In this document: one piece after another, positions 1-64,000 of the stretch
Layout: the number at the start of each line of letters is the position of its first letter
Position numbering within the stretch: position 1 is the first letter of the stretch
Assembly (NCBI GenBank): GCA_034670305.1
Contig: JAXMNT010000030.1
Coordinates: forward strand, 1 to 64,000
DNA: 64,000 nucleotides
Source of the DNA: Deltaproteobacteria bacterium
GTDB taxonomy: Bacteria > Myxococcota_A > Polyangia > Polyangiales > Houyiibacteriaceae
Direction of reading: 5' to 3'
Position numbers and translations under genes: made by a program
Notes under the pieces: generated by a model
Databases searched by the model: none
The model's input: only the letters and a program-made list of their open reading frames with translations
What the model was told of the DNA's origin: nothing

Positions 1-46
1 TCGCGATGCTCGTCGCGCTGATCAAGCGATCTGACCGCTGATCCGC

Positions 47-84
47 GGGCAAGGGCAAAGGCAAGGGCAGGGGCAAGGGGCAGG
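47..84. repeat. Degenerate (GGGCAA/GGGGCA)n hexamer tract, G-rich on + strand
   Basis: gggcaagggcaaaggcaagggcaggggcaaggggcagg; the same tract occurs inverted at 33099-33140. Confidence 0.8.
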
Positions 85-90
85 CTGCGA

Positions 91-111
91 GAACGCCCTG
101 CGGGCGTTCTT
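91..111 (+). terminator. Hairpin, possible terminator of the upstream (out-of-window) gene
   Basis: gaacgccc-tgc-gggcgttc perfect 8-bp stem followed by a short T run only. Confidence 0.4.
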
Positions 112-184
112 CAGCAACCTGCTAGCTGGTTGCGCTGCTGTTGCTCTTGCCCTGCCACCCAGCCGCTGAGGTACCCTCCGCGCC

Positions 185-892
185 ATGACGAACGAGACCC
201 TCCCCTACACCTTCGAAGGTGAGTCGTTTGACGTCTTCGTAGCGCGTCCGGCATCCACCCCGAAAGCCACCATCCTCGTCTTCCACGCCTGGGGCGGCCG
301 CGACGGGTTTGCCGAAGCCAAAGCCAAGGACCTCGCCGGGCTCGGCTACGTCGGAGCCGCGGTCGATCTCTACGGCGTCGGCAAACGGGGCACCGACAAC
401 GCGTCGAGCGAAGCGTTGATGATGGCGCTCGTCGGCAACCCCCCGGTGCTGCGCGCCCGCATCCAGGCCGCCTACGACACCGTCGCCGCGCTCGACGGAG
501 TCGACGGCCAGAAGATGGGCGCGATCGGCTTCTGCTTCGGCGGACTGTGCGCGATCCTCGGCGCGCGCATGGGGCTCGAGCTCGCAGGCATCGTGAGCTT
601 CCATGGCTTGCTCAAAGTCGGTGAAGAAGCGCTCGAGACCAGGCCGAAGGCGCGTTTGCTGATCCAGCACGGACAAGACGACCCGATGGCACCACCGGCC
701 GACGTGGGTGCGTTCGCCGAAGAGATGAAACGCATCGACGCGGACTGGGTGCTGCACGCGTACCCAGGCGTGGCCCACGCGTTCACGAACCCGGAAGCAA
801 AGATGCCCGAGTTCGGGATGATGTACGACGCAGACGCCGACGCCCGCTCGTGGGTCGAGATGAAACGCTTCTTTCTCGACTGTTTCTCCTGA
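185..892 (+). CDS. Dienelactone hydrolase family protein
   Basis: GFCFGG nucleophile motif, HGQDDP, YPGVAHAFTNP; 235 aa. Confidence 0.92.
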   Translation: MTNETLPYTFEGESFDVFVARPASTPKATILVFHAWGGRDGFAEAKAKDLAGLGYVGAAVDLYGVGKRGTDNASSEALMMALVGNPPVLRARIQAAYDTVAALDGVDGQKMGAIGFCFGGLCAILGARMGLELAGIVSFHGLLKVGEEALETRPKARLLIQHGQDDPMAPPADVGAFAEEMKRIDADWVLHAYPGVAHAFTNPEAKMPEFGMMYDADADARSWVEMKRFFLDCFS

Positions 893-894
893 CG

Positions 895-987
895 CTACGG
901 GCTGCGCAGGTGCACGGTCGACCACACGGTCGGGGCTAGGCTCAGGCCTGGCTCGCTTCGCGAGACTGGCGGCTTCTTTTGACTCGA
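895..987 (+). repeat. Copy of a dispersed structured intergenic repeat (see 40317-40597)
   Basis: 901-917 GCTGCGCAGGTGCACGG is the exact reverse complement of 40395-40411; 949-973 matches the reverse complement of 40560-40584 at 23/25. Confidence 0.75.
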
Positions 988-1018
988 CGGGGGTGGCGGC
1001 TGCGCCCACACCTCCCCT

Positions 1019-1402
1019 GTGTCCTCGTCCTCCGCTGAACCCGCCGTGGATTCCGCTGCCGTCGCGCGGGTGCGTCGCCTGAGGGCGGTCGGCATCACCG
1101 AAGGCGTCTCGTACTTGGTGCTCTTGCTCATCGCGATGCCGCTCAAGTACATCTGGTTCTTCCCGCTGCCGGTTCGCATCGTGGGCGCGCTCCACGGCGG
1201 GCTCTTCGTGTGGTTCTGTTGGTGTTTGCAACAGGCCCACCTCGAACTGCGTTGGCCGCTCCGTCGCAGCGCGGCAGTCTTTGTGAGCTCGCTGGTGCCG
1301 TTCGGGTTCTTCCTGGTCGAGCGGATGCTGCAGCGTGAGATGCACGCGGGTGAGATGCCCGCAGGCGAGATGCCCGCGGGCGGATCTACCGACACGCCCT
1401 GA
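1019..1402 (+). CDS. DUF3817-like small integral membrane protein
   Basis: EGVSYLVLLLIAMPLKY...GALHGGLF...SSLVPFG pattern; 3 TM segments; C-terminal EMxAG x3 repeat. Confidence 0.8.
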   Translation: MSSSSAEPAVDSAAVARVRRLRAVGITEGVSYLVLLLIAMPLKYIWFFPLPVRIVGALHGGLFVWFCWCLQQAHLELRWPLRRSAAVFVSSLVPFGFFLVERMLQREMHAGEMPAGEMPAGGSTDTP

Positions 1403-1424
1403 GAGTGTGCGAGCATCGCCGGGC

Positions 1425-2174
1425 ATGACTCGGATGCGTCTCTCGAAGGACAAGGTCCTTCTCACGGTGGTTCGTTTGCAGCGGCGCATCGGCGAACGGT
1501 TTCCAAACGCTGGGCTGCTGAACGTCGCAGGCGAGATGGTGACGCTCACCAAAGAGGCCCACGACGACCTCGACACGATCGGGCGTCCTGCCTACGGCAT
1601 GCGGATTCTGAGTGCGCTCTCGATCGGTGCGATCGTGCTCGGCGCGATCGGCGCGGTGGTGCTCACGCTCCAGCTCGAGACCCGGACCACGCACATCGGC
1701 ATCATGGATCTCATCCAGGTCTCCGAAGCACTGGTGAACGACCTCATCTTGCTCGGCGCCGCGATTTGGTTCTTCGCGATGCTGGAGCGCCGCAAGAAGC
1801 GGGCGCGGGTCTCGGCCGCGGTGAACAAGTTCCGCTCCCTCGCCCACCTCATCGACGTACACCAGCTGCAGAAGAACCCGGAGGTCATCGGCGAAGAGAA
1901 CCGCGCGACCGCGAGTTCGCCGGTGCGCGATATGACCCCGTTCGAGATGGGCCGGTACTTCGACTACTGCAGCGAGCTGCTTTCGTTGGTCGGCAAGATC
2001 GCCGCACTCTATGGCGACCAGTTCGAAGATCCGGTCGTGCTCGAGATGGTCAACGACCTGGAATCCCTGAGCATCGGTCTGCAGCGCAAGATCTGGCAGA
2101 AGATCATGGTCATGGAGTCCCGCGCCACCCGCATGGGGCTCAAGCTCGAAGCGCCGGCCGCCGAACCCATCTAG
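1425..2174 (+). CDS. Conserved hypothetical 2-TM membrane protein
   Basis: Typical GC3-rich codon use; RRIGERFPNAGL, HLIDVHQLQKNP, RYFDYCSELLSL, KIWQKI; start ATG at 1425 or 1434. Confidence 0.8.
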   Translation: MTRMRLSKDKVLLTVVRLQRRIGERFPNAGLLNVAGEMVTLTKEAHDDLDTIGRPAYGMRILSALSIGAIVLGAIGAVVLTLQLETRTTHIGIMDLIQVSEALVNDLILLGAAIWFFAMLERRKKRARVSAAVNKFRSLAHLIDVHQLQKNPEVIGEENRATASSPVRDMTPFEMGRYFDYCSELLSLVGKIAALYGDQFEDPVVLEMVNDLESLSIGLQRKIWQKIMVMESRATRMGLKLEAPAAEPI

Positions 2175-2288
2175 AGCCCTCCAGTTTCGATCGGCGGCGG
2201 CTACGGCGTCGCGGCGCGACGTGCTACCTCTTCGGGGTCGTGAGGGGCGCGCCAACGTGGGCCCTTTCAGCAGGGGAGAACGAGCAGC

Positions 2289-3782
2289 ATGGACGCGAAG
2301 CACTTTGACGTTCTGATCGTGGGCGCGGGCCTCTCGGGCATTGGCGCGGGCTACCACTTGCAGACCAAGTGCCCAGGCAAGTCGTACGCGATCCTCGAGT
2401 CGCGCGACCGGCTCGGTGGCACCTGGGATCTCTTCAAGTACCCGGGCATTCGCTCCGACTCCGACATGTACACGCTCGGCTTCTCGTTCCGTCCGTGGAC
2501 GAGCCCGAAGGCGATCGCCGATGGCCCGTCGATCCTGAAGTACCTGGAAGAGACCGCCGCGGAGTACGGCATCGACCGCAAGATGCGGTTTGGCCACAAG
2601 GTCGTGTCCGCAGAGTGGTCGAGCGGAGACGCGCGCTGGACGCTCGACGTCGAGACCGACGCGGGTCTTCAGAAGTTCAGCTGCAACTTCCTCTTCACCT
2701 GCGCCGGCTACTACAAGTACGAAGCCGGCTACACGCCGGACTTCGAAGGCGCGGACGACTTCGAGGGTGAGATCGTGCACCCGCAGCAGTGGACCGAGGA
2801 CATCGAGTACGAGGGCAAACGCGTGATCGTGATCGGCAGCGGGGCGACCGCGATGACGCTCGTGCCCGAGCTCGCGAAGGACGCCGCCAACGTCACGATG
2901 CTGCAGCGTTCCCCCACCTACGTGGTGAGTGCACCGCAGGAAGACCCGCTCGCCAACTGGCTGCGCGGGCGCATCCCCGAGATGCCCGCGTACATGATCA
3001 CGCGGTGGAAGAACGTAATGCTCTCCATCTTCTTCTACCAGTACGCGCGGCGGTTCCCGGCGCACGCGAAGAAGGGCATGGTCGGGCTGGCGCAGAAGGC
3101 GCTCGGCGAGGACTTCGACGTCTCCCACTTCACCCCGAGCTACGACCCGTGGGACCAGCGGGTATGTCTGGTGCCGGACAGCGATCTCTTCCGTGCGATC
3201 AAGGCGGGCGACGTCGACGTCGTCACCGACCACATCGAGAAGTTCACGAAGACCGGGATCCAGCTCCGTTCGGGCGCGCACCTCGACGCGGATCTCATCG
3301 TCACCGCGACGGGACTGCAGCTGCAGTTCCTCGGCGGCATGGCGCTTACGGTCGACGGCGAGTCGATCACTCCGTCCACGAAGATGGCCTACAAGGGCAT
3401 GATGGTCAGCGACGTGCCGAACCTCGCCCTCGCGATCGGCTACACGAACGCGTCCTGGACGCTCAAGTGCGACCTGACGTGCGAATACGTCTGCCGGCTG
3501 CTCCAACACATGGACAAGACCGGCACGCAGATCTGCGTGCCCCGGCGGGATCCTTCGGTTGAAGAAGAGCCGCTCATCGACTTCTCTTCGAGCTACGTGC
3601 AGCGCGCGATCGCGGCGTTCCCGAGGCAAGGGTCGAAGGCGCCGTGGAAGGTCTACCAGAACTACGTGCTGGATCTTCTGACGCTCCGCCGTGGGCGACT
3701 CGAAGACGGCATCCTGGAGTTCTCGCGCTCGACCGGCCGAACCGCGCGTGCCTCGCAGCCCGTGCAGTCCGAACTGAACTAA
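2289..3782 (+). CDS. FAD-containing monooxygenase, EthA-like Baeyer-Villiger family
   Basis: GAGLSG Rossmann motif, GGTWDLFKYPGIRSDSD, FEGEIVHPQQW fingerprint, GSGATA; SD GGGGAG. Confidence 0.93.
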   Translation: MDAKHFDVLIVGAGLSGIGAGYHLQTKCPGKSYAILESRDRLGGTWDLFKYPGIRSDSDMYTLGFSFRPWTSPKAIADGPSILKYLEETAAEYGIDRKMRFGHKVVSAEWSSGDARWTLDVETDAGLQKFSCNFLFTCAGYYKYEAGYTPDFEGADDFEGEIVHPQQWTEDIEYEGKRVIVIGSGATAMTLVPELAKDAANVTMLQRSPTYVVSAPQEDPLANWLRGRIPEMPAYMITRWKNVMLSIFFYQYARRFPAHAKKGMVGLAQKALGEDFDVSHFTPSYDPWDQRVCLVPDSDLFRAIKAGDVDVVTDHIEKFTKTGIQLRSGAHLDADLIVTATGLQLQFLGGMALTVDGESITPSTKMAYKGMMVSDVPNLALAIGYTNASWTLKCDLTCEYVCRLLQHMDKTGTQICVPRRDPSVEEEPLIDFSSSYVQRAIAAFPRQGSKAPWKVYQNYVLDLLTLRRGRLEDGILEFSRSTGRTARASQPVQSELN

Positions 3783-3801
3783 CGCATCGAACTCGAGGGA
3801 C

Positions 3802-4365
3802 CTACGGCGCGGCTTCTTCTTCGAAGAAGCTGTCGTCGGCCTCGTCCTCGACATGCTCGGGCTCGCGCGCTTCCGGTTCGGCGACGCGGGAGCGAATGCG
3901 GCGGGGTGGTTCTCGGAAGGAACTGCGTTTTGGGGCCCCCACCGCGCGGGTGAGTTCGGTCCAGATCTTGTGCATCGCGATCATGCGAATCCGGGTGCGC
4001 TGGCGCGCGCCGCGCTGTCCGTGAGCGATGAGGAAGATCAGCGGAATCACGGTGAGGATGGCCGGGATGAGGACGACGGTGATCGCAACGATCCCCGTCC
4101 CGGTCGTGTGGTGCTGGACCGAGACTTTGACCAGTGTCCCGTCGTCTGCCGGCGTCGCGACGACGGTCACCTCGAGCTCGTTCCAGAGGTTCGAGTCGAG
4201 TTTGGCGACCCACATGCCGTGCGCGAGCTCTTCGAGCTCGGCGTCGAGCGCATCGGTGATCGCCGCCTTCAAGAGGTCGTAGTTCCGCTCCATATCGATG
4301 GGGAAGAACTTCTCTTCCACCAGCAGCGGCAGCGCGGGGTTCTGGGCTTGGGCGTTCTGGGTCAT
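3802..4365 (-). CDS. Hypothetical membrane protein
   Basis: One long hydrophobic stretch and an acidic tail; ATGA overlap with the upstream gene at 4362-4365. Confidence 0.7.
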   Translation of the reverse strand: MTQNAQAQNPALPLLVEEKFFPIDMERNYDLLKAAITDALDAELEELAHGMWVAKLDSNLWNELEVTVVATPADDGTLVKVSVQHHTTGTGIVAITVVLIPAILTVIPLIFLIAHGQRGARQRTRIRMIAMHKIWTELTRAVGAPKRSSFREPPRRIRSRVAEPEAREPEHVEDEADDSFFEEEAAP

Positions 4366-4595
4366 CGGCTGGCCTTGGCGAGCAACGCCCGCAGCCACGC
4401 TTTGGCCGCCGCCTCCGCGTCGCTCTCGAAGAAGGCCGCGGCCGTGATCTCACTGGTCACGCCCTCGTCCTGTTCCTTCCGGTCCACGTACCAGGTCAAG
4501 ACGGACGCGCCGTCGAAGGCGTAGCCCCAGGTCGCCCATTGATCGGATTGGGTCTCGAAGCGGGGCAGCTCGGCGACCTCGTCCGGGACCCGCAT
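4362..4595 (-). CDS. Small hypothetical protein (77 aa)
   Basis: Starts at a TGATG overlap with the esterase stop and ends in an ATGA overlap, so coupled at both ends. Confidence 0.7.
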   Translation of the reverse strand: MRVPDEVAELPRFETQSDQWATWGYAFDGASVLTWYVDRKEQDEGVTSEITAAAFFESDAEAAAKAWLRALLAKASR

Positions 4596-5560
4596 CAGTC
4601 CACGAACTGCGAGAAGAACGCCCACATCGCGTCGCTCCCGAAGTCCGGCCAGATGTGTCCGTCCGGGTGCTGGCAGTACGTCACCGGGGTCGCGGCGTCG
4701 CATCCGTCGTATGCGATGCACGGCGGATCGGGATCGGTCGGCGTGGACGTGGCGTCGCATCCGGCGCGGTCCCGGAAGAAGTCGCGGTAGGCCTCGCGTC
4801 CCGCGGCGAGTTCTTCGGTGCCGATGGTGATCCACGCGGCCGGGGTGCCTACGCAGAGATCCGGGTCGTCGAGGTCACGCCCCTCGGCGAAGTAGATCAC
4901 CGAGCCGCCGACCGCGATCGCGCGGATGTCGGTGCGCCGACAGCCGAGCACGCCGGAGAAGGAACCGCCGCCGCTGAAGCCCATCGCGAAGATCGCCTCT
5001 GGATCGATGCACAGTTCGTCTTTGGCTTCTTCGATGATCTGGTCGAAGTAGAGCAGCTCGCTCTCGATGCGCGGGTCCCAGGTCTCGCGGCCCATGTCGT
5101 AGTCGCGCCACTGGTTGTCGATGGCCTCGGCGACGATGAGCACCGCGTCGTCTTCGAGCACGCCGCGAATGTTGCGGTCGCCGGAGGTGCCGTCCCAGTA
5201 GCCGGTGTTGCCGCCGTTGCCGTGGAGCGCGAGGACCAGCGGCCAAGCGCGGTCGCGGCTGTACCCGTTCGGGAGCCGGAGGATGTAGCGCCGGTCGTTG
5301 CCCTCGAGCATGAACCTGTGTTCGCCCTCGTCGAGGCCGGCACCATCCACGCAGCCCGCGCTGCCGATCGGTCCGGCGTCCGTGCCTGCGTCTTCGGCGG
5401 GGGCAGCGTCTTCGGTGAACGCGTCGACGCCTTCACCCACGTCGGCCGCCGGGGCATCGATCCCCATGCGGGCGTCGATGCCTCCCGCATCCACCGACCC
5501 ATCGTCGTCGCCGCAGGCGACCGCGAGAAGAAGCACCCCAAGAACCGGCCATCGCATCAT
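4595..5560 (-). CDS. Lipoprotein esterase, PHB depolymerase/feruloyl esterase-like alpha/beta hydrolase
   Basis: Lipobox LAVAC, DAG-rich linker, PLVLALHGNGG, GFSGGG nucleophile, C-terminal GHIWP. Confidence 0.85.
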   Translation of the reverse strand: MMRWPVLGVLLLAVACGDDDGSVDAGGIDARMGIDAPAADVGEGVDAFTEDAAPAEDAGTDAGPIGSAGCVDGAGLDEGEHRFMLEGNDRRYILRLPNGYSRDRAWPLVLALHGNGGNTGYWDGTSGDRNIRGVLEDDAVLIVAEAIDNQWRDYDMGRETWDPRIESELLYFDQIIEEAKDELCIDPEAIFAMGFSGGGSFSGVLGCRRTDIRAIAVGGSVIYFAEGRDLDDPDLCVGTPAAWITIGTEELAAGREAYRDFFRDRAGCDATSTPTDPDPPCIAYDGCDAATPVTYCQHPDGHIWPDFGSDAMWAFFSQFVD

Positions 5561-5617
5561 GGCCCGAAGTTACCGCGGCAGGCTGGGCACGTCGATGCTC
5601 GGAAGATCCCGCGCCCG

Positions 5618-5947
5618 TCAGTCGTCCTCTTCTTCGTCGTCGATCTCGATGGTCAGCGCGGACGCCCGCACATCCAGCTCGGTGATGGTGCCTTCGTCGG
5701 AGATGTAGGCCTTGTCGTCGCCCTCGTGGATCGCGAGGAAGGCGTCGGATTGGACCAGTTCACCCTCTTCGAATGCGCCGGAGACCCCGACGAACTCGTA
5801 CCCAGGCTCGAGCGCGCCTTCGGGATGCAGGTCCTCGACGACCTCTTCGCCCATCTCCTCGAGCTCGTCCTCGGTGGGGATGTAGAAGGTGTGTGCGGCC
5901 TCGGCGACCCGGACGTGTTTGCCTGCGAACTTACGAAACTGGCTCAT
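5618..5947 (-). CDS. Highly acidic hypothetical protein (109 aa)
   Basis: Strong SD (AGGAG) upstream, typical codon usage, very E/D rich. Confidence 0.75.
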   Translation of the reverse strand: MSQFRKFAGKHVRVAEAAHTFYIPTEDELEEMGEEVVEDLHPEGALEPGYEFVGVSGAFEEGELVQSDAFLAIHEGDDKAYISDEGTITELDVRASALTIEIDDEEEDD

Positions 5948-6010
5948 CTTTCTCTCCTGGGCCGAAGTGAAACGCCGACCGGGCTGGTTTTGTCACGAGG
6001 CCGATATTCC

Positions 6011-6070
6011 TTGGGGGCACAGCCCCCAAACCCCGTCCCGGTGACACCGCTGGCTCGCTGGGCGAGGCTG
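6011..6070. repeat. REP-like palindromes in a divergent intergenic region
   Basis: ttgggggc-aca-gcccccaa hairpin (6011-6029), then ctggctcgc-tgg-gcgaggctg (6050-6070), which resembles 948-969. Confidence 0.5.
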
Positions 6071-6144
6071 CGCGCTGTCGGATACCTCATTCGCAACCGC
6101 CGGTGCAACACGTAACCGGAGCGGGTGGTACGATCCGCCCGGAC

Positions 6145-7638
6145 ATGGGGTCAGCAACCATCGAACGGGCCGTTGCGCGGGCAGACGAAGCACTGCGCGC
6201 CATGGCGCAGGCGCTCGATCCGCGCAGTCCGTTCGCAGCGACGCTCCACCTCGATCCGGTCGCCCGCCAGAGCGCGCCGCCGGTCGCCGACACGGTCGCG
6301 TTCTGGGATGGGCGGACGCCCGGCAGCATGTTCAGCGAAGGCCGATATCGGTGGGAGGTCGCACCCGCTCGTTTGCCATTGACCCCGTGGGCCGGTGATT
6401 GGACCGAGTGGATGCCGTGGCGGCCCAAGGACGCGCCGGTGTTCTCGCGCGAGGGCAAAGAGTTCGCGAGCCGGCTCATCTTGCCGGTGGCGATCGCCGA
6501 CGGAATCGAACTCTTGTCGACCGCCGACCACCCGCAGTGCGGAGCCATTCTCGAAGAGACCGAGACCGTCGCGCGACTCGACTACTCCACGTTCGTGCGC
6601 GGCGCGAACGCGTTCAACGAGTGTTTTGCGCTGCACGCCCTCTCGAGCCGGCGGCAGGCGCTCGAACGCATGGCGCCGTTCGCGATCGCGATCACCGCGT
6701 GCCACCTGCCCTCCGTGCGCCGGCATGGGCACGTGCGGGGCAGCCGGTTCCCGTTCCACGAGCAGCCCCTCGTGAGCGCCAGCTCCATGCTGGCGATGGC
6801 GCTTCTGACGCTGGGACGGGACATCGGCGAGGCGGCGACGCTGGCGGAGTTCGTCTCCGAACAACAACAAGACAACGGCTGGGGCGACACCGACCAACCG
6901 CCCGATCCGCTGACCACGTGGGCGGCAGCGTCGCTTCTCGCGTCGGTGGACCCGACCTTCGATACCGCCGCGGTGGCGGAGCTCTTTGTCGCTTGGCAAC
7001 GGGAAGACGGCTGTTTTCGCGCGCTCGGCCCCGACGCACCCTGGTTCACCGCCGTGGTGGCCAAGTTCTTGCGCGCATCCCAGACGCCGTTCGCGGAGCG
7101 GTTCGAGTTCCCGCGCATCGCGGAGCACCGCACCGACCACAAGACCGGAGTGCCGTACTTCGCGTACTTCGCCTCACTCGCCGAGCTCTTCGCGGACGTG
7201 CCGGGGCTGGCGGGCGCGACCGTACCGCTCGCTTTCCTCGACCTCGCGGGCTTCCGCGACTTCAACAACACGTTCGGCCAGGACCTCGGAGACGAAGTGC
7301 TGCGCGCCATCGCGCAGGAACTCGCCACCATCCCCGGGTCGGTGACGATCCGCGACGGCGGCGACGAGTTCCTCGTGGTCGGCGCCCCGAGCAGCCCGTC
7401 GCTCCGGCAGGGCATCGACGCGTTCCGGGAGCGCTGGCCGAAGACGTTCCGGGAGCGCTTCGGGGACGATGCGCCCGTGGTCAGCGCCCGGGTGCTTCTC
7501 GCGACCTCGCATGGGCGCGATCTCCGCAAGGCCCGCGAAGTGCTGGGCCGCGGGGTGGGCGAACTCAAACACCGAGAGTCCCAACTGGGCCGCGTTGGGC
7601 TGATGGAAGACCGCGGCGCCCTCTTCGACGGCTCCTGA
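6145..7638 (+). CDS. GGDEF-domain protein with an N-terminal helical (prenyltransferase/QW-repeat-like) region
   Basis: DHKTGVP, LAFLDLAGFRDFNNTFGQDLGDEVL, RDGGDEF; upstream QQQDNGWG and WQREDGCF motifs. Confidence 0.8.
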   Translation: MGSATIERAVARADEALRAMAQALDPRSPFAATLHLDPVARQSAPPVADTVAFWDGRTPGSMFSEGRYRWEVAPARLPLTPWAGDWTEWMPWRPKDAPVFSREGKEFASRLILPVAIADGIELLSTADHPQCGAILEETETVARLDYSTFVRGANAFNECFALHALSSRRQALERMAPFAIAITACHLPSVRRHGHVRGSRFPFHEQPLVSASSMLAMALLTLGRDIGEAATLAEFVSEQQQDNGWGDTDQPPDPLTTWAAASLLASVDPTFDTAAVAELFVAWQREDGCFRALGPDAPWFTAVVAKFLRASQTPFAERFEFPRIAEHRTDHKTGVPYFAYFASLAELFADVPGLAGATVPLAFLDLAGFRDFNNTFGQDLGDEVLRAIAQELATIPGSVTIRDGGDEFLVVGAPSSPSLRQGIDAFRERWPKTFRERFGDDAPVVSARVLLATSHGRDLRKAREVLGRGVGELKHRESQLGRVGLMEDRGALFDGS

Positions 7639-7677
7639 CTCCTTGTCGCCGGCGCAGCGCTCGGCCAGGATGCCGCG

Positions 7678-8154
7678 ATGGCCGACCTCGAAGACCTCCG
7701 CACCGCGCTCGAGCCCTTGCTCGCGACCATGGCGACGCTTGATCTCTCCGACCCCGAACACGCGAAAGCCGAACTCGATCGGACCCACCCGATCGACGCG
7801 GATCGGCTGCAGTCGGTGCGACAGTTGGTGCGCGAGGGCATGGACGCCGGATGGCTGGCGGACCGAGAAGCGGGCGGCATTCGTTTCTCTCGGGTCCGCA
7901 AAGCCCCAGACGAGGACGCGTGGTCGATCGAAGCGGTGCACATGGATCGACCGGGTCCTGGCCACACCCATCCTCGAGGGGAAGTCGACCTGTGTTTCGC
8001 CGTCTCCGGGGACCCGCGCTTCGATGGAGCGGTCGAAGGGTGGACCGTGTATCCGGCCGAGTCCTGGCACGTGCCGACGGTGACCGGGGGCGTCATGGAC
8101 ATCTTGTACTTCTTGCCGGGTGGCAAGATCCGGTTCGAACCCAAGCCGGACTAG
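7678..8154 (+). CDS. DUF4863 / PnbB (4-hydroxylaminobenzoate lyase)-like cupin protein
   Basis: GPGHTHPRGEVDLC, RFDG, GWTVYPAESWHVPTVTGG, LYFLPGGKIRF. Confidence 0.75.
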   Translation: MADLEDLRTALEPLLATMATLDLSDPEHAKAELDRTHPIDADRLQSVRQLVREGMDAGWLADREAGGIRFSRVRKAPDEDAWSIEAVHMDRPGPGHTHPRGEVDLCFAVSGDPRFDGAVEGWTVYPAESWHVPTVTGGVMDILYFLPGGKIRFEPKPD

Positions 8155-8172
8155 ACCCGCGCGCAAGGATGC

Positions 8173-8240
8173 GCCCTGGCCCGATCAGCCCTGGCTCGCT
8201 CAGCCCTGGCTCGATCAGCCCTGGCTCGCTCAGCCCTGGC
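8173..8240. repeat. 15-bp tandem repeat x4.5 (GCCCTGGCYCGMTCA)
   Basis: Units at 8173, 8188, 8203, 8218 and partial 8233; includes the stop codon of the J-domain gene. Confidence 0.9.
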
Positions 8241-8724
8241 GCAAGCGGCGGTCGACGTCGTCGAACCGCGTCTGGAGAAACTCGTTGCCCGGTTCGCTCT
8301 CGAGCGCGGCCTTCAGGTAGCGCCAGCATTTGCGCCAGTCCCCATCGTGCGCTGCCTCGACGCCTTGTTTGAAGTACGCGAGCGCCTGGGGCGACTTGAT
8401 GGGCTGAGCTTTCTTCACGGGGACTTCGACCTGCGCGCGCCCCGCGCGGTCGCGTTCCTCTGCCGTCAGCCTCGTGCGCCCACGCGCCAAGGCGCGGTCG
8501 TACGCCTTGCGCGCTTCGGCGTCGGTCAGGACCTGGAATGCCTCGCTGCCCCGGCGGTAGATCTTCGCCGCCTGTTCGATCTTGTCCGCCGTCGCCCCGG
8601 CGAATCGGTCCGGATGGTACCGGCGGGCGAACTTCCGGAAGGCGCGTTTGATCTCCGCGACAGGCGCCTCGTCGGCGATGCCGAGCAGGGTGTAGTAGTC
8701 GAGCTGATCGAGTTTGTCCGACAT
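8230..8724 (-). CDS. J-domain (DnaJ-like) protein with C-terminal TPR-like helices
   Basis: DYYTLLGI...EIKRAFRKFARRYHPDRF (HPD motif); directly downstream of the Hsp70 gene. Confidence 0.9.
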   Translation of the reverse strand: MSDKLDQLDYYTLLGIADEAPVAEIKRAFRKFARRYHPDRFAGATADKIEQAAKIYRRGSEAFQVLTDAEARKAYDRALARGRTRLTAEERDRAGRAQVEVPVKKAQPIKSPQALAYFKQGVEAAHDGDWRKCWRYLKAALESEPGNEFLQTRFDDVDRRLRQG

Positions 8725-8730
8725 GATTGT

Positions 8731-11025
8731 CTAGCTCAGCAGCGCGTCTTGCCGCTTCTTCATCGCCGCGATCTCGTCGTCGTCGGCCCCGCCGAGCAAG
8801 TTGATCTGAATGGCCTGACGCACACCGGTGTCGAGGTCGACCGCGGACACCGCCAGGGTGCCGCTCGCATCCAACATGAACGTGACGTCGATCTTCACTT
8901 CGCCACGGGTGGCCGAACGCAGGCCGGTCAGCTCGATCTCTCCGAGGGGATCGTTCGCGGCGAAGGTGCGCTGTTCGCCCTGACAGACACGGACGTGCAC
9001 GCCTTCCTGTCCGTCGAGCGCAGTGGTGAAGACCTGGGACTGTTCGCTCGGGATGGGTGCGTTGCGTTTGATGAGCGTCTGGCAGTAGCCACCCGCCATC
9101 TCCACCCCGAGTGAGTGGGGCGTCACGTCCATCAAGAGCGGCATCGAACGCTCGGCCATCTCGAACGCGAGCCCCGCGTCGGGGGCCGGCTCCGGTTCAG
9201 CGGCTGGAGGCGGCGCGCTGCCGAAGAGCGCCGGGTCGAGTGTGTGGCGCCCACCATCCGGCTTCGGTTCGAGACCCGGCAGATCGTCCGGCAGCGAGGG
9301 CAGACCGTCCTCTTCAAAGGGCGTCGTGAACGCGGGGTGGCGCTCGGGCGGGCGCTCGGGCGGAGGAGGCGCGGGCCGGCCCACCGCGACCACACTCGCC
9401 CGCACCACACCCGGGATCGCGGGCATGTCGGCCGAGGACGGCGGTCGAGCCGGCGGCGGCGGCGGCGGCGGCGGCGCGGCGGGATGCACGCTCTCGAGGT
9501 CGTCGAAGTCGAGGTCTTCCAGGACCGACGATTCACGGGCCGGCGGCGCCGCACTCACCACGCCCGGCAGGCCTTCCGCGTCCAGCTCGAGCGGTCGCAG
9601 CGGGGGCGCCACGATCGCGCCTGGCAAGTCGGACGTGTCGAGGGAAAGGCCGGCTGGAGGCGCGCTGGGTGGACGGGCTGGGGGTAGCGCCGGAAGCGCG
9701 GGCGGCGGCTGGGTCGCGCGGCCTTCTTTGCGCGGAATGTCTTTCAGCTTCACGACAGGCGCCGGTGCGAACGCTGGCTGTTTCGGGAGCCCGGCCTTCC
9801 GACGTTCCCGTTCTTTCTTGAGCCGGTCGAGCTCCCCTCTGGAGATCTTCTTGAGCCCGACCCGGCCGAGCGCGGCGGTCGGCTTCTTCACTCCGGAGAG
9901 CGCGTATCCGTGAATCGCGGCGCCCTGCGCGACCACCAGGTCCGGGTCGAACTCGACCCTCGGTTTCGCGTCGAAGTAGAACTCGACCATCGAGCGCACG
10001 AGCGGGATGCGGGTGGATCCACCGACCAACACGACGTTGTCGATGTCCGAGGGTTTGACGAGCGCTTCGGCAAACGCCTGCTGGCAGACGTCGAACGCGC
10101 GCGCGATCGTCGGCCGAACGAGGGCTTCGAAGTCGGTGCGCGCCAAGGTGAACTCGAAGTCGGTGCTGCCTTCGGTCCCGAGGTCTTCCAAGAGGACGTG
10201 GGCGCTGTCGTTCGCGGACACTTGGCACTTGGCCCACTCGGCCGCGGCGCGGATCCGCTCGAAGCCCTGGTCGTCCTGCCGAATGTCCCACCCGTGTTTG
10301 GTCAGGAACGCCTCCGCCATGCGTTCGGCGATGAGCAGGTCGATGTCGTCCCCGCCGAGGAAGCTGTCTCCCGCCGTGGCGAGCACCTCGAACACGTCGT
10401 TCTCGAGTTCGAGCAACGTCATGTCGAAGGTGCCGCCGCCAAGATCGAAGACCGCCACCCGCTCCGGTTTGTCTTTGCCGTAGCCGTACGCGAGCGCGGC
10501 AGCCGTGGGTTCGTTGACGATGCGTTCGACTTCGAGACCGGCCACCCGCCCCGCGGCTTTGGTCGCGCTGCGTTGGAGCTCGTTGAAGTTCGCCGGCACC
10601 GTGATCACTGCCCGGCGGCACGGTTGTCCGAGCTGGAGTTCTGCGATCCGGCGAATCTCCCGGAGGACGAACGCGCTGATCTCGGTGAGCGTGTAGCTTT
10701 CGTCCCGCACCTGGACGACGACCCCGCCGTTCGGACTCCGGACCAGCTCGAATGCGAAACGGGTCGTCGCGCGACGCACCTCTTCGGCACGAAACGGCCG
10801 GCCGATCAGACGTTTGACCGAGTACACGGTGTGCTTCGCGTCGAGCAGCCGGCGCTCGCGCGCTTCCTCACCCACGACGATGCCGCCGTCCGGCTTGAAC
10901 GACACCACCGAGGGAATCAGCCGGTGGCCGAGTTCGGTGGTGAGGACCTGGCACTGCGCACCGTCCGCAACCGCCACCACCGAGTTCGTGGTGCCCAGAT
11001 CGATGCCCAACACGACGTCAGTCAT
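8731..11025 (-). CDS. Hsp70/DnaK paralogue with a long Pro-rich insertion and truncated lid
   Basis: [56 protein letters not shown]. Confidence 0.92.
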
Positions 11026-11276
11026 GCGGGCCCTCGAGCAGAAGGGGGGACCAGGCGCGTCCCGAACCTCGCGTAGTGGGCGCGGCCGGATTCATCCAGA
11101 CCCCCATGATGCCAGATGCAGACATCCGACGGAACCCGCCAGTGGCTCGAAGGGCCAAGCGTCACGCCAGGGAAGACGGGGTCCCCTGTCCCCGGTGGGG
11201 TTGGGACTCAGGGTCTACGGATCGTTCTGGATCCCCCGGGCTGTCGGTCGGTACGGGTCTTGCGTAGAGTGGTCCC

Positions 11277-12557
11277 ATGGTTCGGAACATCATGGTCGTA
11301 GGACTCCTCGTCGGGTCGCTTCTCGTCGCAGAAACAGCGAATGCACAATCGGGCGTGGTGCTGCCCTTCACCGGGCCGAGCGCCGGTGCCGCACGCAACG
11401 TGGTGGTCCGGGCCGCCCGGGACCATCTCGAGCTGATCCCGAAGTCGCGCGTCTCTCGGGCCGCCCGCGAGCTCGGTGTGAACACCCGCTCCGCCACCGG
11501 CCGCGCGGACATCGCCGCCGAACTGAACATCGACTACTTCATCGCGGGTTCGGTCCGCGGCCGCCAGACCCGTTTGCGGGTGTACGGCGCCGACGGCGAG
11601 CAGCTCGCCCGTGGCAACGCCCGTCGGCCGATCGGTGCGGCGGGTCGCGCCGACGTGGCCCGAGTGGTCGGCGAACTCCTCGACGAGGCGATCGAAGGTG
11701 GCGGCAACCGTCGCGACCGGGAAGCGGAAGAACGCGAAGCCCGACAACGCGAACGAGACGAACGACGCGCGGCGCTCGACGCAGAAGAAGAAGAGGCGCT
11801 TGAGGAAGAGGACGAAGACGAGCCCCGGACCGGACCGCGCTCGCCGCTGGCGACGGTCAACATGCTCTTTGGTGTCGATGCCCGCACCCGCGACCTCGCC
11901 GTGCGCCTCACCGACGGCCGCCGCCGCAACTACGAAGCGGGCATTCACCCGGACATCACCCTGCAGCTGCAGATTCACCCGCTCGCCACGAAAGACGTCG
12001 CACGCGGGCTGTACGCACAACTCGACGTCGGTGTCGGGGTGGGGCTGAGCACCGTCGAGCGCGACCCGAGCGACCCGGCGATCGCCAACGAAGTCGACAC
12101 CACCGCCTGGCGCTTCATGTTCCAGGCCGGCTACCTCGCCCCCTTTGCCGACGACAAAGCGCGGATCGGTGTGTTGCTCGGCTACGGACACGACCGCTTC
12201 GCGCTCGGCGACAACCAGACCATGCCCGGCGCGAGCTACAACCAGTTCCGCGTCGGCCTCGCTGCCAGCTTCGCGGGCTACGGCACGCTCATGCAGACCC
12301 GCATCGACCTCGGCTACCGATTCGTCCTCAGCGCGGGCGAGATGGCCACCGCGTTCGGTGAGACCATCAACGGCGGCGCCTTCGACGTGGGACTCAGCGT
12401 GGGCGGGTTCGTCGAATCAGGTTTCTCGTACGGCGTGCGCTTCGGCTACACCCGGTACAGCCTCGACCTCGCGGGCGACGCGACCGACTTCACCGCCGAG
12501 TCGGCGACCGACAGCTCGGTGAACGTCGGCCTGCAACTCGGCTGGGCATTCGAGTAG
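11277..12557 (+). CDS. Secreted protein with a probable C-terminal outer-membrane beta-barrel
   Basis: Signal peptide (ANA/Q), N-terminal alpha/beta region, charged linker, amphipathic beta strands ending LQLGWAFE. Confidence 0.75.
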   Translation: MVRNIMVVGLLVGSLLVAETANAQSGVVLPFTGPSAGAARNVVVRAARDHLELIPKSRVSRAARELGVNTRSATGRADIAAELNIDYFIAGSVRGRQTRLRVYGADGEQLARGNARRPIGAAGRADVARVVGELLDEAIEGGGNRRDREAEEREARQRERDERRAALDAEEEEALEEEDEDEPRTGPRSPLATVNMLFGVDARTRDLAVRLTDGRRRNYEAGIHPDITLQLQIHPLATKDVARGLYAQLDVGVGVGLSTVERDPSDPAIANEVDTTAWRFMFQAGYLAPFADDKARIGVLLGYGHDRFALGDNQTMPGASYNQFRVGLAASFAGYGTLMQTRIDLGYRFVLSAGEMATAFGETINGGAFDVGLSVGGFVESGFSYGVRFGYTRYSLDLAGDATDFTAESATDSSVNVGLQLGWAFE

Positions 12558-12564
12558 GCAGTGC

Positions 12565-12680
12565 CGGCATCCGCGTGACGAACCCGAACGCAGAACGAAC
12601 ACGATCGGGTTCGCAAGCGGCATCCGCGTGACGAGCCCCTCGCGTTGTGGCGGATGCGGATGCCGCCATCCGGCATCCGC
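12565..12680. repeat. Direct repeat CGGCATCCGC(GTGACGA) at 53-bp period with internal palindromes
   Basis: Copies start at 12565, 12618 and 12671 (third partial); inverted gcggatgccg at 12656-12665; lies between convergent genes. Confidence 0.75.
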
Positions 12681-15600
12681 CTACTGCAGGTGCAGCTCCC
12701 GGGGAGGGAGCACGGTCATCGCGTCCGGTCGATCCGCTGGGTAGCTCACGATCCCGAGTCCGCGCACGTCTCCGCCCACGCGCCAGCGAAGCGCGAGCGG
12801 CAAGGTGTGGGTGGCGTCCTCGGCCAGCGGGGTGAGGCGCAGCCGAACGAAGCCGGGGTGACGCGGGGTGGCTTCGATGACCGCGCCGTTGGCCTGCAGG
12901 GCGGCGAGCAGCTGTGCGTCGGCTTCGACGCCGGCGGGCAACTGGATCTCGACCACCGGTGCGTTGACGGCGCGCCGCGCAGTCACGGAGAGCTCGAACG
13001 CGGCCACGTCGCCCACGCCGCCAGACTCACCCTCGATCGTGGTGACCAGCGGACCGTCCGTGTCTGCGGCGAACGGCTGCCCGTACACGGCCTCGATGCG
13101 GGCGAAGACCACCGACTCCGAGCGGATGCGAATCGTGGCGCTGCGTCCGGGGCGCAGGTCGAGCGGGGTCGCACCGCGCCCGCCTTCGAGGACCAAGGGG
13201 CCGGCTGCGCCGCCGCCGCGCACCCCGACTTCGACCTCGCCGGTGTTGGCGCCGAGCGCTCCGTAGCTGCCACACGCGAGCCACCAGAACGCGGCTTCTC
13301 CACCGCGGCGGGTGAACGTGGGCGCGTGGGGCGCCGCGCCCGCGATGAGATCGAGCGCCCGCTCGGAATCGCCCATCTGGTGCGCCGCGATCGCGAGTGC
13401 CAGCGTGGCGCTGATCGACTCTTCGAGGCCAGGCCGGTTCTCGGACGGGGTGACTCGCCGGTCGTCGATGTGTTCGATCGCTTTGGCGTACATCGCGCGG
13501 CCGTGTCCGTCCCGCGGGTCCGCGAGAAGGAGCGCTGCAGCCGCACGCGCGAGCAGCGTCGGTTCCGCCGGGCTGTCGATCAGCACCCGGCGCAGCAGCG
13601 GGAGCCATTGCGCGAGCGTGGCCGAGACCGGGTCTCGAAGCGGGTTCCCCGTCGGCACGTCGGTGACACCGGAGGTCGCGAGCGCGGCCAAGGTGGCCGA
13701 CTGCATTCGGATCCGACCGGCCACTCCGTCGCGGTCTCGCAGCGGAGGCAACCCGCCGAGCCGCTGGATCGCCTGCTGGCGCGCGGCTTGGGCTGCGACA
13801 TCGGCGTGTCCTTCGTCGTTGAGCGCCGCACTCCATGCGACGATGGCCGACGCGGTGCTCAGCGCGGGTTCGGACCCACGCACGAGACCGCTTCGATCTT
13901 GCGAACGCAGCAGCCGGGCGGCGACCTCGGGGTCGACGCTGCGACCGGCGAGCGTCTCCGCCCACGCCACGAGCGCCGGGTCGTCGCGGCGAAGGTCGTT
14001 CAGGTCCGGGTCCGCGACAAGGCCCACCGCCGACATCGCGACCACCCGCGCCTGTACGTCTTGAGCATCGCTCGGAAGCGGGAACTCCACCTCCCATTCA
14101 CCACGGACGAGGCCGGACGCGCGGCGACGCATCGGGTGCAACCCGCGGTCGACCCACACCCGTCGTTCGATGCCGCGCACGCGGGTGCCGCCTGCCGACA
14201 GATCGACGCGGGCGCGGTGCCGGCCCGGCTCGGTCCCGGTCAGCGTGACCGAGAGGCTCCGGGTCTCGCCTGCGGGGACGGTGATCGAAGGCTCGAGTTC
14301 AACCCGCAGTCCTTCGGCTTCCGATGAGAGCTGAAAGCTCCCCGTCTCCGCCGTGACGTTGGTGACGTGCAGCGGCACGCGCAGGCTTTCACCGACCCGA
14401 AGGCGGGACGGGATCTGCATGTCCGAGAGAATCGGTGCGCCGGCGCGGCTCGTCGCCGCTGCGAACGAGACAGAGCCGCTGGTGGTGAAACCGAGGCCCA
14501 GTGTGCGCCAGGTGCGCGGTTCGCTCCCGACCCGCAAGCGAATGGCGGCTGCTTCGCCGGCTCCGGTCTCCTCGACGTGCGCGAGCCGGCCGCTCGCCGG
14601 ACGGGTCGGGCGCCGGATGGCGAGCGCGTAGGGGTCGTCCCGCAGCTGCTCGGGCAGGTTGCCGGGGTTGCTCGAGCGCGGCCCCTCGTCCGAAGGAGCG
14701 ACGATGTTCGGCCCCGGCACGCCGAACGCGCGCGACGCCATCTCCACGGTGGCGCGGCCGAGCTCGACGCCGCGAAGCCGAGCGACGAGGGACTCTTCAT
14801 CCACGGCCTGGGCGTAGAGCGAGTTCGACGGCAACACCGCAGCGGTGGGATCGAAGATGTCGTCGCGGTTGCCGTACCGGCCGTCGGGGCCGGCACTGAT
14901 GAGTTCGTATCCAGCCACCGGCTGCACCCGGGAGAACCGAGCCCGCGCGACCGCGCGCAGTTCGAAGGGGCGGCCCCATCCGTCGACGAGTTCCCCAGGC
15001 CGCACGCTGCCGAGTCCGGGCGCGTGCTGGTGGCGCAACCGCTCCATCCACAAGGTCGCGTCGCCCGGACGCGTCCACGCGAGGTCCAGGGTGTTGCTCT
15101 GCACGAACTGCCGCATCGCGAGCAGCAACTTGAAGAGCCGGCGTCGAGTGATGCGGCGCGCGACCATGTCGTAGTTGAACGCGCGGTCGAGCGACTCGAG
15201 CCGTTCGATCGTCAGCGGCTCGCCGCCGAGACCGGTCGCGCCCTCGCTGCCGAGGCCGTCCGTGAGCGAGGCGAGCAACTGCCGGTTGAAGCGGAACCGT
15301 CCGCGTTCTTCGACCGCGATCTCGTCCATCTGCTCGGGCACGGCGGCGTCGACGCGGGCTTCGATGGCGCGGAACACGAGCGCGAGCCGTCCCTGGATGA
15401 AGCGGTGGCTTGCGCGCCACGGGTCGCGCAGCAGTCCGAGCTGCTCCGGGTTCTGCGGCTCGGGGGTGGGCTCCGCGTTGCGGCCCCGAAGCACCGCGGG
15501 CGCGCCGATGTCGCTCGGGGTGCGTTCCGCGAGCACCGCGGCGATGCCGGAAGCCGACCGAATGCGCGGGTCACTCACCGGCGCGGTCGCGAGCGTCCGA

Positions 15601-17414
15601 AGTTGTTCTTCGAACGCGGTGATGACCTCGATGGGAAGCGCGAAGCCGAGCACCGTCATGGTCTCCTGGGCACGACCTTGGAGCGCCGGCCCGAAGAGCT
15701 CCGGGCTGCCGTCGTTGCCTTCGAGCACCAGCCCAGGCCCTGGGGTCGGCTGGGAGAGCAGCATCGCCGCGCCGCCTCGGATCTCTTGCATGGAGCGTCC
15801 GAACAGCGGGCGCGCGCGCACGATGACTTCGCCGACCACGTCGTCGGGCAAGGTGATTGCCAACGAGTCCTGACGAGGCGGGAGGATCTCCGACGCGACG
15901 ACTTCGAGCCCACCAGGGACCCGGTGAAGCGCGACAACGGCGACTGGCAACGAACGCGCGGCGGCCACGCGCTCGACCTCGACCGCGATCTCACCGCCAG
16001 GGTGGGAGAGCGCTGGCTCCAGCTGGACCCGCGCCGCAGCGTCGGGGTCCACGGCCAGACAGTGCTGGCTGGCGGGACCACCGGCGACGTGCAGATCGAG
16101 CGCGGTCGCGGCGTCTCCGCCACACCGATCGTCCTCTGGCGCGTCGCCGACCCGGCCGGTCAGCACCGCCACACCGAACGCATCCGTGGTGCCGGTCAGG
16201 TCACCCAGGCGGCCACCCGACGAACGCACTTCGACACCGGCCGGCGCCGGGTCGCCGTCGATGGTCACGACGCGCGCGAAGACCCGCGCGCCGAGACCGG
16301 GCACGAGCGAACCCCCCTCGGCCGAGATGCGCGCGGCGTAGCGGGCGGGGCTGACACGCACCGTCGCGCGGCCGGCGCCACGGCCAATGCCCGCGAGTCC
16401 GGCTTGCACGGTGACCGTCGCGTCGCTCCATCCCGCGGCGACCTGGGGTGCATCCCAAGACAACGTCACGCGTCCACGCGCGTCGGTCTGAACGAGCGGG
16501 TAGCGCCGGTCGTCGCGCTGCTCTTCTTCGCGGGTGAGCGGCACCGGTCGGCCACCGAGCCGCACCCGCGCGTGGGGTACGGGACGGCCGTCGGCCCGCC
16601 GCACCGCGACTTCGACCGGCACGGCGCCGTTCGGGCGCGCGACGCGCGGCGTCTTCACCTGGATGACCAGCGCCGGGTCGGTGGCCACGGCGATCTGACT
16701 CGCGGTGGCGGCGGACGCCGCCCGATGGTGGTCGTCGGCGTCGGTGCGGGCCGCGATCTGCAACGCGCCTTCCACCTCTCTCGGGATGCGGAACTCGTGG
16801 CTGAACACGCCACGCGCGTCGGTGCGCAGATGCACTTCGGCGCCGAGCGGTCCGCGGGCATCGCGCACGATCAGGTGCACTGGGGTGTCTCCGTAGGCCT
16901 GGCCCGAACGACGGGCGAGGCGGCCGAACACGGGCAAGCGGCCGGGCGAAGTCACCTGAGGAGACGCCCAGACCTGGAGGTTGCGCGGATCGGAAGTGCG
17001 GACCTGCAGCTCGAACCGACGCGAAACACCTCGGCGGGCGTGCACGTTGATCGTCGCGCCGAAGTGGTCGGGCGCGTCCTCCGGGATCGGGATCTCGACC
17101 AACACCCGGCCACCGAAGTCGGTGGTGACGTCGGCCTTCGCCTCTTCGTCGACGAGCGACGTGGCGACCTGGATCTGAGCCCCGGTCGCGGGGCGCAGTC
17201 CGTCGAGGCCCACGACCTCGTACGCGGTCATCGCCCATCGAAGACGGGTTCCGCGCACGACGTGAAGCGGCCCATCGAGCTGCAGCTCGACGCCGGTGAC
17301 GTCGCCCCGGTTGACCGGCCGGGAGGTGCTGGTCTGCGCATCGGCGGTGGGGGTGTGCCCAGGTGCGAGCGCGACCAGGGCAAGACAGAGCGAAACGAAG
17401 AAGACGCGGTTCAC
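12681..17414 (-). CDS. Alpha-2-macroglobulin-like secreted protein (no thioester) with GspG-like motif
   Basis: Signal peptide; beta-rich MG-like domains; IPSRLRVGESLRVPLHVTN; LVDGWGRPF...ELISAGPDGRYGNRDD; no CxEQ. Confidence 0.75.
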   Translation of the reverse strand: MNRVFFVSLCLALVALAPGHTPTADAQTSTSRPVNRGDVTGVELQLDGPLHVVRGTRLRWAMTAYEVVGLDGLRPATGAQIQVATSLVDEEAKADVTTDFGGRVLVEIPIPEDAPDHFGATINVHARRGVSRRFELQVRTSDPRNLQVWASPQVTSPGRLPVFGRLARRSGQAYGDTPVHLIVRDARGPLGAEVHLRTDARGVFSHEFRIPREVEGALQIAARTDADDHHRAASAATASQIAVATDPALVIQVKTPRVARPNGAVPVEVAVRRADGRPVPHARVRLGGRPVPLTREEEQRDDRRYPLVQTDARGRVTLSWDAPQVAAGWSDATVTVQAGLAGIGRGAGRATVRVSPARYAARISAEGGSLVPGLGARVFARVVTIDGDPAPAGVEVRSSGGRLGDLTGTTDAFGVAVLTGRVGDAPEDDRCGGDAATALDLHVAGGPASQHCLAVDPDAAARVQLEPALSHPGGEIAVEVERVAAARSLPVAVVALHRVPGGLEVVASEILPPRQDSLAITLPDDVVGEVIVRARPLFGRSMQEIRGGAAMLLSQPTPGPGLVLEGNDGSPELFGPALQGRAQETMTVLGFALPIEVITAFEEQLRTLATAPVSDPRIRSASGIAAVLAERTPSDIGAPAVLRGRNAEPTPEPQNPEQLGLLRDPWRASHRFIQGRLALVFRAIEARVDAAVPEQMDEIAVEERGRFRFNRQLLASLTDGLGSEGATGLGGEPLTIERLESLDRAFNYDMVARRITRRRLFKLLLAMRQFVQSNTLDLAWTRPGDATLWMERLRHQHAPGLGSVRPGELVDGWGRPFELRAVARARFSRVQPVAGYELISAGPDGRYGNRDDIFDPTAAVLPSNSLYAQAVDEESLVARLRGVELGRATVEMASRAFGVPGPNIVAPSDEGPRSSNPGNLPEQLRDDPYALAIRRPTRPASGRLAHVEETGAGEAAAIRLRVGSEPRTWRTLGLGFTTSGSVSFAAATSRAGAPILSDMQIPSRLRVGESLRVPLHVTNVTAETGSFQLSSEAEGLRVELEPSITVPAGETRSLSVTLTGTEPGRHRARVDLSAGGTRVRGIERRVWVDRGLHPMRRRASGLVRGEWEVEFPLPSDAQDVQARVVAMSAVGLVADPDLNDLRRDDPALVAWAETLAGRSVDPEVAARLLRSQDRSGLVRGSEPALSTASAIVAWSAALNDEGHADVAAQAARQQAIQRLGGLPPLRDRDGVAGRIRMQSATLAALATSGVTDVPTGNPLRDPVSATLAQWLPLLRRVLIDSPAEPTLLARAAAALLLADPRDGHGRAMYAKAIEHIDDRRVTPSENRPGLEESISATLALAIAAHQMGDSERALDLIAGAAPHAPTFTRRGGEAAFWWLACGSYGALGANTGEVEVGVRGGGAAGPLVLEGGRGATPLDLRPGRSATIRIRSESVVFARIEAVYGQPFAADTDGPLVTTIEGESGGVGDVAAFELSVTARRAVNAPVVEIQLPAGVEADAQLLAALQANGAVIEATPRHPGFVRLRLTPLAEDATHTLPLALRWRVGGDVRGLGIVSYPADRPDAMTVLPPRELHLQ

Positions 17415-20400
17415 GAGAGCACCTCGGTCGAAAGCACGGTCGCCGACGCGACCGGTCCAAAGGAGTCGAGCGGCTCGATCGGCAAGGGTGGGGGCGGCAG
17501 CGGCGCCGGAGAGGACTCCGCTTCCACCGCATCGGGTTCTTCGCCCTCGCGATCGATGACCAGTTCACGCGAGCCGAGCACTGCGGTGGCGCGGACCTCC
17601 GTGCCCGCTGCAGACGCATCGTCGAACGCCGACGCACCGAGCCCGCGAAGGGTTCCGCTGAGACTCCAGCGGAGCGGCAGGGGAATGCGCGCGTGGCCTC
17701 CGGGGGCCAGCGGGCGAAGCCGCAGTTGCAACGTGCGTCCTTCCATCGTCGGCTCCGAGACCGTGAGTCCGTGCAGGGCTTCGCGGGTGGGCTCGTCGAG
17801 TTCGGTGCCGGCCGGCAGATCGATCCAGACGATGGGCGCGGTCATCAGACGCGGTTCGCGGTTGCGCACCGTGAGCGCGAGACCAGCCCGTGCGTCGCGG
17901 GGACCGAGCTCCCCGTCGATCACCAAATCGATGCGCGCACGGCGGGCCGGTTCCGAATCCCAGGGTCGGCCGTAGCGAACGTCGGCGAACGCGAGCGCGA
18001 GCCCCGGTGCGCCCGCGATCTCCACGACGTGCGCGCCGGGTGTGCCCGCGTCGGGCAGCACCGCAACCCGCACCGTGGAGGTCGGTGCGTCGTCGGGCGC
18101 GGCCAGTTCGAGCGGGCGGCCGTCGATGGTGGCGCGCATCTGCGCGCCAGCGCCGCGACCCGCGAGCAAGCCGGCCGAAGCGGTCGCGTAAACCCGCGCA
18201 TCGGCGGGCCAGTGTTCCGCCGTCTCGGCGAGACCGACGAGGTGGCGGGTGAACGGAAGTCCACGGCCCGGTTCGGACAGCGCGGCCCAGGCACCGGCGA
18301 CGAGCGCCGTCGGTTCGAGACGCGCCCACGGTTGGCCGGCCTGGTTCGGTGCTTCGAGGAACGCCTCGCCGTCCGGACCGGAGCCGAGCGTGATCACGTG
18401 GCGCTCCACCCGGCGCAAGAGCTCGCGCGCCCTCCCGCTTTCACCAGCCAGCGCCAACGCGAACGCTGCGCGGGCCCACTCCACCGGCGCATCGGACATC
18501 TGCACCGCGCCGCTGCCGACCCGCCGGATCAGATCCGACTTCATGATGTCGACGGTGTCGCGGAGCGCGGCCCGTTGCTCGCGGTGGCGGGTGGCCACCG
18601 CGAGCGCGAGCAGCGCCGACGCGTCGCGGGGCGCGGTCCCAGCGCTGGCTTCGCCCCCGAGGATGCCGCTCACGTGACGCAACCCGCGCCGGATCACTCC
18701 GTCGGGCACCGTGGCGTCGTTCCAGGCCGTCGCGATCGCGCGCGCCGTCTGGATCGGGTTGCCTCCGATGTTGTGGGCTTCGTTCAAGTCCGTGACGCGC
18801 AGAACCGCCCGGGCATGCATCAGCATCTCCTCGGGGATCTCTTCCCCGAGCAGCGCCAGCGCCCACCCGGCGTGCGGGTTGCCCGCGCCGTACTCACTCG
18901 CCGCTCCGAAGAGCGCCGTCGCGGGCACGATTCGAAGTTCGCCCGCGCCGCGTGCCGTCGCGTCTGCTGGAACCTCGAAGCGGAGGCGCGTGGTGCCTTC
19001 GCCGGGTTCGATGAGTTGCGATCGACGGTCGCGCACGAGGCGAGCGTCCGGCCAGACCACGAGCGGACGGCGGACCGCATCGAGCGGCGCATCGTCGCTC
19101 GCGCGCAGGACCCGCACCATCACCGATCCTTCTCCGACCTCGTTGGTGCGCAGCTCGACGGGCACTTCGATCGCGCGGTGCGCCGGAACCTCGACGGTTT
19201 GCGCTTCGGGGCCTTGGATGCCGAGCCCCTCGCCGGTGAAGGTGACCTTGGCGTGGAGCACTCCGTCGGTGCGGTTCTCGACCCGCACCGGCACCGTGAG
19301 CACGTCGCCGATGGTGGCGAAGGGCGGGATCGGCGCGTCGATGGTGGCTTCTTGATCCACGCGAAGTTCCGTCGAAGCGCTGCGTACCCAGCCGGTCGCG
19401 GTCCAGGCGATCGCTTCGACCCGGTACGTCGTGAGCGCGTCGGCCAGCACCACCGGATGGGTGGTCGCGGTTCCGTCGAGCGGGATCTCACCGACGAACG
19501 CGAGCGTGGCTGGAAAGTCCTCGCGGACGACGTCGCGCATCGTACCGAACGCACTCGGCGGCGCAGGCGGCGCCGCCTGCTGCTCGTTGCGCTGTTCCCG
19601 GTGCTCCGTCGCGATGGCCTCCTCCGGCTCCGCCATGTCGGCGGCAGCGGCCTGCGGTGCACGGCTCCGCGCTCGGCTCGGGGCGGCGCCTCGCCCGATC
19701 ATGCCCATGTTGCCGAGACCGATGGTGCCTTCGCCGCTGCCCCCACCCCCGCGGCCGGTGCCGCGCAGGCCGAGGCCCCCGTACCCGTAGGCTTCCCCGA
19801 TGGCGTCGCCGTCGAGACTGCCCAGCGCGTCGTCGGCTTCCGAGAGGCTCGCCGTCACCGTGCGGGCGCGCTGCTCGTCGCGCGCCGCCAGACTGATGCT
19901 GGCGTACGCCTGCGCCATCGCGGCCAGCACCTGCGGCCCCGGCGCAAGCGTCGAGAGCGCCTTCATCAGCCGGTCTTCACCCGAAGCCACGGCGTAGGGA
20001 GACCCGGCCGCGACCACCCGGCCGAACGGGTTCGATACGTCGTCGCCGGTGCCCGCCCGGCCATCCGGACCCGGACTGACGAGCTCCCAAGCCGGCGCCC
20101 GATCGCTCAGGACGACGCGTGGCGACGTGGTGCGGCGAAGGGAGAACGGACGGCCCCAGGGATCGAGCAGGTGGGCCGAGGTCAACGTGCCGAGCTGCAC
20201 GAGCCGCGAGAGCCACCGCTCCGGCGGCTGCCCAGCCGAGGCACGCGCCGCGTCGGCGTTGTCCGGATCCGTGAACCGTTTGATCACGAGCATCAGGAAT
20301 ACGAGGCGCTTGCGGGTGATGCGCTGGGCCAACGTCGCGAAGGAGAAAGTCGGATCCACTTCGCGCAGGTTGGCGATCGTCATCGTCTCGTTGCCGAGGG

Positions 20401-22609
20401 TCGCGACCTGAGACGCGGAGATGCGGCGGGCGTTGACGAGGTTGGCCAGCGCGTCGGGGTGGAAGCTGTAAGCGGCGCCGCGGCGAGACACGATGTTCTG
20501 CTCCACGAGGTCGTCGATGGTGGCGCTCTCGACGATGCTCTCGAGCATCACCATCAGGCGGCCGATGCCCCGGCGGCGGAGCTCGTCTCGGAGCACGATC
20601 GGGTCGCGCAGCACACCGGTCTGGCCACCGAAGTGCTGGGTCTCACGCCAGTAGGGCTGGGTGAGCGGCTGCGGTCCGGACGGGTCTCCATCTCTTGGAA
20701 GCGTGGCGGTGAGGGCCGCGCGCAACATCAGCTCCGCGCCTTCGGCGGCGGGGTTGGTCGCCGCTTCGTCGATCGCGCCGCGCAACCAGTCCATCGTCCA
20801 CGGCACTTCGCCGCCGTGCATCGCGAGGTCGCGGACGACCAGTGCCGCCCAGGCGCGCGGAGACGCGCTCGTGGTGGCGAGCGAGACCTGTGCGGTCTGA
20901 CGCACCTCGTAGCGCTCGGCGTCCGGTTCGAGCGCGAAGCCGAATGCATCGGCCGGTCGGACGAGCACCGCATCGAACGAACCGACGCCGAGCGATGTGC
21001 CCCCGTACTGGTCGAGTTCCGGGATGCGGTCGTGCGGAAGCAGCGGTCGCGCGCGCAGTTGAACGACGCCGCTGACGTGCGGCGGAAGCTCGAGGCTCGC
21101 GCGGGCGCCGGTCGCGAAGTCGGAGGCCACCACGACGCCGCGGGAGAGCGCTTCGACCAGCACCGGCCGACCGCGCACGTCCGGGTGTCGGCCGAGATCG
21201 ACTTCCACCGTCCCGCCGGGCGCGACGACTCGCGTGCGCACCTCGGGGCGGACCCGCGCCTTCGGCTGCACGGCCACGCAGACCCGCGCGAAGGCCGGTC
21301 GATCTTCGTCGAGCACCGTCACGTCGAGCCGGGTCGCGATCCCGCTGCACCCTGAGGTCGCGCTCGCGCCGCGGATCGGGCCGGCGGCGCCGTCTTCCAC
21401 CCGGAGCGGAACCACCGCGAGTCCGTGCGCGTCGACCGCGAGTTCGATCGTGCCGCGTGGCACCGTCGCGCCGACCACCCGGATGCGGGTGCCGGCCGGC
21501 GCGGGTTCGCCGCGTGGATCGGTCACAGCGAGGATCGCTTCGGCATCGACCTCGGGCACGAGGCCGCCCGTCTCGGCCGTGGCTTCGACCCGCCACTGCA
21601 CGCGCGAGAGCAGGAACGCGACCTGGGTGTGGATGGTTCCGTGGCCCGGATGGGTCACGCGGATTTGCACCGCTTGCGTCGCGACGTCTCCCGCCAGGTA
21701 GCTCGGCGCGTCCATGCGAATGGGCACCTCGCCGCGGCTGTTCGTGGTGAGGGTCTGCTCGACCCGTCCGATCGAGAGCTTCACCTCGGCTTCCGCGATC
21801 GGAGTCCCCGAAGGCGTGTTCACCCGGATCAGGCCAGTGAGCTGGCCCGACGGGGGCACGACGCGCCGGTCGAGGTTGGCGTCGACGAGGATGCGTTCGA
21901 CCGTTCGTCGCCCAACCTGGAAGTTCGCGGCACCGGACGCATTGGCGATCGAGTCGTCGACGCTCACCCGGACGCTGTACCCGCCGTCCACGGCGGAGGC
22001 CGGGAGCTCGACCGGCATCGTGATCGCGCCGCTCGGTGCGACCGGCAAGCGCTGGTCGGCGAGCGGCCGGCCCGAAGGATCGTTGACCACCACGCGCAAC
22101 GTGCGGCCGGTCACCGGCGCACCGTCGGACTGCCGGGTCAGACGGACCCACACGTTTGCGGTCTCGCCGGGCTCGTAGCGCCGGCGGTCGAGCAGCACGT
22201 CCAAGTGGAGCGGCGACTGCAGCGACATGCCGTACTCGAACGTGCGCGTCTTCTGGCCCGAGCGGATCTCGAACTGGAGCTGCGGGTTCTGAAAACGTTG
22301 CTCCGGGATCACGATCGATCCAGCGAAGCGACCGGTGCGGTCGGCCTGGATCTCGACTTGTCGCACGACGCGATGGTTGCGCGCCTCGGCGTCGTACTCA
22401 CGCAGTCGCAGGAACACCTGCGCGCCCGCCGCCGGCCGAAGCTCGGCCAGGTCGATGACGTCGTAGACCACCCCGCTGAACGAGAGCGGCTCGCCGTAGG
22501 TCGCGTTGGTCGCGCCGTTGAGTTCCAGCTCGAGGCCGGTGTTGCGTTGTGCGGAGACGGTCGCGGTGAGCGAGGCGAGCGCGAGCGTGAGCAGATGAAT
22601 TCGTCGCAT
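17411..22609 (-). CDS. Alpha-2-macroglobulin-like secreted protein (no thioester) with GspG-like motif
   Basis: Signal peptide MRRIHLLTLALASL; MG2-like LDRRRYEPGETANV; VREDFPATL...LADALTTYRV; LLDPWGRPF...ELVSPGPDGRAGTGDD; GTGA overlap with the paralogue. Confidence 0.82.
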   Translation of the reverse strand: MRRIHLLTLALASLTATVSAQRNTGLELELNGATNATYGEPLSFSGVVYDVIDLAELRPAAGAQVFLRLREYDAEARNHRVVRQVEIQADRTGRFAGSIVIPEQRFQNPQLQFEIRSGQKTRTFEYGMSLQSPLHLDVLLDRRRYEPGETANVWVRLTRQSDGAPVTGRTLRVVVNDPSGRPLADQRLPVAPSGAITMPVELPASAVDGGYSVRVSVDDSIANASGAANFQVGRRTVERILVDANLDRRVVPPSGQLTGLIRVNTPSGTPIAEAEVKLSIGRVEQTLTTNSRGEVPIRMDAPSYLAGDVATQAVQIRVTHPGHGTIHTQVAFLLSRVQWRVEATAETGGLVPEVDAEAILAVTDPRGEPAPAGTRIRVVGATVPRGTIELAVDAHGLAVVPLRVEDGAAGPIRGASATSGCSGIATRLDVTVLDEDRPAFARVCVAVQPKARVRPEVRTRVVAPGGTVEVDLGRHPDVRGRPVLVEALSRGVVVASDFATGARASLELPPHVSGVVQLRARPLLPHDRIPELDQYGGTSLGVGSFDAVLVRPADAFGFALEPDAERYEVRQTAQVSLATTSASPRAWAALVVRDLAMHGGEVPWTMDWLRGAIDEAATNPAAEGAELMLRAALTATLPRDGDPSGPQPLTQPYWRETQHFGGQTGVLRDPIVLRDELRRRGIGRLMVMLESIVESATIDDLVEQNIVSRRGAAYSFHPDALANLVNARRISASQVATLGNETMTIANLREVDPTFSFATLAQRITRKRLVFLMLVIKRFTDPDNADAARASAGQPPERWLSRLVQLGTLTSAHLLDPWGRPFSLRRTTSPRVVLSDRAPAWELVSPGPDGRAGTGDDVSNPFGRVVAAGSPYAVASGEDRLMKALSTLAPGPQVLAAMAQAYASISLAARDEQRARTVTASLSEADDALGSLDGDAIGEAYGYGGLGLRGTGRGGGGSGEGTIGLGNMGMIGRGAAPSRARSRAPQAAAADMAEPEEAIATEHREQRNEQQAAPPAPPSAFGTMRDVVREDFPATLAFVGEIPLDGTATTHPVVLADALTTYRVEAIAWTATGWVRSASTELRVDQEATIDAPIPPFATIGDVLTVPVRVENRTDGVLHAKVTFTGEGLGIQGPEAQTVEVPAHRAIEVPVELRTNEVGEGSVMVRVLRASDDAPLDAVRRPLVVWPDARLVRDRRSQLIEPGEGTTRLRFEVPADATARGAGELRIVPATALFGAASEYGAGNPHAGWALALLGEEIPEEMLMHARAVLRVTDLNEAHNIGGNPIQTARAIATAWNDATVPDGVIRRGLRHVSGILGGEASAGTAPRDASALLALAVATRHREQRAALRDTVDIMKSDLIRRVGSGAVQMSDAPVEWARAAFALALAGESGRARELLRRVERHVITLGSGPDGEAFLEAPNQAGQPWARLEPTALVAGAWAALSEPGRGLPFTRHLVGLAETAEHWPADARVYATASAGLLAGRGAGAQMRATIDGRPLELAAPDDAPTSTVRVAVLPDAGTPGAHVVEIAGAPGLALAFADVRYGRPWDSEPARRARIDLVIDGELGPRDARAGLALTVRNREPRLMTAPIVWIDLPAGTELDEPTREALHGLTVSEPTMEGRTLQLRLRPLAPGGHARIPLPLRWSLSGTLRGLGASAFDDASAAGTEVRATAVLGSRELVIDREGEEPDAVEAESSPAPLPPPPLPIEPLDSFGPVASATVLSTEVLS

Positions 22610-22863
22610 GCGGAAGACCAGACGCCTTGGAGGGCAAAAGGTTTTGGATCGGCGCCAATTAGACCGACAAGCCCCACCCCCTGCGGATGCTCTCGATCGT
22701 GCGCGGCCGGAGGCTACCAGCATCCGGCCGCTGGGGGAGGCGCAGCGGTGCGCTGCGGGAGCGCCCATGCACACGTGGCCATGAGGCACGATTTCGTGAC
22801 CGTTCGCTCCGAAGTTCCAGGACCACGCTGTGGCCAGAGACCCGTTCATGGCATTCTGAGTGG

Positions 22864-23604
22864 GTGAACCGCCTGGAGACGCTGCCCTTGCTCGTCGACA
22901 TCCAACCGGCGGAGCTGTTGGTGCACGACTCGGTCGAGCCGTGCCCCTACCTGGAAGGCCAGCGCGCGCGCATGCCGCTGCGTCTTCCGATCCGGCAGCT
23001 CGAAGGACACGAACTCGACGTGCGTCTGGCCCGGGGCGATCGCCGCCACGGGGCCCTGTTCTACCGGCCGACCTGCCCGGCCTGCCAGGCCTGCGAGGCG
23101 ATTCGGCTCCCCGTGGACTTCAAGCTCGGCAAGACGCTGCGCCGCACCTTGCGACGCGGCGATCGGGAGATCCGCACCCGGCTCGGCCCGCCCCGGGCGA
23201 CCTCCGAACACGTGCGGCTCTACGACCTGCACCGCAGCGCGCGCGGACTCGCGCGCGACGAGGGCGGTGAGATGACGGTCCTCGGCTACCAGCGCTTCCT
23301 GGTGGACCGGCAGTGCGATTCGTTCGAGCTGACGTACTCGGTGGACGGGAAGATGGTTGGCGCCGCCGTCGTCGACCGCGGAGAGACCTCGCTGTCCGCG
23401 GTGTACTGCTTCTACGATCCAGCCTTCGCATCACTCGGCATCGGCACGTATTCGATCCTCAAGCAGCTGGAGCTCTGCCGGACCTGGAACCTCGAATGGC
23501 TGTACCTCGGGCTCTACATCGCCGGTTGCGATGCGATGGAGTACAAGGCGCGGTTCCTCCCCCACGAACGTTTGGTCGCGAAGACCTGGACCCGCTTCGA
23601 CTGA
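22864..23604 (+). CDS. Arginyl-tRNA-protein transferase / Asp-Glu leucyltransferase (ATE1/Bpt family)
   Basis: EPCPYL, GDRRHGALFYRPTCPACQACEAIR, LSAVYCFYDP, LYLGLYIAGCDAMEYKARF; start position uncertain. Confidence 0.88.
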   Translation: MNRLETLPLLVDIQPAELLVHDSVEPCPYLEGQRARMPLRLPIRQLEGHELDVRLARGDRRHGALFYRPTCPACQACEAIRLPVDFKLGKTLRRTLRRGDREIRTRLGPPRATSEHVRLYDLHRSARGLARDEGGEMTVLGYQRFLVDRQCDSFELTYSVDGKMVGAAVVDRGETSLSAVYCFYDPAFASLGIGTYSILKQLELCRTWNLEWLYLGLYIAGCDAMEYKARFLPHERLVAKTWTRFD

Positions 23605-23719
23605 CCGCTCCGGTTGCGTGGATCCGGCCGGTCGGACACATGCAGGCCGCAACTCGGCTGCCCGTGGAGAGGTTGGAGCGTTCGCGTTCTCAGTCCAGCG
23701 CCGGCCGCATGGAGGAATC

Positions 23720-24178
23720 ATGAAACGATCTTGGAACCTGGTGGGAACGATGCTCTGCGCCTGCGCGCTGGCCTGCGGCGGTGGTGCCGAAGAAGCCGAC
23801 TCGGAGCACTCGAGCGGTGGCGAGCATCAAGACGAGCACCATCAGCCGGGCGAGCCGCATGGCGAACACCACGCGCATCACCACGGCGAGTTCGGACCGG
23901 CGCTGACCGCGCTCCACGACGCATTCGCGCCGCTCTGGCACGGAGAGCGCACGGGCCCGGTGGTCTGTCCGGAAGCCGCCAACCTCGCGGAGCTCGCCGC
24001 GGCCGCAGGCGCCGAGCACACCGAACACCCCGACGAAGGCGCGGCCCTCACCGAGAGCGCGCAAGCGTTCCTCGCGCAGTGCCAAGCCACCCCCGACGGT
24101 GGTCCCGAGTTCGACGCGTCGTTCGACACGTTCCACAACGCCATGCACGCGGTGATGCACACCCCCGCGAACGACTGA
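23720..24178 (+). CDS. His-rich lipoprotein, probable metal binder
   Basis: SD GGAGG; lipobox ALAC; HHQPGEPHGEHHAHHH; C-terminal FHNAMHAVMH. Confidence 0.75.
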   Translation: MKRSWNLVGTMLCACALACGGGAEEADSEHSSGGEHQDEHHQPGEPHGEHHAHHHGEFGPALTALHDAFAPLWHGERTGPVVCPEAANLAELAAAAGAEHTEHPDEGAALTESAQAFLAQCQATPDGGPEFDASFDTFHNAMHAVMHTPAND

Positions 24179-24190
24179 AGCGCGGTCGGG

Positions 24191-25294
24191 TCAGGCGTTG
24201 GCTCTGGCTTGAAGCGCTTTGGCTTGGAGCGCGTAGACTTCGCGCTCCAGCCATTGCGCGATCGCGCCGGCGACATCGGCGCGGGTCGCCTCTTCGATCC
24301 CGACGACGCCCGGCGACGAGTTGACCTCGACCACGACCGGACCGTCCTTGCCCTCGAGCACGTCGACGCCGGCGATCGGCAGTCCGAGCACGCGGGCCGC
24401 GTCGACCGCGACGCGCGCATAGGACGCGGGAAGATCCACCGGTTCGGCGCTCGCGCCGAGGTGCACGTTCGAGCGGTACTCGTCCCCCTTCGCGACACGC
24501 CGAACCGCCGCGACGATGCCGCCTCCGACGACGAACGCGCGCACATCGCGCCCGCGGCTCTCGGCGATGAACTTCTGGAGCAGCACCGGCCGGTCGGCGT
24601 AGAGCAGCGCTTCGGCGATCGCTTCGGCGCCGCGCGCGGTCTCGGCGAGCAGCACGCCGCGCCCTTGGGTGCCTTCGAGCACCTTCACGATCAGCGGCGC
24701 GCCGAGCCGCGCGATGGTGGGACCGAGGTCTTTGCGCCGGCGCACGAACGACGTCTGCGGGATCGGGATCCCGGCCGCGGCCAACCGCTGCAGTGCGATC
24801 AACTTGTCTCGGCTCGCGACGAGGGCGTCCGCGCGTGGAAAGACGGGCACCCCCATGAGCTCGAACTGTCGCAGCACCATCGCGCCGTGCGAGGTCGCGC
24901 TGTGGCCAACCCGCGCGAGCACCGCGTCGTAGGTCTTCAGGGGCTGTTGGTTCCGCACCAGACTCAGGCTGCCCGTCGAGAGCTCCAGCGTGACCTCGTA
25001 GGTCCCGAGCACCTTCACGATGTGCCCCCGCGCCGCGATGGCATCGGCGATGCGCCCGGCCGATCCCTTCGGCTCGCGGGTGAGCACAAGCACCCTCAGC
25101 GGCTTGTCCGCTCGAACGACCTTGCCCTTCTTCTTGGCGGTCTTCGACGGCAGCGCCGACTTCGCGCGCTTTCCGGTGGCCGTCCCGGCGTCTGTCTTCG
25201 GCGGCTTCGCGGCCTTCGCGGCGACGGCCTTCGGCGTCTGTTTCGTGGCTGCGGCCTTCGGCGTCTTCGGAGACTTGGTGCCCTTGCGAGTCAT
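24191..25294 (-). CDS. RimK-family ATP-grasp alpha-L-glutamate ligase, second paralogue with Lys/Ala-rich N-terminal extension
   Basis: SRDKL, PLIVKVLEGTQGRGV, QKFIAESRGRDVR, YRSNVHLG, EVNSSPG. Confidence 0.88.
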   Translation of the reverse strand: MTRKGTKSPKTPKAAATKQTPKAVAAKAAKPPKTDAGTATGKRAKSALPSKTAKKKGKVVRADKPLRVLVLTREPKGSAGRIADAIAARGHIVKVLGTYEVTLELSTGSLSLVRNQQPLKTYDAVLARVGHSATSHGAMVLRQFELMGVPVFPRADALVASRDKLIALQRLAAAGIPIPQTSFVRRRKDLGPTIARLGAPLIVKVLEGTQGRGVLLAETARGAEAIAEALLYADRPVLLQKFIAESRGRDVRAFVVGGGIVAAVRRVAKGDEYRSNVHLGASAEPVDLPASYARVAVDAARVLGLPIAGVDVLEGKDGPVVVEVNSSPGVVGIEEATRADVAGAIAQWLEREVYALQAKALQARANA

Positions 25295-25307
25295 CGAGCG
25301 ACCCCCT

Positions 25308-26204
25308 TCACGCATCCACCCGCTTCTTCTTGTGGGCGTTGCCGACAACGTAGTCGATGACGGCCCCAGCCACATCGAAACCGGTCGAGGTCTCGATGCC
25401 TTCCAGGCCGGGCGACGAGTTCACTTCCATCACCAGCGGGCCATCCTTGCCGCGGAGAAGATCGACGCCCGCGACGCCGAGCTTCATCGCTTTGGCGGCC
25501 TTGATCGCAACCGACCGTTCGCGCCGGCTGAGCGTGGCGGGTTCGCCCTTTCCGCCCCGGTGAATGTTCGAGCGGAACTCGCCGGGTGCCGCGGTGCGCA
25601 CCATGGCCGCGACCACCTCCCCCCCGACCACGAAACATCGCAGGTCCTTGCCTTTGGCCTCCGCGATGTACTGCTGGACGAGCAGGTTCGCTTCCAAGTT
25701 GCGGAACGCTTCGATGACCGACTCAGCGGCGCTCTTGGTCTCGCAGAGCACCACTCCGATGCCTTGCGTGCCCTCGAGCAACTTCACGATGAGCGGCGCC
25801 CCGCCGACGCCTTCGATCAAGCCGCCGATGTCCTGGGTCGAGTGACAAAACGTGGTGACGGGCAAAGGGAGCCCTTCCCGCGACAAGATCTGAAGGCTGC
25901 GCAGCTTGTCGCGAGAGCGTGCGATCGCCTGCGACGAACTCGGCGTGGACACGCCCATCATCTCGAGTTGCCGGACGACCGCCGTTCCGTAGAACGTGCT
26001 CGCCGACGCGATGCGCGGAATGATCGCGCCGGGGCGCTCGAGCGGCTCGCCGAAGTAGTCGAGCGTCGGGCTGCCCGACTTGATGTTCATGTGGGTGTTG
26101 AGATACGCGACGACGCATCCGTCGTGGCCGCGATCCTTCGCGGCCTCCAACAAGCGGCGAACCGAATAAGACTCTGGTTTCTGAGAGAGCACGGCAATGC
26201 GCAT
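25308..26204 (-). CDS. rimK: Ribosomal protein S6-L-glutamate ligase RimK
   Basis: MRIAVLS...[61 protein letters not shown]. Confidence 0.92.
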
Positions 26205-26255
26205 GCCGCGAGTATCCCCGTGCGCCCTCCGTGCGCACACGATTTATTTGGCTGC

Positions 26256-26909
26256 CTAAGAAAAAGGAGTCATCGGCACCGGACCCTTCGCGCTCCTCAG
26301 CGCCTCGACGTCTGCGCGGCGGGGGCAACCTTCGAGGTGATCGTTGACGATGCCCATCGATTGCATGAACGCATACGCGGTCGTGGGTCCGACGAAACGG
26401 AAGCCGCGCTTCTTGAGCGCTTTCGACAGCGCGGTGGATGCGTCGGTCGCGGTGAGCTTCTTCATCGCGGCGAGGGTCAGACGTTTGGGGCGCGTCTTGG
26501 GATCGGGCTCGAAGGCCCAGACGAACGAGGCGAGCGTGGTGCCTTCTTCCCGCAACCGCACCACCGCGCCCGCATTGACGATGGTCGCTTCGATCTTGCC
26601 GCGGTGCCGGACGATGCCCGCGTCGCCGAGCAGCCGTTTGACGTCCTTCTGATTGAACTTCGCGACTCGGTGGAAGTCGAAGTCGGCGAACGCGGCTCGA
26701 AACGCCGGCCGCTTGTGCAGGATCGTGCGCCAGCTCAGCCCACTCTGAAACCCTTCGAGGCAGAGCTTCTCGTAGAGCCGCACATCGTCCGTGACGGGCA
26801 CGCCCCACTCCTCGTCGTGGTAGCGCTGGTACTCAAGATCGTCTCCGGCCCAGAAGCACCGAAGCACTCCGTCCGAGCCCGCGTTCAAACCCGGGGCCCG
26901 CTTCTTCAT
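26256..26909 (-). CDS. tag: DNA-3-methyladenine glycosylase I
   Basis: RCFW...YHDEEWGVP, LEGFQSGLSW, FVGPTTAYAFMQSMGIVNDHLEGC. Confidence 0.95.
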   Translation of the reverse strand: MKKRAPGLNAGSDGVLRCFWAGDDLEYQRYHDEEWGVPVTDDVRLYEKLCLEGFQSGLSWRTILHKRPAFRAAFADFDFHRVAKFNQKDVKRLLGDAGIVRHRGKIEATIVNAGAVVRLREEGTTLASFVWAFEPDPKTRPKRLTLAAMKKLTATDASTALSKALKKRGFRFVGPTTAYAFMQSMGIVNDHLEGCPRRADVEALRSAKGPVPMTPFS

Positions 26910-27100
26910 GCTGGCGTGCCCGATTGCGACGCACCGAGGCGGGCTTGATGGGCCTCGTCGACCGGGCCGCCGTAGCGCGCACTCATCCAGCTGAGCGCCA
27001 GGGTGAACGCCAGGAGCAGGAGCACCACGACGACGACCAGCGCGGGTCCGGCGTAGGGCGCGGGCTTGGCGTCCGGCGGTGGGGAAGGCTCACGGTACAT
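26906..27100 (-). CDS. Small single-TM protein
   Basis: MYREP start, one TM segment, ATGA overlap with tag. Confidence 0.6.
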   Translation of the reverse strand: MYREPSPPPDAKPAPYAGPALVVVVVLLLLAFTLALSWMSARYGGPVDEAHQARLGASQSGTPA

Positions 27101-27180
27101 GAGGCCGAGGTTGCCAGAGCGGCCTGGTGGGTGGCCAGGGTCGGCATGCGCGCCCTCTTTGCCGGGGGTAAGATGGCGCC

Positions 27181-27687
27181 ATGACTTTGCGCCTCGTGCT
27201 CAGCGGCTTGCTTCTGATGGGTCTCGCTTGCTCCGACCGCGACCCGCCCATGGAGGAGGTCGACTCCGGTGCCTCCGACGCGCGGACGAGCGACGCGCCC
27301 GTGGCGGACGACGCACCCCTCTTCGACGACGCACCGATGTCTGAGGACGCTCCGTCGATGGACTCCGGCCCGGTCGACTCCGGCCCGGTCGACTCCGGTC
27401 CCGACGCCGACAGCGGCCCGGTCGACTCCGGTCCCGACGCCGACACCGGCCCGGTCGACTCTGGACCCGACGCCGACTCCGGCCCGGTCGACTCCGGCCC
27501 CGACGCGGACACCGGTCCGGTCGACTCGGGCAGCGGCAGCGGTCCGATGTGCAACGACATCTGCACCCCGACCTGCTTCCGCCCGGTGAGCTGCACGCTC
27601 GCCTGCGGCACCCGCTCCATCGACTGCGGCTGCTGCGGCTGCGTAGAGCCTGCGTTCGACGACATCTCCTGCGACGCGGAGAGCTGA
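27181..27687 (+). CDS. Lipoprotein with D(S/T)GP repeat stalk and 10-Cys C-terminal domain
   Basis: Lipobox GLAC; DSGPV/DSGPDA repeats at 27361-27530; Cys-rich tail. Confidence 0.8.
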   Translation: MTLRLVLSGLLLMGLACSDRDPPMEEVDSGASDARTSDAPVADDAPLFDDAPMSEDAPSMDSGPVDSGPVDSGPDADSGPVDSGPDADTGPVDSGPDADSGPVDSGPDADTGPVDSGSGSGPMCNDICTPTCFRPVSCTLACGTRSIDCGCCGCVEPAFDDISCDAES

Positions 27688-27802
27688 TTCACGAAGCTCA
27701 GGGGGCGTCGATTTCAGACACTTGGACTTGGCTGACCGCGGGCGATGCGGCGGTCCCCGCGCGGAGCTTCCGCGCGACGTCACGGCTGCCGCAGGCGGAC
27801 GG

Positions 27803-27836
27803 AAAACAAACAGCCTGGCCGGGGCCAAGCTGTCTG
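27803..27836 (-). terminator. Intrinsic terminator after tRNA-Leu
   Basis: Minus strand ACAGCTTGGCC-CC-GGCCAGGCTGT followed by TTGTTTT. Confidence 0.75.
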
Positions 27837-27839
27837 CGG

Positions 27840-27923
27840 TGCGGAAAAGAGGACTCGAACCTCCACGGGTTTTACCCCACATGAACCTGAATCATGCGCG
27901 TCTACCAGTTCCGCCACTTCCGC
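27840..27923 (-). tRNA. tRNA-Leu (CAG)
   Basis: GCGGAAG acceptor stem, D-arm TGGCGGAACTGGTAGACGC, anticodon arm CATGA-TTCAGGT-TCATG, long variable arm, GGTTCGAGTCC; the genome reads ACCG at the 3' end, so CCA is not fully encoded. Confidence 0.97.
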
Positions 27924-27972
27924 AAGCGGACGAGCGATTTAGACCCGCGATGAAAGGGTGTCAAGGTTCGGT

Positions 27973-28710
27973 ATGCCCACCTTCGACGAGTTGAAGGCTT
28001 CTGGCGCGCTGGACGTGAGTCTTCACGCCGGCGCCGAAGGCTATGCAGGCGTGCTCGTCACCGACGCGATGGTCTTTCCCTACTCCGGCTACACCGACCA
28101 AACCGAGCCAAGCGTCGGCGAGGGGATCCCACTCGAGGTGTACCTGGACAACCCTCGACTGGAAGACGCCGCGAGGCGTGCGGTACGCGAGAAGTTGCTC
28201 GCGCGCCGACGACGACAAGACAGCGCCCAGATGCGTGCGCTCCGGGACAGCGGCGCCGCCGAGTTCTTCACCGTCGGGCCCAACCCAAGCGGCGTCGAGG
28301 GCTTCTTCGTGGTCGACACCCCATTCGAGGAAGCGGTGTTTCGGTTCGACGGCAACGAACACGGCGTGTTCCTGAACCCGGACAAGATCCCCTTGAAGGT
28401 GTTCCTCGAGACCCACTACCCGGGCACGCTCGAGCCGGTCCAGAGCCACGTGAAGAAGGTGCTCTTCCAACTCGGCCAGAACCGCTACTCGGCGCTGCTC
28501 GACGCGGGCGCGACCGCGTTCGTGCTCGAGGGTCCGAACTCAGGCGGCATGTCCGGGGTCGTGGTGGCGGACGACGGGGTGTACGAGTTCGTGGCGGATC
28601 ACGGTCTGGACCTGAGCGAGAAGGTGCCGTTGCAGGACTTTCTCGACGCACGGCGCACCCTCCGGGCGGACCTGCGGGCCTGCATCGAAGCCAAACTCGG
28701 CATTGCGTGA
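27973..28710 (+). CDS. Hypothetical protein made of three ~80-aa internal repeats
   Basis: Repeated L..SGA...G...G..V.D...IPL..FL pattern. Confidence 0.8.
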   Translation: MPTFDELKASGALDVSLHAGAEGYAGVLVTDAMVFPYSGYTDQTEPSVGEGIPLEVYLDNPRLEDAARRAVREKLLARRRRQDSAQMRALRDSGAAEFFTVGPNPSGVEGFFVVDTPFEEAVFRFDGNEHGVFLNPDKIPLKVFLETHYPGTLEPVQSHVKKVLFQLGQNRYSALLDAGATAFVLEGPNSGGMSGVVVADDGVYEFVADHGLDLSEKVPLQDFLDARRTLRADLRACIEAKLGIA

Positions 28711-28827
28711 GGCTTGACTGATTCCCTCGTGCGTCGTAGGTCCATCTCGCTGAATGGTGATTCAGCACTGCGATTGCTCGCAGTTGCATGCGCACAACGC
28801 GCCGCCCCACCCTCAAAGGAGCCAGCC

Positions 28828-29151
28828 ATGGCCGACGCCAAGACGTTCTTCGACCAGATCATCCCCGAGAAGATCAAGACCGATCCCGAGAAGGCCAAGC
28901 AGGTCGACGCGATCTTCCTGTTCATCATCGAAGGCGACGGCGGTGGAAGCTGGACGCTCAACCTCAAGGACGAGCTCGGCGTGACCGAAGGCGACGCCGG
29001 CAACGCCGAATGCACCATCGAGTGCAGCTCCGAGAGCTGGAACCAGATCATGGAGAACCCGCAGGCCGCGATGCAGCTCTACTTCGCGAACGAGCTCAAG
29101 GTCTCGGGCAACGCGATGCTCGCCACCAAGCTCCAAGAGATCCTCAGCTAG
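28828..29151 (+). CDS. SCP2 sterol/lipid-binding domain protein
   Basis: FLFIIEGDGGGSWTLNL, AECTIE, NPQAAMQLYFANELKVSGNAMLATKL; SD AAGGAG. Confidence 0.88.
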   Translation: MADAKTFFDQIIPEKIKTDPEKAKQVDAIFLFIIEGDGGGSWTLNLKDELGVTEGDAGNAECTIECSSESWNQIMENPQAAMQLYFANELKVSGNAMLATKLQEILS

Positions 29152-29157
29152 CCGACT

Positions 29158-30321
29158 GTGCTCGCTGGTCTCTCTGGATCCGCGCTCGAGGGAGTGCGGA
29201 TCCTCGACCTCTCACGGCTCCTCCCGGGGCCGTTCGCGACGATGGTGCTCCGTGATCTCGGCGCATCGGTCGACAAGGTCGAAGACCCCCGCGGTGGGGA
29301 CTACATCCGCAACATGCCCCCGCAGGGACCCGACGGAGTCAACACCGTCTACTCCGTGCTCAACCGTGGCAAACGAAGCCTCGTGCTCGACCTCAAGACC
29401 GAGGAGGGGCGCGGGGTTTTTCGTTCGCTCATCGGCCACTACGACGTGCTCGTGGAGAGCTTCCGGCCCGGCGTGCTCGCCAAACTCGGGCTCGGGTACG
29501 AGTCGCTCCGCGCCCTGAACCCGAAGCTCATCTACTGCGCGATCACCGGCTACGGACAGGACGGCCCGGACGCGCACCGCGCCGGCCACGACCTGAACTA
29601 CCTCGCCCGCGCGGGTGTGCTCTCGTTCACCGGACCCGTGGGCGGACCGCCTCAGGTCCCAGGCGTGCAGGTGGCAGACATCGGCGGTGGTGCGCTCTAC
29701 GCGGTCATCGGGATCCTGGCCGCGCTCTCCGAACGCACCCGGTCGGGGGAAGGTCGACTCGTCGACATCTCGATGTGTGAAGGCGCGGCGACGTTCGCGA
29801 TGTTTGGGTTCGGCGGCGTGAGCGCGCAGTGGAAGCCGCCGCCCGGCGGCGACGTGTTGATGGGCGGCATCGCGCCCTACCGGACCTACCTCACGAAGGA
29901 CGGCGGCGTGGTCGCGCTGGCGTCGCTGGAACCGAAATTCTGGATCGCGTTCTGCACTGCCATCGGGCGTACGCCGGAACTGCAGGCGATGGCGCCTGGC
30001 CCGCACCAGCCGGCGTTGATGGCGGAGCTCGAAGGCATCTTCGCCGCGCAGACCACCGACGCGTGGAAGACCTTCGCCGCGGCCAACGACTGCTGCATCG
30101 AGGTCGTGCCGCACGCCGACGAGGTCTTCGAGGACCCGCAGCACGTGGCGCGCGGCCTGTTCGAAGAACGCGCGGGTGTGACCCACATGCGCACCCCGGT
30201 CGCGCCGATGGCCCCTGGTCCCGCACCCACGCAGGGCGCAGACACGGACGCAATTCTCGAAGAAGCCGGCATCGACGCGACCGCGCGCGCAGCTTTGCGG
30301 ACCGCTGGCGCCATTCGCTGA
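29158..30321 (+). CDS. CaiB/BaiF class III CoA-transferase / alpha-methylacyl-CoA racemase
   Basis: ILDLSRLLPGPF, NRGKRSLVLDLK, ESFRPGV, GYGQDGP...AGHDLNY, ADIGGG. Confidence 0.92.
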   Translation: MLAGLSGSALEGVRILDLSRLLPGPFATMVLRDLGASVDKVEDPRGGDYIRNMPPQGPDGVNTVYSVLNRGKRSLVLDLKTEEGRGVFRSLIGHYDVLVESFRPGVLAKLGLGYESLRALNPKLIYCAITGYGQDGPDAHRAGHDLNYLARAGVLSFTGPVGGPPQVPGVQVADIGGGALYAVIGILAALSERTRSGEGRLVDISMCEGAATFAMFGFGGVSAQWKPPPGGDVLMGGIAPYRTYLTKDGGVVALASLEPKFWIAFCTAIGRTPELQAMAPGPHQPALMAELEGIFAAQTTDAWKTFAAANDCCIEVVPHADEVFEDPQHVARGLFEERAGVTHMRTPVAPMAPGPAPTQGADTDAILEEAGIDATARAALRTAGAIR

Positions 30322-30356
30322 CACGCCAAGTGCAACCTGCGGGTAGACTGCAGCGC

Positions 30357-30989
30357 ATGGCACGGCCGGTAGATGCGGATTCCGCCGAGACCTACGAGTC
30401 GATCGTCGCAGCGGCTCGAACGCTCCTCGCGGAACATGGCGACGTGGACTCGGTGAGCCTGCGCAAGGTAGCGGCGGTGGCTTCGGTGAGTCTTGGCACC
30501 ATCCAGTACTACTTCGAGAACAAGAACGCGCTGCTCGAGGCGTGCCTCGATGGCTACTACGCGCGGCTGACCGCGCTCGTGGGTCGGCTGATCCCAGCGT
30601 CGACGGATCCCAAGCGAACTGGCCGCCCGTTCATCGAGTACATCGCGCGCGAGCTGTTCGACTTCGCCTGTCAGGAGCGGGCGCTGGTCAAACTCCGTGT
30701 CTCGACGAACGCCAAACGGGGCGAGCTGCACCCGAAGCGCCAGGCGGAGTTCATGGGCGGCATGATCAAAGCCGCTGCAGAGGGCCTCGAGCCGCACATC
30801 GAACTCTCGGGACCCGCCGCGCGCCTCGCGATTCAATCCGCCGCGTCCGTCATGTCGCGCATGGCTGTGCTGACCGAGTCCGAACGCAAGACGCTGACCG
30901 ACCGCACGGGTCCCGAAGCCCACCGGGCGATCGAAGAGCACGTGGTGGAGGCCGTTGTCGCGCTGCTTCGACCGAAGCGGGCGAGTTAG
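30357..30989 (+). CDS. TetR/AcrR family regulator
   Basis: SLRKVAAVASVSLGTIQYYFENKNALL helix-turn-helix. Confidence 0.9.
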   Translation: MARPVDADSAETYESIVAAARTLLAEHGDVDSVSLRKVAAVASVSLGTIQYYFENKNALLEACLDGYYARLTALVGRLIPASTDPKRTGRPFIEYIARELFDFACQERALVKLRVSTNAKRGELHPKRQAEFMGGMIKAAAEGLEPHIELSGPAARLAIQSAASVMSRMAVLTESERKTLTDRTGPEAHRAIEEHVVEAVVALLRPKRAS

Positions 30990-31084
30990 AGCGCGGCCGC
31001 CTTGGACTGGCAAGGCCTTGACCGAACGTCAGGACCCAGGGCAGGGGGCGCGACCACCGGCGCGATCTCCTGTAGGTTGCCACC

Positions 31085-31525
31085 GTGTTCTGGGTCCTCC
31101 TTCAAGCTCGGCCAGAGGCCACCCTCCCCGGAGGGTACGGCGCGGCACTCGTGCAAACGTTGCTGGCACTCGGTGGTGTGTGTGTGTTGGCGTGGGTGGT
31201 CCTGCGCTGGGCTTCGCGACGCGGACTCGGTGTCGGTCGTGGGCAGCGCATCAAGGTCGTCGAGCGCGTCCCGCTCGATGCACGCCGCGCGCTCTTTCTG
31301 GTGGAGGTCGGCGGCAAGATGTTGCTGGTCGCGACGGGCGATGGTGCACCGACGCTGTTGACCGAACTGGATCCCGCCGACGTGCCAACGCCCGAAAAGC
31401 CAGCGTCGTTCGCAGACGTACTCAAACGCATTCGCAAACCACTCGATGGCACCGAGGATCACAAGGGCTCGACCGATCCCGAAGACGAGGACTCGGAAGT
31501 TGACGATGTCTCCAAAGCGAGCTGA
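31085..31525 (+). CDS. fliO: FliO-like flagellar/T3SS export accessory protein
   Basis: N-terminal TM, then IKVVERVPLDARRALFLVEVGGKMLLVATGDG..TLLTEL. Confidence 0.7.
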   Translation: MFWVLLQARPEATLPGGYGAALVQTLLALGGVCVLAWVVLRWASRRGLGVGRGQRIKVVERVPLDARRALFLVEVGGKMLLVATGDGAPTLLTELDPADVPTPEKPASFADVLKRIRKPLDGTEDHKGSTDPEDEDSEVDDVSKAS

Positions 31526-33089
31526 CGTGCGCCTTCGGTCCTGGATCGTGGTGTTCTCTGCGCTCGCGACGTTGGGGTGTGGAGACGATGACGGAGGCGG
31601 TGTCGATGCGGGTCCGATCGACGCCGACAGCCTCGGGGCCGCAGAGCTCTTGCCGCAGATGACCGACCTCGACACGCTCGCGGCCGGCCGGGGCGACTAC
31701 CGCTCGCTGCTCGCATCTTCCTACAACCGCATGTCGACGCGGCCCGGCGACGAGACCTGGTTCGCCAACGGCGACAAGGGCCACTTCCAGAGCCACATCA
31801 CGGTCGACGGTCGCGGAGAACACGTCCTGCTCGAAGTGGAGGGCGCGGGGGTGCTGGAACGCATCTGGTCCGCCAACCCGCAGGGCACCCTGCGCATCTA
31901 CCTCGACGACTTCGAGACGCCCGCGATCGAAGCCAACATGGAGGCGCTGCTCGGAGGCGACGACCCGCGCTTCCCCGAGCCGTTCGCGTACGTGGCCGCG
32001 CGTGGGTTCAACTTCTACTTCCCGATCGGGTTCTCGCAGCGGATCCGCGTGACCACCGACGAAGGCGACGTCGACCGAGAGGGCGGGATCGATTCGCTCT
32101 ACTTCCACGTCGGCTACCGGCTCTACCCCGGCACCCCCGTCGAGACCTGGACCGCCGCCGCGCACGAAGCGCGGCTCTCGGAAGTGCGCGCGCTCGGCGC
32201 GGAGTTGCTGGCGCCGCCCGCGGCCACCAGCCTCCGGAGCGCGCTGCTCGGTCCGATGCCCACCGTGTTCGAAGCGACCGGGGGCGCCGCCATCCGCGAA
32301 CTCCGCATCGAGGCACCCGTCGACGAGTCCCTGCTGCGGAGCGCGGTGGTCTCGATCGCGTTCGATGGACGCGAGACCGTGCGTGCACCGCTCGGAGACT
32401 TCTTCGGGTCCGGCCCGGAGCTGCAAGTCTTCAAGACCTACCCACTCGAGGTCACGGCCGACCGCGTCATGATCTGCCGGTTCGTGATGCCGTTCCGCGA
32501 CTCGGCGGCGATCACGATCGAGAGCGAAGGCGACCTCTCGTTCCCGGCCGAAGTGGCGCTCGGCGGCTGGACCTTCGGACCCGGTCAGTACTTCCACGCG
32601 AAGTGGCGGGACTTCGGCCAGATCGACGCGCAGCCCCGCCGCGACCTCACCCTCGGCACCCTCACCGGCAACGGCCGACTGGTCGGGCTGCTCTTCGAAG
32701 TCGCCAACCCCTCGCTCGCGTGGTGGGGCGAAGGCGACGAGAAGATCTTCGTCGACGACGACATGTTCCCGAGCTGGTTCGGCACCGGCACCGAGGACTA
32801 CTTCGGATACGCCTACACGGACCTCGAACTCTTCGACCGTCCGTACCACGCGCAGACTCGGACCGGCGCGGACACCCAGGTCGGCCACATCTCGAACCTG
32901 CGCCTGCACGTGCTCGACCCGATCCCGTTCGAGAGCCGCCTTCAGTTCGACATGGAACTCTGGCACTGGGCCGAGACCGAGCTCTCGGTGCAAGCGCTGA
33001 TGTACTGGTACGGCGAGACCACGGACGACTTCGAACCCCTCGAACCAGGCAGCATCGCCATCCCGGTCGAAGCCCTCGTCGGAGGCTGA
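31506..33089 (+). CDS. DUF2961 / glycoside hydrolase family 172 lipoprotein
   Basis: Lipobox TLGC; RIWSANP...LRIYLD; APLGDFFG; WWGEGDEKIFVD...GTGTEDYFG. Confidence 0.85.
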   Translation: MSPKRADVRLRSWIVVFSALATLGCGDDDGGGVDAGPIDADSLGAAELLPQMTDLDTLAAGRGDYRSLLASSYNRMSTRPGDETWFANGDKGHFQSHITVDGRGEHVLLEVEGAGVLERIWSANPQGTLRIYLDDFETPAIEANMEALLGGDDPRFPEPFAYVAARGFNFYFPIGFSQRIRVTTDEGDVDREGGIDSLYFHVGYRLYPGTPVETWTAAAHEARLSEVRALGAELLAPPAATSLRSALLGPMPTVFEATGGAAIRELRIEAPVDESLLRSAVVSIAFDGRETVRAPLGDFFGSGPELQVFKTYPLEVTADRVMICRFVMPFRDSAAITIESEGDLSFPAEVALGGWTFGPGQYFHAKWRDFGQIDAQPRRDLTLGTLTGNGRLVGLLFEVANPSLAWWGEGDEKIFVDDDMFPSWFGTGTEDYFGYAYTDLELFDRPYHAQTRTGADTQVGHISNLRLHVLDPIPFESRLQFDMELWHWAETELSVQALMYWYGETTDDFEPLEPGSIAIPVEALVGG

Positions 33090-33098
33090 CCTCAGCCA

Positions 33099-33140
33099 GC
33101 CCCTTGCCCCTGCCCCTGCCCTTGCCCTTGCCCTTGCCCG
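33099..33140. repeat. (TGCCCY)n hexamer tract between convergent genes, G-rich on - strand
   Basis: gccccttgcccctgcccctgcccttgcccttgcccttgccc. Confidence 0.85.
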
Positions 33141-33174
33141 CGCCCAGCCGGTCCGCGGCCGCGCTTGCGACCTC

Positions 33175-34389
33175 TTACGAAGCCGCGTTCAGCCAGTAGG
33201 TTTTCATCTGGCCTTTGCCTTTGACTTCGATGACGCCGCGTTCTTCGATCTCGAAGCCATCGAGTTCAGCCAGCGCCAGTGCGGTCTTCTCGCTCACGTG
33301 CACGCGGCCGGGCGATCCGTGCGACTCCATGCGCGACGCGGTATTCACCGCGTCGCCCCAGAGATCGTAGGCGAACTTGGACTTGCCGATCACGCCGGCC
33401 ACCACCGGTCCAGTGTGCAGTCCGATGCGGATCTGAAGCGCTTCGCCGGAGTCCTCGGCGTACTGGGCCAGCGCATCCCGCATCTCGATCGCGAGGCGCG
33501 CCATCTCAGCCGCGTGGTCGTCGGTCGGTTCGGGGATGCCGCCGCCGCACATGTACGCGTCGCCGATGGTCTTGATCTTCTCGAGCCCGCGCGCGGTGAC
33601 CAGATCGTCGAACATGGCGAACACTTCGTCGAGCATCACCACGAGCTCTGTGGCCGATTTCTTCTGCGCGAGCCCGGTGAACCCCACGAGGTCCGCGAAC
33701 AGAATCGTCGCTTCGGTGAACGAGTCCGCGACGACCCCGGGGGATTCGCGAAGTCGGTCGACGATCGGCTCCGGCAGGATCCCGAAGAGCAGCCGCTCGG
33801 TCCGTTCGGCCGACTCCGAGAGCGCGTCCTCGGCGATCTCCGCGCCCTTGCGGTAGAAGACGATGAACACCCAGAGGATCGCGAATGAAGAGATCGCGTT
33901 GCCCAGCCCGAGGTAGAGGGTGACCGTCTCCGGAAGGGGATACGCCGGGGTGTGGTCCGCGTAGTGATGGAGAACGAAGAGCGCCGCGAATGTACCCACC
34001 GGCACCATCGCGAACAGTGCCCCGATGCGGGTGCTGACCCGCGGCAGCATCAGACTCAGCGGCGCGACCGTCAGCAGGTAGAACTGAAACCCCACGCCCC
34101 AGCCGCAGTAGTACACACCGAGCGATTGGTGAATGACCACCTCGCCGACCGAGAGCGCGAGGCCGAACGCCAGTTGTCCGCGCTTCATGATCGAGCGCGC
34201 GAAGACGAAGGTGAGGATGCTCAGCACGTTGAGCGCGGCCATCGGCCAGATCTGCAGCAGGCTGAAGGTCACCAGCAAGGACGCATGGATCACGATCGCG
34301 ACGCCGGTGATCGTCTCGTAGGGCAACTGGGCGCGGCGCGTCTCGCGCGCTGCCCCGATGAGCTCCCGAACCGTCTCTGGCTGCCCCAC
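33175..34389 (-). CDS. Membrane-bound class III adenylate cyclase
   Basis: About 6 TM segments; FADLVGFT, KIKTIGDAYM, GVIGKSKFAYDLWGDAVNTASRMES (K/D indicate ATP specificity). Confidence 0.92.
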   Translation of the reverse strand: MGQPETVRELIGAARETRRAQLPYETITGVAIVIHASLLVTFSLLQIWPMAALNVLSILTFVFARSIMKRGQLAFGLALSVGEVVIHQSLGVYYCGWGVGFQFYLLTVAPLSLMLPRVSTRIGALFAMVPVGTFAALFVLHHYADHTPAYPLPETVTLYLGLGNAISSFAILWVFIVFYRKGAEIAEDALSESAERTERLLFGILPEPIVDRLRESPGVVADSFTEATILFADLVGFTGLAQKKSATELVVMLDEVFAMFDDLVTARGLEKIKTIGDAYMCGGGIPEPTDDHAAEMARLAIEMRDALAQYAEDSGEALQIRIGLHTGPVVAGVIGKSKFAYDLWGDAVNTASRMESHGSPGRVHVSEKTALALAELDGFEIEERGVIEVKGKGQMKTYWLNAAS

Positions 34390-34479
34390 GCGCGCAGACT
34401 ATCTTAGTCCTGTGCCGCCGCGCGAACCCGCGCTTCACCGCGCCTGGTTCCATGGGGAAGAACTCCGGCCATCCGAGGT

Positions 34480-37400
34480 ATGACTTCGGCGATGGACCGA
34501 CACGCCGCAGAAGCGACCCTCGCCGAGTTCGGCTACGACGCCCGCCAGCTGGACCTCAACGCCCGCCACGGGTTCCTACAGTCTGCGAAGAACGGACCGC
34601 TGCGACTCATGGAAGCGTTCATCGTGTGCGGCATCCCGATGCGCGCCGCGTCCGACCGAGAGCCACCGATCATCAAAGCGGCCGAGTCTGGACTGCTTGC
34701 CCACGTGGAACTGGTGCTCGCCCACGGTGGCTCGCTCGACACACTCGACATCGCAGGCGACACCGCCCTGCACACCGCCGTCAACTGGGGGCACGAGACG
34801 CTGGTCGAACAACTCTGCGCGATGGGGGCCAAGACGGATACATCCAACAAGGGCAACTGGAGTCCGCTGGGTCAGGCCGTGCACAAGGAGAAGGTCGCCA
34901 TCGTGGAGACCCTGCTCGCGGCTGGCGCCGATCCGAACTTCGGGGGGACACCCAGCACTGTGCCGCTCGCATTCGCCAAGGACGCGGCGATGGTCGAACG
35001 GCTGCTCGCGGCCGGCGCGGATCCGAACGTCCTGCTCAGCCCAGCCACGGGCAACCACCTGCTGATCTCGCGGGCGCTCGGCGGCAAGTTGGATGTCGTG
35101 CGCGCGCTGCTCGCGCACGGCGTCGAGGACCGCCCGAACCGGGCCGGGTGGACCGCCGCGATGGTGGCGCACGATCCGGCGTGTTCCGTGAACGGGCTGG
35201 CGGCGCTCTTCCCAGAGGCGGAGCTGCCAGAAACGCCCCGCGCCGACACCCGGCTGCACCGCGCCGCAACCGCCGGTGCGGTCGACCAGGTGCGCGCGCT
35301 GCTCGACGAGGGCCTCGCGATCGACGGACCGAACGCATACGGAACCACCCCGCTCTTCAGTGCGTGCTCGAAGAAGCACTGGGGCGTGGCCGAGCTGCTG
35401 CTCGAGCGCGGCGCCGACGCGTCGATCGCCAACCACTTCGCGAACTCGGCGCTGACCTTTGCCGCCCAGGCCGGTGAGCCCCGCTGGGTGCGGACGCTGT
35501 TGCACGCCGGCGCGCCCGCCAACGAAGCGATCCCTCACGGGGAGGAAGCCCCGCGCTCGCTCGCGCTCGTGCTGGCTGCCGCCGCCGGTCACCTGGAGGT
35601 GGTGCGGGCACTGGTCCTATCGGGCGCGTCGTTCGCGAGCCGCGACAAGTTCGAACAGACCGCGGTGTTTCTCGCCGCGTCCAAGGGACACCCCGAGGTG
35701 CTTCGGTTCCTGCTCGATGCCGGCGCGGACGCCAACGTCGGCGGACGCGAGACCACGTCGCCGCTCCACATCGCGGTCGGCGCACAGCGGGTCGCCTGCG
35801 TGGCGCTGCTCTGCGAGCGCGGCGCGGATCTGGAGGCGCTCGAGACGCTCGGCCGCACGCCGCTGCACCGCATCGCGGACGCGTACAACAACACCAAAGT
35901 CGAGTACGGCGAAGTCGCACGCATCCTGCTCGAGGCCGGCGCCGACCATCTGCGTCTGGACGACTTCGGCCGGACCCCGTTGGACATCGCGATCACCACG
36001 AAGAACCAACCCGTCCTCGACGCGATGCTCACGTTCTTGCTCGACGACTGGGTGGCCGAACACACCCGGCGGAAGAAGGTGGACTGGGCGGCGCTGGTGC
36101 CCGACGTCACGCCCGTGCACCTCAAGGCCTGGATGCACCGCGACGCGAGCGACGCGATCGAGGCACTGCTGGACACTGGCCTCGACCCGGGCCTCTTTGC
36201 GGTCGGGAAACATCCGCTGCTGCACGCCGCGCTCGGTCGCAAGACTCCGGAGCTGGCCACGATGTTGTTGGATCATGGCGTGGATCCCTGGTGTGAGTCG
36301 GACACCGGCACCACGACATTGATGATCGCTGCGGGCAAGGGGCACCTGGCGCTCGTGGAGCGGCTCTTGCGACTCGGCCTCGATCCGAACGCGATGACGG
36401 TCGACTACGCGTCGACCCCGCTCACCCGGGCAGCGTCTTCGGGCAGCCTCGAAGTGGTCCAGGTCCTGCTGCAAGCGGGCGCCGAGGTGAACCCGTTGCG
36501 GGGTGGGTGGACGCCGCTGATGCGCGCGGCGCAGGCGAAGCACCCGGAGATCGTCCGGCTGCTGCTGGAGCACGGCGCGGACGCCAACGTCGTCAGCAGC
36601 CAGAAGACTTCCGCGCTCGATGTCGCGCAGAAGGGCAAGGCGGAGGACATCGTTGCGCTCTTGGCCGAGGTCACCCAGCCCGACCTCCGGGACGCGGCCG
36701 GCAGCACCGCGCTGCTGCGCGCGTGCGTGAAAGGAGACCTGTCGGTGGCGGCGCGGTTGCTCGAAGGCGGCGCCGACCCCGACGCGAAGAACGAGGACGG
36801 GGAGACGCCGCGCAGTGTGGGGGCACGACGGGCGAAGGTGGCGGCGCTTCTCGGAGAGACACACACCCCATGGTCGGCGTCCACAGTCGATGCCGGCGAA
36901 CCGTTCGTGAATCTGTGGCGGAGCGAGGGTCGGTCCGAGTTCCTCTCCGACAGCGGGCTTCCTCCGGACGTCGAGGCGCGCAGCGCGCGGGGCGACACCG
37001 CGCTCCACATCGCGGTGTTGCTGCAGGATCGAGCCCTGGTCGTGTCCCTGTTGGAACGAGGCGCGGATCCGAACGCGAAGAACACCGTCGGCGACACCCC
37101 GTGGTCGCTGAGCATGCGAAACCGCGCCCTCGAAGAAGCCCTGCGGGGGCACGGCGCCAAGATCGACGTGAACCAGCAGGTCGTCACGGCGACGAGCGAC
37201 GAGACCTTCCGGCGAGCGATGTCGTTGGGCGATCTGCGCCGCGTGGCGGAACAGTTGGTGGACCAGGCGGTTCATCCGCACGTGCTCGGGCGGTGGTCGA
37301 CGCCGCTCTCCCTGGCGGTACGCGCGGAGGACGCCGAGATGGTGTCGATGTTGCTCGAGATGGGGTGCGACCCCTTCGCCCGCGTGACGGGCCGCTCGCT

Positions 37401-37680
37401 CCTGGAGGAGGCGGCCGGCAAAGGGAACGCCCCGGTGCTCCGATCGTTGCTGGCCGGTGGGGTCCAGATCGACGAAGCGGCCCTCTCGACCGCCGCGCGG
37501 TTCGGGCGAGCGGAAGCGCTGGGTGTGTTGCTGGAAGCAGGCGCGAAGCCGGTGCTGGATCTGGAGCCGCTCGGCGCCGAGGCGCTGCGGGTCTGGATCG
37601 ACGTGCTCTTGGAACGGGATCTCTTCGACGAAGCCCGGGGGGCGACCGCTCAGCTGCGCACCGTCGCGGCTCGAGGTTGA
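34480..37680 (+). CDS. Large ankyrin-repeat protein (1066 aa)
   Basis: More than 20 G.T(A/P)LH..A...LL..GAD.N repeats. Confidence 0.92.
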   Translation: MTSAMDRHAAEATLAEFGYDARQLDLNARHGFLQSAKNGPLRLMEAFIVCGIPMRAASDREPPIIKAAESGLLAHVELVLAHGGSLDTLDIAGDTALHTAVNWGHETLVEQLCAMGAKTDTSNKGNWSPLGQAVHKEKVAIVETLLAAGADPNFGGTPSTVPLAFAKDAAMVERLLAAGADPNVLLSPATGNHLLISRALGGKLDVVRALLAHGVEDRPNRAGWTAAMVAHDPACSVNGLAALFPEAELPETPRADTRLHRAATAGAVDQVRALLDEGLAIDGPNAYGTTPLFSACSKKHWGVAELLLERGADASIANHFANSALTFAAQAGEPRWVRTLLHAGAPANEAIPHGEEAPRSLALVLAAAAGHLEVVRALVLSGASFASRDKFEQTAVFLAASKGHPEVLRFLLDAGADANVGGRETTSPLHIAVGAQRVACVALLCERGADLEALETLGRTPLHRIADAYNNTKVEYGEVARILLEAGADHLRLDDFGRTPLDIAITTKNQPVLDAMLTFLLDDWVAEHTRRKKVDWAALVPDVTPVHLKAWMHRDASDAIEALLDTGLDPGLFAVGKHPLLHAALGRKTPELATMLLDHGVDPWCESDTGTTTLMIAAGKGHLALVERLLRLGLDPNAMTVDYASTPLTRAASSGSLEVVQVLLQAGAEVNPLRGGWTPLMRAAQAKHPEIVRLLLEHGADANVVSSQKTSALDVAQKGKAEDIVALLAEVTQPDLRDAAGSTALLRACVKGDLSVAARLLEGGADPDAKNEDGETPRSVGARRAKVAALLGETHTPWSASTVDAGEPFVNLWRSEGRSEFLSDSGLPPDVEARSARGDTALHIAVLLQDRALVVSLLERGADPNAKNTVGDTPWSLSMRNRALEEALRGHGAKIDVNQQVVTATSDETFRRAMSLGDLRRVAEQLVDQAVHPHVLGRWSTPLSLAVRAEDAEMVSMLLEMGCDPFARVTGRSLLEEAAGKGNAPVLRSLLAGGVQIDEAALSTAARFGRAEALGVLLEAGAKPVLDLEPLGAEALRVWIDVLLERDLFDEARGATAQLRTVAARG

Positions 37681-37741
37681 CGGTGCCGAGGTCGCGGCCC
37701 CTGGCGCGGTTGCCCGGACCTGGCTACAACCACCGACCCTC

Positions 37742-39592
37742 GTGAACCGAAACACCGCCAAAAAACTGGCCCACCTTCTCGCGGATGAGTCCCAGCGCGC
37801 GCTCGAGCAGATGCGCATCTCGGGTCATCCCAAACCCCACTTCGTCTCGCAGCTGCTCCGTCACGCCGAGGAACGGCGCATGGAGGCCCGCTTCGGCGCG
37901 CTGATGCAAGAGGACCACACGACGCGCCGCAGCGGGCTCGTCGATGTGCGCGTCGGTTCGTACCGGCGCGATCAGGTGCGCAACGGCGGGGTCAAAGACA
38001 ACAGCACCGACCTCGAGTCGTTCGACATGTTGCAGCTGCCGCTCGGCGGCCCGGGCGATGGCATCCGCCATGCGCTCTGGAAGCTGACCGAAGCCAAGTA
38101 CCGAGAAGCCTGCGACGACTTCCTGCACAAACGCGCGGTCGAGCTGAACTACCTGGACGAACACCGGGCACTGCCGGCGTTCGAGCGGGTGAAACCGGTC
38201 GTCGATCTCGACATCCAGACCCCGCCGCCCTTCGACGTCGATGCGTGGCGCGACTTCGTCCTGCGCGGCAGCAAGTCGATTCAACGCTTCCCGCTCGTGC
38301 GCGATGGCCACCTGCGGGTGCAGGCGACGAACATGGTGCGGATCTTCGCCAGCACCGAGGGCACGATGATCGCGCGCAGCCAGCCGCTGCGCACGGTGGA
38401 GCTGCACTTGTGGGTGCTCTCGCCCGACGGGTGGGCGGTGCCACAGACCCGCACCTGGTTCACCACCAACGACGACGAACTGCCGGACCTCGCGGAAGTC
38501 CGGCACACGATGAACGTGCTCTACTCGCGTTCCGTCGCGCTCGCGTCGGCGCCCATGATCCGCAGCTTCGCCGGGCCGGTGTTGCTCGAGCCGCTGCCGG
38601 CCGGGCTGATGGTGCACGAAGCGCTCGGCCACCGCCTCGAAGGCGACCGACTCCTGGCCGGCCAAGAGGGACAGACGTTCCGCGACCGACTCGGTTCCGA
38701 AGTGTTGCCGGTCGGCATCACGGTGCGCGACGACCCGCGCATGACGACGTTCGAGGGGCGCTCGCTGGTGGGTGCATTCGACTACGACGACGAAGGCGTG
38801 GCGAGCCGCGAAGCGAAGCTCATCGACGATGGCAAGTTGGCCGGGTTTCTGACCTCGCGCAGCCCCATCGGCAAAAAGCACAAGAGCAACGGACACGCGC
38901 GCAGCGCCCACCACGCGCGGCCGATGAGCCGCATGGGCGTCACGGTGGTCGAAGCGACCTCCGACGCGATGACCGAAGCACAGCTCTTCCAAGCGTTCCT
39001 CGAAGAGATCCGCGAACAGGAGGTCCCGTTCGGCATCCGCATCGTCGAGGCCTTCGGCGGCGAGACCTCCACCGAAGCCTACGACTTCCAAGCGTTCCTC
39101 GGAGAGATCGAAGTCGCCACCCGCGTCTACCCGGATGGGCGCGAAGAGCTCGTGCGCGGAGTCGACTTCGTAGGCACGCCGCTCAACGCGATGCGCGGCA
39201 TCGTGGCGGCGGGTTCCAACCGGGTGGTCGACAACGCCTGGTGTGGCGCGGAGAGCGGCTACGTGCCTGTGAGCACGATCTGCCCGGCGCTCCTGGTCGA
39301 CGAACTCGAGCTTCAGTCGAAGCCGATGCGGCCGATGACGCAGTACTCGTACCCGGTGCCTTGGCAGTCCAACGCGGAGCCGAAGAAGAAGCCGAAGAAG
39401 CCGAAGAAGCCCGGCACGCCGAAGAAGCCCCGCAAGCCGAAGAAGCCCCGTGGGCCGAAGCTCGCGACTGAATTGTCGCGGAGGGGTGGGGCAGTCGAGC
39501 GAAGCGAGCGGTCGACCCCCGCAGGCATCCGACGAGGAGGCCGAGCCCAGCCCCGCAGCGACGCTCCCAGTTCAACGGGGAAGTCCAAGTGA
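37742..39592 (+). CDS. TldD/PmbA family metalloprotease with Lys/Pro-rich C-terminal tail
   Basis: VHEALGHRLEG (HExxxH), YDDEGV, SNGHAR, NAWCGAESG; PKK repeats at 39379-39460. Confidence 0.88.
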   Translation: MNRNTAKKLAHLLADESQRALEQMRISGHPKPHFVSQLLRHAEERRMEARFGALMQEDHTTRRSGLVDVRVGSYRRDQVRNGGVKDNSTDLESFDMLQLPLGGPGDGIRHALWKLTEAKYREACDDFLHKRAVELNYLDEHRALPAFERVKPVVDLDIQTPPPFDVDAWRDFVLRGSKSIQRFPLVRDGHLRVQATNMVRIFASTEGTMIARSQPLRTVELHLWVLSPDGWAVPQTRTWFTTNDDELPDLAEVRHTMNVLYSRSVALASAPMIRSFAGPVLLEPLPAGLMVHEALGHRLEGDRLLAGQEGQTFRDRLGSEVLPVGITVRDDPRMTTFEGRSLVGAFDYDDEGVASREAKLIDDGKLAGFLTSRSPIGKKHKSNGHARSAHHARPMSRMGVTVVEATSDAMTEAQLFQAFLEEIREQEVPFGIRIVEAFGGETSTEAYDFQAFLGEIEVATRVYPDGREELVRGVDFVGTPLNAMRGIVAAGSNRVVDNAWCGAESGYVPVSTICPALLVDELELQSKPMRPMTQYSYPVPWQSNAEPKKKPKKPKKPGTPKKPRKPKKPRGPKLATELSRRGGAVERSERSTPAGIRRGGRAQPRSDAPSSTGKSK

Positions 39593-40314
39593 TCGTCGTC
39601 ACCGGATGCCGCCGCTCCGGCACGTCGTTGTGGATGCAGATCCTCTCCGAAGCCGGTCTGCCGATCGTGGGCGAAGCGTTCGCCCCGGAGCTCGAACCGC
39701 TCGCCGACGCGAACCCCAATGGGTTCTACGAGTCCGAACACCGCTACGGGGTGGTGGGCGAAGCGGACGCGCTTCGCGGACAGGTCTTGAAGATGTTCGC
39801 GCCCGGCCTGCTCGAAGTCGACGAGGACGAGCTCGAACGGGTTCTGTTCTGTCTCCGGCCCTGGCGCGCCCACGTCGCCTCGACGACCGCGTTCGAAGTG
39901 CTCGAGGCCGAAGCGCTCGGGGAAGAGATCCCGCAGTCGATGCCGCCCGCGCTCGAGTGGTGGTTCGAGAACTACTGCTTGCTCGGGGACTTCGCCGAGC
40001 GGGACTACCCGATGATGATGGTCGCCTACGACCTGGTCCTCGAGAAGCCGCTGGAGACGATCCAGCGGGCGCTGGTGTTCCTCGACCAGGACGAAGGGCT
40101 GGCCGAACACGCCGTGCAGGTCGTCGACCCATCGCTGCGCCACGCCGATGCCTCGACCGAGGTCGAAGTGGACCTCCCGGACGAGGTGCTGGCCACCTTC
40201 GATGCGTTCTACGACCGGGTCCGCAACCGCGACGCGTTCGACGACGCGTTCGTCGACCGACTCAGCGCGACCCACGAAGCGGTGATGCCGCTCATCGAAC
40301 CCCACCTCGAATAA
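39589..40314 (+). CDS. Sulfotransferase-like P-loop protein
   Basis: IVVTGCRRSGTSLWMQIL, NPNGFYE, YDLVLEKP, VDPSLRH; GTGA overlap with the tldD-like gene. Confidence 0.75.
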   Translation: MIVVTGCRRSGTSLWMQILSEAGLPIVGEAFAPELEPLADANPNGFYESEHRYGVVGEADALRGQVLKMFAPGLLEVDEDELERVLFCLRPWRAHVASTTAFEVLEAEALGEEIPQSMPPALEWWFENYCLLGDFAERDYPMMMVAYDLVLEKPLETIQRALVFLDQDEGLAEHAVQVVDPSLRHADASTEVEVDLPDEVLATFDAFYDRVRNRDAFDDAFVDRLSATHEAVMPLIEPHLE

Positions 40315-40316
40315 AA

Positions 40317-40597
40317 GTAGCGGCCGCAGTTCGTTGCGAGGTCCCGCGAAGCGGGCCAGTCCTCGAACAGCACCAACGAGTCAGGCGGCTCCACCCGTGC
40401 ACCTGCGCAGCGCAGGCCGAGCAACTGGTGCACTCCCCAAGTGCACACAGAGCGCCTCAAGGAGCGCCTGGGCGCAGCCGCCAATCGCATCAAGAGGGTT
40501 CTCCAAGGACCCATCGAATGGCGGCGAGCACGTGCAGGCAGCGACGGGCGCGAATTGGGGCCGCCAGTCCCGCGAAGCGGGCCACGCCCGTAGTGGC
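40317..40597. repeat. Highly structured ~280-nt non-coding element (MITE/REP-like or ncRNA)
   Basis: Direct repeat GTCCCGCGAAGCGGGCCA at 40341 and 40567; nested long-range stems; motifs shared with 895-987. Confidence 0.6.
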
Positions 40598-40601
40598 AAT
40601 T

Positions 40602-40641
40602 AAAAAGCGCGGCCGCAACGAGGGGGGTCGTTGCGGCCGCG
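40602..40641 (-). terminator. Intrinsic terminator with C6 loop (3' end of candidate sRNA)
   Basis: Perfect 14-bp stem 40608-40621/40628-40641, then CTTTTT on the minus strand. Confidence 0.85.
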
Positions 40642-40707
40642 AGATTGGGAAATGGCGAGCTGAGCGTAGGGGGGGGGAACGACGCTCGGGCGCATCGCCA
40701 CTTCACC
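40602..40707 (-). ncRNA. Candidate sigma54-dependent sRNA with two C-rich loops (Pxr-like architecture)
   Basis: Promoter, then SL1 with C9 loop, then terminator stem-loop with C6 loop and U tail; the G-U wobble in SL1 works only on the minus strand. Confidence 0.7.
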
Positions 40708-40716
40708 CAACTACCT

Positions 40717-40734
40717 ATGCGATAATGGTGCCAA
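40717..40734 (-). promoter_or_regulatory. sigma54 (-24/-12) promoter
   Basis: TTGGCACCATTATCGCAT: TGGCAC with exact GG-N10-GC spacing. Confidence 0.72.
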
Positions 40735-40799
40735 CCGAAAAGGCGAATGATCTTCACGGATGGGATCCGCTCTGGTTTCAGACGCGCAATGGGGCCGTT

Positions 40800-41900
40800 T
40801 CAAGAATGGAATTTTCGTCTCATTTTCCTACCGAATGCAAAGAGCAGCAGTCCGCCCAGCGCGAACGCCGCCGGCCTGGCCCACTCCCGGATCCGGCCGG
40901 CATGCAGCCAGCTCTGACGGGGCGGCAGGGTCACGACTTCGGGTAGGTGCAGGGGGGCGTCCAGCGGCGCGCGCATCGGAGCCAACAAGCCCTCCATCGA
41001 AGGAGCGGTGATCGTGATGGCGTTCATGACCTCCCGCTCGACCCCCCGGACATAGACCATCTCGCGGCCCGACTTGGTGCGGCGCGACCGGCGGACCTCG
41101 CCTTCCTCGCGGCGCACCCCGAAGCCCAGCTGCTCTTCCCAGCGACTGCCGCTCGGCGCGTTCATGACGCCGCCGAGACGCTCCACGAAGAGGGTGCTCG
41201 AGCCGCCGCCGTCCAGGTTGAGGGCACGGTGGGCGCCGAGCTCCGCGAGGGTGCGCGCCAGCTCGTACATCGTGAGCCCGACGCTGTGCTCTTGCCGCCC
41301 GTCGGTGACGAGCAACCACAAGGTGTTGCCGGTGCGGGAGACGGCCGCGGCCGTTCGCGGCTGCCGCATGTTGGCCGTGGCGACCGGGTCGAGCGACTCG
41401 GTATCGACCTCGCCGTCGCGGACCAGCATCGGGCGGCCAGAGGTCCCTTGCAGGATGCGGTCGGGTACGGGATCGAGCACTTCTTCGGGTGGACTGATGA
41501 AGGCGCGGCCATTGCGACCGAACCCCAGAAAGCCGAAGACGTAGTTGTCGGCGGTGTCCTCCCACGGCTCGTCGTCTGTGACGTGCAGTCCGGCTGGCTG
41601 TGCGAAGGTCTCCCAGAACCCGCCGTTCACCGCGACCGCGGCCCCCTGGGTCCGCGCGTGGTCGCCCACGGTCTGCCAACGTTCGTCTCGGCCACTCACC
41701 CGCACGTCCACGCCGTCGTGGCGAAGGTCGATCTCCAGGACGTGGATGGTGCAGGGCGCCGTGGTGACGCGGCGTAGGTACCGGATGCCCGGGTTCGGCT
41801 CCGACCAGACGTCGTAGAACTCGACCGGGGGTCGTTCGCGCTCCTGGGCAGCGGCAGGCAGGGCGGACACAAGACAGAGAACGAGGATGAAGAGGCGCAC
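40800..41900 (-). CDS. Phosphodiester glycosidase (NAGPA/DUF2233) family secreted protein
   Basis: Signal peptide, AVNGGFW, QPRTAAA, LVTDGRQ, ALNLDGGGSS; C-terminal TM. Confidence 0.88.
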   Translation of the reverse strand: MRLFILVLCLVSALPAAAQERERPPVEFYDVWSEPNPGIRYLRRVTTAPCTIHVLEIDLRHDGVDVRVSGRDERWQTVGDHARTQGAAVAVNGGFWETFAQPAGLHVTDDEPWEDTADNYVFGFLGFGRNGRAFISPPEEVLDPVPDRILQGTSGRPMLVRDGEVDTESLDPVATANMRQPRTAAAVSRTGNTLWLLVTDGRQEHSVGLTMYELARTLAELGAHRALNLDGGGSSTLFVERLGGVMNAPSGSRWEEQLGFGVRREEGEVRRSRRTKSGREMVYVRGVEREVMNAITITAPSMEGLLAPMRAPLDAPLHLPEVVTLPPRQSWLHAGRIREWARPAAFALGGLLLFAFGRKMRRKFHS

Positions 41901-42011
41901 GCAGGGTTGCAGTGCAAGGGCGGATCCCGGCGAAAACGTCAATGATTGCGGGATTCTGCGGCCGTCGTTCGCGTGTGTTCGGAGACACCGCCGCGTCTGC
42001 GCAGCCACGAT

Positions 42012-42104
42012 CCGAAGAAGAAGAAGAAGCCGAAGCCGAAGCCGAAGCCGATCCCGAAGCCGAAGCCGAGGCCGAAGGCGATCCCGAAGCCGAAGCCGAC
42101 CCCG
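42012..42104. repeat. (CCGAAG)n/(GAA)n low-complexity tract in a divergent promoter region
   Basis: ccgaagaagaagaagaagccgaagccgaagccgaagccgatcccgaagcc... Confidence 0.85.
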
Positions 42105-42114
42105 TCCCGTTGCT

Positions 42115-42140
42115 CGCTCTCTACCATGTGGTAGGGAGCG
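42115..42140 (+). promoter_or_regulatory. Inverted repeat covering the putative -10 and SD of the fatty-acid operon
   Basis: CGCTCTCTACCA-TG-TGGTAGGGAGCG (11/12 match); TACCAT at 42122, GGGAG at 42134, ATG at 42143. Confidence 0.5.
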
Positions 42141-42142
42141 GG

Positions 42143-43054
42143 ATGGCCATCTCCACCCGTCACGTCCGCCACCAGTGGCCGGTGCTCGGCGCGCTCGCCC
42201 GCTCCGCGGTGTTGGCCGTTCGCAACCGCAACGTGTCGGGGGCGCCGCCCAAGACGCCGGGGCCTTGGTTTCGCGCCAGCCTGCCACCGCGGGATCCGCA
42301 GCTCATCCGCGACTACATCCGGCACGTGGGCGGCGATCCTTCGCTCCACAAACGGACGGTGCCGGCGCACCTCTTTCCGCAGTGGACGTTCCCCCTCCAA
42401 GCCCAGGCGCTCGAAGGGCTGCCTTACCCGATGCAGAAGGTGCTCAACGGCGGTTGCCTGCTCGAGCAGCACACGCCGCTGCCGCAAAACGAACGGCTCG
42501 AGGTCGCCACCCGGCTCGACCACGTGGACGACGACGGCCGGCGCGCGGTGCTCCGGTTTCTCGCCACGACGGGCACCAAGAGCTGCCCCGACGCGTTGAC
42601 CGCCCACCTCTACGCCATCGTGCCGCTTGCGAAGAAGTCGGACGACGGACAGCCGCGCGCGAAGAAGGTCCCCGTCCGGGTCCCAGACGACGCGCGCGAG
42701 GTCGGCTGGTGGAAACTCCGCGCAGACGCCGGGCTCGACTTCGCGAAGCTGACCGGCGACTTCAACCCCGTCCACTGGGTGCCGCCCTACGCGCGCGCGT
42801 TCGGATTCCGGAGCTGCATCTTGCATGGCTTCTCCACGTTTGCGCGCACCTGGGAAGGGCTGCGTACCTCGCTCCGCCAAGAGCCCACCAAACTCGACGT
42901 GCGGTTCACCAAACCGTTGCTGCTGCCGGCGCGCGTCGGCCTCTACCTCTCCCCGGACGACGCCGAGCCGTCCGCGCCTCCCGCACACGCCGGACGCGTC
43001 TTCGTCGGAGACGCCCCAAGCGGCCCGGCCTACCTCGAAGGAACCTACGCATGA
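42143..43054 (+). CDS. MaoC-type double hot-dog (R)-hydratase/dehydratase (HtdX-like)
   Basis: FAKLTGDFNPVHW...ARAFGFRSCILHG; DVRFTKPLLLP. Confidence 0.88.
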   Translation: MAISTRHVRHQWPVLGALARSAVLAVRNRNVSGAPPKTPGPWFRASLPPRDPQLIRDYIRHVGGDPSLHKRTVPAHLFPQWTFPLQAQALEGLPYPMQKVLNGGCLLEQHTPLPQNERLEVATRLDHVDDDGRRAVLRFLATTGTKSCPDALTAHLYAIVPLAKKSDDGQPRAKKVPVRVPDDAREVGWWKLRADAGLDFAKLTGDFNPVHWVPPYARAFGFRSCILHGFSTFARTWEGLRTSLRQEPTKLDVRFTKPLLLPARVGLYLSPDDAEPSAPPAHAGRVFVGDAPSGPAYLEGTYA

Positions 43055-44484
43055 GCAACGATCTCTTGCTGCAACTCAGCAGCAACCCTCAGAGCCGGAA
43101 GATGATCCAGTCGCTCGGCCTTCCACTGCCGATGCCGCAGAAGCTCGCTCGCGCCCGCGGCGCGTACGAGGAGCGACCGATCGCGGACGCTTCGGTGCTG
43201 CTTGGCGGCGCGCTCACGGGTGAGGTCGGTCGGGCGATCGCCGGCACCGTCATCCGCGCCGGTGGCGATCCGATCGTAGGCGACCTCGACGAGTCCGCGT
43301 CGGCGATGCTGGCGCGTCTCGGGGAAGCTTGGGGCCGTCCCGCCCGCGAGGTGTCCGAGCTCGGTGAGACCGGCCGCCTCGAGTGCATCGTCTTCGATGC
43401 GACGGGCATCGAAGAACCCGCGGCGCTGCGCACGCTCTACGACCACTTTCATCCGCACCTGCGGCGTCTGCTCCCATGCGGCCGGGTCGTGGTCGTCGGA
43501 CGGCCGCCCGAAGAAGGCAGCGCCGTCGCGGCCGGCGCGCGGCATGCACTCGATGGATTCGTGCGCAGCCTCGCGAAGGAGGTCGGCCGCCGCGGGTCGA
43601 CCGCGAACTTGGTCGTGCTCGAGTCCGGCGCCGAAGCGCGCCTCGAACCGGTCTTGCGGTTCCTGCTCTCGAAACGATCCGCCTACGTGACTTGCCAGCC
43701 AATCCGCGTCTCGCGGCTCGCGGCCGGCGCGAACGAGTTCCCGGCGGTGCGTCCACTCGACGGCAAAACCGTGCTCGTCACCGGCGCCGCCCGCGGCATC
43801 GGTGCCGCGACCGCGGAGATCCTCGCCGCTGAAGGTGCGCACGTCGTGGTGCTCGACCGGCCCGCGGACGACGGACCCGCGAGCAAGGTCGCGCGCGCGA
43901 TCGGCGGTTCGGTGCTGCTGCAAGACATCACCGACGCGGACGCGCCGGCGGAGATCACCAAAGCGATGTCGGCCCGAGGCGGGGTCGACGTCGTGATCCA
44001 CAACGCCGGCATCACCCGCGATCGCACCCTGCCCAAGATGAAGTCCGAGAACTGGGATCTCGCCCTCGACGTGAACCTCGGCGCGGTCGCTCGGATCAAC
44101 GAAGCGTTGCTGGCCGCGGACGCCATCCGCGAGGGCGGGCGAATCGTCTGCCTGAGTTCGGTCGCCGGGCTGGCGGGCAACGTGGGCCAGACCAACTACG
44201 CCGCGTCCAAAGCGGGCATCGTCGGATACGTCCGGCGTCTGGCGCTCGACGTCGCGGACCGCGGCATCACAGTCAACGCGATCGCGCCCGGCTTCATCGA
44301 GACCCGGCTCACTGCGGCGATGCCGGTGATGATCCGGGAAGCCGCGCGCCGGCTCTCCGCGCTCGGACAAGGCGGCCAGCCCGCCGACGTCGGGCAGGCG
44401 ATCACCTTCCTCTCGACCCCCGGTTCGGTAGGCGTCAGCGGCCAGGTGCTGCGCGTCTGCGGCGGCGCCTTGGTCGGCGCCTAG
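43051..44484 (+). CDS. High-molecular-weight 3-oxoacyl-ACP/CoA reductase (FabG4-like)
   Basis: N-terminal extra domain; TGAARGIG, HNAGITRD, GQTNYAASK, PGFIET; ATGA overlap. Confidence 0.9.
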   Translation: MSNDLLLQLSSNPQSRKMIQSLGLPLPMPQKLARARGAYEERPIADASVLLGGALTGEVGRAIAGTVIRAGGDPIVGDLDESASAMLARLGEAWGRPAREVSELGETGRLECIVFDATGIEEPAALRTLYDHFHPHLRRLLPCGRVVVVGRPPEEGSAVAAGARHALDGFVRSLAKEVGRRGSTANLVVLESGAEARLEPVLRFLLSKRSAYVTCQPIRVSRLAAGANEFPAVRPLDGKTVLVTGAARGIGAATAEILAAEGAHVVVLDRPADDGPASKVARAIGGSVLLQDITDADAPAEITKAMSARGGVDVVIHNAGITRDRTLPKMKSENWDLALDVNLGAVARINEALLAADAIREGGRIVCLSSVAGLAGNVGQTNYAASKAGIVGYVRRLALDVADRGITVNAIAPGFIETRLTAAMPVMIREAARRLSALGQGGQPADVGQAITFLSTPGSVGVSGQVLRVCGGALVGA

Positions 44485-44570
44485 CCTTCGACCCCCATCG
44501 CGGCGATGGTCCACCTCGGCCGCGCCCAACCTTCCCTGCGTTCACGCGTCTCCATTCGAAAAGAAGCACC

Positions 44571-46109
44571 ATGGCCACCCGAAAAAAGTCCGACGACAAG
44601 AAGAAGAAGAAGAGCTCGAGCGGCGACACCAAGAGCGAGAAAAAGAAGAAGAAGAGTTCTTCTGGGGAGATCACCGCGACCTCCAAGACCGCCGCAGGCG
44701 ACAAGTCCGGCAAGACCAAACGAAAGCGCGCCGAAGCATCGGACGCCAAAGCGCCGCGTTCGCGTCGGGCGACCACCCGGAAAAGCGCTCGCAAGAGCAC
44801 GTCGAGTGGCAGCGGCAATGGCCGACGCGCGGTGATCATCGGTGGTGTGCGCACCCCGTTCGTCAAAGCGTTCGGCGCCTTCCTCGAGCTCGACACGATC
44901 GCGCTCGGCGTGGCCGCGACCAGCGCCCTGATCGAACGCACCGGCGTGCCCCGCGACGCGATCGACGCCATCGTCTGGGGCGGCGTGATCCTTCCGTCCG
45001 CCGCACCGAACGTCGGGCGTGAGATCGCGCTCGACTTGAAGCTGCCGGCGAGCGTCGAAGGCATGACCGTGACCCGCGCATGCGCCTCGGGCTTGCAGGC
45101 GGTCACTTTGGCCGCGGCCGCGATCGAACGCGGCGAAGCCGATGTGATCATCGCCGGTGGCTCCGACTCGACCAGCAACGCCGAAGTGAAGTTGCCACAG
45201 AAGGTCGTGCACGCGATGGCGCCCATCGCGTTCGGCAAAGCCAAGGGCGCACGCGACTACCTCGGCGTGCTCTCCCAGCTGATGCCGATCAGCGAGATCC
45301 TTCCAAAGATGCCGAAGATCGCCGAGCGCACCACCGGCGAGGTCATGGGCGAGTCCGCCGAGAAGATGGCACGCCGCAACGAAATCACGCGTGAAGCCCA
45401 AGACGCGCTCGCCGCCCGTTCCCACGCCCGCGCCGCGGCCGCGATCGCTTCGGGGCGGTTCGACAAGGAGGTCACGCCGGTCACCACGCCGGATGGCAAG
45501 GTGGTCTATACCGACGACATCGTGCGCGACGACACGAGCGAGGCGAAGCTCGCCAAACTCCGGCCGGTCTTTGCGAAGAAGGGTCAGGGCGGCACCGTCA
45601 CGGCCGGCAACGCGAGCCCCCTGACCGACGGCGCGTCCGCGGTCTTGCTCATGAGCGAAGAAGCCGCCGAACGGCTCGGACTCGTGCCGCTGGCCGCGAT
45701 CAAGAGCTGGTCCTACGTGGGCGTGGACCCCGCCGACCAGCTGCTCATCGGACCCGCGCTCGCGATGCCCAAGGCGCTCGATCGCGCCGGCATCACGCTG
45801 GACGAGTGCGAACTCGTCGACCTGCACGAAGCGTTCGCGGCGCAGGTGCTTTGCGTCACCAAAGCGCTCGCCAGCGATGCGTTCGCGCAGGAGCGGCTCG
45901 ACCGGCCGACCGCGGTCGGCACCATCGACGAAGCGATCCTCAACGTGCACGGCGGCTCGATCGCGATCGGCCACCCGTTCGGCGCGACCGGCGCCCGCAT
46001 GGTCACCACGATGGCCAACGAGCTCCACGATCGCGGCGCGAAGTACGCGATCCTCGGCCTCTGCGCCGCCGGCGGCCTGGGCGCCGCCGCGGTCCTCGAA
46101 CGGATCTGA
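44571..46109 (+). CDS. Acetyl-CoA C-acyltransferase (thiolase, FadI-like) with basic N-terminal extension
   Basis: RACASG, GNASPLTDGA, HEAFAAQ, GHPFGATG, LCAAGGLG. Confidence 0.93.
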   Translation: MATRKKSDDKKKKKSSSGDTKSEKKKKKSSSGEITATSKTAAGDKSGKTKRKRAEASDAKAPRSRRATTRKSARKSTSSGSGNGRRAVIIGGVRTPFVKAFGAFLELDTIALGVAATSALIERTGVPRDAIDAIVWGGVILPSAAPNVGREIALDLKLPASVEGMTVTRACASGLQAVTLAAAAIERGEADVIIAGGSDSTSNAEVKLPQKVVHAMAPIAFGKAKGARDYLGVLSQLMPISEILPKMPKIAERTTGEVMGESAEKMARRNEITREAQDALAARSHARAAAAIASGRFDKEVTPVTTPDGKVVYTDDIVRDDTSEAKLAKLRPVFAKKGQGGTVTAGNASPLTDGASAVLLMSEEAAERLGLVPLAAIKSWSYVGVDPADQLLIGPALAMPKALDRAGITLDECELVDLHEAFAAQVLCVTKALASDAFAQERLDRPTAVGTIDEAILNVHGGSIAIGHPFGATGARMVTTMANELHDRGAKYAILGLCAAGGLGAAAVLERI

Positions 46110-46175
46110 CCCGACCCGAACTCGCGGCGGGTTGGGTCGCGAGCGACCCATACGAACGCGCTCAGAGCGCGTTCG
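46110..46175. terminator. Cluster of hairpins between convergent genes
   Basis: cccgacccg/cgggttggg, tgggtcgc/gcgaccca, cgaacgcgctc/gagcgcgttcg. Confidence 0.5.
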
Positions 46176-47348
<1,173 letters not shown>

Positions 47349-47377
47349 GTGTTCTCCTGAGACATAGGCGGGGGAGC

Positions 47378-48535
47378 CTATGCGTTGTGGTGGGCGAAAG
47401 TCGAGGGTGGCTGCAGAACCGACGCCACCGGCTGGGCCCGATCGAGGATCGACGCCGCGAACTGCACCGCGTCCTCGCCGGCCTGCTTGGCGCGTTCCAC
47501 CGCGCGCGCCTGCACCGACGCCCGGTCTACGTCCTGCAGTTCGAGCAAATGTTCGAGCGGTCCCTCGTGGCGGAGCAGCGCCGGCAGAACCGCCGCGAAG
47601 AGCTCTTCGTCGCCCACGGCCGGCTCGTCCTTCGGGGTGTGGCCGGTGCGGGCGTCGAGGACCTCGAGCAGCTGCAACTCCGCGAGGAAGACGAGGGCCA
47701 CGTAGAGGAACTCGGGCGGTGGGCCCAGCGCGTGCAGCACGCGGAGCGCGTGGCCGAACGGCTGCGCGATGTGGCCGGTGCCGTCCTTCACGATCGCCTG
47801 CACGATCCCGTTGCGCAGGGTCGCGTCGCTCAGACACGCGAGCGTGGCCTGTCCGAACTGCAACGTCGGCACCAGATCCGCCCGCAGCAGCTCCGTCACC
47901 GGCGACCGCGCGAGCAGCGCGCGCAGCTGGGTGTCCAACGTCAGCCCCGGTTCGTCTTCGCTCCAGAGCTGCACCATGCGCTTGCGGGTCTTCTCTTCTC
48001 GCACGAAGCGCAGGCGCGGCATGGCCGTCACGTTGGCGGGCGGGGGACGCCCGAAGAAGCGGTACGTGTACGCCCAGTTCTTCACGACGGTGTCTTCGCG
48101 CTCCGCCTCCAGCGCCCGTTGCAAGACCGCGTGTCGGGCCAGCGCTTCCCCGCGGGTCTGGGGCGCGGGGATCTGCGCGATGATCGCCGCCGTCCACTCC
48201 AGGATCGGCCGCCGCGCGCCCCGAGAGAACGTTCGGTCGAGCATGGGATCGGTGAGGATCGTGAGGTTGTGCAGCGCCATCGCCACCTGCACCGCGCCAG
48301 CGTCCGGGAAGGGGACGTGGTCGACCGCGGCGACCTCCGAGGCGAGCCGATGCATCCAGATCCGAATGTCCTGTTCGACGTTGGGGTCGACCGGCTGGGC
48401 GAGCGAGAAGTGTTCGGTGACGCTTGCGGAGAGCGGTCGCGTGAGCTGCGCGGTGCCGCCCACGAAGAGCGGGTGAAGAAAGCCGGTGACGAACTCCTCG
48501 TAGAGCGCGTGCACCTTGGTGGCGTCGTCTGCCAC
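47378..48535 (-). CDS. Hypothetical alpha-helical protein in the MoxR operon
   Basis: GTG start 2 nt after the upstream stop with SD GAGGA; typical codon usage; 385 aa. Confidence 0.8.
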   Translation of the reverse strand: MADDATKVHALYEEFVTGFLHPLFVGGTAQLTRPLSASVTEHFSLAQPVDPNVEQDIRIWMHRLASEVAAVDHVPFPDAGAVQVAMALHNLTILTDPMLDRTFSRGARRPILEWTAAIIAQIPAPQTRGEALARHAVLQRALEAEREDTVVKNWAYTYRFFGRPPPANVTAMPRLRFVREEKTRKRMVQLWSEDEPGLTLDTQLRALLARSPVTELLRADLVPTLQFGQATLACLSDATLRNGIVQAIVKDGTGHIAQPFGHALRVLHALGPPPEFLYVALVFLAELQLLEVLDARTGHTPKDEPAVGDEELFAAVLPALLRHEGPLEHLLELQDVDRASVQARAVERAKQAGEDAVQFAASILDRAQPVASVLQPPSTFAHHNA

Positions 48536-48537
48536 CG

Positions 48538-50055
48538 TCAGTCTTCCTCGGCGGTCTCTTCGCGCTTGGGCACACCCCACAGCGGGAACCGTCGGGGCTT
48601 GTCGTACTGGAAGAGCGGAAGCGGGGCCTCTTCGTCGATGGGTCGGTCCGCGCTCACCGGCCGAGCGCTGAGTTCGCGGAGCACCTTGCGGGAGACTGGG
48701 CCGAACGCCTCGGCGGACACGACGCGTGGTTCGGGCTGATCGGCGTCGAAGAACACGTACCCGCTGCCACGTTCGCGCACGAGCTCTTGCAGCACCGGGG
48801 CGCTCACCGCCGGCACCAAGGTCAAGCCACTCGGGACGTAGATGCGGGGCGCGACCTCGCTGTAGAAGGTGCCGAGGGGCACGCCCTCGATGCCGCTCGG
48901 ATCGAGCAGGTAGAACCGGTCGTCGCCGACCGCGACCCGCAGCGCACTCAGGGTGTTCGGCGGGAGCGCATAGAGCAGACGCGAGAGCCACTCCCGCTGC
49001 GCGAGTGGCACGACCGTCGCGGTCACCGCGCGCCACGGATCGCTGCTGGAGGCGAGCCGAAGCGGCAACGACATGCCGAGTTGCCCACCCGCTTGGCCGT
49101 CGCGGCGTTCCTTGGTGGAGACGTCTTCTTCGAGCGAGACGTTGGTTCGGACGAGCGAGCGGACCGGCGCGAAGGGCGGGAGCGGGTGCACCACCAGCAC
49201 TTCGCCGTCGCCGCGAAACAGATGGAGCGTGTCGTCGTCGAACAGACTCGAACAACTCTCGAGCGCGATCGGGTGGCGGTAGCCGAGCTCCACCGCGAAC
49301 GCTTTGCCGAGCGGCTCGAAGACGTTCACGCCGGGGAGCTGGCTGAAGAGTTTGGCGACGCGCTCGGGCGTGTTGCTGATGTCGAACACGTAGAGACGTT
49401 TGGGTTTGTCGTCGAACGCGCTCTGCGACGGCCACTCGGCGAGCGCGGCGCGGGCTGGGATCTGCCAGCGGAAGAGGTACGTGAGGATCGCGCCGCCCAC
49501 GCCGACCTCGCTCGTGGCCCACAGCCGCGTCGGGATCGAGCCGTCCATGCCGAGCAGGCCGGTGGGTTGGCGGTAGGGCGTGAGTTTGAAGACGAGGTCC
49601 CGGAACTTGAGCTCCCGCTCGAAGCCGTAGAGCTGGCGGAAGGTGTCGTGGTAGAGCACCAGGTCCGCCGGCCGGTCGAGGAGCTCCTGCACGTCGTAGC
49701 CGAGCGGGGATCCGGTGTCGCGGTACTTCACGAAATGGCGCGACGTGCCCGTGAAGACGAGGCCGCCCGCCAGCTTGGCCACGCCCGCGATGCGGTCCAT
49801 GCGGTAGCTGGATTCGGCGTGCACCGAACACATGATCTCGCGGGTCTTGAGCGGCGTGACCAGCTGCCGGATCTGGATGGAAGGCAGCAGCTCGTCGAGG
49901 CTGCCTTCGTCTCCGTACGCACGGAAGAATGCGACCAGCCGGTCGACGGAGGGGAAGAGCACCAGGCCCCGCTGACCGAGTACGACACCACGCGCATCGG
50001 GCGAGACGCCGGGCGTTCGGAAGCGGGTCTGGTGCAGGGCAGCGCGCTCGAGCAC
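48538..50055 (-). CDS. Hypothetical protein heading the MoxR operon (possible ternary-system component)
   Basis: 505-aa ORF with typical codon usage; FTGTSRHFVKYRD..SPLGYD; C-terminal FPLWG. Confidence 0.82.
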   Translation of the reverse strand: MLERAALHQTRFRTPGVSPDARGVVLGQRGLVLFPSVDRLVAFFRAYGDEGSLDELLPSIQIRQLVTPLKTREIMCSVHAESSYRMDRIAGVAKLAGGLVFTGTSRHFVKYRDTGSPLGYDVQELLDRPADLVLYHDTFRQLYGFERELKFRDLVFKLTPYRQPTGLLGMDGSIPTRLWATSEVGVGGAILTYLFRWQIPARAALAEWPSQSAFDDKPKRLYVFDISNTPERVAKLFSQLPGVNVFEPLGKAFAVELGYRHPIALESCSSLFDDDTLHLFRGDGEVLVVHPLPPFAPVRSLVRTNVSLEEDVSTKERRDGQAGGQLGMSLPLRLASSSDPWRAVTATVVPLAQREWLSRLLYALPPNTLSALRVAVGDDRFYLLDPSGIEGVPLGTFYSEVAPRIYVPSGLTLVPAVSAPVLQELVRERGSGYVFFDADQPEPRVVSAEAFGPVSRKVLRELSARPVSADRPIDEEAPLPLFQYDKPRRFPLWGVPKREETAEED

Positions 50056-50225
50056 GCGGCGACGGTAGCAGATCGGCCGGCGGATCGGAGCCGGATGTAC
50101 GGTTCGGAAAGCCGAAGGCGTCCGGACCCGCCGACCCCGCGAGAGACCAGCCCTGATCGGGCGGTGGGCCGCACGATTTCAAGCCGCGGCTTGGCCTGCC
50201 GATCGGAGCCGTGGGAGAGTGGCCC

Positions 50226-50690
50226 ATGGCCAGGCGCACACTGCTCACCGGGACGCTCGCAATGGGGTTGGCGTGGGGCGTCGCGACCCCGCACGCCCGC
50301 GCCTGCGAGGACGCCGATGCGGCCGAGCGGAGCCCCGACGCGCAGCTCGCGCGGCTTGCGGAGTCCTCTGAGCCCGAAGCCGCTGGGGCGATCGCGCAAG
50401 CGCGTCGGGCGCTCGAACGCGTCCGGGAACTCGCCACCACCGACCCCGCCGCGTCGCGTCGGGCCCGACAGATCGCATCGGCTGCGATCCTCTTGGCCCG
50501 CCGCCAGATCGAGCTGGTTCGTTCGCGTCAGGCGCTTCGCGAGGCCGAGGAAGAGGCCGAACGGGCACAGGCCAGACGCGCGTGGGCAGAAGGGGCGCTG
50601 GAGCGGGCCCGCGAACGCGCGCGAGAAGCGTCGGGAGACCCGCCCGCCACCGACTCCGAATCCGACTCCGACACCGAGGACGCAGAGTGA
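50226..50690 (+). CDS. Exported coiled-coil protein
   Basis: RR followed by a hydrophobic signal; Ala/Arg/Glu heptads; GTGA overlap with the next gene. Confidence 0.65.
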   Translation: MARRTLLTGTLAMGLAWGVATPHARACEDADAAERSPDAQLARLAESSEPEAAGAIAQARRALERVRELATTDPAASRRARQIASAAILLARRQIELVRSRQALREAEEEAERAQARRAWAEGALERARERAREASGDPPATDSESDSDTEDAE

Positions 50691-51700
50691 CCGGGGTCTC
50701 GACTGCCAAACGCACTCGGTCTCGGTCTCGCCACGCGCAGTGGTGGGTGTGCGCCCTGTGCGTGGGGTGTGCGACCAGCAGCCCGATCCACCTGCATCTG
50801 ATCGAACCGGCGCGGCTGGCCGAAGCCGAGGTCGAGGCGCCCGATCTGGTCGCCTGGTCCGTGTCTGCCGCCGAGTCCGCGCAAGAAGCCGCGGATGCCG
50901 GCGACGAACCCGCGGCCCAGGATCACGCGACCCGCTCGCGGCTCTACGCGGAGGCCGCAATCGCGGAAGCGCAGCGGGTGAAGTTCGACCGCGCCCGGAT
51001 CGCACTGCTGGAGCAAGCCGAGGCCGATGCGCTGGCGGCGCGCGCCGCCCAGCGGGAGCGGGAGTCCCTGGAGTTCGCCGAGCGGCGCGCCGCGGCCGCC
51101 GCGCTCGCCCAAGGTCAGATGGCGCACGCGTTCGCCCAAGCCGAGATCGACGAACCAAGGCGGCTCCGCCGGCGCACTGCGGAAGTCACCCGAGCACGGA
51201 CACAGGCCGCGGCTGCGTTCGTCCAGCGCACCCACGGGCTCGTGGCGGCTGTGCGGGCGATGCGGACCGAGGGACCCGATGAGGCGGTCGAGCGCGAGCT
51301 CGCCGAGATCACCGAGGCACTCGAAGGCGAGGTCGACCTGCCGAGCGCGCGTTCGCTCCACGATCGCACGATGGTGTTGCTCGGACGGGTCCGGGCGGCG
51401 CGACCGGTCACCGCGGCGTCCATCGCCGCGCTGGTCGAGGCCGCGTCCGAACGCGGACTGAGACCCGAAGCCACCGCCGCCGGCATGCTCCTGCGCGCCG
51501 TCGTTCAAGAGCGTCGATTGAGGTCGACCGTGCTCGGGCCGCTGCTGCGTGCCCATCCCCATGGAGACGTCGTGGTGCGCGGACCGCTCGCGCCCAGGAT
51601 GGCCGCCGCCCTGCGCCGCGAAGGCATCCGCCCCGAGCGCCTGCAAACGGCCACCGCGACCACCGACGAGATCCTCCTTCCGGCGTACCGCGTCGAGTAG
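50687..51700 (+). CDS. Coiled-coil lipoprotein with a degenerate OmpA-like C-terminus
   Basis: Lipobox CVGC; long helical region; LRAHPHGDVVVRG...AAALRREGIRPERL. Confidence 0.65.
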   Translation: MTGVSTAKRTRSRSRHAQWWVCALCVGCATSSPIHLHLIEPARLAEAEVEAPDLVAWSVSAAESAQEAADAGDEPAAQDHATRSRLYAEAAIAEAQRVKFDRARIALLEQAEADALAARAAQRERESLEFAERRAAAAALAQGQMAHAFAQAEIDEPRRLRRRTAEVTRARTQAAAAFVQRTHGLVAAVRAMRTEGPDEAVERELAEITEALEGEVDLPSARSLHDRTMVLLGRVRAARPVTAASIAALVEAASERGLRPEATAAGMLLRAVVQERRLRSTVLGPLLRAHPHGDVVVRGPLAPRMAAALRREGIRPERLQTATATTDEILLPAYRVE

Positions 51701-51854
51701 CGGCGGGCGTCGGGCCGGAGTCCTCATCATCGGCGTCGGAATGCGAAGCGGTCTTGGCGCGGTTGGGTGTAGCGTGGGAGGGCATGGACAGGCTGGACAG
51801 GCGACCTCAGCCGACGCTGAAGCCGAAGCCGACGCCGAACCCGAATCCGACGCG

Positions 51855-52430
51855 GTGCGCCGCCCCCGACCCGTCCTCCTCCGCCGAGCGGTGGTCGTGA
51901 TCCTGCTCGGCTACCTCGGCGCCGCGCTTGCCCTCGACCGCTACGGGGCCCGCGAACCCGAACCGGGTTGCTACGACGCGATCGTGGTCGCCGGTTGTCG
52001 CGTGATGCCCGATGGACGCCCGAGCACCGCCCTCGCGCGGCGCACCGAGCGCGCGGTGCAGCTCTACGAAGCGGGACGGGCGGACACGATCGGCTTCACC
52101 GGGGGGATTGGCGACTACGGCGCGAGCGAGGCCAGCGTTGCGGCCGACTACGCCCACGCCCTCGGCGTGCCACGGGAGGCGCTGGTGCTCGAGGAGCGAT
52201 CGACGTCGACCGACGAGAACGCAGCCCACATCGCGGAGGTGCTCGGATCCGACCAGCGCATCCTCGTCGTGAGCGACACCTACCACGTGTACCGCTGCCG
52301 CCGCGTGTTCGGACGGTACTTCGCGGAGGTCCACGGCGCAGGCTCGAAGGGCCATCCGTATGCGCGCGCGAAGGGCTCGCTCCGAGAGGTCGCGGCGGTT
52401 CTGATCTACGGCGCCCTCGGCCGGCTCTGA
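51855..52430 (+). CDS. YdcF/DUF218 (SanA/ElyC-like) protein
   Basis: DAIVVAG, FTGG, SEA, LEERSTSTDENA, VVSDTYHVYR, REVAA; start position uncertain. Confidence 0.88.
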   Translation: MRRPRPVLLRRAVVVILLGYLGAALALDRYGAREPEPGCYDAIVVAGCRVMPDGRPSTALARRTERAVQLYEAGRADTIGFTGGIGDYGASEASVAADYAHALGVPREALVLEERSTSTDENAAHIAEVLGSDQRILVVSDTYHVYRCRRVFGRYFAEVHGAGSKGHPYARAKGSLREVAAVLIYGALGRL

Positions 52431-52443
52431 GCGCAGCGCGCGC

Positions 52444-53073
52444 TTACGCGATCCCCGACACTTTGGACCACGCATCCGAGGGCGGCGGCGCGATGGTGCC
52501 GGGGAGCGTCTGGGCTTTGCGCAGGGACGAGGAGATCGCGGGGCTCAGCGCGGCGCCGAGGATGCAGGGAACCATGGGCAGGAGGGCGAGTTCCCACGTC
52601 CCCATCCACATCCCGCTGAGGACGAACGAAACCACGACCGCCAAGTGGTGCAGGAGTGCATGCTTCGGGAGCGAAGCGACCTTCGCCAGATCCTCCCGCG
52701 CCAGCAGCCGCCGACCCGCCGCGATGAGACGGGCGGCCAGGAAGAAACCGTGCAGTGAGACCAGCAACACCAGCGGGGTCGCGAGCACGTTCTCCTGAAA
52801 CCCCAGTGCGACGAACACGAGACCCGCAGGCGCAAAGGCGAGCATCGTCAGGATGCCCCAGATCCCGGTGCACACCGCCGTGGCGCGAATGGACCACGGC
52901 GCCCCGTTGGCCCGTTCGTCTTGTACCGGGCGGTCTCGGTACGGCGCCTGACCGACGTCCACGGGCGGGAGCTTTCTCTGGCCCCAGCGCTGCTCCGAGG
53001 CGCGCCCGACCGCCAGCGGGACGCCGACGCCCACGACGAGACACCCCAGGGCCAGGACCACGAAGTAGACCAT
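52444..53073 (-). CDS. Hypothetical multi-TM membrane protein
   Basis: 5 hydrophobic segments; APYRD motif. Confidence 0.75.
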   Translation of the reverse strand: MVYFVVLALGCLVVGVGVPLAVGRASEQRWGQRKLPPVDVGQAPYRDRPVQDERANGAPWSIRATAVCTGIWGILTMLAFAPAGLVFVALGFQENVLATPLVLLVSLHGFFLAARLIAAGRRLLAREDLAKVASLPKHALLHHLAVVVSFVLSGMWMGTWELALLPMVPCILGAALSPAISSSLRKAQTLPGTIAPPPSDAWSKVSGIA

Positions 53074-53112
53074 GCCTAGACTACGCTCCAGGCGCGGCCG
53101 GCATTCCCGAGG

Positions 53113-53880
53113 TCAGTCGGTGAAGCGGAGCGTGACGACGGTGATGTTGTCTTCACCGCCGTTGGCGTTCGCTTCGGCGATCATCTGCTCGACGCCCGCC
53201 TCGAGGTTGTCTTGGGTCTCGGTGGCGATGTCGCGGATCCGCTCGTCGGTGATCATGCCGCTGAGCCCGTCCGAGCACAGGACGTAGAGATCGTTCGGCG
53301 CCGGCTCGTCCGGCACCATGTCGACCGCCACCGAGTCCTGCATGCCGAGGGCCCGCGTGATGACGTTCTTCGGGAGCTCGTCCTTCTGCTCTTCGGTCAT
53401 GTCGGGCATGACGAGCAGGTAGTCGTTCAACAGCGAGTGGTCGCGGGTCAACTGGGTGATGACGCCGTCCCGGATCCGGTACGCGCGGCTGTCGCCCACA
53501 TGCGCGACGTACAGCTTGCCGCGCTCCTTGGAGTAGAGCGCGCCGACCACCGTGGTGCCCATGCCGTGCACCTCGCGATGTTTGACCGACGCTTCGAAGA
53601 TCTTCCGGTTCGCGAGCTTGATGCCCGTGATGAGCCGGTTCTCGTCCACCGAGAGGTGGGGGTCGAAGCTGAACGGCCAAGTCGCGTCTTCGTTGGCGGT
53701 CGCCTGAAAGAAGGTCGCGATGGCGTGGGTGGCCATCTTGCTCGCGACGTCACCGGCCCGGTGACCACCCATCCCGTCCGCGACGATGAAGAGGCGGTGC
53801 TCCGGGAGGATGCAAAAGCTATCCTCGTTGTGCTCGCGTTGGAGCCCGACGTCCGATAGACCTGCGGCGATGAAGTTCAT
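53113..53880 (-). CDS. PP2C-family Ser/Thr protein phosphatase (Stp1/Pph-like)
   Basis: SDVGLQREHNED, VADGMGGH, GMGTT, HVGDSRAY, LCSDGL, GGEDNIT. Confidence 0.95.
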   Translation of the reverse strand: MNFIAAGLSDVGLQREHNEDSFCILPEHRLFIVADGMGGHRAGDVASKMATHAIATFFQATANEDATWPFSFDPHLSVDENRLITGIKLANRKIFEASVKHREVHGMGTTVVGALYSKERGKLYVAHVGDSRAYRIRDGVITQLTRDHSLLNDYLLVMPDMTEEQKDELPKNVITRALGMQDSVAVDMVPDEPAPNDLYVLCSDGLSGMITDERIRDIATETQDNLEAGVEQMIAEANANGGEDNITVVTLRFTD

Positions 53881-54010
53881 GGGCGTCGGTGGGAGCCGCA
53901 CCAGCGGTTCACGATCGAAACCTCGTCGATCGATGCATGGCCGATGGAACGGTAACGGAAGCGTAGGCTCCGCGTTGGGTGCAGTCATGTCAAGGTTCCC
54001 GTGGCGTTCG

Positions 54011-54610
54011 ATGCCCCAGAAACTCAACTTCGATGGCCGGATGGCCCTGGCCGGCCTCGTGGCCCTGGTCCACTTGGCGGGCTGTGGCATCGGTTCGAAC
54101 CCAGATCCTCGTACGATCGACGGCATGATGGGGTACGCGGCCCTGGCGATCGAACGGGACGACCCGGAGATGCTGTTCAAGGTGATCGACGAGCGGGCCC
54201 GCCACGCCCTCCTCTCCATCGTCGCCGACCGGCAGGCCGCCGCGGCGCTGATCCGGGCCCACTACCCCGCCGCCGACCAGGCCGGCGCCCTCCAGAGCCT
54301 CGGCGACGCCTTGGACGTGGGAGAAGCGTGGCAGCTCTTTGCGGCCCGCTGCGACCAGGCGTGCCGGCGGGCGTGGTCCACCGAACTCGGGGCCGTGCAA
54401 TCCAAGACGGCGGAGGGCGAAGAGTGGCTGTTGACCACCACCCGCGGGGCCGAAGTCCGGGTGTACCGCGAGCACGAAGGGGAATGGTGGGGTCTGGTCT
54501 GGCGGACCGCGGAACTCGACGCCGAGCGCGACCGGGCCAACCGGGACCTCGAGATGATCCGCCAGAACGCTGAGACCTACCAGCGCCGCGAAGCGCTGGA
54601 GCAGCACTGA
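54011..54610 (+). CDS. Hypothetical lipoprotein
   Basis: Lipobox LAGC; typical codon usage; start at 54011 or 54041. Confidence 0.75.
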   Translation: MPQKLNFDGRMALAGLVALVHLAGCGIGSNPDPRTIDGMMGYAALAIERDDPEMLFKVIDERARHALLSIVADRQAAAALIRAHYPAADQAGALQSLGDALDVGEAWQLFAARCDQACRRAWSTELGAVQSKTAEGEEWLLTTTRGAEVRVYREHEGEWWGLVWRTAELDAERDRANRDLEMIRQNAETYQRREALEQH

Positions 54611-54619
54611 ACCCGCGGC

Positions 54620-54703
54620 ACACGGGGAACACGGGGAACACTGGGTCGAAAGCACTGGCTCGAAAGCACTGGGTCGAAAGCACTGGGTCGAAAGCACTGG
54701 TCG
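54620..54703. repeat. 9-bp x2 plus 14-bp x4.5 tandem repeat (CACTGGSTCGAAAG) between convergent genes
   Basis: 14-bp units at 54639, 54653, 54667, 54681 and partial 54695. Confidence 0.9.
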
Positions 54704-54720
54704 GGGCTGCGCCCAGCGGG

Positions 54721-55089
54721 CTAGCGGTACGCGGCGGCTTCGGTCTCCACCACCAGCAGGGTCTCGACCGAGAGACCAGTGCTGTTCACGGTGACGACCT
54801 GACAGCCCCGGACCCGGCCGGTGACGATCTCCACCACTTCGAGATCCGCTCGGATGCCGTCCGAGTTCACGTTGACGACATGGTGGTCCACGCCCGCGGA
54901 CGAGAAGAGCCAGTGGCCGCCGTACCGAATGCCGGAGTCCAGATCGAGCACCAGCGGCTCGAGGGGGCGCACATCCGGCTCGACGGTGCCGAGGTGCCCG
55001 CGCTTGGATCCCTTGTAGAAACGCACCTCGACCCGATGGCCGACCGGAATGGGGGCACACAGAAGGAGGGGCAGCGTGCGGAGGGGCAC
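54721..55089 (-). CDS. Hypothetical beta-rich protein (122 aa)
   Basis: Fills the gap between convergent and divergent neighbours; ends AAAYR. Confidence 0.6.
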   Translation of the reverse strand: MPLRTLPLLLCAPIPVGHRVEVRFYKGSKRGHLGTVEPDVRPLEPLVLDLDSGIRYGGHWLFSSAGVDHHVVNVNSDGIRADLEVVEIVTGRVRGCQVVTVNSTGLSVETLLVVETEAAAYR

Positions 55090-55124
55090 GGACCGAAGCC
55101 TACCGCCCTGGTATCCGATGGCCC

Positions 55125-56171
<1,047 letters not shown>

Positions 56172-56288
56172 ATCTCCTGAACGCCTGCCGCTCCGTCCCT
56201 TGAATGTCGCGGGCGAGCGGGCGTCCACGTTCTGACGGTGCTGCAAAAGGTCCCTCGCGTCCTTCGGCCCACGTCCTATACTTCCCTC

Positions 56289-56669
56289 ATGTCCGCCTCT
56301 CTCCAACGAACGTTCGCGCTGCTCTCGGTGCTCGTGTTGGGTCTGGCCGGTGTTTCGTGGACCTCGGGCACGGCGTCCGCGTGCGACAAGTGCCAGATGG
56401 ACGGCTCGCGCGAGTACCTGCTCGAGGGTGCGTTCGTGCGGTACCAGCGGGTGACCTTCACGTTGCATGTCCAGGTCAACGACGGGGAGCGGCCCTACGT
56501 CGACACGATCGGCGTGGTGCCGATGGCGCTCCCCGAAGAACAGGGCGAGCAGGTCGCATGGTCGTCGCTGCGGCCGGGCGACCGCATCGAAGTGACGATT
56601 CGAGAGAACGACGAAGAGCGCAAAGTGCACCGCCTCGTCATTCGCCGACGCGTCGCGCCGCCGAGCTGA
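56289..56669 (+). CDS. Small secreted protein, CxxC at the mature N-terminus, OB-fold-like
   Basis: Signal peptide ASA/CDKC; WSSLRPGDRIEVTI. Confidence 0.65.
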   Translation: MSASLQRTFALLSVLVLGLAGVSWTSGTASACDKCQMDGSREYLLEGAFVRYQRVTFTLHVQVNDGERPYVDTIGVVPMALPEEQGEQVAWSSLRPGDRIEVTIRENDEERKVHRLVIRRRVAPPS

Positions 56670-56727
56670 GCCGGTGAGCGCGCTTGCGGAGCCCACACCC
56701 GGCGATCGTGGTTAGGCTCCGGGCACG

Positions 56728-57162
56728 ATGACCTACCGGCTGCTCGACCACACCGCAGACATCGCGATCGAGATCGATGCGGCCGACGAAGCCGGACTCT
56801 TCGATGCGCTCGCCAAAGGACTGCTGCACGTGCTCACCGATGTGCCGGGGTGCGCGGAGGGCACATCGCACATGGACGCGACCGTCGAAGGCCACGATCT
56901 GGGCGCGCTGCTCGTCGCGTTTGGGAACGAAGTGCTCTTCCTCTTCGAGGTGGAGACGTTTCTCTGGAGCGGCGCCGAACTTCTCTCGATCGAAGACGGC
57001 GAAGCGCGGATTCGGATCTTCGGCGAGCGCTTCGATCCGGAACGCCATCCGATCGCCAGGCCATTCAAGGCCGTGACACACCACGACGCCGTGGTTACTC
57101 GTTTGCCCGCCGAGGGAGAAGCCCAGCCACGCTGGACGGCAGAGATCATCGTCGATCTCTGA
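56728..57162 (+). CDS. Archease
   Basis: YRLLDHTADIAI, FKAVTHH, C-terminal IIVDL. Confidence 0.92.
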   Translation: MTYRLLDHTADIAIEIDAADEAGLFDALAKGLLHVLTDVPGCAEGTSHMDATVEGHDLGALLVAFGNEVLFLFEVETFLWSGAELLSIEDGEARIRIFGERFDPERHPIARPFKAVTHHDAVVTRLPAEGEAQPRWTAEIIVDL

Positions 57163-57265
57163 GGTGCTTCCTCGGCCCACGCCTTCGGGCGAGCATTCAA
57201 GTTGGACGAACCGCACTGCCGCCTCCCGGCACGCAGTGGTCGTCGCAGAACAGGGCAAGCGTTCG

Positions 57266-58816
57266 ATGAGTCGTCAGAAACGAAGGAAGAAGCAGAAGCA
57301 GGAGAAGCGCGACCTGGAGAAGAAGCAGGTCAAGGCGCGGGTGCCCTACGCCCCGAAGCCCTACGCGAGTCCGGTGCCGCTCGAGCCGTTTCCTTTTCCG
57401 GGAGACGACCCGGAAAGAGACTGTGTCCGTTGGCGCATCCCGCAGCGCGGCGCGATGAATGTGCCCGGCGTCGTGTTTGCAGACAGCACGCTCTTGCCCG
57501 ACGTGCTCGCGGACAAGTCGCTCGAGCAGGTCGCGAACGTCGCCACCTTGCCCGGCATCGTTGGCGCGTCGTTCGCCATGCCCGACATCCACATGGGCTA
57601 CGGCTTTCCCATCGGCGGGGTCGCCGCGTTCGACGCCACCCAGGGCGGGGTCGTGAGCCCGGGTGGCGTGGGCTACGACATCAACTGCGGCGTCCGCTTT
57701 CTCGCTTCCGACATGCATCTGGATCGGATCGGCAAACGCATCGAGAAACTCACCGACACCCTCTTCGAAGCGATCCCCGCCGGGGTCGGATCACGGCGCA
57801 AAGAGATCTCGCTCAGCGGCGGCGAACTCAGCGAACTGCTGATGGACGGGATGAAGTGGGCGAAGCGCAAAGGGCTCGCCAACAACCAGGACGAAGCCCA
57901 CACCGAAGACCGCGGCAAGATGGCCGCCGATCTCAAGTACGTCTCGAACCGGGCGAAGCAGCGCGGCGGCCCCCAGCTCGGCACCCTCGGTAGCGGCAAC
58001 CACTTCGCAGAGATCGGCGTGGTCGACGAGGTGTTCGACGAGGAGATCGCGGAGGCGTTCGGGCTCGAGCTCGGACAGATCACGTTGATGATCCATTCGG
58101 GTTCCCGCGGACTCGGACACCAGGTCTGCACCGACTTCCTCAAAGACATGTTCAAGGCGGTGGAGAAGTACGACATCCCGCTCGCCGACAAGCAGCTCTG
58201 CTGCGCGCCCATCCACAGCGACGAAGGCGAGCGGTACCTGAGTGCGATGGCGGCGGCGGCGAACTTCGCCTTCATGAACCGCCTCGTGATGGCGCACTGG
58301 GCACGCCAGGTCTTCGACGACATGTTCGGCGCGGAGCTGCGCACCGTCTACGACGTCTGCCACAACATCGCGAAGCGCGAGCAGCACGTGGTCGATGGGG
58401 TCTCGAAGGAGCTCGTCGTACACCGCAAAGGCGCGACCCGCGCGCTGCCGCCCCAACATCCGGACCTGCCCGAGCGCTACCAGAAGTTCGGTCAGCCGGT
58501 GGTGATCCCCGGCGACATGGGGCGCTACTCCTTCGTGATGGCCGGCGCCGCGCACTCGTCCGAGACGATGCACAGCGCGTGTCACGGCGCCGGCCGGTTG
58601 CTCTCGCGGTCGGAAGCCAAACGCCGGTTCACCGGCCGGCAGTCCGAAGTGCTCTCCAAACACGGCGTCTTCGTACGCGGCGCCTCCAAAGCGACCGTGG
58701 TCGAGGAGATGCCCGAAGCCTACAAGGACGTCGCCGACGTGGTCGGCGTGGTGGAGCGTGGCTTCATGGCCAACCCAGTGGTGCGCCTGCGCCCGCTCGG
58801 CGTCGTCAAAGGCTGA
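57266..58816 (+). CDS. rtcB: RNA 3'-phosphate/5'-OH ligase RtcB (archease-associated type)
   Basis: MPDIHMGYGFPIGG, GYDINCGVR, GSGNHF, HSGSRG, HNIAK, HRKGAT, HGAGR, EEMPEAYKDV. Confidence 0.95.
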   Translation: MSRQKRRKKQKQEKRDLEKKQVKARVPYAPKPYASPVPLEPFPFPGDDPERDCVRWRIPQRGAMNVPGVVFADSTLLPDVLADKSLEQVANVATLPGIVGASFAMPDIHMGYGFPIGGVAAFDATQGGVVSPGGVGYDINCGVRFLASDMHLDRIGKRIEKLTDTLFEAIPAGVGSRRKEISLSGGELSELLMDGMKWAKRKGLANNQDEAHTEDRGKMAADLKYVSNRAKQRGGPQLGTLGSGNHFAEIGVVDEVFDEEIAEAFGLELGQITLMIHSGSRGLGHQVCTDFLKDMFKAVEKYDIPLADKQLCCAPIHSDEGERYLSAMAAAANFAFMNRLVMAHWARQVFDDMFGAELRTVYDVCHNIAKREQHVVDGVSKELVVHRKGATRALPPQHPDLPERYQKFGQPVVIPGDMGRYSFVMAGAAHSSETMHSACHGAGRLLSRSEAKRRFTGRQSEVLSKHGVFVRGASKATVVEEMPEAYKDVADVVGVVERGFMANPVVRLRPLGVVKG

Positions 58817-58830
58817 GGCGGCACGACGGC

Positions 58831-59802
58831 TCAGGCAGCTTCCTCGCCTTTCATCGCGAGGGTCTCTTCGGCGAGGTCGGAGAAGCTCATCGAACGAAGG
58901 CGGCGTTCGTCTTCTTCGGTGTAGAGCCGGTGAATCACGCGCGGGTCGACGCCCATGATGCGCACCACGAGCGGCCCGAAGAGGCGGCCGCCGATCGGGT
59001 GCACGAAGGTGTCTTGAAGAAACCGCAGGAACTTGTTGAACGGCTGGTCCTGCACTTCGTTCATCAGCCCGACGAGCTGGATGCGTCGGAACGCCTCGAT
59101 CAATCGGGCGCCGGTCGGATCGACGCGGTCCATCGGCTCGAAGAACACCGCCTTGAGGAACGGCCGCGCGTGGAAGAGAAACTTGGAGAACGCGGCGGCG
59201 CCTTTGAGTCGATCTGCGAGCGGCGGCTCCGGTCGAGACGCGCGCCTGCGTTTGTACTCGGCCGACGCGTAGTACTCGACCATGTGGTGGTCGATCGCGA
59301 TGTGCCGCGACTCGTCGCGGTTGATGAGGTGCATCGCTTGGTGGCTCATCGCGTCGTCAACGTAGTCGTTGAGGGAACGAAGGAGCGCGATGTCGAGCAG
59401 GATCTCGCCGCTCGTGATGTAGACGTTCGCGATCTCGGGTGAGACGTGCTGCACGACGTCTTCGAACGCGGCCGCGAAGCGCACCAAACTCGGGTTCTTC
59501 TCGTAGCGCTGGTACCGGTGCACGTCGTAGTGGCGCGCGAGCCGCAGCGCGACCACCGCGTGCCGCTCCTCGTCGACCACGAACGACTCGAAGATCGCGC
59601 GCAGCGTCTCCGTCTCCGCGTTGTCCCGCTGCACCGCGAAGAGCCGACCGGCGATGCGCTCGATGCCCGCCATGTCGGTGAAGTACTGGCAGATCGCGAT
59701 CTCATCGTCCCGCGACATCGGCTTCGGCGCGACGGTCCAATCGAGATCGTCCGCATGCCACTGATGCCGCCGACAACGATCCAACATGCGCTCGAGGTCC
59801 AT
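58831..59802 (-). CDS. Ferritin-like diiron-carboxylate protein (desaturase/AurF-like)
   Basis: GIERIA...DEERH and GEILLD...DESRH paired ExxH motifs. Confidence 0.85.
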   Translation of the reverse strand: MDLERMLDRCRRHQWHADDLDWTVAPKPMSRDDEIAICQYFTDMAGIERIAGRLFAVQRDNAETETLRAIFESFVVDEERHAVVALRLARHYDVHRYQRYEKNPSLVRFAAAFEDVVQHVSPEIANVYITSGEILLDIALLRSLNDYVDDAMSHQAMHLINRDESRHIAIDHHMVEYYASAEYKRRRASRPEPPLADRLKGAAAFSKFLFHARPFLKAVFFEPMDRVDPTGARLIEAFRRIQLVGLMNEVQDQPFNKFLRFLQDTFVHPIGGRLFGPLVVRIMGVDPRVIHRLYTEEDERRLRSMSFSDLAEETLAMKGEEAA

Positions 59803-59898
59803 GGCTCCAAGGGTACACCCGGACGGTTTCCACCGCCCCTTGCCCCTTGCCGGTTGCCGGTGTCCGATGGAGGGCCAGGGTTCGACCGGCACCGGTGG

Positions 59899-59914
59899 CG
59901 GCACGGTACGTGCT
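59899..59914 (+). promoter_or_regulatory. Candidate sigma54 promoter of the GT4 gene
   Basis: CGGCACGGTACGTGCT with GG-N10-GC spacing; predicted +1 ~59925, ATG at 59926. Confidence 0.5.
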
Positions 59915-59925
59915 CCATCGGCGGC

Positions 59926-61047
59926 ATGCGCTCGCTCGTGTTCGTCTCGCATTCCTTGCCTCCCGACCGCAGTTCGCTCGAGAACGTGGGGGGCATGCAA
60001 CGCGTCGCGGACGAGCTGCTGCAGGCGCTGCGGGCGCGCCGAGACGTTCGGGTCCGGGAGATCGTGCTGCGGGTGCCTTGGCGCCACGCGCATCGAAGGG
60101 CGCTGGTCTTCTTGGCGTCGCTCGTGGTGCGTTTGCCACAGGTCGTGACGCACGGTGACACCGTGCTCTTCTCATCGGTGACCTCGGCGCTGCCGACGGC
60201 GGCCATCGGCCGGGCGCTCCGCAGGCGAGGCGCCACCCTCGCGACCATCGCGCACGGCCTCGACGTGACGCAGCCGCATCCAGTGCACCAAGCCGCGGTG
60301 CGTGCGGCGCTCGGCGCGATGGATCTGATCCTGCCGGTGAGCCGCGCCACCGAAGCGGAGGTCGCGCGCCGAACCGACACGCCGACCGAGGTCGTGCCGA
60401 ACGGATTGAACCTCGATCGGTTCGAGCGTTCGGAACCCCCGACGACACGCGCTGTGTTTCGAGAAGAACGCAATGAGTGGGGCGACGATGCGTTCGTGCT
60501 GCTCTCGGTGGGTCGGCAGATCCCGCGCAAAGGGTTCGCGTGGTTCGCGGCCGAGGTGATGCCGAAGCTGCCGCCGAACGTGCATTGGTGTCTCGCCGGC
60601 GACGGTCCGGAGCGCGCACGGATCGAACACGCAGTGCGGCGCGCAGGCCTGCAGAACCGGGTGCACGTGCTCGGACTGACCTCGGAAGCGGCGCTGGCTC
60701 GGCTGCGGGCGCAAGCCGACCTCTTCGTCATGCCGAACCTGCCCATCGCGGGCGACATGGAGGGCTTTGGGATCGTGATGCTCGAAGCGGCGGCCTACGG
60801 GGTGCCCACGATCGCGGCCGACCTCGAAGGCATTCGCGACGTCGTGGACGAGACGACGGGGGTTCGGGTGCGGGCGGGCGACGCCGACGCGTTCGCCACC
60901 GCCATCCGGGATCTGTGTTCCGATCGCGCGCGACGGACCAAACTGGGAGAGGGCGCGCGGCAACGCGCGAGGGGACTCGGCTGGGACCACGTCGCGGAGC
61001 GCTACGTGACGGCGTTGACAGACGCGCGGGCGAAGCGGGGACGGTAG
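59926..61047 (+). CDS. Glycosyltransferase family 4
   Basis: GGMQR, AHGLDV, VVPNG, VGRQIPRKG, EGFGIVMLEA. Confidence 0.92.
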   Translation: MRSLVFVSHSLPPDRSSLENVGGMQRVADELLQALRARRDVRVREIVLRVPWRHAHRRALVFLASLVVRLPQVVTHGDTVLFSSVTSALPTAAIGRALRRRGATLATIAHGLDVTQPHPVHQAAVRAALGAMDLILPVSRATEAEVARRTDTPTEVVPNGLNLDRFERSEPPTTRAVFREERNEWGDDAFVLLSVGRQIPRKGFAWFAAEVMPKLPPNVHWCLAGDGPERARIEHAVRRAGLQNRVHVLGLTSEAALARLRAQADLFVMPNLPIAGDMEGFGIVMLEAAAYGVPTIAADLEGIRDVVDETTGVRVRAGDADAFATAIRDLCSDRARRTKLGEGARQRARGLGWDHVAERYVTALTDARAKRGR

Positions 61048-62537
61048 GGCCAAGCCGCCCACACGAGGGGCAGCAACCCGAACGCGAAAACCAGCGCATG
61101 GGTCCAAAGGGACATGTTGTGGAAACGTTGGTTCACCGCAGAGAGCCCCAGGAGCCACGCGACCGCGAGACCCACCGCCGACATCGCACGCGCGACTTCG
61201 CGGTCGTAGGGTCGCCCACCGAGGTGCCGGGTCGCGAGCGCGACCAAGATGCCGACCTGGACCAGGCTCCCGACCCCGGACGCGAGGGCGGCACCGAGCA
61301 CGCCGAACACGGGCGTCCACCACACGAGCAGCACCGCCTGTACGCCCAGCGCCCAGCACGAGGCGCGCACCGTGCTCCACGCCTGGCCGAGCGCCACCAG
61401 CACCGGGCCGGCGAGCGAACCGGCCGAGGCCACCACGGCGCACGCACTCATCGCCCGCACCGCGTCCACGCCCGCGCCGAAGTCCGCCCCGAAGAGGGGC
61501 AAGAGCCACTCGGCGAAGACCACGAAGAAGAGCGCGACCGGCGCGACGAAGAGGAGCACGAGGGTGGTCGCGTGCGAGAAGCCGGCGCGGATCGCGCGCG
61601 TCGACGGAGCCTGTGCGCGGTCCCGGCCCGCGACCACCGCGACGACGATCGGATCGAACCCCACGCGGATCGAGTGGAGTGTGTTCGCGAACTGTTTGGC
61701 GATCTCGTACACACCGACCACCGCGGGACCGGCGACAAACGCCAAGAGCAGGGTGTCGCTTCGTTTGAGCACCGTCGCGAGGAGCTCGCCGAAACCGATG
61801 GGCACCGCGTACCGGCGGAACGCATCGGGAACCGCGCCGCGCTCGAGTCGCAGATCGAGCTGGTGGGCGCGAAACACCTTCCGACACCCAACGACCGCGA
61901 CGGTGCAGCCCAGCCCAACGGAGAGCACGTGGGCGGCCGCGAGCGCCTCGATCGAGTGCGCGGACCCCAGCGCGTGAAACAGGATCAGCGACAGCGGCAA
62001 GAACGAGAGTGGCACGACGATCTCTCGCACCGCGACCTGCAGCCCGAGGCGCTTGAGACCGATGGTCGCGAAGAGCGCGAGTTCCGTCATCGCCATCAGC
62101 GGCAGAGCACACGCCAGCGAGAGGAACAGAGGCGTCGCCTCCGGGGCATGCCAATGCTCGGCTGCGAACGGTGCTGCGAAGGCGAGCACTGCCGCGGCGC
62201 CGAACGATCGGCCGAGCACCCGCTTGGCGATCGCCCACAGGCCAGTCACCCCGGCGCCTTCGGCACGGCGGCCCACCCACCAGGGCAGCGCACGGTCGTC
62301 TCCCCAAAGCGAGAGCCGCAGTCCGATCCACGCGACCCCGACACCGGCCGCGTACAGGCCCCAGGTGCGCGCGCCGAAACTGCGAGTGGCGAACGCGAGC
62401 AACACTGGGTGAATCCATCGGACCACATGTCCGGCGAGTGACGCCGCTGCCCCGCGGGTGAGATCCCGACGATCTCCTGCGGTTTCTACGTCTTCGGCGC
62501 GCGAAGCGGCTCGGTCCGGGCTTTGCAATGGAGTCAC
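61002..62537 (-). CDS. Oligosaccharide flippase (Wzx/MOP family)
   Basis: 12-14 TM segments; RSFGARTWGLY, RSDTLLL...VGVYEIA; start position uncertain; 3' end overlaps GT4. Confidence 0.82.
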   Translation of the reverse strand: MTPLQSPDRAASRAEDVETAGDRRDLTRGAAASLAGHVVRWIHPVLLAFATRSFGARTWGLYAAGVGVAWIGLRLSLWGDDRALPWWVGRRAEGAGVTGLWAIAKRVLGRSFGAAAVLAFAAPFAAEHWHAPEATPLFLSLACALPLMAMTELALFATIGLKRLGLQVAVREIVVPLSFLPLSLILFHALGSAHSIEALAAAHVLSVGLGCTVAVVGCRKVFRAHQLDLRLERGAVPDAFRRYAVPIGFGELLATVLKRSDTLLLAFVAGPAVVGVYEIAKQFANTLHSIRVGFDPIVVAVVAGRDRAQAPSTRAIRAGFSHATTLVLLFVAPVALFFVVFAEWLLPLFGADFGAGVDAVRAMSACAVVASAGSLAGPVLVALGQAWSTVRASCWALGVQAVLLVWWTPVFGVLGAALASGVGSLVQVGILVALATRHLGGRPYDREVARAMSAVGLAVAWLLGLSAVNQRFHNMSLWTHALVFAFGLLPLVWAAWPYRPRFARASVNAVT

Positions 62538-62560
62538 TGCTGTGAAGCACAGCAACCTCC

Positions 62561-64000
62561 ATGCCCACCCCTGAACCCCACGCACACCCCTTGGAGCGGT
62601 GCCTTCTGCGTCTGGCCGAAGTCACCACGCGGTGGCCGAAGGTCGTTCTGTCGATTGGACTGGTCGGGCTCGTGGCCGGCGGCGTGGCCAGCACCCGACT
62701 CGAGCTGGACGCGCGGCTGGAAGCGCTCTTGCCCACCGACACCCGCGCGGCGCACGCGATCGAGACCTACCGGACCCGGGTCTCCGCCGGTGCGCCGCTG
62801 CAGGTGCTGGTCGAAGGACCGCGGGCCGAAGTCGTCAGCGACGCGGTGCGGGATGCGCTCGCGGAGTGGCCCGACGTGGCGTGGGCACTCAACCGGCGCG
62901 AGACCTCGTCGCTCTACGAACGTCGCCTCCTGCTCCTCGGGGAATCCCGGATCGAGCAGCTCGCGGACGACCTCGAACAGAACGTCGAGCACGCGGAGTG
63001 TGAGTCGATGCCGGGGTGCGTGGCGTTCGAGGAGCCACCCGAGCTGCCCACCCGCGAAGCGCTCACCGACGAAGCCCGGTCTCTGCCGCTCCTGCGACGC
63101 CTGTCGCCGTTCGTCGGTTCATCGGAGGGAACGGAGGGAACGGAGCGGTCGACGTCCGCCGAGCTCGATCCGCGGCTGTGCAACGACTCGGTGCCGCGGG
63201 TGTGTTTGGTGCAGGCCGGACTGGAAGGCGACCCCGGCGACCTCGCGTTCGCGGCCGAGGTCGGCACGCGCGTCGACGCACTCGCCGAGCGATGGGGGGG
63301 CGGCGAGACCCGCATCGAACTCGCTGGCCGCTACCGCACGCTTCCCCAGATCCGCGCCATCGCCGCCCGTGATCTTCGCCGAACCGGCGCGCTCGGCGCC
63401 CTGCTCGTCCTCGCGATCGTGGCGTTCGCATTTCGCCGCCGAGGCCGGACCGGAGGGCTCGGTGGATGGCGCGCGCTCTTCCTGGTCGGGACGCCGCTCG
63501 CCATCGGGATGGGCGCCACGCTCTGCCTGTTGGCGTGGCTCCATCCGGTGCTGAACCTGATCGGCGCGTTCACGTTCGCCATCTTGGGCGGCGTCGGCAT
63601 CGACTTCGGGCTGCACCTCGCGTCCCGACTGCGCGGCGCGCTGGCAGAAGGACTCGCGGTGGGTCCGGCGGTGCAGCGAACGCTCACCGACATCGGCCGC
63701 TCGCTCTTGGTCGCAGCGTTCACCACGAGTCTCGCGTTCGGCGCGCTCGCGGTCGCGGACTTTCGGGGGTTCGCGGAGATGGGGGTGTTGGCCGGGGCGG
63801 GGGTGCTCTTGTCCGCGGTCTCCTTTCTCATCTTCTTCGCACCGGCGGCGGTCCTCGTCGCCCAGCCTTCGACGGCGACCACGAACGCGCAGGTCCCGCG
63901 GTCCACGCCAGCCCTACCGACGGCGAGCCGGTCCGTCGCGTGGCGCGTCGTCCTCGCCGGGTGCGTGCTGGCCGTGGTCGGTGGGTGGGTCGGACGCGGG
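62561..64000 (+). CDS. MMPL/RND-family lipid transporter (runs off the window)
   Basis: Translated by hand from ATG 62561: TM then LDARLEALLP, periplasmic domain, then ILGGVGIDFGLH...AAFTTSLAFGAL..DFRGFAEMG. Confidence 0.85.
   Translation, partial: MPTPEPHAHPLERCLLRLAEVTTRWPKVVLSIGLVGLVAGGVASTRLELDARLEALLPTDTRAAHAIETYRTRVSAGAPLQVLVEGPRAEVVSDAVRDALAEWPDVAWALNRRETSSLYERRLLLLGESRIEQLADDLEQNVEHAECESMPGCVAFEEPPELPTREALTDEARSLPLLRRLSPFVGSSEGTEGTERSTSAELDPRLCNDSVPRVCLVQAGLEGDPGDLAFAAEVGTRVDALAERWGGGETRIELAGRYRTLPQIRAIAARDLRRTGALGALLVLAIVAFAFRRRGRTGGLGGWRALFLVGTPLAIGMGATLCLLAWLHPVLNLIGAFTFAILGGVGIDFGLHLASRLRGALAEGLAVGPAVQRTLTDIGRSLLVAAFTTSLAFGALAVADFRGFAEMGVLAGAGVLLSAVSFLIFFAPAAVLVAQPSTATTNAQVPRSTPALPTASRSVAWRVVLAGCVLAVVGGWVGRG

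Follow-up and report, generated by a model that had tools for sequence, protein, structure and literature searches.

The window, a stretch of 64,000 nucleotides at the start of contig JAXMNT010000030.1 of a deltaproteobacterial genome, contains a segment (40317..40597) that sits between the stop codon of a plus-strand gene at 40314 and a terminator-like hairpin at 40608-40641. The gene (39589..40314, plus strand) points at the element and lies outside it, and its weak sulfotransferase match is under the Pfam cut-off. From 40341 to about 40599 the segment is one full copy of a genome-wide, non-coding modular repeat, with every module on the plus strand. It starts with a module A (40341..40362) that is truncated at its 5' end, lacks the usual 11-base lead-in, and carries a hairpin with a C-GAA-G loop (40343-40355). 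A variable linker (40363..40396), the commoner of two linker types, leads to module B (40397..40433), in which two GTGCAC sites form a stem around an inner G-N-A hairpin; two bases of the inner stem are missing in the window copy. A variable spacer (40434..40466) with a small, partly conserved hairpin at 40452-40467 is followed by the long conserved stem, whose 5' arm is module S (40467..40483, with a 5-base deletion in the window copy) and whose 3' arm is module C (40519..40539, with compensatory changes across copies), the two being separated by a hypervariable loop of about 35 bases (40484..40518). Module K (40540..40555) joins C to the right copy of A (40556..40588, hairpin at 40569-40581), which forms a terminal direct repeat. 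The degenerate 3' tail (40589..40601) contains GTAG at 40590-40593, is A-rich thereafter, and runs on into the terminator of an adjoining candidate small RNA; its end is only approximate. As had been thought before, there is no credible open reading frame: two short mechanical ones overlap the stretch, and the unit lengths are spread 22/19/22 over the three classes modulo 3 (63 units). A second, partial copy of the family is located on the minus strand of the window at 902-1007.

The stems that an earlier note had proposed for the plus strand of 40317..40597 are all present, at most one base from where they had been placed. Its two flanking 18-mers are indeed identical (40341-40358 and 40567-40584), and the exact 18-mer occurs 28 times in the source genome. 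They do not, however, flank a unique RNA: because A is repeated at the ends of the unit, these direct repeats are the repeated end module itself. Similarly, GTAG is found near both ends as described, at 40317 and 40590, but the left one does not belong to the repeat, because genome matches to the window copy (BLAST) begin only at 40339-40346 and end near 40590-40620. The left flank (40311..40340, no strand) is therefore locus-specific and outside the family. It looks as if the terminator at 40602-40643 had been copied there and had since decayed, with an internal deletion, and it also matches the end of a Y1 transposase element at 15 of 16 bases, a likeness that is not significant after the number of comparisons is considered.

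The candidate small RNA itself (40600-40734, minus strand, about 110 bases) is separate from the element, and the case for an RNA gene is stronger here than for the window repeat. It comprises two stem-loops with C-rich loops and a U-tract, folds with a z score of -7.07, and is preceded at 40718-40734 by a sigma-54-type promoter motif. Promoter, loops, and stems are conserved in four of 24 other genomes of the same family. BLAST did not find it in a further 150 genomes of the order, although the four carriers were not among the matches listed either, and Rfam, Pxr included, contained no match. In one contig of a related strain (depth 4.4) that covers the window locus, the terminator of the small RNA is followed by letters other than the tail of the element.

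The source genome is a draft of 7.93 Mb in 105 contigs (68% G+C, 96% complete), in which BLAST finds many near-full-length copies with 73-89% identity. Depending on how many mismatches are allowed, the hairpin core of module A is counted 186-238 times, and a profile of the unit gives 214 matches. The other genomic copies anticipated by the earlier note thus exist at about 160 loci; according to a home-made gene caller (6,097 genes), 157 of the 162 module A loci are intergenic, three overlap genes, and two are inside genes. The commonest full order is A-B-b-S-C-K-A, with b denoting the 3' half of the B hairpin and all modules on one strand; it is found at 13 loci and is the order of the window copy. 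Solo A modules account for 70 loci; other loci have forms shortened at the 5' end or tandem arrays, the longest with three units. Among the 55 loci with both B and C, 52 finish in A, an A flanks the unit at either end in 44, and the distance from A to A is 222-236 bases in 44 of the 47 units free of other inserted repeats. An inverted A, B, or C module is present at only two of the 162 loci. In 43 of 63 units the first and last A have the same stem variant, where 29 would be expected, and the similarity of their tails also exceeds chance (p 0.001, 26 units). This would follow if each unit came with its repeated end from a single donor, or if the ends are homogenised locally. The 299 neighbouring genes share no gene family beyond single pairs, and the orientation of the copies has no bias with respect to local GC skew (74/150), which is noisy in a draft genome.

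On the plus strand the 281-base segment folds better than shuffled sequences (z -4.13, equalled by none of 200 shuffles), whereas the minus strand reaches a z score of -1.71 and is equalled by 11 of 200. In accordance with the earlier note, Rfam contains no match at the gathering score; of the two thresholds tried, the looser one yielded two chance microRNA matches (E 1.1 and 9.4) and nothing else. The nested fold, however, is not a trait of the family, and most of the pairs proposed for the window are missing in sister copies. In a comparison with 31 other aligned copies, in which the counts depend on the alignment, neither the outer stem with all its pairs nor the GGGTTC/GGACCC hairpin is retained in any copy, the GTGCAC/CCCCAA hairpin is retained in five, the CCCGT/ACGGG stem in eight, the CCTGCGC/GTGCAGG stem in 21, and the GCGC stem in 25. 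Judged by these alignments, the outer stem and two of the hairpins with CAAG loops seem to be mostly copy-specific. The window copy is also among the best folders (z about -4.5; the mean is -2.1 for 23 units sampled from the 45 in the genome, the window copy included), and for whole units in general the advantage over shuffles is slight (mean z about -1.5).

Instead, the family is held together by four conserved helices: the A hairpin, the B stem, the inner B hairpin, and the long S-C stem around its variable loop. Of 64 units found, the alignment comprises 32 copies (the window copy, 13 others from the genome, and 18 of the 19 from related metagenome contigs). Over the 33 pairs of these helices 95% of the cells pair, against 28-37% in slid controls, and seven pairs change on both sides, giving 38 such cells against 10.3 in shuffled alignments, a value that none of 500 shuffles reaches; these controls flatter the pairing because the helices were picked from the consensus and the copies are related, and the covariation counts overstate the number of independent events because the copies share ancestry. 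Stem variants of A, B, and S-C are found in every combination, which points to module shuffling. G-U pairs, which had been thought to favour the plus strand, make up one of 1051 cells of the conserved helices, and this argument is lost. In module B the loop is G-N-A closed by C:G in 67 of 68 cases (middle base C in 44, T in 12, A in 10, and G in one), and in module A it is GAA in 143 of 148, both counted with patterns that fixed the flanking stems and thus passed over decayed copies. In DNA, such d(GNA) loops closed by C:G are described as highly stable (PMC3201870; PMC13037366), whereas a related mini-hairpin is reported to be much less stable when made of RNA (PMC13037366). The G-N-A loops are the main reason to assume a single-stranded DNA form of the plus strand, and the folded form is thus probably DNA rather than RNA. 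Folding with circular or linear topology and with DNA or RNA parameters did not discriminate between these forms (21 of 62 monomers).

The copies are strongly concentrated at gene ends. Of the genes pointing at the 3' tail, 70 of 88 end within 22 bases of the core, with peaks at 12 and 16 bases, compared with five of 54 genes pointing away from it. At 14 of 15 orthologous tail-side comparisons the protein end is the same in both strains (one could not be framed), and the tail therefore usually abuts a stop codon that already existed. TAA is nevertheless over-represented at tail-side stops (13/70 against 5% genome-wide), so that some stops may come from the tail. On the 5' side, the stop codon of 15 of 61 genes is a TAG belonging to the element; at three distinct orthologous sites the final codons of the gene have given way to the element, which supplied the TAG. 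The repeat thus helps to explain changed protein C-termini. Element copies follow stop codons in both orientations. A location close to the 3' ends of genes has also been reported for REPs (PMC3733652).

The repeat appears to be confined to the source genome and close strains, as far as sequence collections can tell. BLAST did not find it in 40 relatives, four of which conserve the adjoining small RNA. A pattern search of 87 other genomes of the taxonomic family gave zero to four matches each, similar to the reversed control, while the same pattern matched 183 times in the source genome (reversed control 0). Two exact-pattern scans of a collection of species-representative genomes, to which the source genome possibly does not belong, yielded 0 and 0 matches, and viral contigs contained none. 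In metagenome contigs the family is present at 71 distinct loci, and most of their flanks match the source genome with 85-95% identity. Both flanks could be mapped to one place for 30 of these loci, representing 28 distinct orthologous sites. At 17 of the 28 sites the source genome has no module A match, the difference being a gain or a loss, and by eye about eight of these 17 "absent" sites retain a remnant or a related module; the other 11 carry A in the source genome, often with another number of units. At many orthologous sites, a strain that is about 92% identical either has the element where the other lacks it, or the reverse, or has another number of units. Because the junctions at the polymorphic sites are ragged, with host DNA often replaced, and a clean insertion site is nowhere seen, these differences may be gains or losses. 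No target duplication is present at the polymorphic sites or in general at 101 genome loci, where flank similarity equals that of the permuted control. The window locus does hint at a long target duplication (score 23; 99th percentile of the controls 21), but only two of the 101 loci exceed that percentile.

Given the fixed period, the tandem arrays, and the DNA-type loops, the likeliest reading is a single-stranded DNA element moved by an HUH enzyme in trans. With a probability of roughly 0.68, we regard the repeat as a non-autonomous mobile element. Its plus strand would fold while single-stranded, and a Y1 (HUH) transposase acting in trans would be the likely agent of cutting and re-joining, as in REP/BIME systems. 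The earlier note's first suggestion, a non-autonomous mobile element that forms a hairpin in single-stranded DNA, gains support from the copy number, the strain polymorphism, and the G-N-A loops. The unit might depart in the form of a single-stranded circle, or a rolling-circle-like strand transfer might lengthen it; either would give both the A...A redundancy of the units and the tandem arrays. Solo A copies could then be the product of deletion between the repeated unit ends, and selection would purge insertions in genes and promoters and retain those behind stop codons. For now, the repeat is probably a lineage-specific selfish element of a well-known type that can serve in strain typing; its importance would rise if its mover were found.

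Among the known systems, BIME-2 and the atypical BIMEs of Escherichia coli, which are linked to TnpA-REP/RAYT, come close in the account of PMC3333891: they are likewise intergenic mosaics of conserved hairpins and variable linkers, with tandem arrays varying in number between loci and strains, a conserved stem mismatch, ragged sequence variation, and Y1 transposase genes in the same genome. For BIMEs, whose tandem number varies between strains, a rolling-circle-like model has been proposed in the same source (PMC3333891). However, our family does not have GTAG 5' of the hairpin, is arranged head to tail on one strand instead of in REP/iREP inverted pairs, and is built from units that measure about 232 bases and repeat their end module, with no repeat-flanked Y1 gene, in contrast to those BIMEs (PMC3333891). 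With the GTAG and CGTC families of REPs, as characterised in PMC3733652, it shares the high copy number, the lineage restriction, the location within about 20 bases of 3' gene ends, and an end able to supply a TAG stop codon; the CGTC families of that account are also without a flanked transposase. The terminal tetranucleotide differs: GTAG follows the hairpin on its 3' side in 84 out of 197 cores, whereas most GTAG families of PMC3733652 have it in more than 90%. Moreover, the unit is a much longer composite with G-N-A loops, and its head-to-tail arrangement is one that PMC3733652 calls absent or under-represented in REPs. CGTC-tagged REPs are described with a terminal CGTC, a stem of 8-9 bp, and head-head dimers; here CGTC follows the core in 15 of 197 cases and there are no inverted dimers. 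In terms of GTAG REPs and BIMEs, we thus find a high-copy intergenic imperfect palindrome and tandem arrays varying between strains, and do not find the 5' GTAG, the REP/inverted-REP pairs, or a repeat-flanked RAYT gene (REPtron). Because the latter are three defining traits, the family is BIME-like in working and yet not classed as a member. Rolling-circle elements such as IS91, ISCR, and Helitrons have one fixed and one variable end, form tandem multimers, and make no target duplication. All of this is also seen in the repeat. A fixed target sequence is not seen at its copies, and the Y2 transposase profile PF04986 matched nothing in the source genome, just as it matched nothing in 14 control genomes. 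A search of the open literature found no published description of the family.

As the mover of the repeat, we consider a Y1 (HUH) protein about an even bet. The source genome encodes 18 full-length Y1 genes in four groups, 11 detected with Pfam (PF01797) and seven longer HUH/Y1-like ones by profile search (in the source genome, G000, these are C3:198147-199361, C3:211069-212283, C6:109043-110362, C3:219600-221159, C34:55544-57157, C44:10838-12412, and C6:10324-11274). Multi-copy and, by eye, with HUH and Y-x-x-N-type motifs, these proteins resemble the class 2 TnpA-Y1 without REP flanks of PMC6006769 and are candidate movers; unlike the latter as described there, the genes reside in elements of their own with their own inverted ends. 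The group of 404-439 residues, with terminal inverted repeats of about 22 bases, has the best, still weak, likeness to the repeat. The unit profile gave nothing significant against the ends of the Y1 elements (best E 0.43 and 0.51), and the best-scoring end has an uncorrected p of 0.006 among 24 tests. A 20-column match between such an end and module B, considered as a sign that the repeat originated from Y1 element ends, is likewise not significant after the number of comparisons. The link to GTAG and RAYT transposases drawn in the earlier note is not borne out: GTAG is found within 20 bases 5' of the hairpin in only six of 197 cores, and none of the 28 Y1-like places has a repeat copy within 1.5 kb. 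With a draft of 96% completeness in 105 contigs, a Y1 locus flanked by the repeat may be unassembled. We can also imagine, as a doubtful extension, that the unit is a non-coding single-stranded DNA minicircle of about 232 bases that is independent of GTAG, recognised by its C-GNA-G hairpins, copied by the rolling-circle mode by a class 2 Y1 protein in trans, provided with an LTR-like end, and steered just outside stop codons. If true, this would show the substrate of the class 2 Y1 enzymes that lack REPs. The GTAG-free head-to-tail unit with its G-N-A DNA loops and fixed period offers defined oligonucleotide substrates for finding out by which HUH enzyme repeats of this sort are spread, a question that REP families without a flanked transposase raise as well.

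The clustering behind stop codons and the long stem with its compensatory changes could also mean that the copies, whatever their origin, are retained as RNA control elements of 3' ends, affecting stability or acting as read-through barriers, with the structure selected in the mRNA. This would be in line with REPs near 3' ends, for which an action as RNA is considered possible (PMC3733652). It is nevertheless unlikely: as both orientations follow stops, the mRNAs would carry either strand, and gain, loss, and decay are rapid between strains about 92% identical. The hairpins are not followed by a U-tract on either strand, and the conserved helices are nearly devoid of G-U pairs. About as unlikely is an RNA copy, in which a retron-type enzyme would reverse-transcribe a transcript that is then inserted at breaks; as in SINEs, the 3' end would be fixed and A-rich and the 5' end truncated to varying extents. 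The variants form a series anchored at the 3' end, each nested in the next (A 70, KA 4, CKA 4, SCKA 2, BbSCKA 2, and ABbSCKA 13), the tail is A-rich and hypervariable, and as RNA the plus strand folds better than the minus strand in 19 of 21 monomers. The genome contains three reverse transcriptase genes (L032, L033, and L034), each with a structured upstream region, and two of them are retron-like by NCBIfam, below the cut-offs. Repeats resembling msDNA have reportedly been found in Nannocystis. Against this, a retron RNA as the origin was rejected, since the 5 kb around the three genes have only chance likeness to the element (best E 0.054), whereas repeats derived from a retron msr/msd would be expected to resemble the RNA encoded upstream of the reverse transcriptase. 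Tails are common to one locus and therefore copied, not added without template, the 101 loci have no target duplications, triloops with a free middle base suit DNA, and the orthologous sites show that short forms can be remnants of deletion.

It is very unlikely that the repeat is MITE-like, with decayed ends, and belongs to a cut-and-paste (DDE) system or one of recombinase type. Module K and the end of A make a short imperfect inverted repeat, and TAG is found at both ends of many A modules. The whole unit, however, has neither the terminal inverted repeats nor the target duplication of MITEs and instead has direct terminal repeats and tandem arrays, an IS110 transposase was not found in the source genome in a search whose controls worked, and by eye attC-type core ends are not seen in the copies. 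The genome also contains three tyrosine recombinase genes. That the segment is an undescribed structured RNA gene of this single locus, the other proposal of the earlier note, is hardly credible despite the plus-strand fold and the blank Rfam search and has largely been disproved by the number of copies and their polymorphism: the segment belongs to a dispersed repeat of this genome and close strains, was not found in the 40 relatives even where the small RNA is conserved, does not adjoin the terminator in a related strain, and owes its fold mostly to locus-specific stems that sister copies do not retain.

Other small repeats occur in the genome as well. Module D, a second small double-hairpin repeat with about 20 copies as judged from 42 half-matches, inserts between C and K of the repeat and into the ends of Y1 elements (examples in G000 are C1:95693-96233, C11:63972-64721 upstream, and C15:125554). 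Two more related repeats, modules E and F, share the GAA hairpin motif. In a region without called genes (G000 C89:11302-16825), several copies are located directly behind tRNA-like sequences.

Follow-up and report, generated by a model that had tools for sequence, protein, structure and literature searches.

Introduction

Pxr is the best-studied regulatory RNA of the myxobacteria and gates fruiting-body development in Myxococcus. Other small RNAs with C-rich loops, such as 6C, sX13 and those of the CcsR type, act by pairing, and 6C does so without Hfq; we know of no sigma-54 promoter for 6C. Synthesis of Pxr is described as requiring the two-component system of PxrK and PxrR (Nla19), and the RNA is said to have arisen within the Cystobacterineae. 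Deletion of the loop of its first stem-loop (SL1), or a single C-to-A change in that loop, is reported to abolish Pxr function (PMC5684412). Cystobacter paralogues of Pxr have been expressed in M. xanthus OC Δpxr and assayed for their block of development (PMC5568312). For a further RNA, Dv_sRNA2 of Desulfovibrio vulgaris, the only known regulator is described as the dedicated sigma-54 response regulator DVU0679 (PMC3333781). The literature found by our search, from which a 2014 paper on Pxr's origin was missing, contained no description of a Polyangiales counterpart of Pxr.

Here we compare with these systems a locus on the minus strand of the window (the whole 64,000-nt stretch of DNA that was analysed). 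A preliminary description had read it as a Pxr-like RNA, be it a distant homologue or an analogue that arose independently, and the core of that reading is supported by our sequence analysis, which finds two hairpins and conserved promoter and loops. The explanation that we favour, with a probability of about 0.7, is that the locus is an independently transcribed sigma-54-dependent sRNA gene of about 106 nt, controlled by a PxrR-like regulator and acting by C-loop pairing, and that it is the Polyangiales counterpart of PxrR–Pxr.

Results

Architecture of the locus

Inspection of the 64-kb window found all of the elements described below on the minus strand. Furthest upstream is a putative upstream activating sequence (40776–40811) made up of the imperfect palindromes TTCCAttctTGAAA-N8-TTGCGcgtcTGAAA, which start 22 bp apart; the first of them overlaps the TGA stop codon (40802–40800) of a NAGPA gene. 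Between this enhancer and the promoter lies an AT-rich element, GAAGATCATTCGCCT (40741–40755, with the stretch GAAGATCATT), similar stretches of which recur in homologues: GATCATT- or AATCATT-like stretches are found at the corresponding position in several genera and in a second locus of the host genome (paralogue B, see below). The element is a candidate IHF-type bending site. The sigma-54 −24/−12 promoter, TGGCACCATTATCGCA (40718–40733; TGGCAC-N5-TCGCA, lying within TTGGCACCATTATCGCAT), has its −12 C at 40719 and places the predicted +1 at about 40707, 12 nt after that C, which agrees with the promoter and start site first proposed. The geometry of the promoter together with the terminator predicts a transcript of about 106 nt (40602–40707). 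A search of sequencing runs listed six entries containing the locus, none of them recorded as RNA. SL1 (40644–40711) has an outer stem GAAGUGGCG/CGCCAUUUC, an inner stem GAGCGU/ACGCUC and an apical loop CGUUCCCCCCCCCU, in which a run of nine C residues (40669–40677) is a putative seed and is preceded on its 5′ side by a conserved CGUCGUU. SL2 (40608–40641) is a perfect 14-bp intrinsic-terminator hairpin with a CCCCCC loop (40627–40622), followed by the terminator T run (CTTTTT, 40602–40606), so that both stem-loops and the T run of the preliminary description are in place.

The segment 40712–40600 folds (RNAfold) with −57.4 kcal/mol compared with −32.7 ± 3.2 for shuffled sequences (n = 200; z = −7.8), none of which was as stable, and a terminator scan called SL2 independently (14 pairs, 11 of them G–C, a loop of 6 and the tail CTTTTTAATT). 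A promoter scan of 40200–41000 gave no sigma-70-like promoter. The sigma-54 promoter pattern TGGCACNNNNNTNGCW matches the 64-kb window once where 0.15 matches are expected by chance, and at least one match was present in 12 of 100 shuffles; given this chance expectation the match by itself is weak evidence and the weight rests on its conservation in homologues. The earlier statement that the unit holds no ORF needs to be qualified: the window copy does contain an ATG-started frame of 31 codons, and what stands is that the frame is not conserved, with a stop at the third codon in one homologue (G004) and no ATG in two others (G013 and G024).

Host genome and gene context

The host genome (G000) is an assembly of 7.9 Mb in 105 contigs and is 96% complete. 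The closest relatives of the window's Iso_dh protein, at 77–80% identity, are titled Polyangiales, Polyangia, Myxococcota or Sandaracinus MAGs, as expected from the earlier assignment to a Polyangiales genome. As rpoN is present in the assembly, the features of a sigma-54/EBP-type system (−24/−12 promoter, rpoN and upstream enhancer) are all there. No Hfq was detected in this 96% complete genome; its apparent absence from the host is a situation like that of the Hfq-free action of 6C.

Flanking genes were called from codon-position G+C and Pfam. The upstream neighbour is the NAGPA-domain gene, which lies on the same strand, ends at 40800 inside the enhancer and has its stop 66 nt upstream of the sRNA element. 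Downstream, a gene of unknown family on the plus strand converges on the sRNA and ends at 40314, so that in this genome the sRNA is no leader of a downstream gene. A 19-nt hairpin repeat of the UUCG type is present twice in the 290 nt between the sRNA and the convergent gene and has 27 copies genome-wide.

In a comparison of eight loci the gene upstream is NAGPA in the host and in G004, and an MFS/TLC transporter in G025 and G014; elsewhere it is divergent, encoding Iso_dh (isocitrate/isopropylmalate dehydrogenase) in G032 and PAD_porph (agmatine-deiminase-type) in G013, G024 and G031. EVE-DUF2505-PP2C is also found among the neighbours at the examined sRNA loci. Downstream, the gene is convergent in the host and in six of the seven other loci, the exception being G004, in which a same-strand gene begins about 170 nt downstream of the sRNA. 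Since the genes on either side differ from locus to locus and in many cases point away from or towards it, the sRNA is neither a 3′UTR nor a leader, and the view of it as a self-contained unit of about 105 nt is upheld, promoter, structure and loops being conserved while the neighbours change. A search for related loci with the NAGPA protein yielded 77 pattern matches, none of which was confirmed, and the Iso_dh protein as query gave 80 loci, 40 of which were scanned with the covariance model R1 (see below), revealing the sRNA in one (L090).

Conservation, covariation and variants of the family

A BLAST search against 60 relatives returned six clear homologues in three other genera (six genomes), together with one further copy that a run of N interrupts at the very position of the poly-C loop. 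In the seven-sequence alignment TGGCAC, TCGC and the loops are invariant and the flank further upstream is not conserved; in alignment A2, C34–C39 of loop 1 are invariant and the CGUCGUU flank is conserved. RNAalifold of the homologues gives 23 pairs, six of them with compensatory changes. For the wider searches R1 was made from the RNA alone with the promoter excluded and, because the promoter lies outside the model, the promoter and C-run counts given below are independent of it. R1 matches the window at 40598–40710 with 107.5 bits. It has matches in 41 of the 88 genomes of family f1 (14 of 18 genera) and, in a sample across the order, in 16 of 151 genomes belonging to families f1, f22, f17 and f7. 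Some genomes have two or three copies and there are tandem copies in f22, while the only match beyond the order was weak and is probably false.

The alignment of 48 R1 hits, many of which are closely related to each other, includes L070 from an unpublished genome (G194) that is also one of the four f22 genomes; without G194 there are 47 hits and three f22 genomes and the conclusions are unchanged. Across the 48 hits 95.3% of cells are paired compared with 36–51% with slid partners, compensatory (both-side) changes occur in 26 of 26 pairs and none of 500 shuffles reaches the observed values, these covariation figures being favoured by the fitting of the alignment to R1. For helices 1 and 2 (SL1) compensatory changes are seen in all 12 pairs, with 90–94.5% of cells paired, and for helices 3 and 4 (SL2) in all 14 pairs, with 94–98% of cells paired. 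The homologue search in Polyangiales and the covariation analysis that had been suggested as checks on the preliminary description therefore both gave positive results. Just upstream of the RNA, TGGCA[CT]-N5-[TC]NGC is present in 41 of the 48 hits and a further four have GTGC or ATGC at −12, making 45 of 48, with L077, L081 and the doubtful L164 as the remainder; the promoter usually lies 7–9 nt before the start of the R1 model. At least two runs of five or more C residues are found in 44 of the 48.

Several variants were found. Both C runs are replaced in genus g12, members of genus g10 carry CCUCCUCCUCCCCCC loops and in genus g3 (55 species sampled, 14 with a match) the promoter is 58–60 nt further upstream and there is an extra 5′ hairpin with a CCCCCC loop. 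The host itself has a second locus, paralogue B (C38:20235), which matches the window locus in enhancer, promoter and twin poly-C layout (TGGCACGCCGCATGCT, a C9-loop hairpin and a C7-loop terminator) and which R1 missed, so that the family must be larger than the R1 counts suggest. A scan of the host genome for enhancers with a sigma-54 site downstream gave four places, two of which are sRNA genes, namely the window locus and C38:20235. Among 533 sigma-54-like sites in the same genome only three have two C runs of at least six within 170 nt, and two of these are again the window locus and the paralogue, with the same spacing. From these results the window locus is a real, conserved sRNA gene in its own right.

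Rfam families and other C-loop RNAs

No Rfam family reached its threshold at the locus, and Pxr had no match at E ≤ 10 over 40200–41000. With permissive settings, the 121 nt of 40595–40715 scored 24.8 bits with 6C (gathering score 47), 20.9 with ar7 (60), 19.6 with sX13 (50), 19.2 with CcsR1 (65.3) and 11.4 with Pxr (80). Twenty family members treated in the same way reached 40 bits with 6C (G006), 35.8 with ar7, 31.8 with ar14, 21.3 with sX13 and 20.9 with CcsR1, all of them sub-threshold, and Pxr was not listed for any of the 20. Membership in the Rfam Pxr family (RF01812) is thus not borne out (11.4 bits against a gathering score of 80). As the better-scoring families are all C-rich-loop RNAs from other phyla, these weak matches reflect shared design and cannot show descent.

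Across the phylum the pattern TGGCAY-N7-GC-N20-50-C7 occurred in 192 of 401 genomes, with a reversed control of similar size in many of them, and of 30 such loci that were inspected only four, all in genus g179, resembled sRNA genes. In this genus, from another Myxococcota group (f32), the sigma-54 sRNA has a GUUCCCCCCC loop and a different upstream element, which indicates that the loop type recurs with different regulators.

The RNA body compared with Pxr

A set of 11 metagenome loci with an exact match to the published Pxr Northern probe (PMC5568312) was used for comparison, and as a positive control all 11 score 91–129 bits with the Rfam Pxr model. This model had no match in the host genome, in the 151 phylum-sample genomes or in the controls, and the Northern probe with up to three mismatches was absent from all 401 phylum genomes; the genome sample evidently exposed no Pxr carriers, so these blank scans are uninformative about the distribution of Pxr. 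At the Pxr loci there is a TGGCAC-N5-[CG]TGCT promoter (e.g. CTGCT), an SL1 loop UUCCCCCCCA, a small SL2 and a terminator that starts CGCGGCC; the stem of this terminator (SL3) is described as having a conserved core of 8 bp. C-rich loops had been ascribed to Pxr in the preliminary description; a poly-C loop is indeed present in its SL1, but Pxr has one C-rich loop and not several.

R1 with filters off locates the pxr position in nine of the 11 Pxr loci with 13–17.5 bits (E = 0.005–0.05), and in alignments with Pxr the motifs GAAGCG, CUGAR, GUUCCCCCCC and UCAGC appear in the same order, the first three of them as part of the similarity of G013 and G010. With the C runs held fixed, alignment of the body of the window copy to Pxr gave z = 0.55 (137 of 500 shuffles as good), that of G013 z = 2.4 (6 of 500) and that of G010 z = 1.7, the last two being marginal; G121 and paralogue B had z of about 0 and G004 was not significant. 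The similarity of the body is marginal, and the RNA sequence alone does not prove homology to Pxr.

An enhancer motif and a probable regulator in common with pxr

TTTCR-N4-YGAAA palindromes are found upstream of the family members, as a rule in pairs 22 bp apart, and the upstream region of pxr has the same half-sites, in places in nearly the same strings: tgcaagcccgcgctttca in the window compared with tgcaagccggctttca at pxr, and ttcggatctgcaagcccgcgctttca compared with ttcagatctgcaagccggctttcagcgctgaaa. A motif defined by eye before counting, TG[AC]A[AT]-N6-11-[AT]T[TG]C[AG], was seen in 27 of the 40 upstream regions taken from homologues and in nine of 10 from Pxr loci, the 10 Pxr loci being close relatives of each other; in the host genome, which has 519 such sites, the chance of a match is P = 0.006 per 170-nt window. 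Within the family the motif is found at −68, −79, −90 and −100, in steps of about 10–11 bp and hence in helical phase. The spacing of the palindromes is 22 bp in the window versus about 19–20 bp at pxr. A degenerate scan of the host genome for tandem palindromes was set aside, having picked up mostly GC-rich coding repeats.

The gene upstream of pxr in one of the metagenome loci (L168) ends with an HTH_8 domain, and the best match to this fragment in the host genome is a protein with REC, Sigma54_activat and HTH_8 domains (C17:28839–30194, here called the C17 protein). The two HTH regions are 49% identical and the recognition helix, LG[VL]SSTTLWRKMKRL, is identical; a six-frame translation of the host genome contains this helix motif a single time. 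Full-length PxrR orthologues, which match the L168 fragment at up to 89% and come from sources named Corallococcus, Myxococcus and Stigmatella, score 412–436 bits (50–53% identity) with the C17 protein against 320–355 bits with the next paralogues. In the reciprocal search with the last 72 residues of the C17 protein the best 120 matches were all from Polyangiales or Myxococcota and named no Myxococcaceae genus; since Polyangiales orthologues filled this search, the apparent orthology to PxrR is a one-way best match. An orthologue of the C17 protein in the cultured Sandaracinus amylolyticus (P0215) was among the matches. The C17 gene is on another contig than the sRNA and, unlike the pxrR–pxr arrangement, has no adjacent histidine kinase.

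Orthologues of the C17 protein (68–85% identity, with paralogues at no more than 51%) are encoded in G004, G013, G010, G121 and G166, all of which have R1 hits, and also in G009 and G020, which were missed by R1 and have diverged sigma-54-driven twin C-loop RNAs. Three genomes (G003, G039 and G043) have neither an orthologue (best 45–48%) nor a convincing RNA. In this small set of 10 genomes, which are related to each other and include one with only 85% completeness, the regulator is thus present in seven of seven genomes with the sRNA and in none of three without a convincing one.

Candidate targets

The preliminary description had named the leader of a monooxygenase gene (2273–2283) as a speculative target. 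This site can form 10 of 11 pairs with loop 1 and is 5 nt before the ATG, but it is indistinguishable from chance, being one of 21 pre-start sites with a comparable reversed control: GGGGGGAACGA with at most one mismatch has 134 sites, 21 of them before plausible starts, and the reversed control 83 and 10, which is no usable enrichment. Whole-molecule duplexfold was also tried and rejected, as it ignores intramolecular structure and is therefore meaningless for finding targets.

Discussion

In the mechanism that we propose, an NtrC-type enhancer-binding response regulator would bind the tandem TTTCR-N4-YGAAA site about 70–100 bp upstream and activate sigma-54 RNA polymerase at TGGCAC-N5-TCGCA. 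The candidate for this regulator is the C17 protein, the host genome's best match to Myxococcus PxrR. The transcript would fold into two hairpins, the second being the terminator, that both expose single-stranded poly-C loops, and the C loops, with the CGUCGUU flank, may pair in trans with G-rich stretches of mRNAs, typically in ribosome-binding regions, without Hfq. The pairing step is proposed by analogy with Pxr, in which the SL1 loop is essential, and with 6C, sX13 and the CcsR-type RNAs.

A different account of the hairpins would make them no more than the 3′UTR of the NAGPA gene with its terminator, or else a leader or attenuator acting in cis on a gene further down, with a −24/−12 match that arose by chance. 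The position of the element, 66 nt past the NAGPA stop on the same strand, would allow this, as would a promoter pattern expected 0.15 times per window and the same-strand gene about 170 nt downstream in G004. It is already contradicted by synteny, however, as the upstream gene is different or divergent in six of the eight loci and the downstream gene convergent in seven, and homologues that lie behind unrelated or divergent genes are the reverse of what the preliminary description had named as its refutation; with the promoter kept in 45 of 48 copies whose flanks are not, and a conserved enhancer upstream, we consider this account very improbable. The mode of action is a separate question. 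The RNA could work chiefly through a protein partner, serving as a sponge or scaffold for one that binds C-rich RNA, more than by pairing with mRNAs. Complementary G-rich sites are not enriched at gene starts, homopolymeric C loops carry little information for discriminating between targets and the targets of Pxr itself are described as still unknown after 15 years (PMC11928866). The conserved CGUCGUU flank beside loop 1 suggests, on the other hand, a longer seed and no candidate protein was identified, which, with the pairing action of 6C, sX13 and CcsR, leaves us regarding protein binding as improbable.

The remaining alternative concerns origin: a C-loop family might have arisen separately in Polyangiales as an independent analogue, with a convergent likeness to Pxr and related regulators recruited twice. 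Such convergence would fit the sub-threshold scores of 6C (24.8–40 bits), ar7 (up to 35.8), sX13 and CcsR1, which exceed that of Pxr (11.4), the body similarity to Pxr that is not significant in four of six members tested, the two hairpins with poly-C loops in both as against three hairpins and one poly-C loop in Pxr, a synteny that differs from pxrR–pxr and the GUUCCCCCCC loop of the g179 sRNA with its different upstream element. It does not sit easily with enhancer half-sites that are the same in nearly the same strings, with a best PxrR match whose identical recognition helix is unique in the genome, with the finding of the pxr position by R1 in nine of 11 Pxr loci (E = 0.005–0.05, filters off) or with the marginal body similarity of G013 and G010, in which GAAGCG, CUGAR and GUUCCCCCCC come in the same order, and on balance we think a separate origin rather unlikely. 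In the reading that we prefer, which would include common descent with Pxr, the family, with its paralogues, tandem copies and three-hairpin form across Polyangiales, is most likely the counterpart of the PxrR–Pxr module, and it is probably tied to Pxr via a common regulator.

A broader view can be put forward tentatively and is perhaps somewhat more doubtful than not. Pxr may be one branch of an old family of PxrR-controlled sigma-54 sRNAs with poly-C loops that spans the Myxococcota, and not a recent invention of the Cystobacterineae; the family may even be related to DVU0679/Dv_sRNA2. Because most of the Polyangiales carriers have not been cultured and the genomes of some are small, its ancestral role might have been a general nutrient or stress switch and not the gating of fruiting-body development. 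A conserved family with the promoter class, enhancer and loop of Pxr and a PxrR-like regulator would move the origin of the module to the split between Myxococcia and Polyangia or else be a striking case of convergence. Being absent from Rfam and undescribed in the literature that we found, it adds a new RNA family, although one that is a variant of a kind already known, the sigma-54-dependent C-loop sRNAs. Dozens of natural variants that covary clearly would become available for finding out which parts of the RNA matter, and G-rich sites kept in both classes would offer a way to approach the targets of Pxr by comparison.

Among the known systems Dv_sRNA2 resembles the window sRNA in being an sRNA under a sigma-54 response regulator (PMC3333781), a likeness by description only, and differs in that DVU0679 is adjacent to its sRNA and in its phylum. 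The 6C RNA of Actinobacteria (RF01066) is likewise built of two hairpins with at least six C residues in each loop (C9 and C6 in the window copy) and is the best-scoring Rfam family for several members, but it belongs to a different phylum and none of the 21 sequences tested reached its gathering score of 47 bits; the resemblance concerns architecture and does not show descent. C-rich-loop hairpins followed by a terminator are also found in ar7/ar14 and CcsR1 ('cuckoo', CCUCCUCCC) of Alphaproteobacteria and in sX13 of Xanthomonas, which are from other phyla, have other promoters and score far below gathering. Pxr (RF01812) differs from the window sRNA in having three stem-loops and one poly-C loop where the latter has two hairpins, both with poly-C loops, and no small SL2; the extra hairpin of the three-hairpin form in genus g3 is a 5′ C-loop and not the small SL2 of Pxr. 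It also sits between pxrR (nla19) and an NADH dehydrogenase gene, neither of which adjoins the window sRNA, and the literature that we found does not report it from Polyangiales, where the window family occurs. The two are alike in phylum, in the sigma-54 −24/−12 promoter, in a length of about 105–110 nt and in having tandem paralogues in some genomes, as far as Pxr is described in PMC5568312 and PMC10217877. They are also alike in the GUUCCCCCCC that their SL1 apical loops have in common (CGUUCCCCCCCCCU in the window, UUCCCCCCCA in Pxr), in a G+C-rich terminator with a stem that starts CGCGGCC in both (GCGGCCGC in the window, GCGGCCCG in Pxr, the stem starts alone being compared), in the TTTCR-N4-YGAAA-type enhancer repeats upstream and in a REC–AAA+–HTH_8 regulator with the same recognition helix. 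To judge from these comparisons the link to Pxr is apparently a regulatory one, made up of the enhancer motif, the GUUCCCCCCC loop of SL1 and a PxrR-like protein with the exact recognition helix of PxrR.

Genomic surroundings of the sRNA gene

The intergenic DNA near the sRNA gene carries two copies (40341-40357 and 40567-40583) of a 19-nt hairpin with a loop of the UUCG type; its minus-strand sequence is CTGGCCCGCTTCGCGGGAC. This hairpin occurs 27 times in the genome and looks like a REP-like intergenic repeat. Elsewhere in the window, 53116-56168 is occupied by a back-to-back gene pair, with the PP2C phosphatase gene on the minus strand and Iso_dh on the plus strand. As the sRNA gene adjoins an EVE-DUF2505-PP2C cluster in genera g14 and g15 (and in genome G032 also Iso_dh), while the PP2C/Iso_dh pair of the present genome occupies this separate position, the sRNA gene may have shifted by about 14 kb within the genome. 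The window also encodes an RtcB RNA ligase (57077-58813), two giant proteins (12684-23119), one of them with MG2/A2M alpha-2-macroglobulin domains, a 1090-residue ankyrin-repeat protein (34408-37677) and one tRNA (27840-27923).

Additional copies and variant forms

A second sRNA gene of the same design lies outside the window in the same genome (contig C38:20105-20390, plus strand; locus L202). Its enhancer is TTGAAAcacgttccTTTCA and its promoter TGGCACGCCGCATGCT; the loop of the hairpin is C9 and that of the terminator C7. It was not detected by R1, the covariance model built from the homologous RNAs without their promoters. Nor did R1 detect the RNAs of genus g10 (genomes G009 and G020; loci L245, L249, L259, L260 and L244), where each genome has two or three predicted sigma-54-driven twin-hairpin RNAs with loops CCUCCUCC...CCCCCC; one of these RNAs retains CAGCGUCGGCGUUCC preceding the loop.

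Variation within the family affects both the number of hairpins and the loops. In genus g3 (L062-L066 and L073-L075) the variant has three hairpins, the additional 5' one likewise being CCCCCC-looped, and the sigma-54 promoter TGGCACGGTAGTAGC is displaced 58-60 nt upstream. In the g12 members L059 and L061 both poly-C runs are lost, but promoter, outer stem and GAGCGUCGUUC are all retained. One homologue (G031, L015 1157-1482) is broken by an N run beginning exactly within the poly-C loop; the Ns stand either for bases that were withheld or for a gap in the assembly at this homopolymer.

A distinct sRNA candidate, driven by sigma-54, about 115-130 nt long and with loop GUUCCCCCCCAACAC, is conserved in four genomes from another part of the phylum (family f32, genus g179; L210-L213); its upstream element, GGAGTAATCTTTTACCAC, is unlike that of the sRNA family described here. 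In family f22 the sRNA gene itself is found in tandem, at 1251-1368 and 1501-1621 of L068 (G121) and at 1501-1615 and 2171-2280 of L071 (G166), every copy having its own promoter and enhancer, an arrangement reminiscent of Cystobacter, for which pxr paralogues in tandem have been reported.
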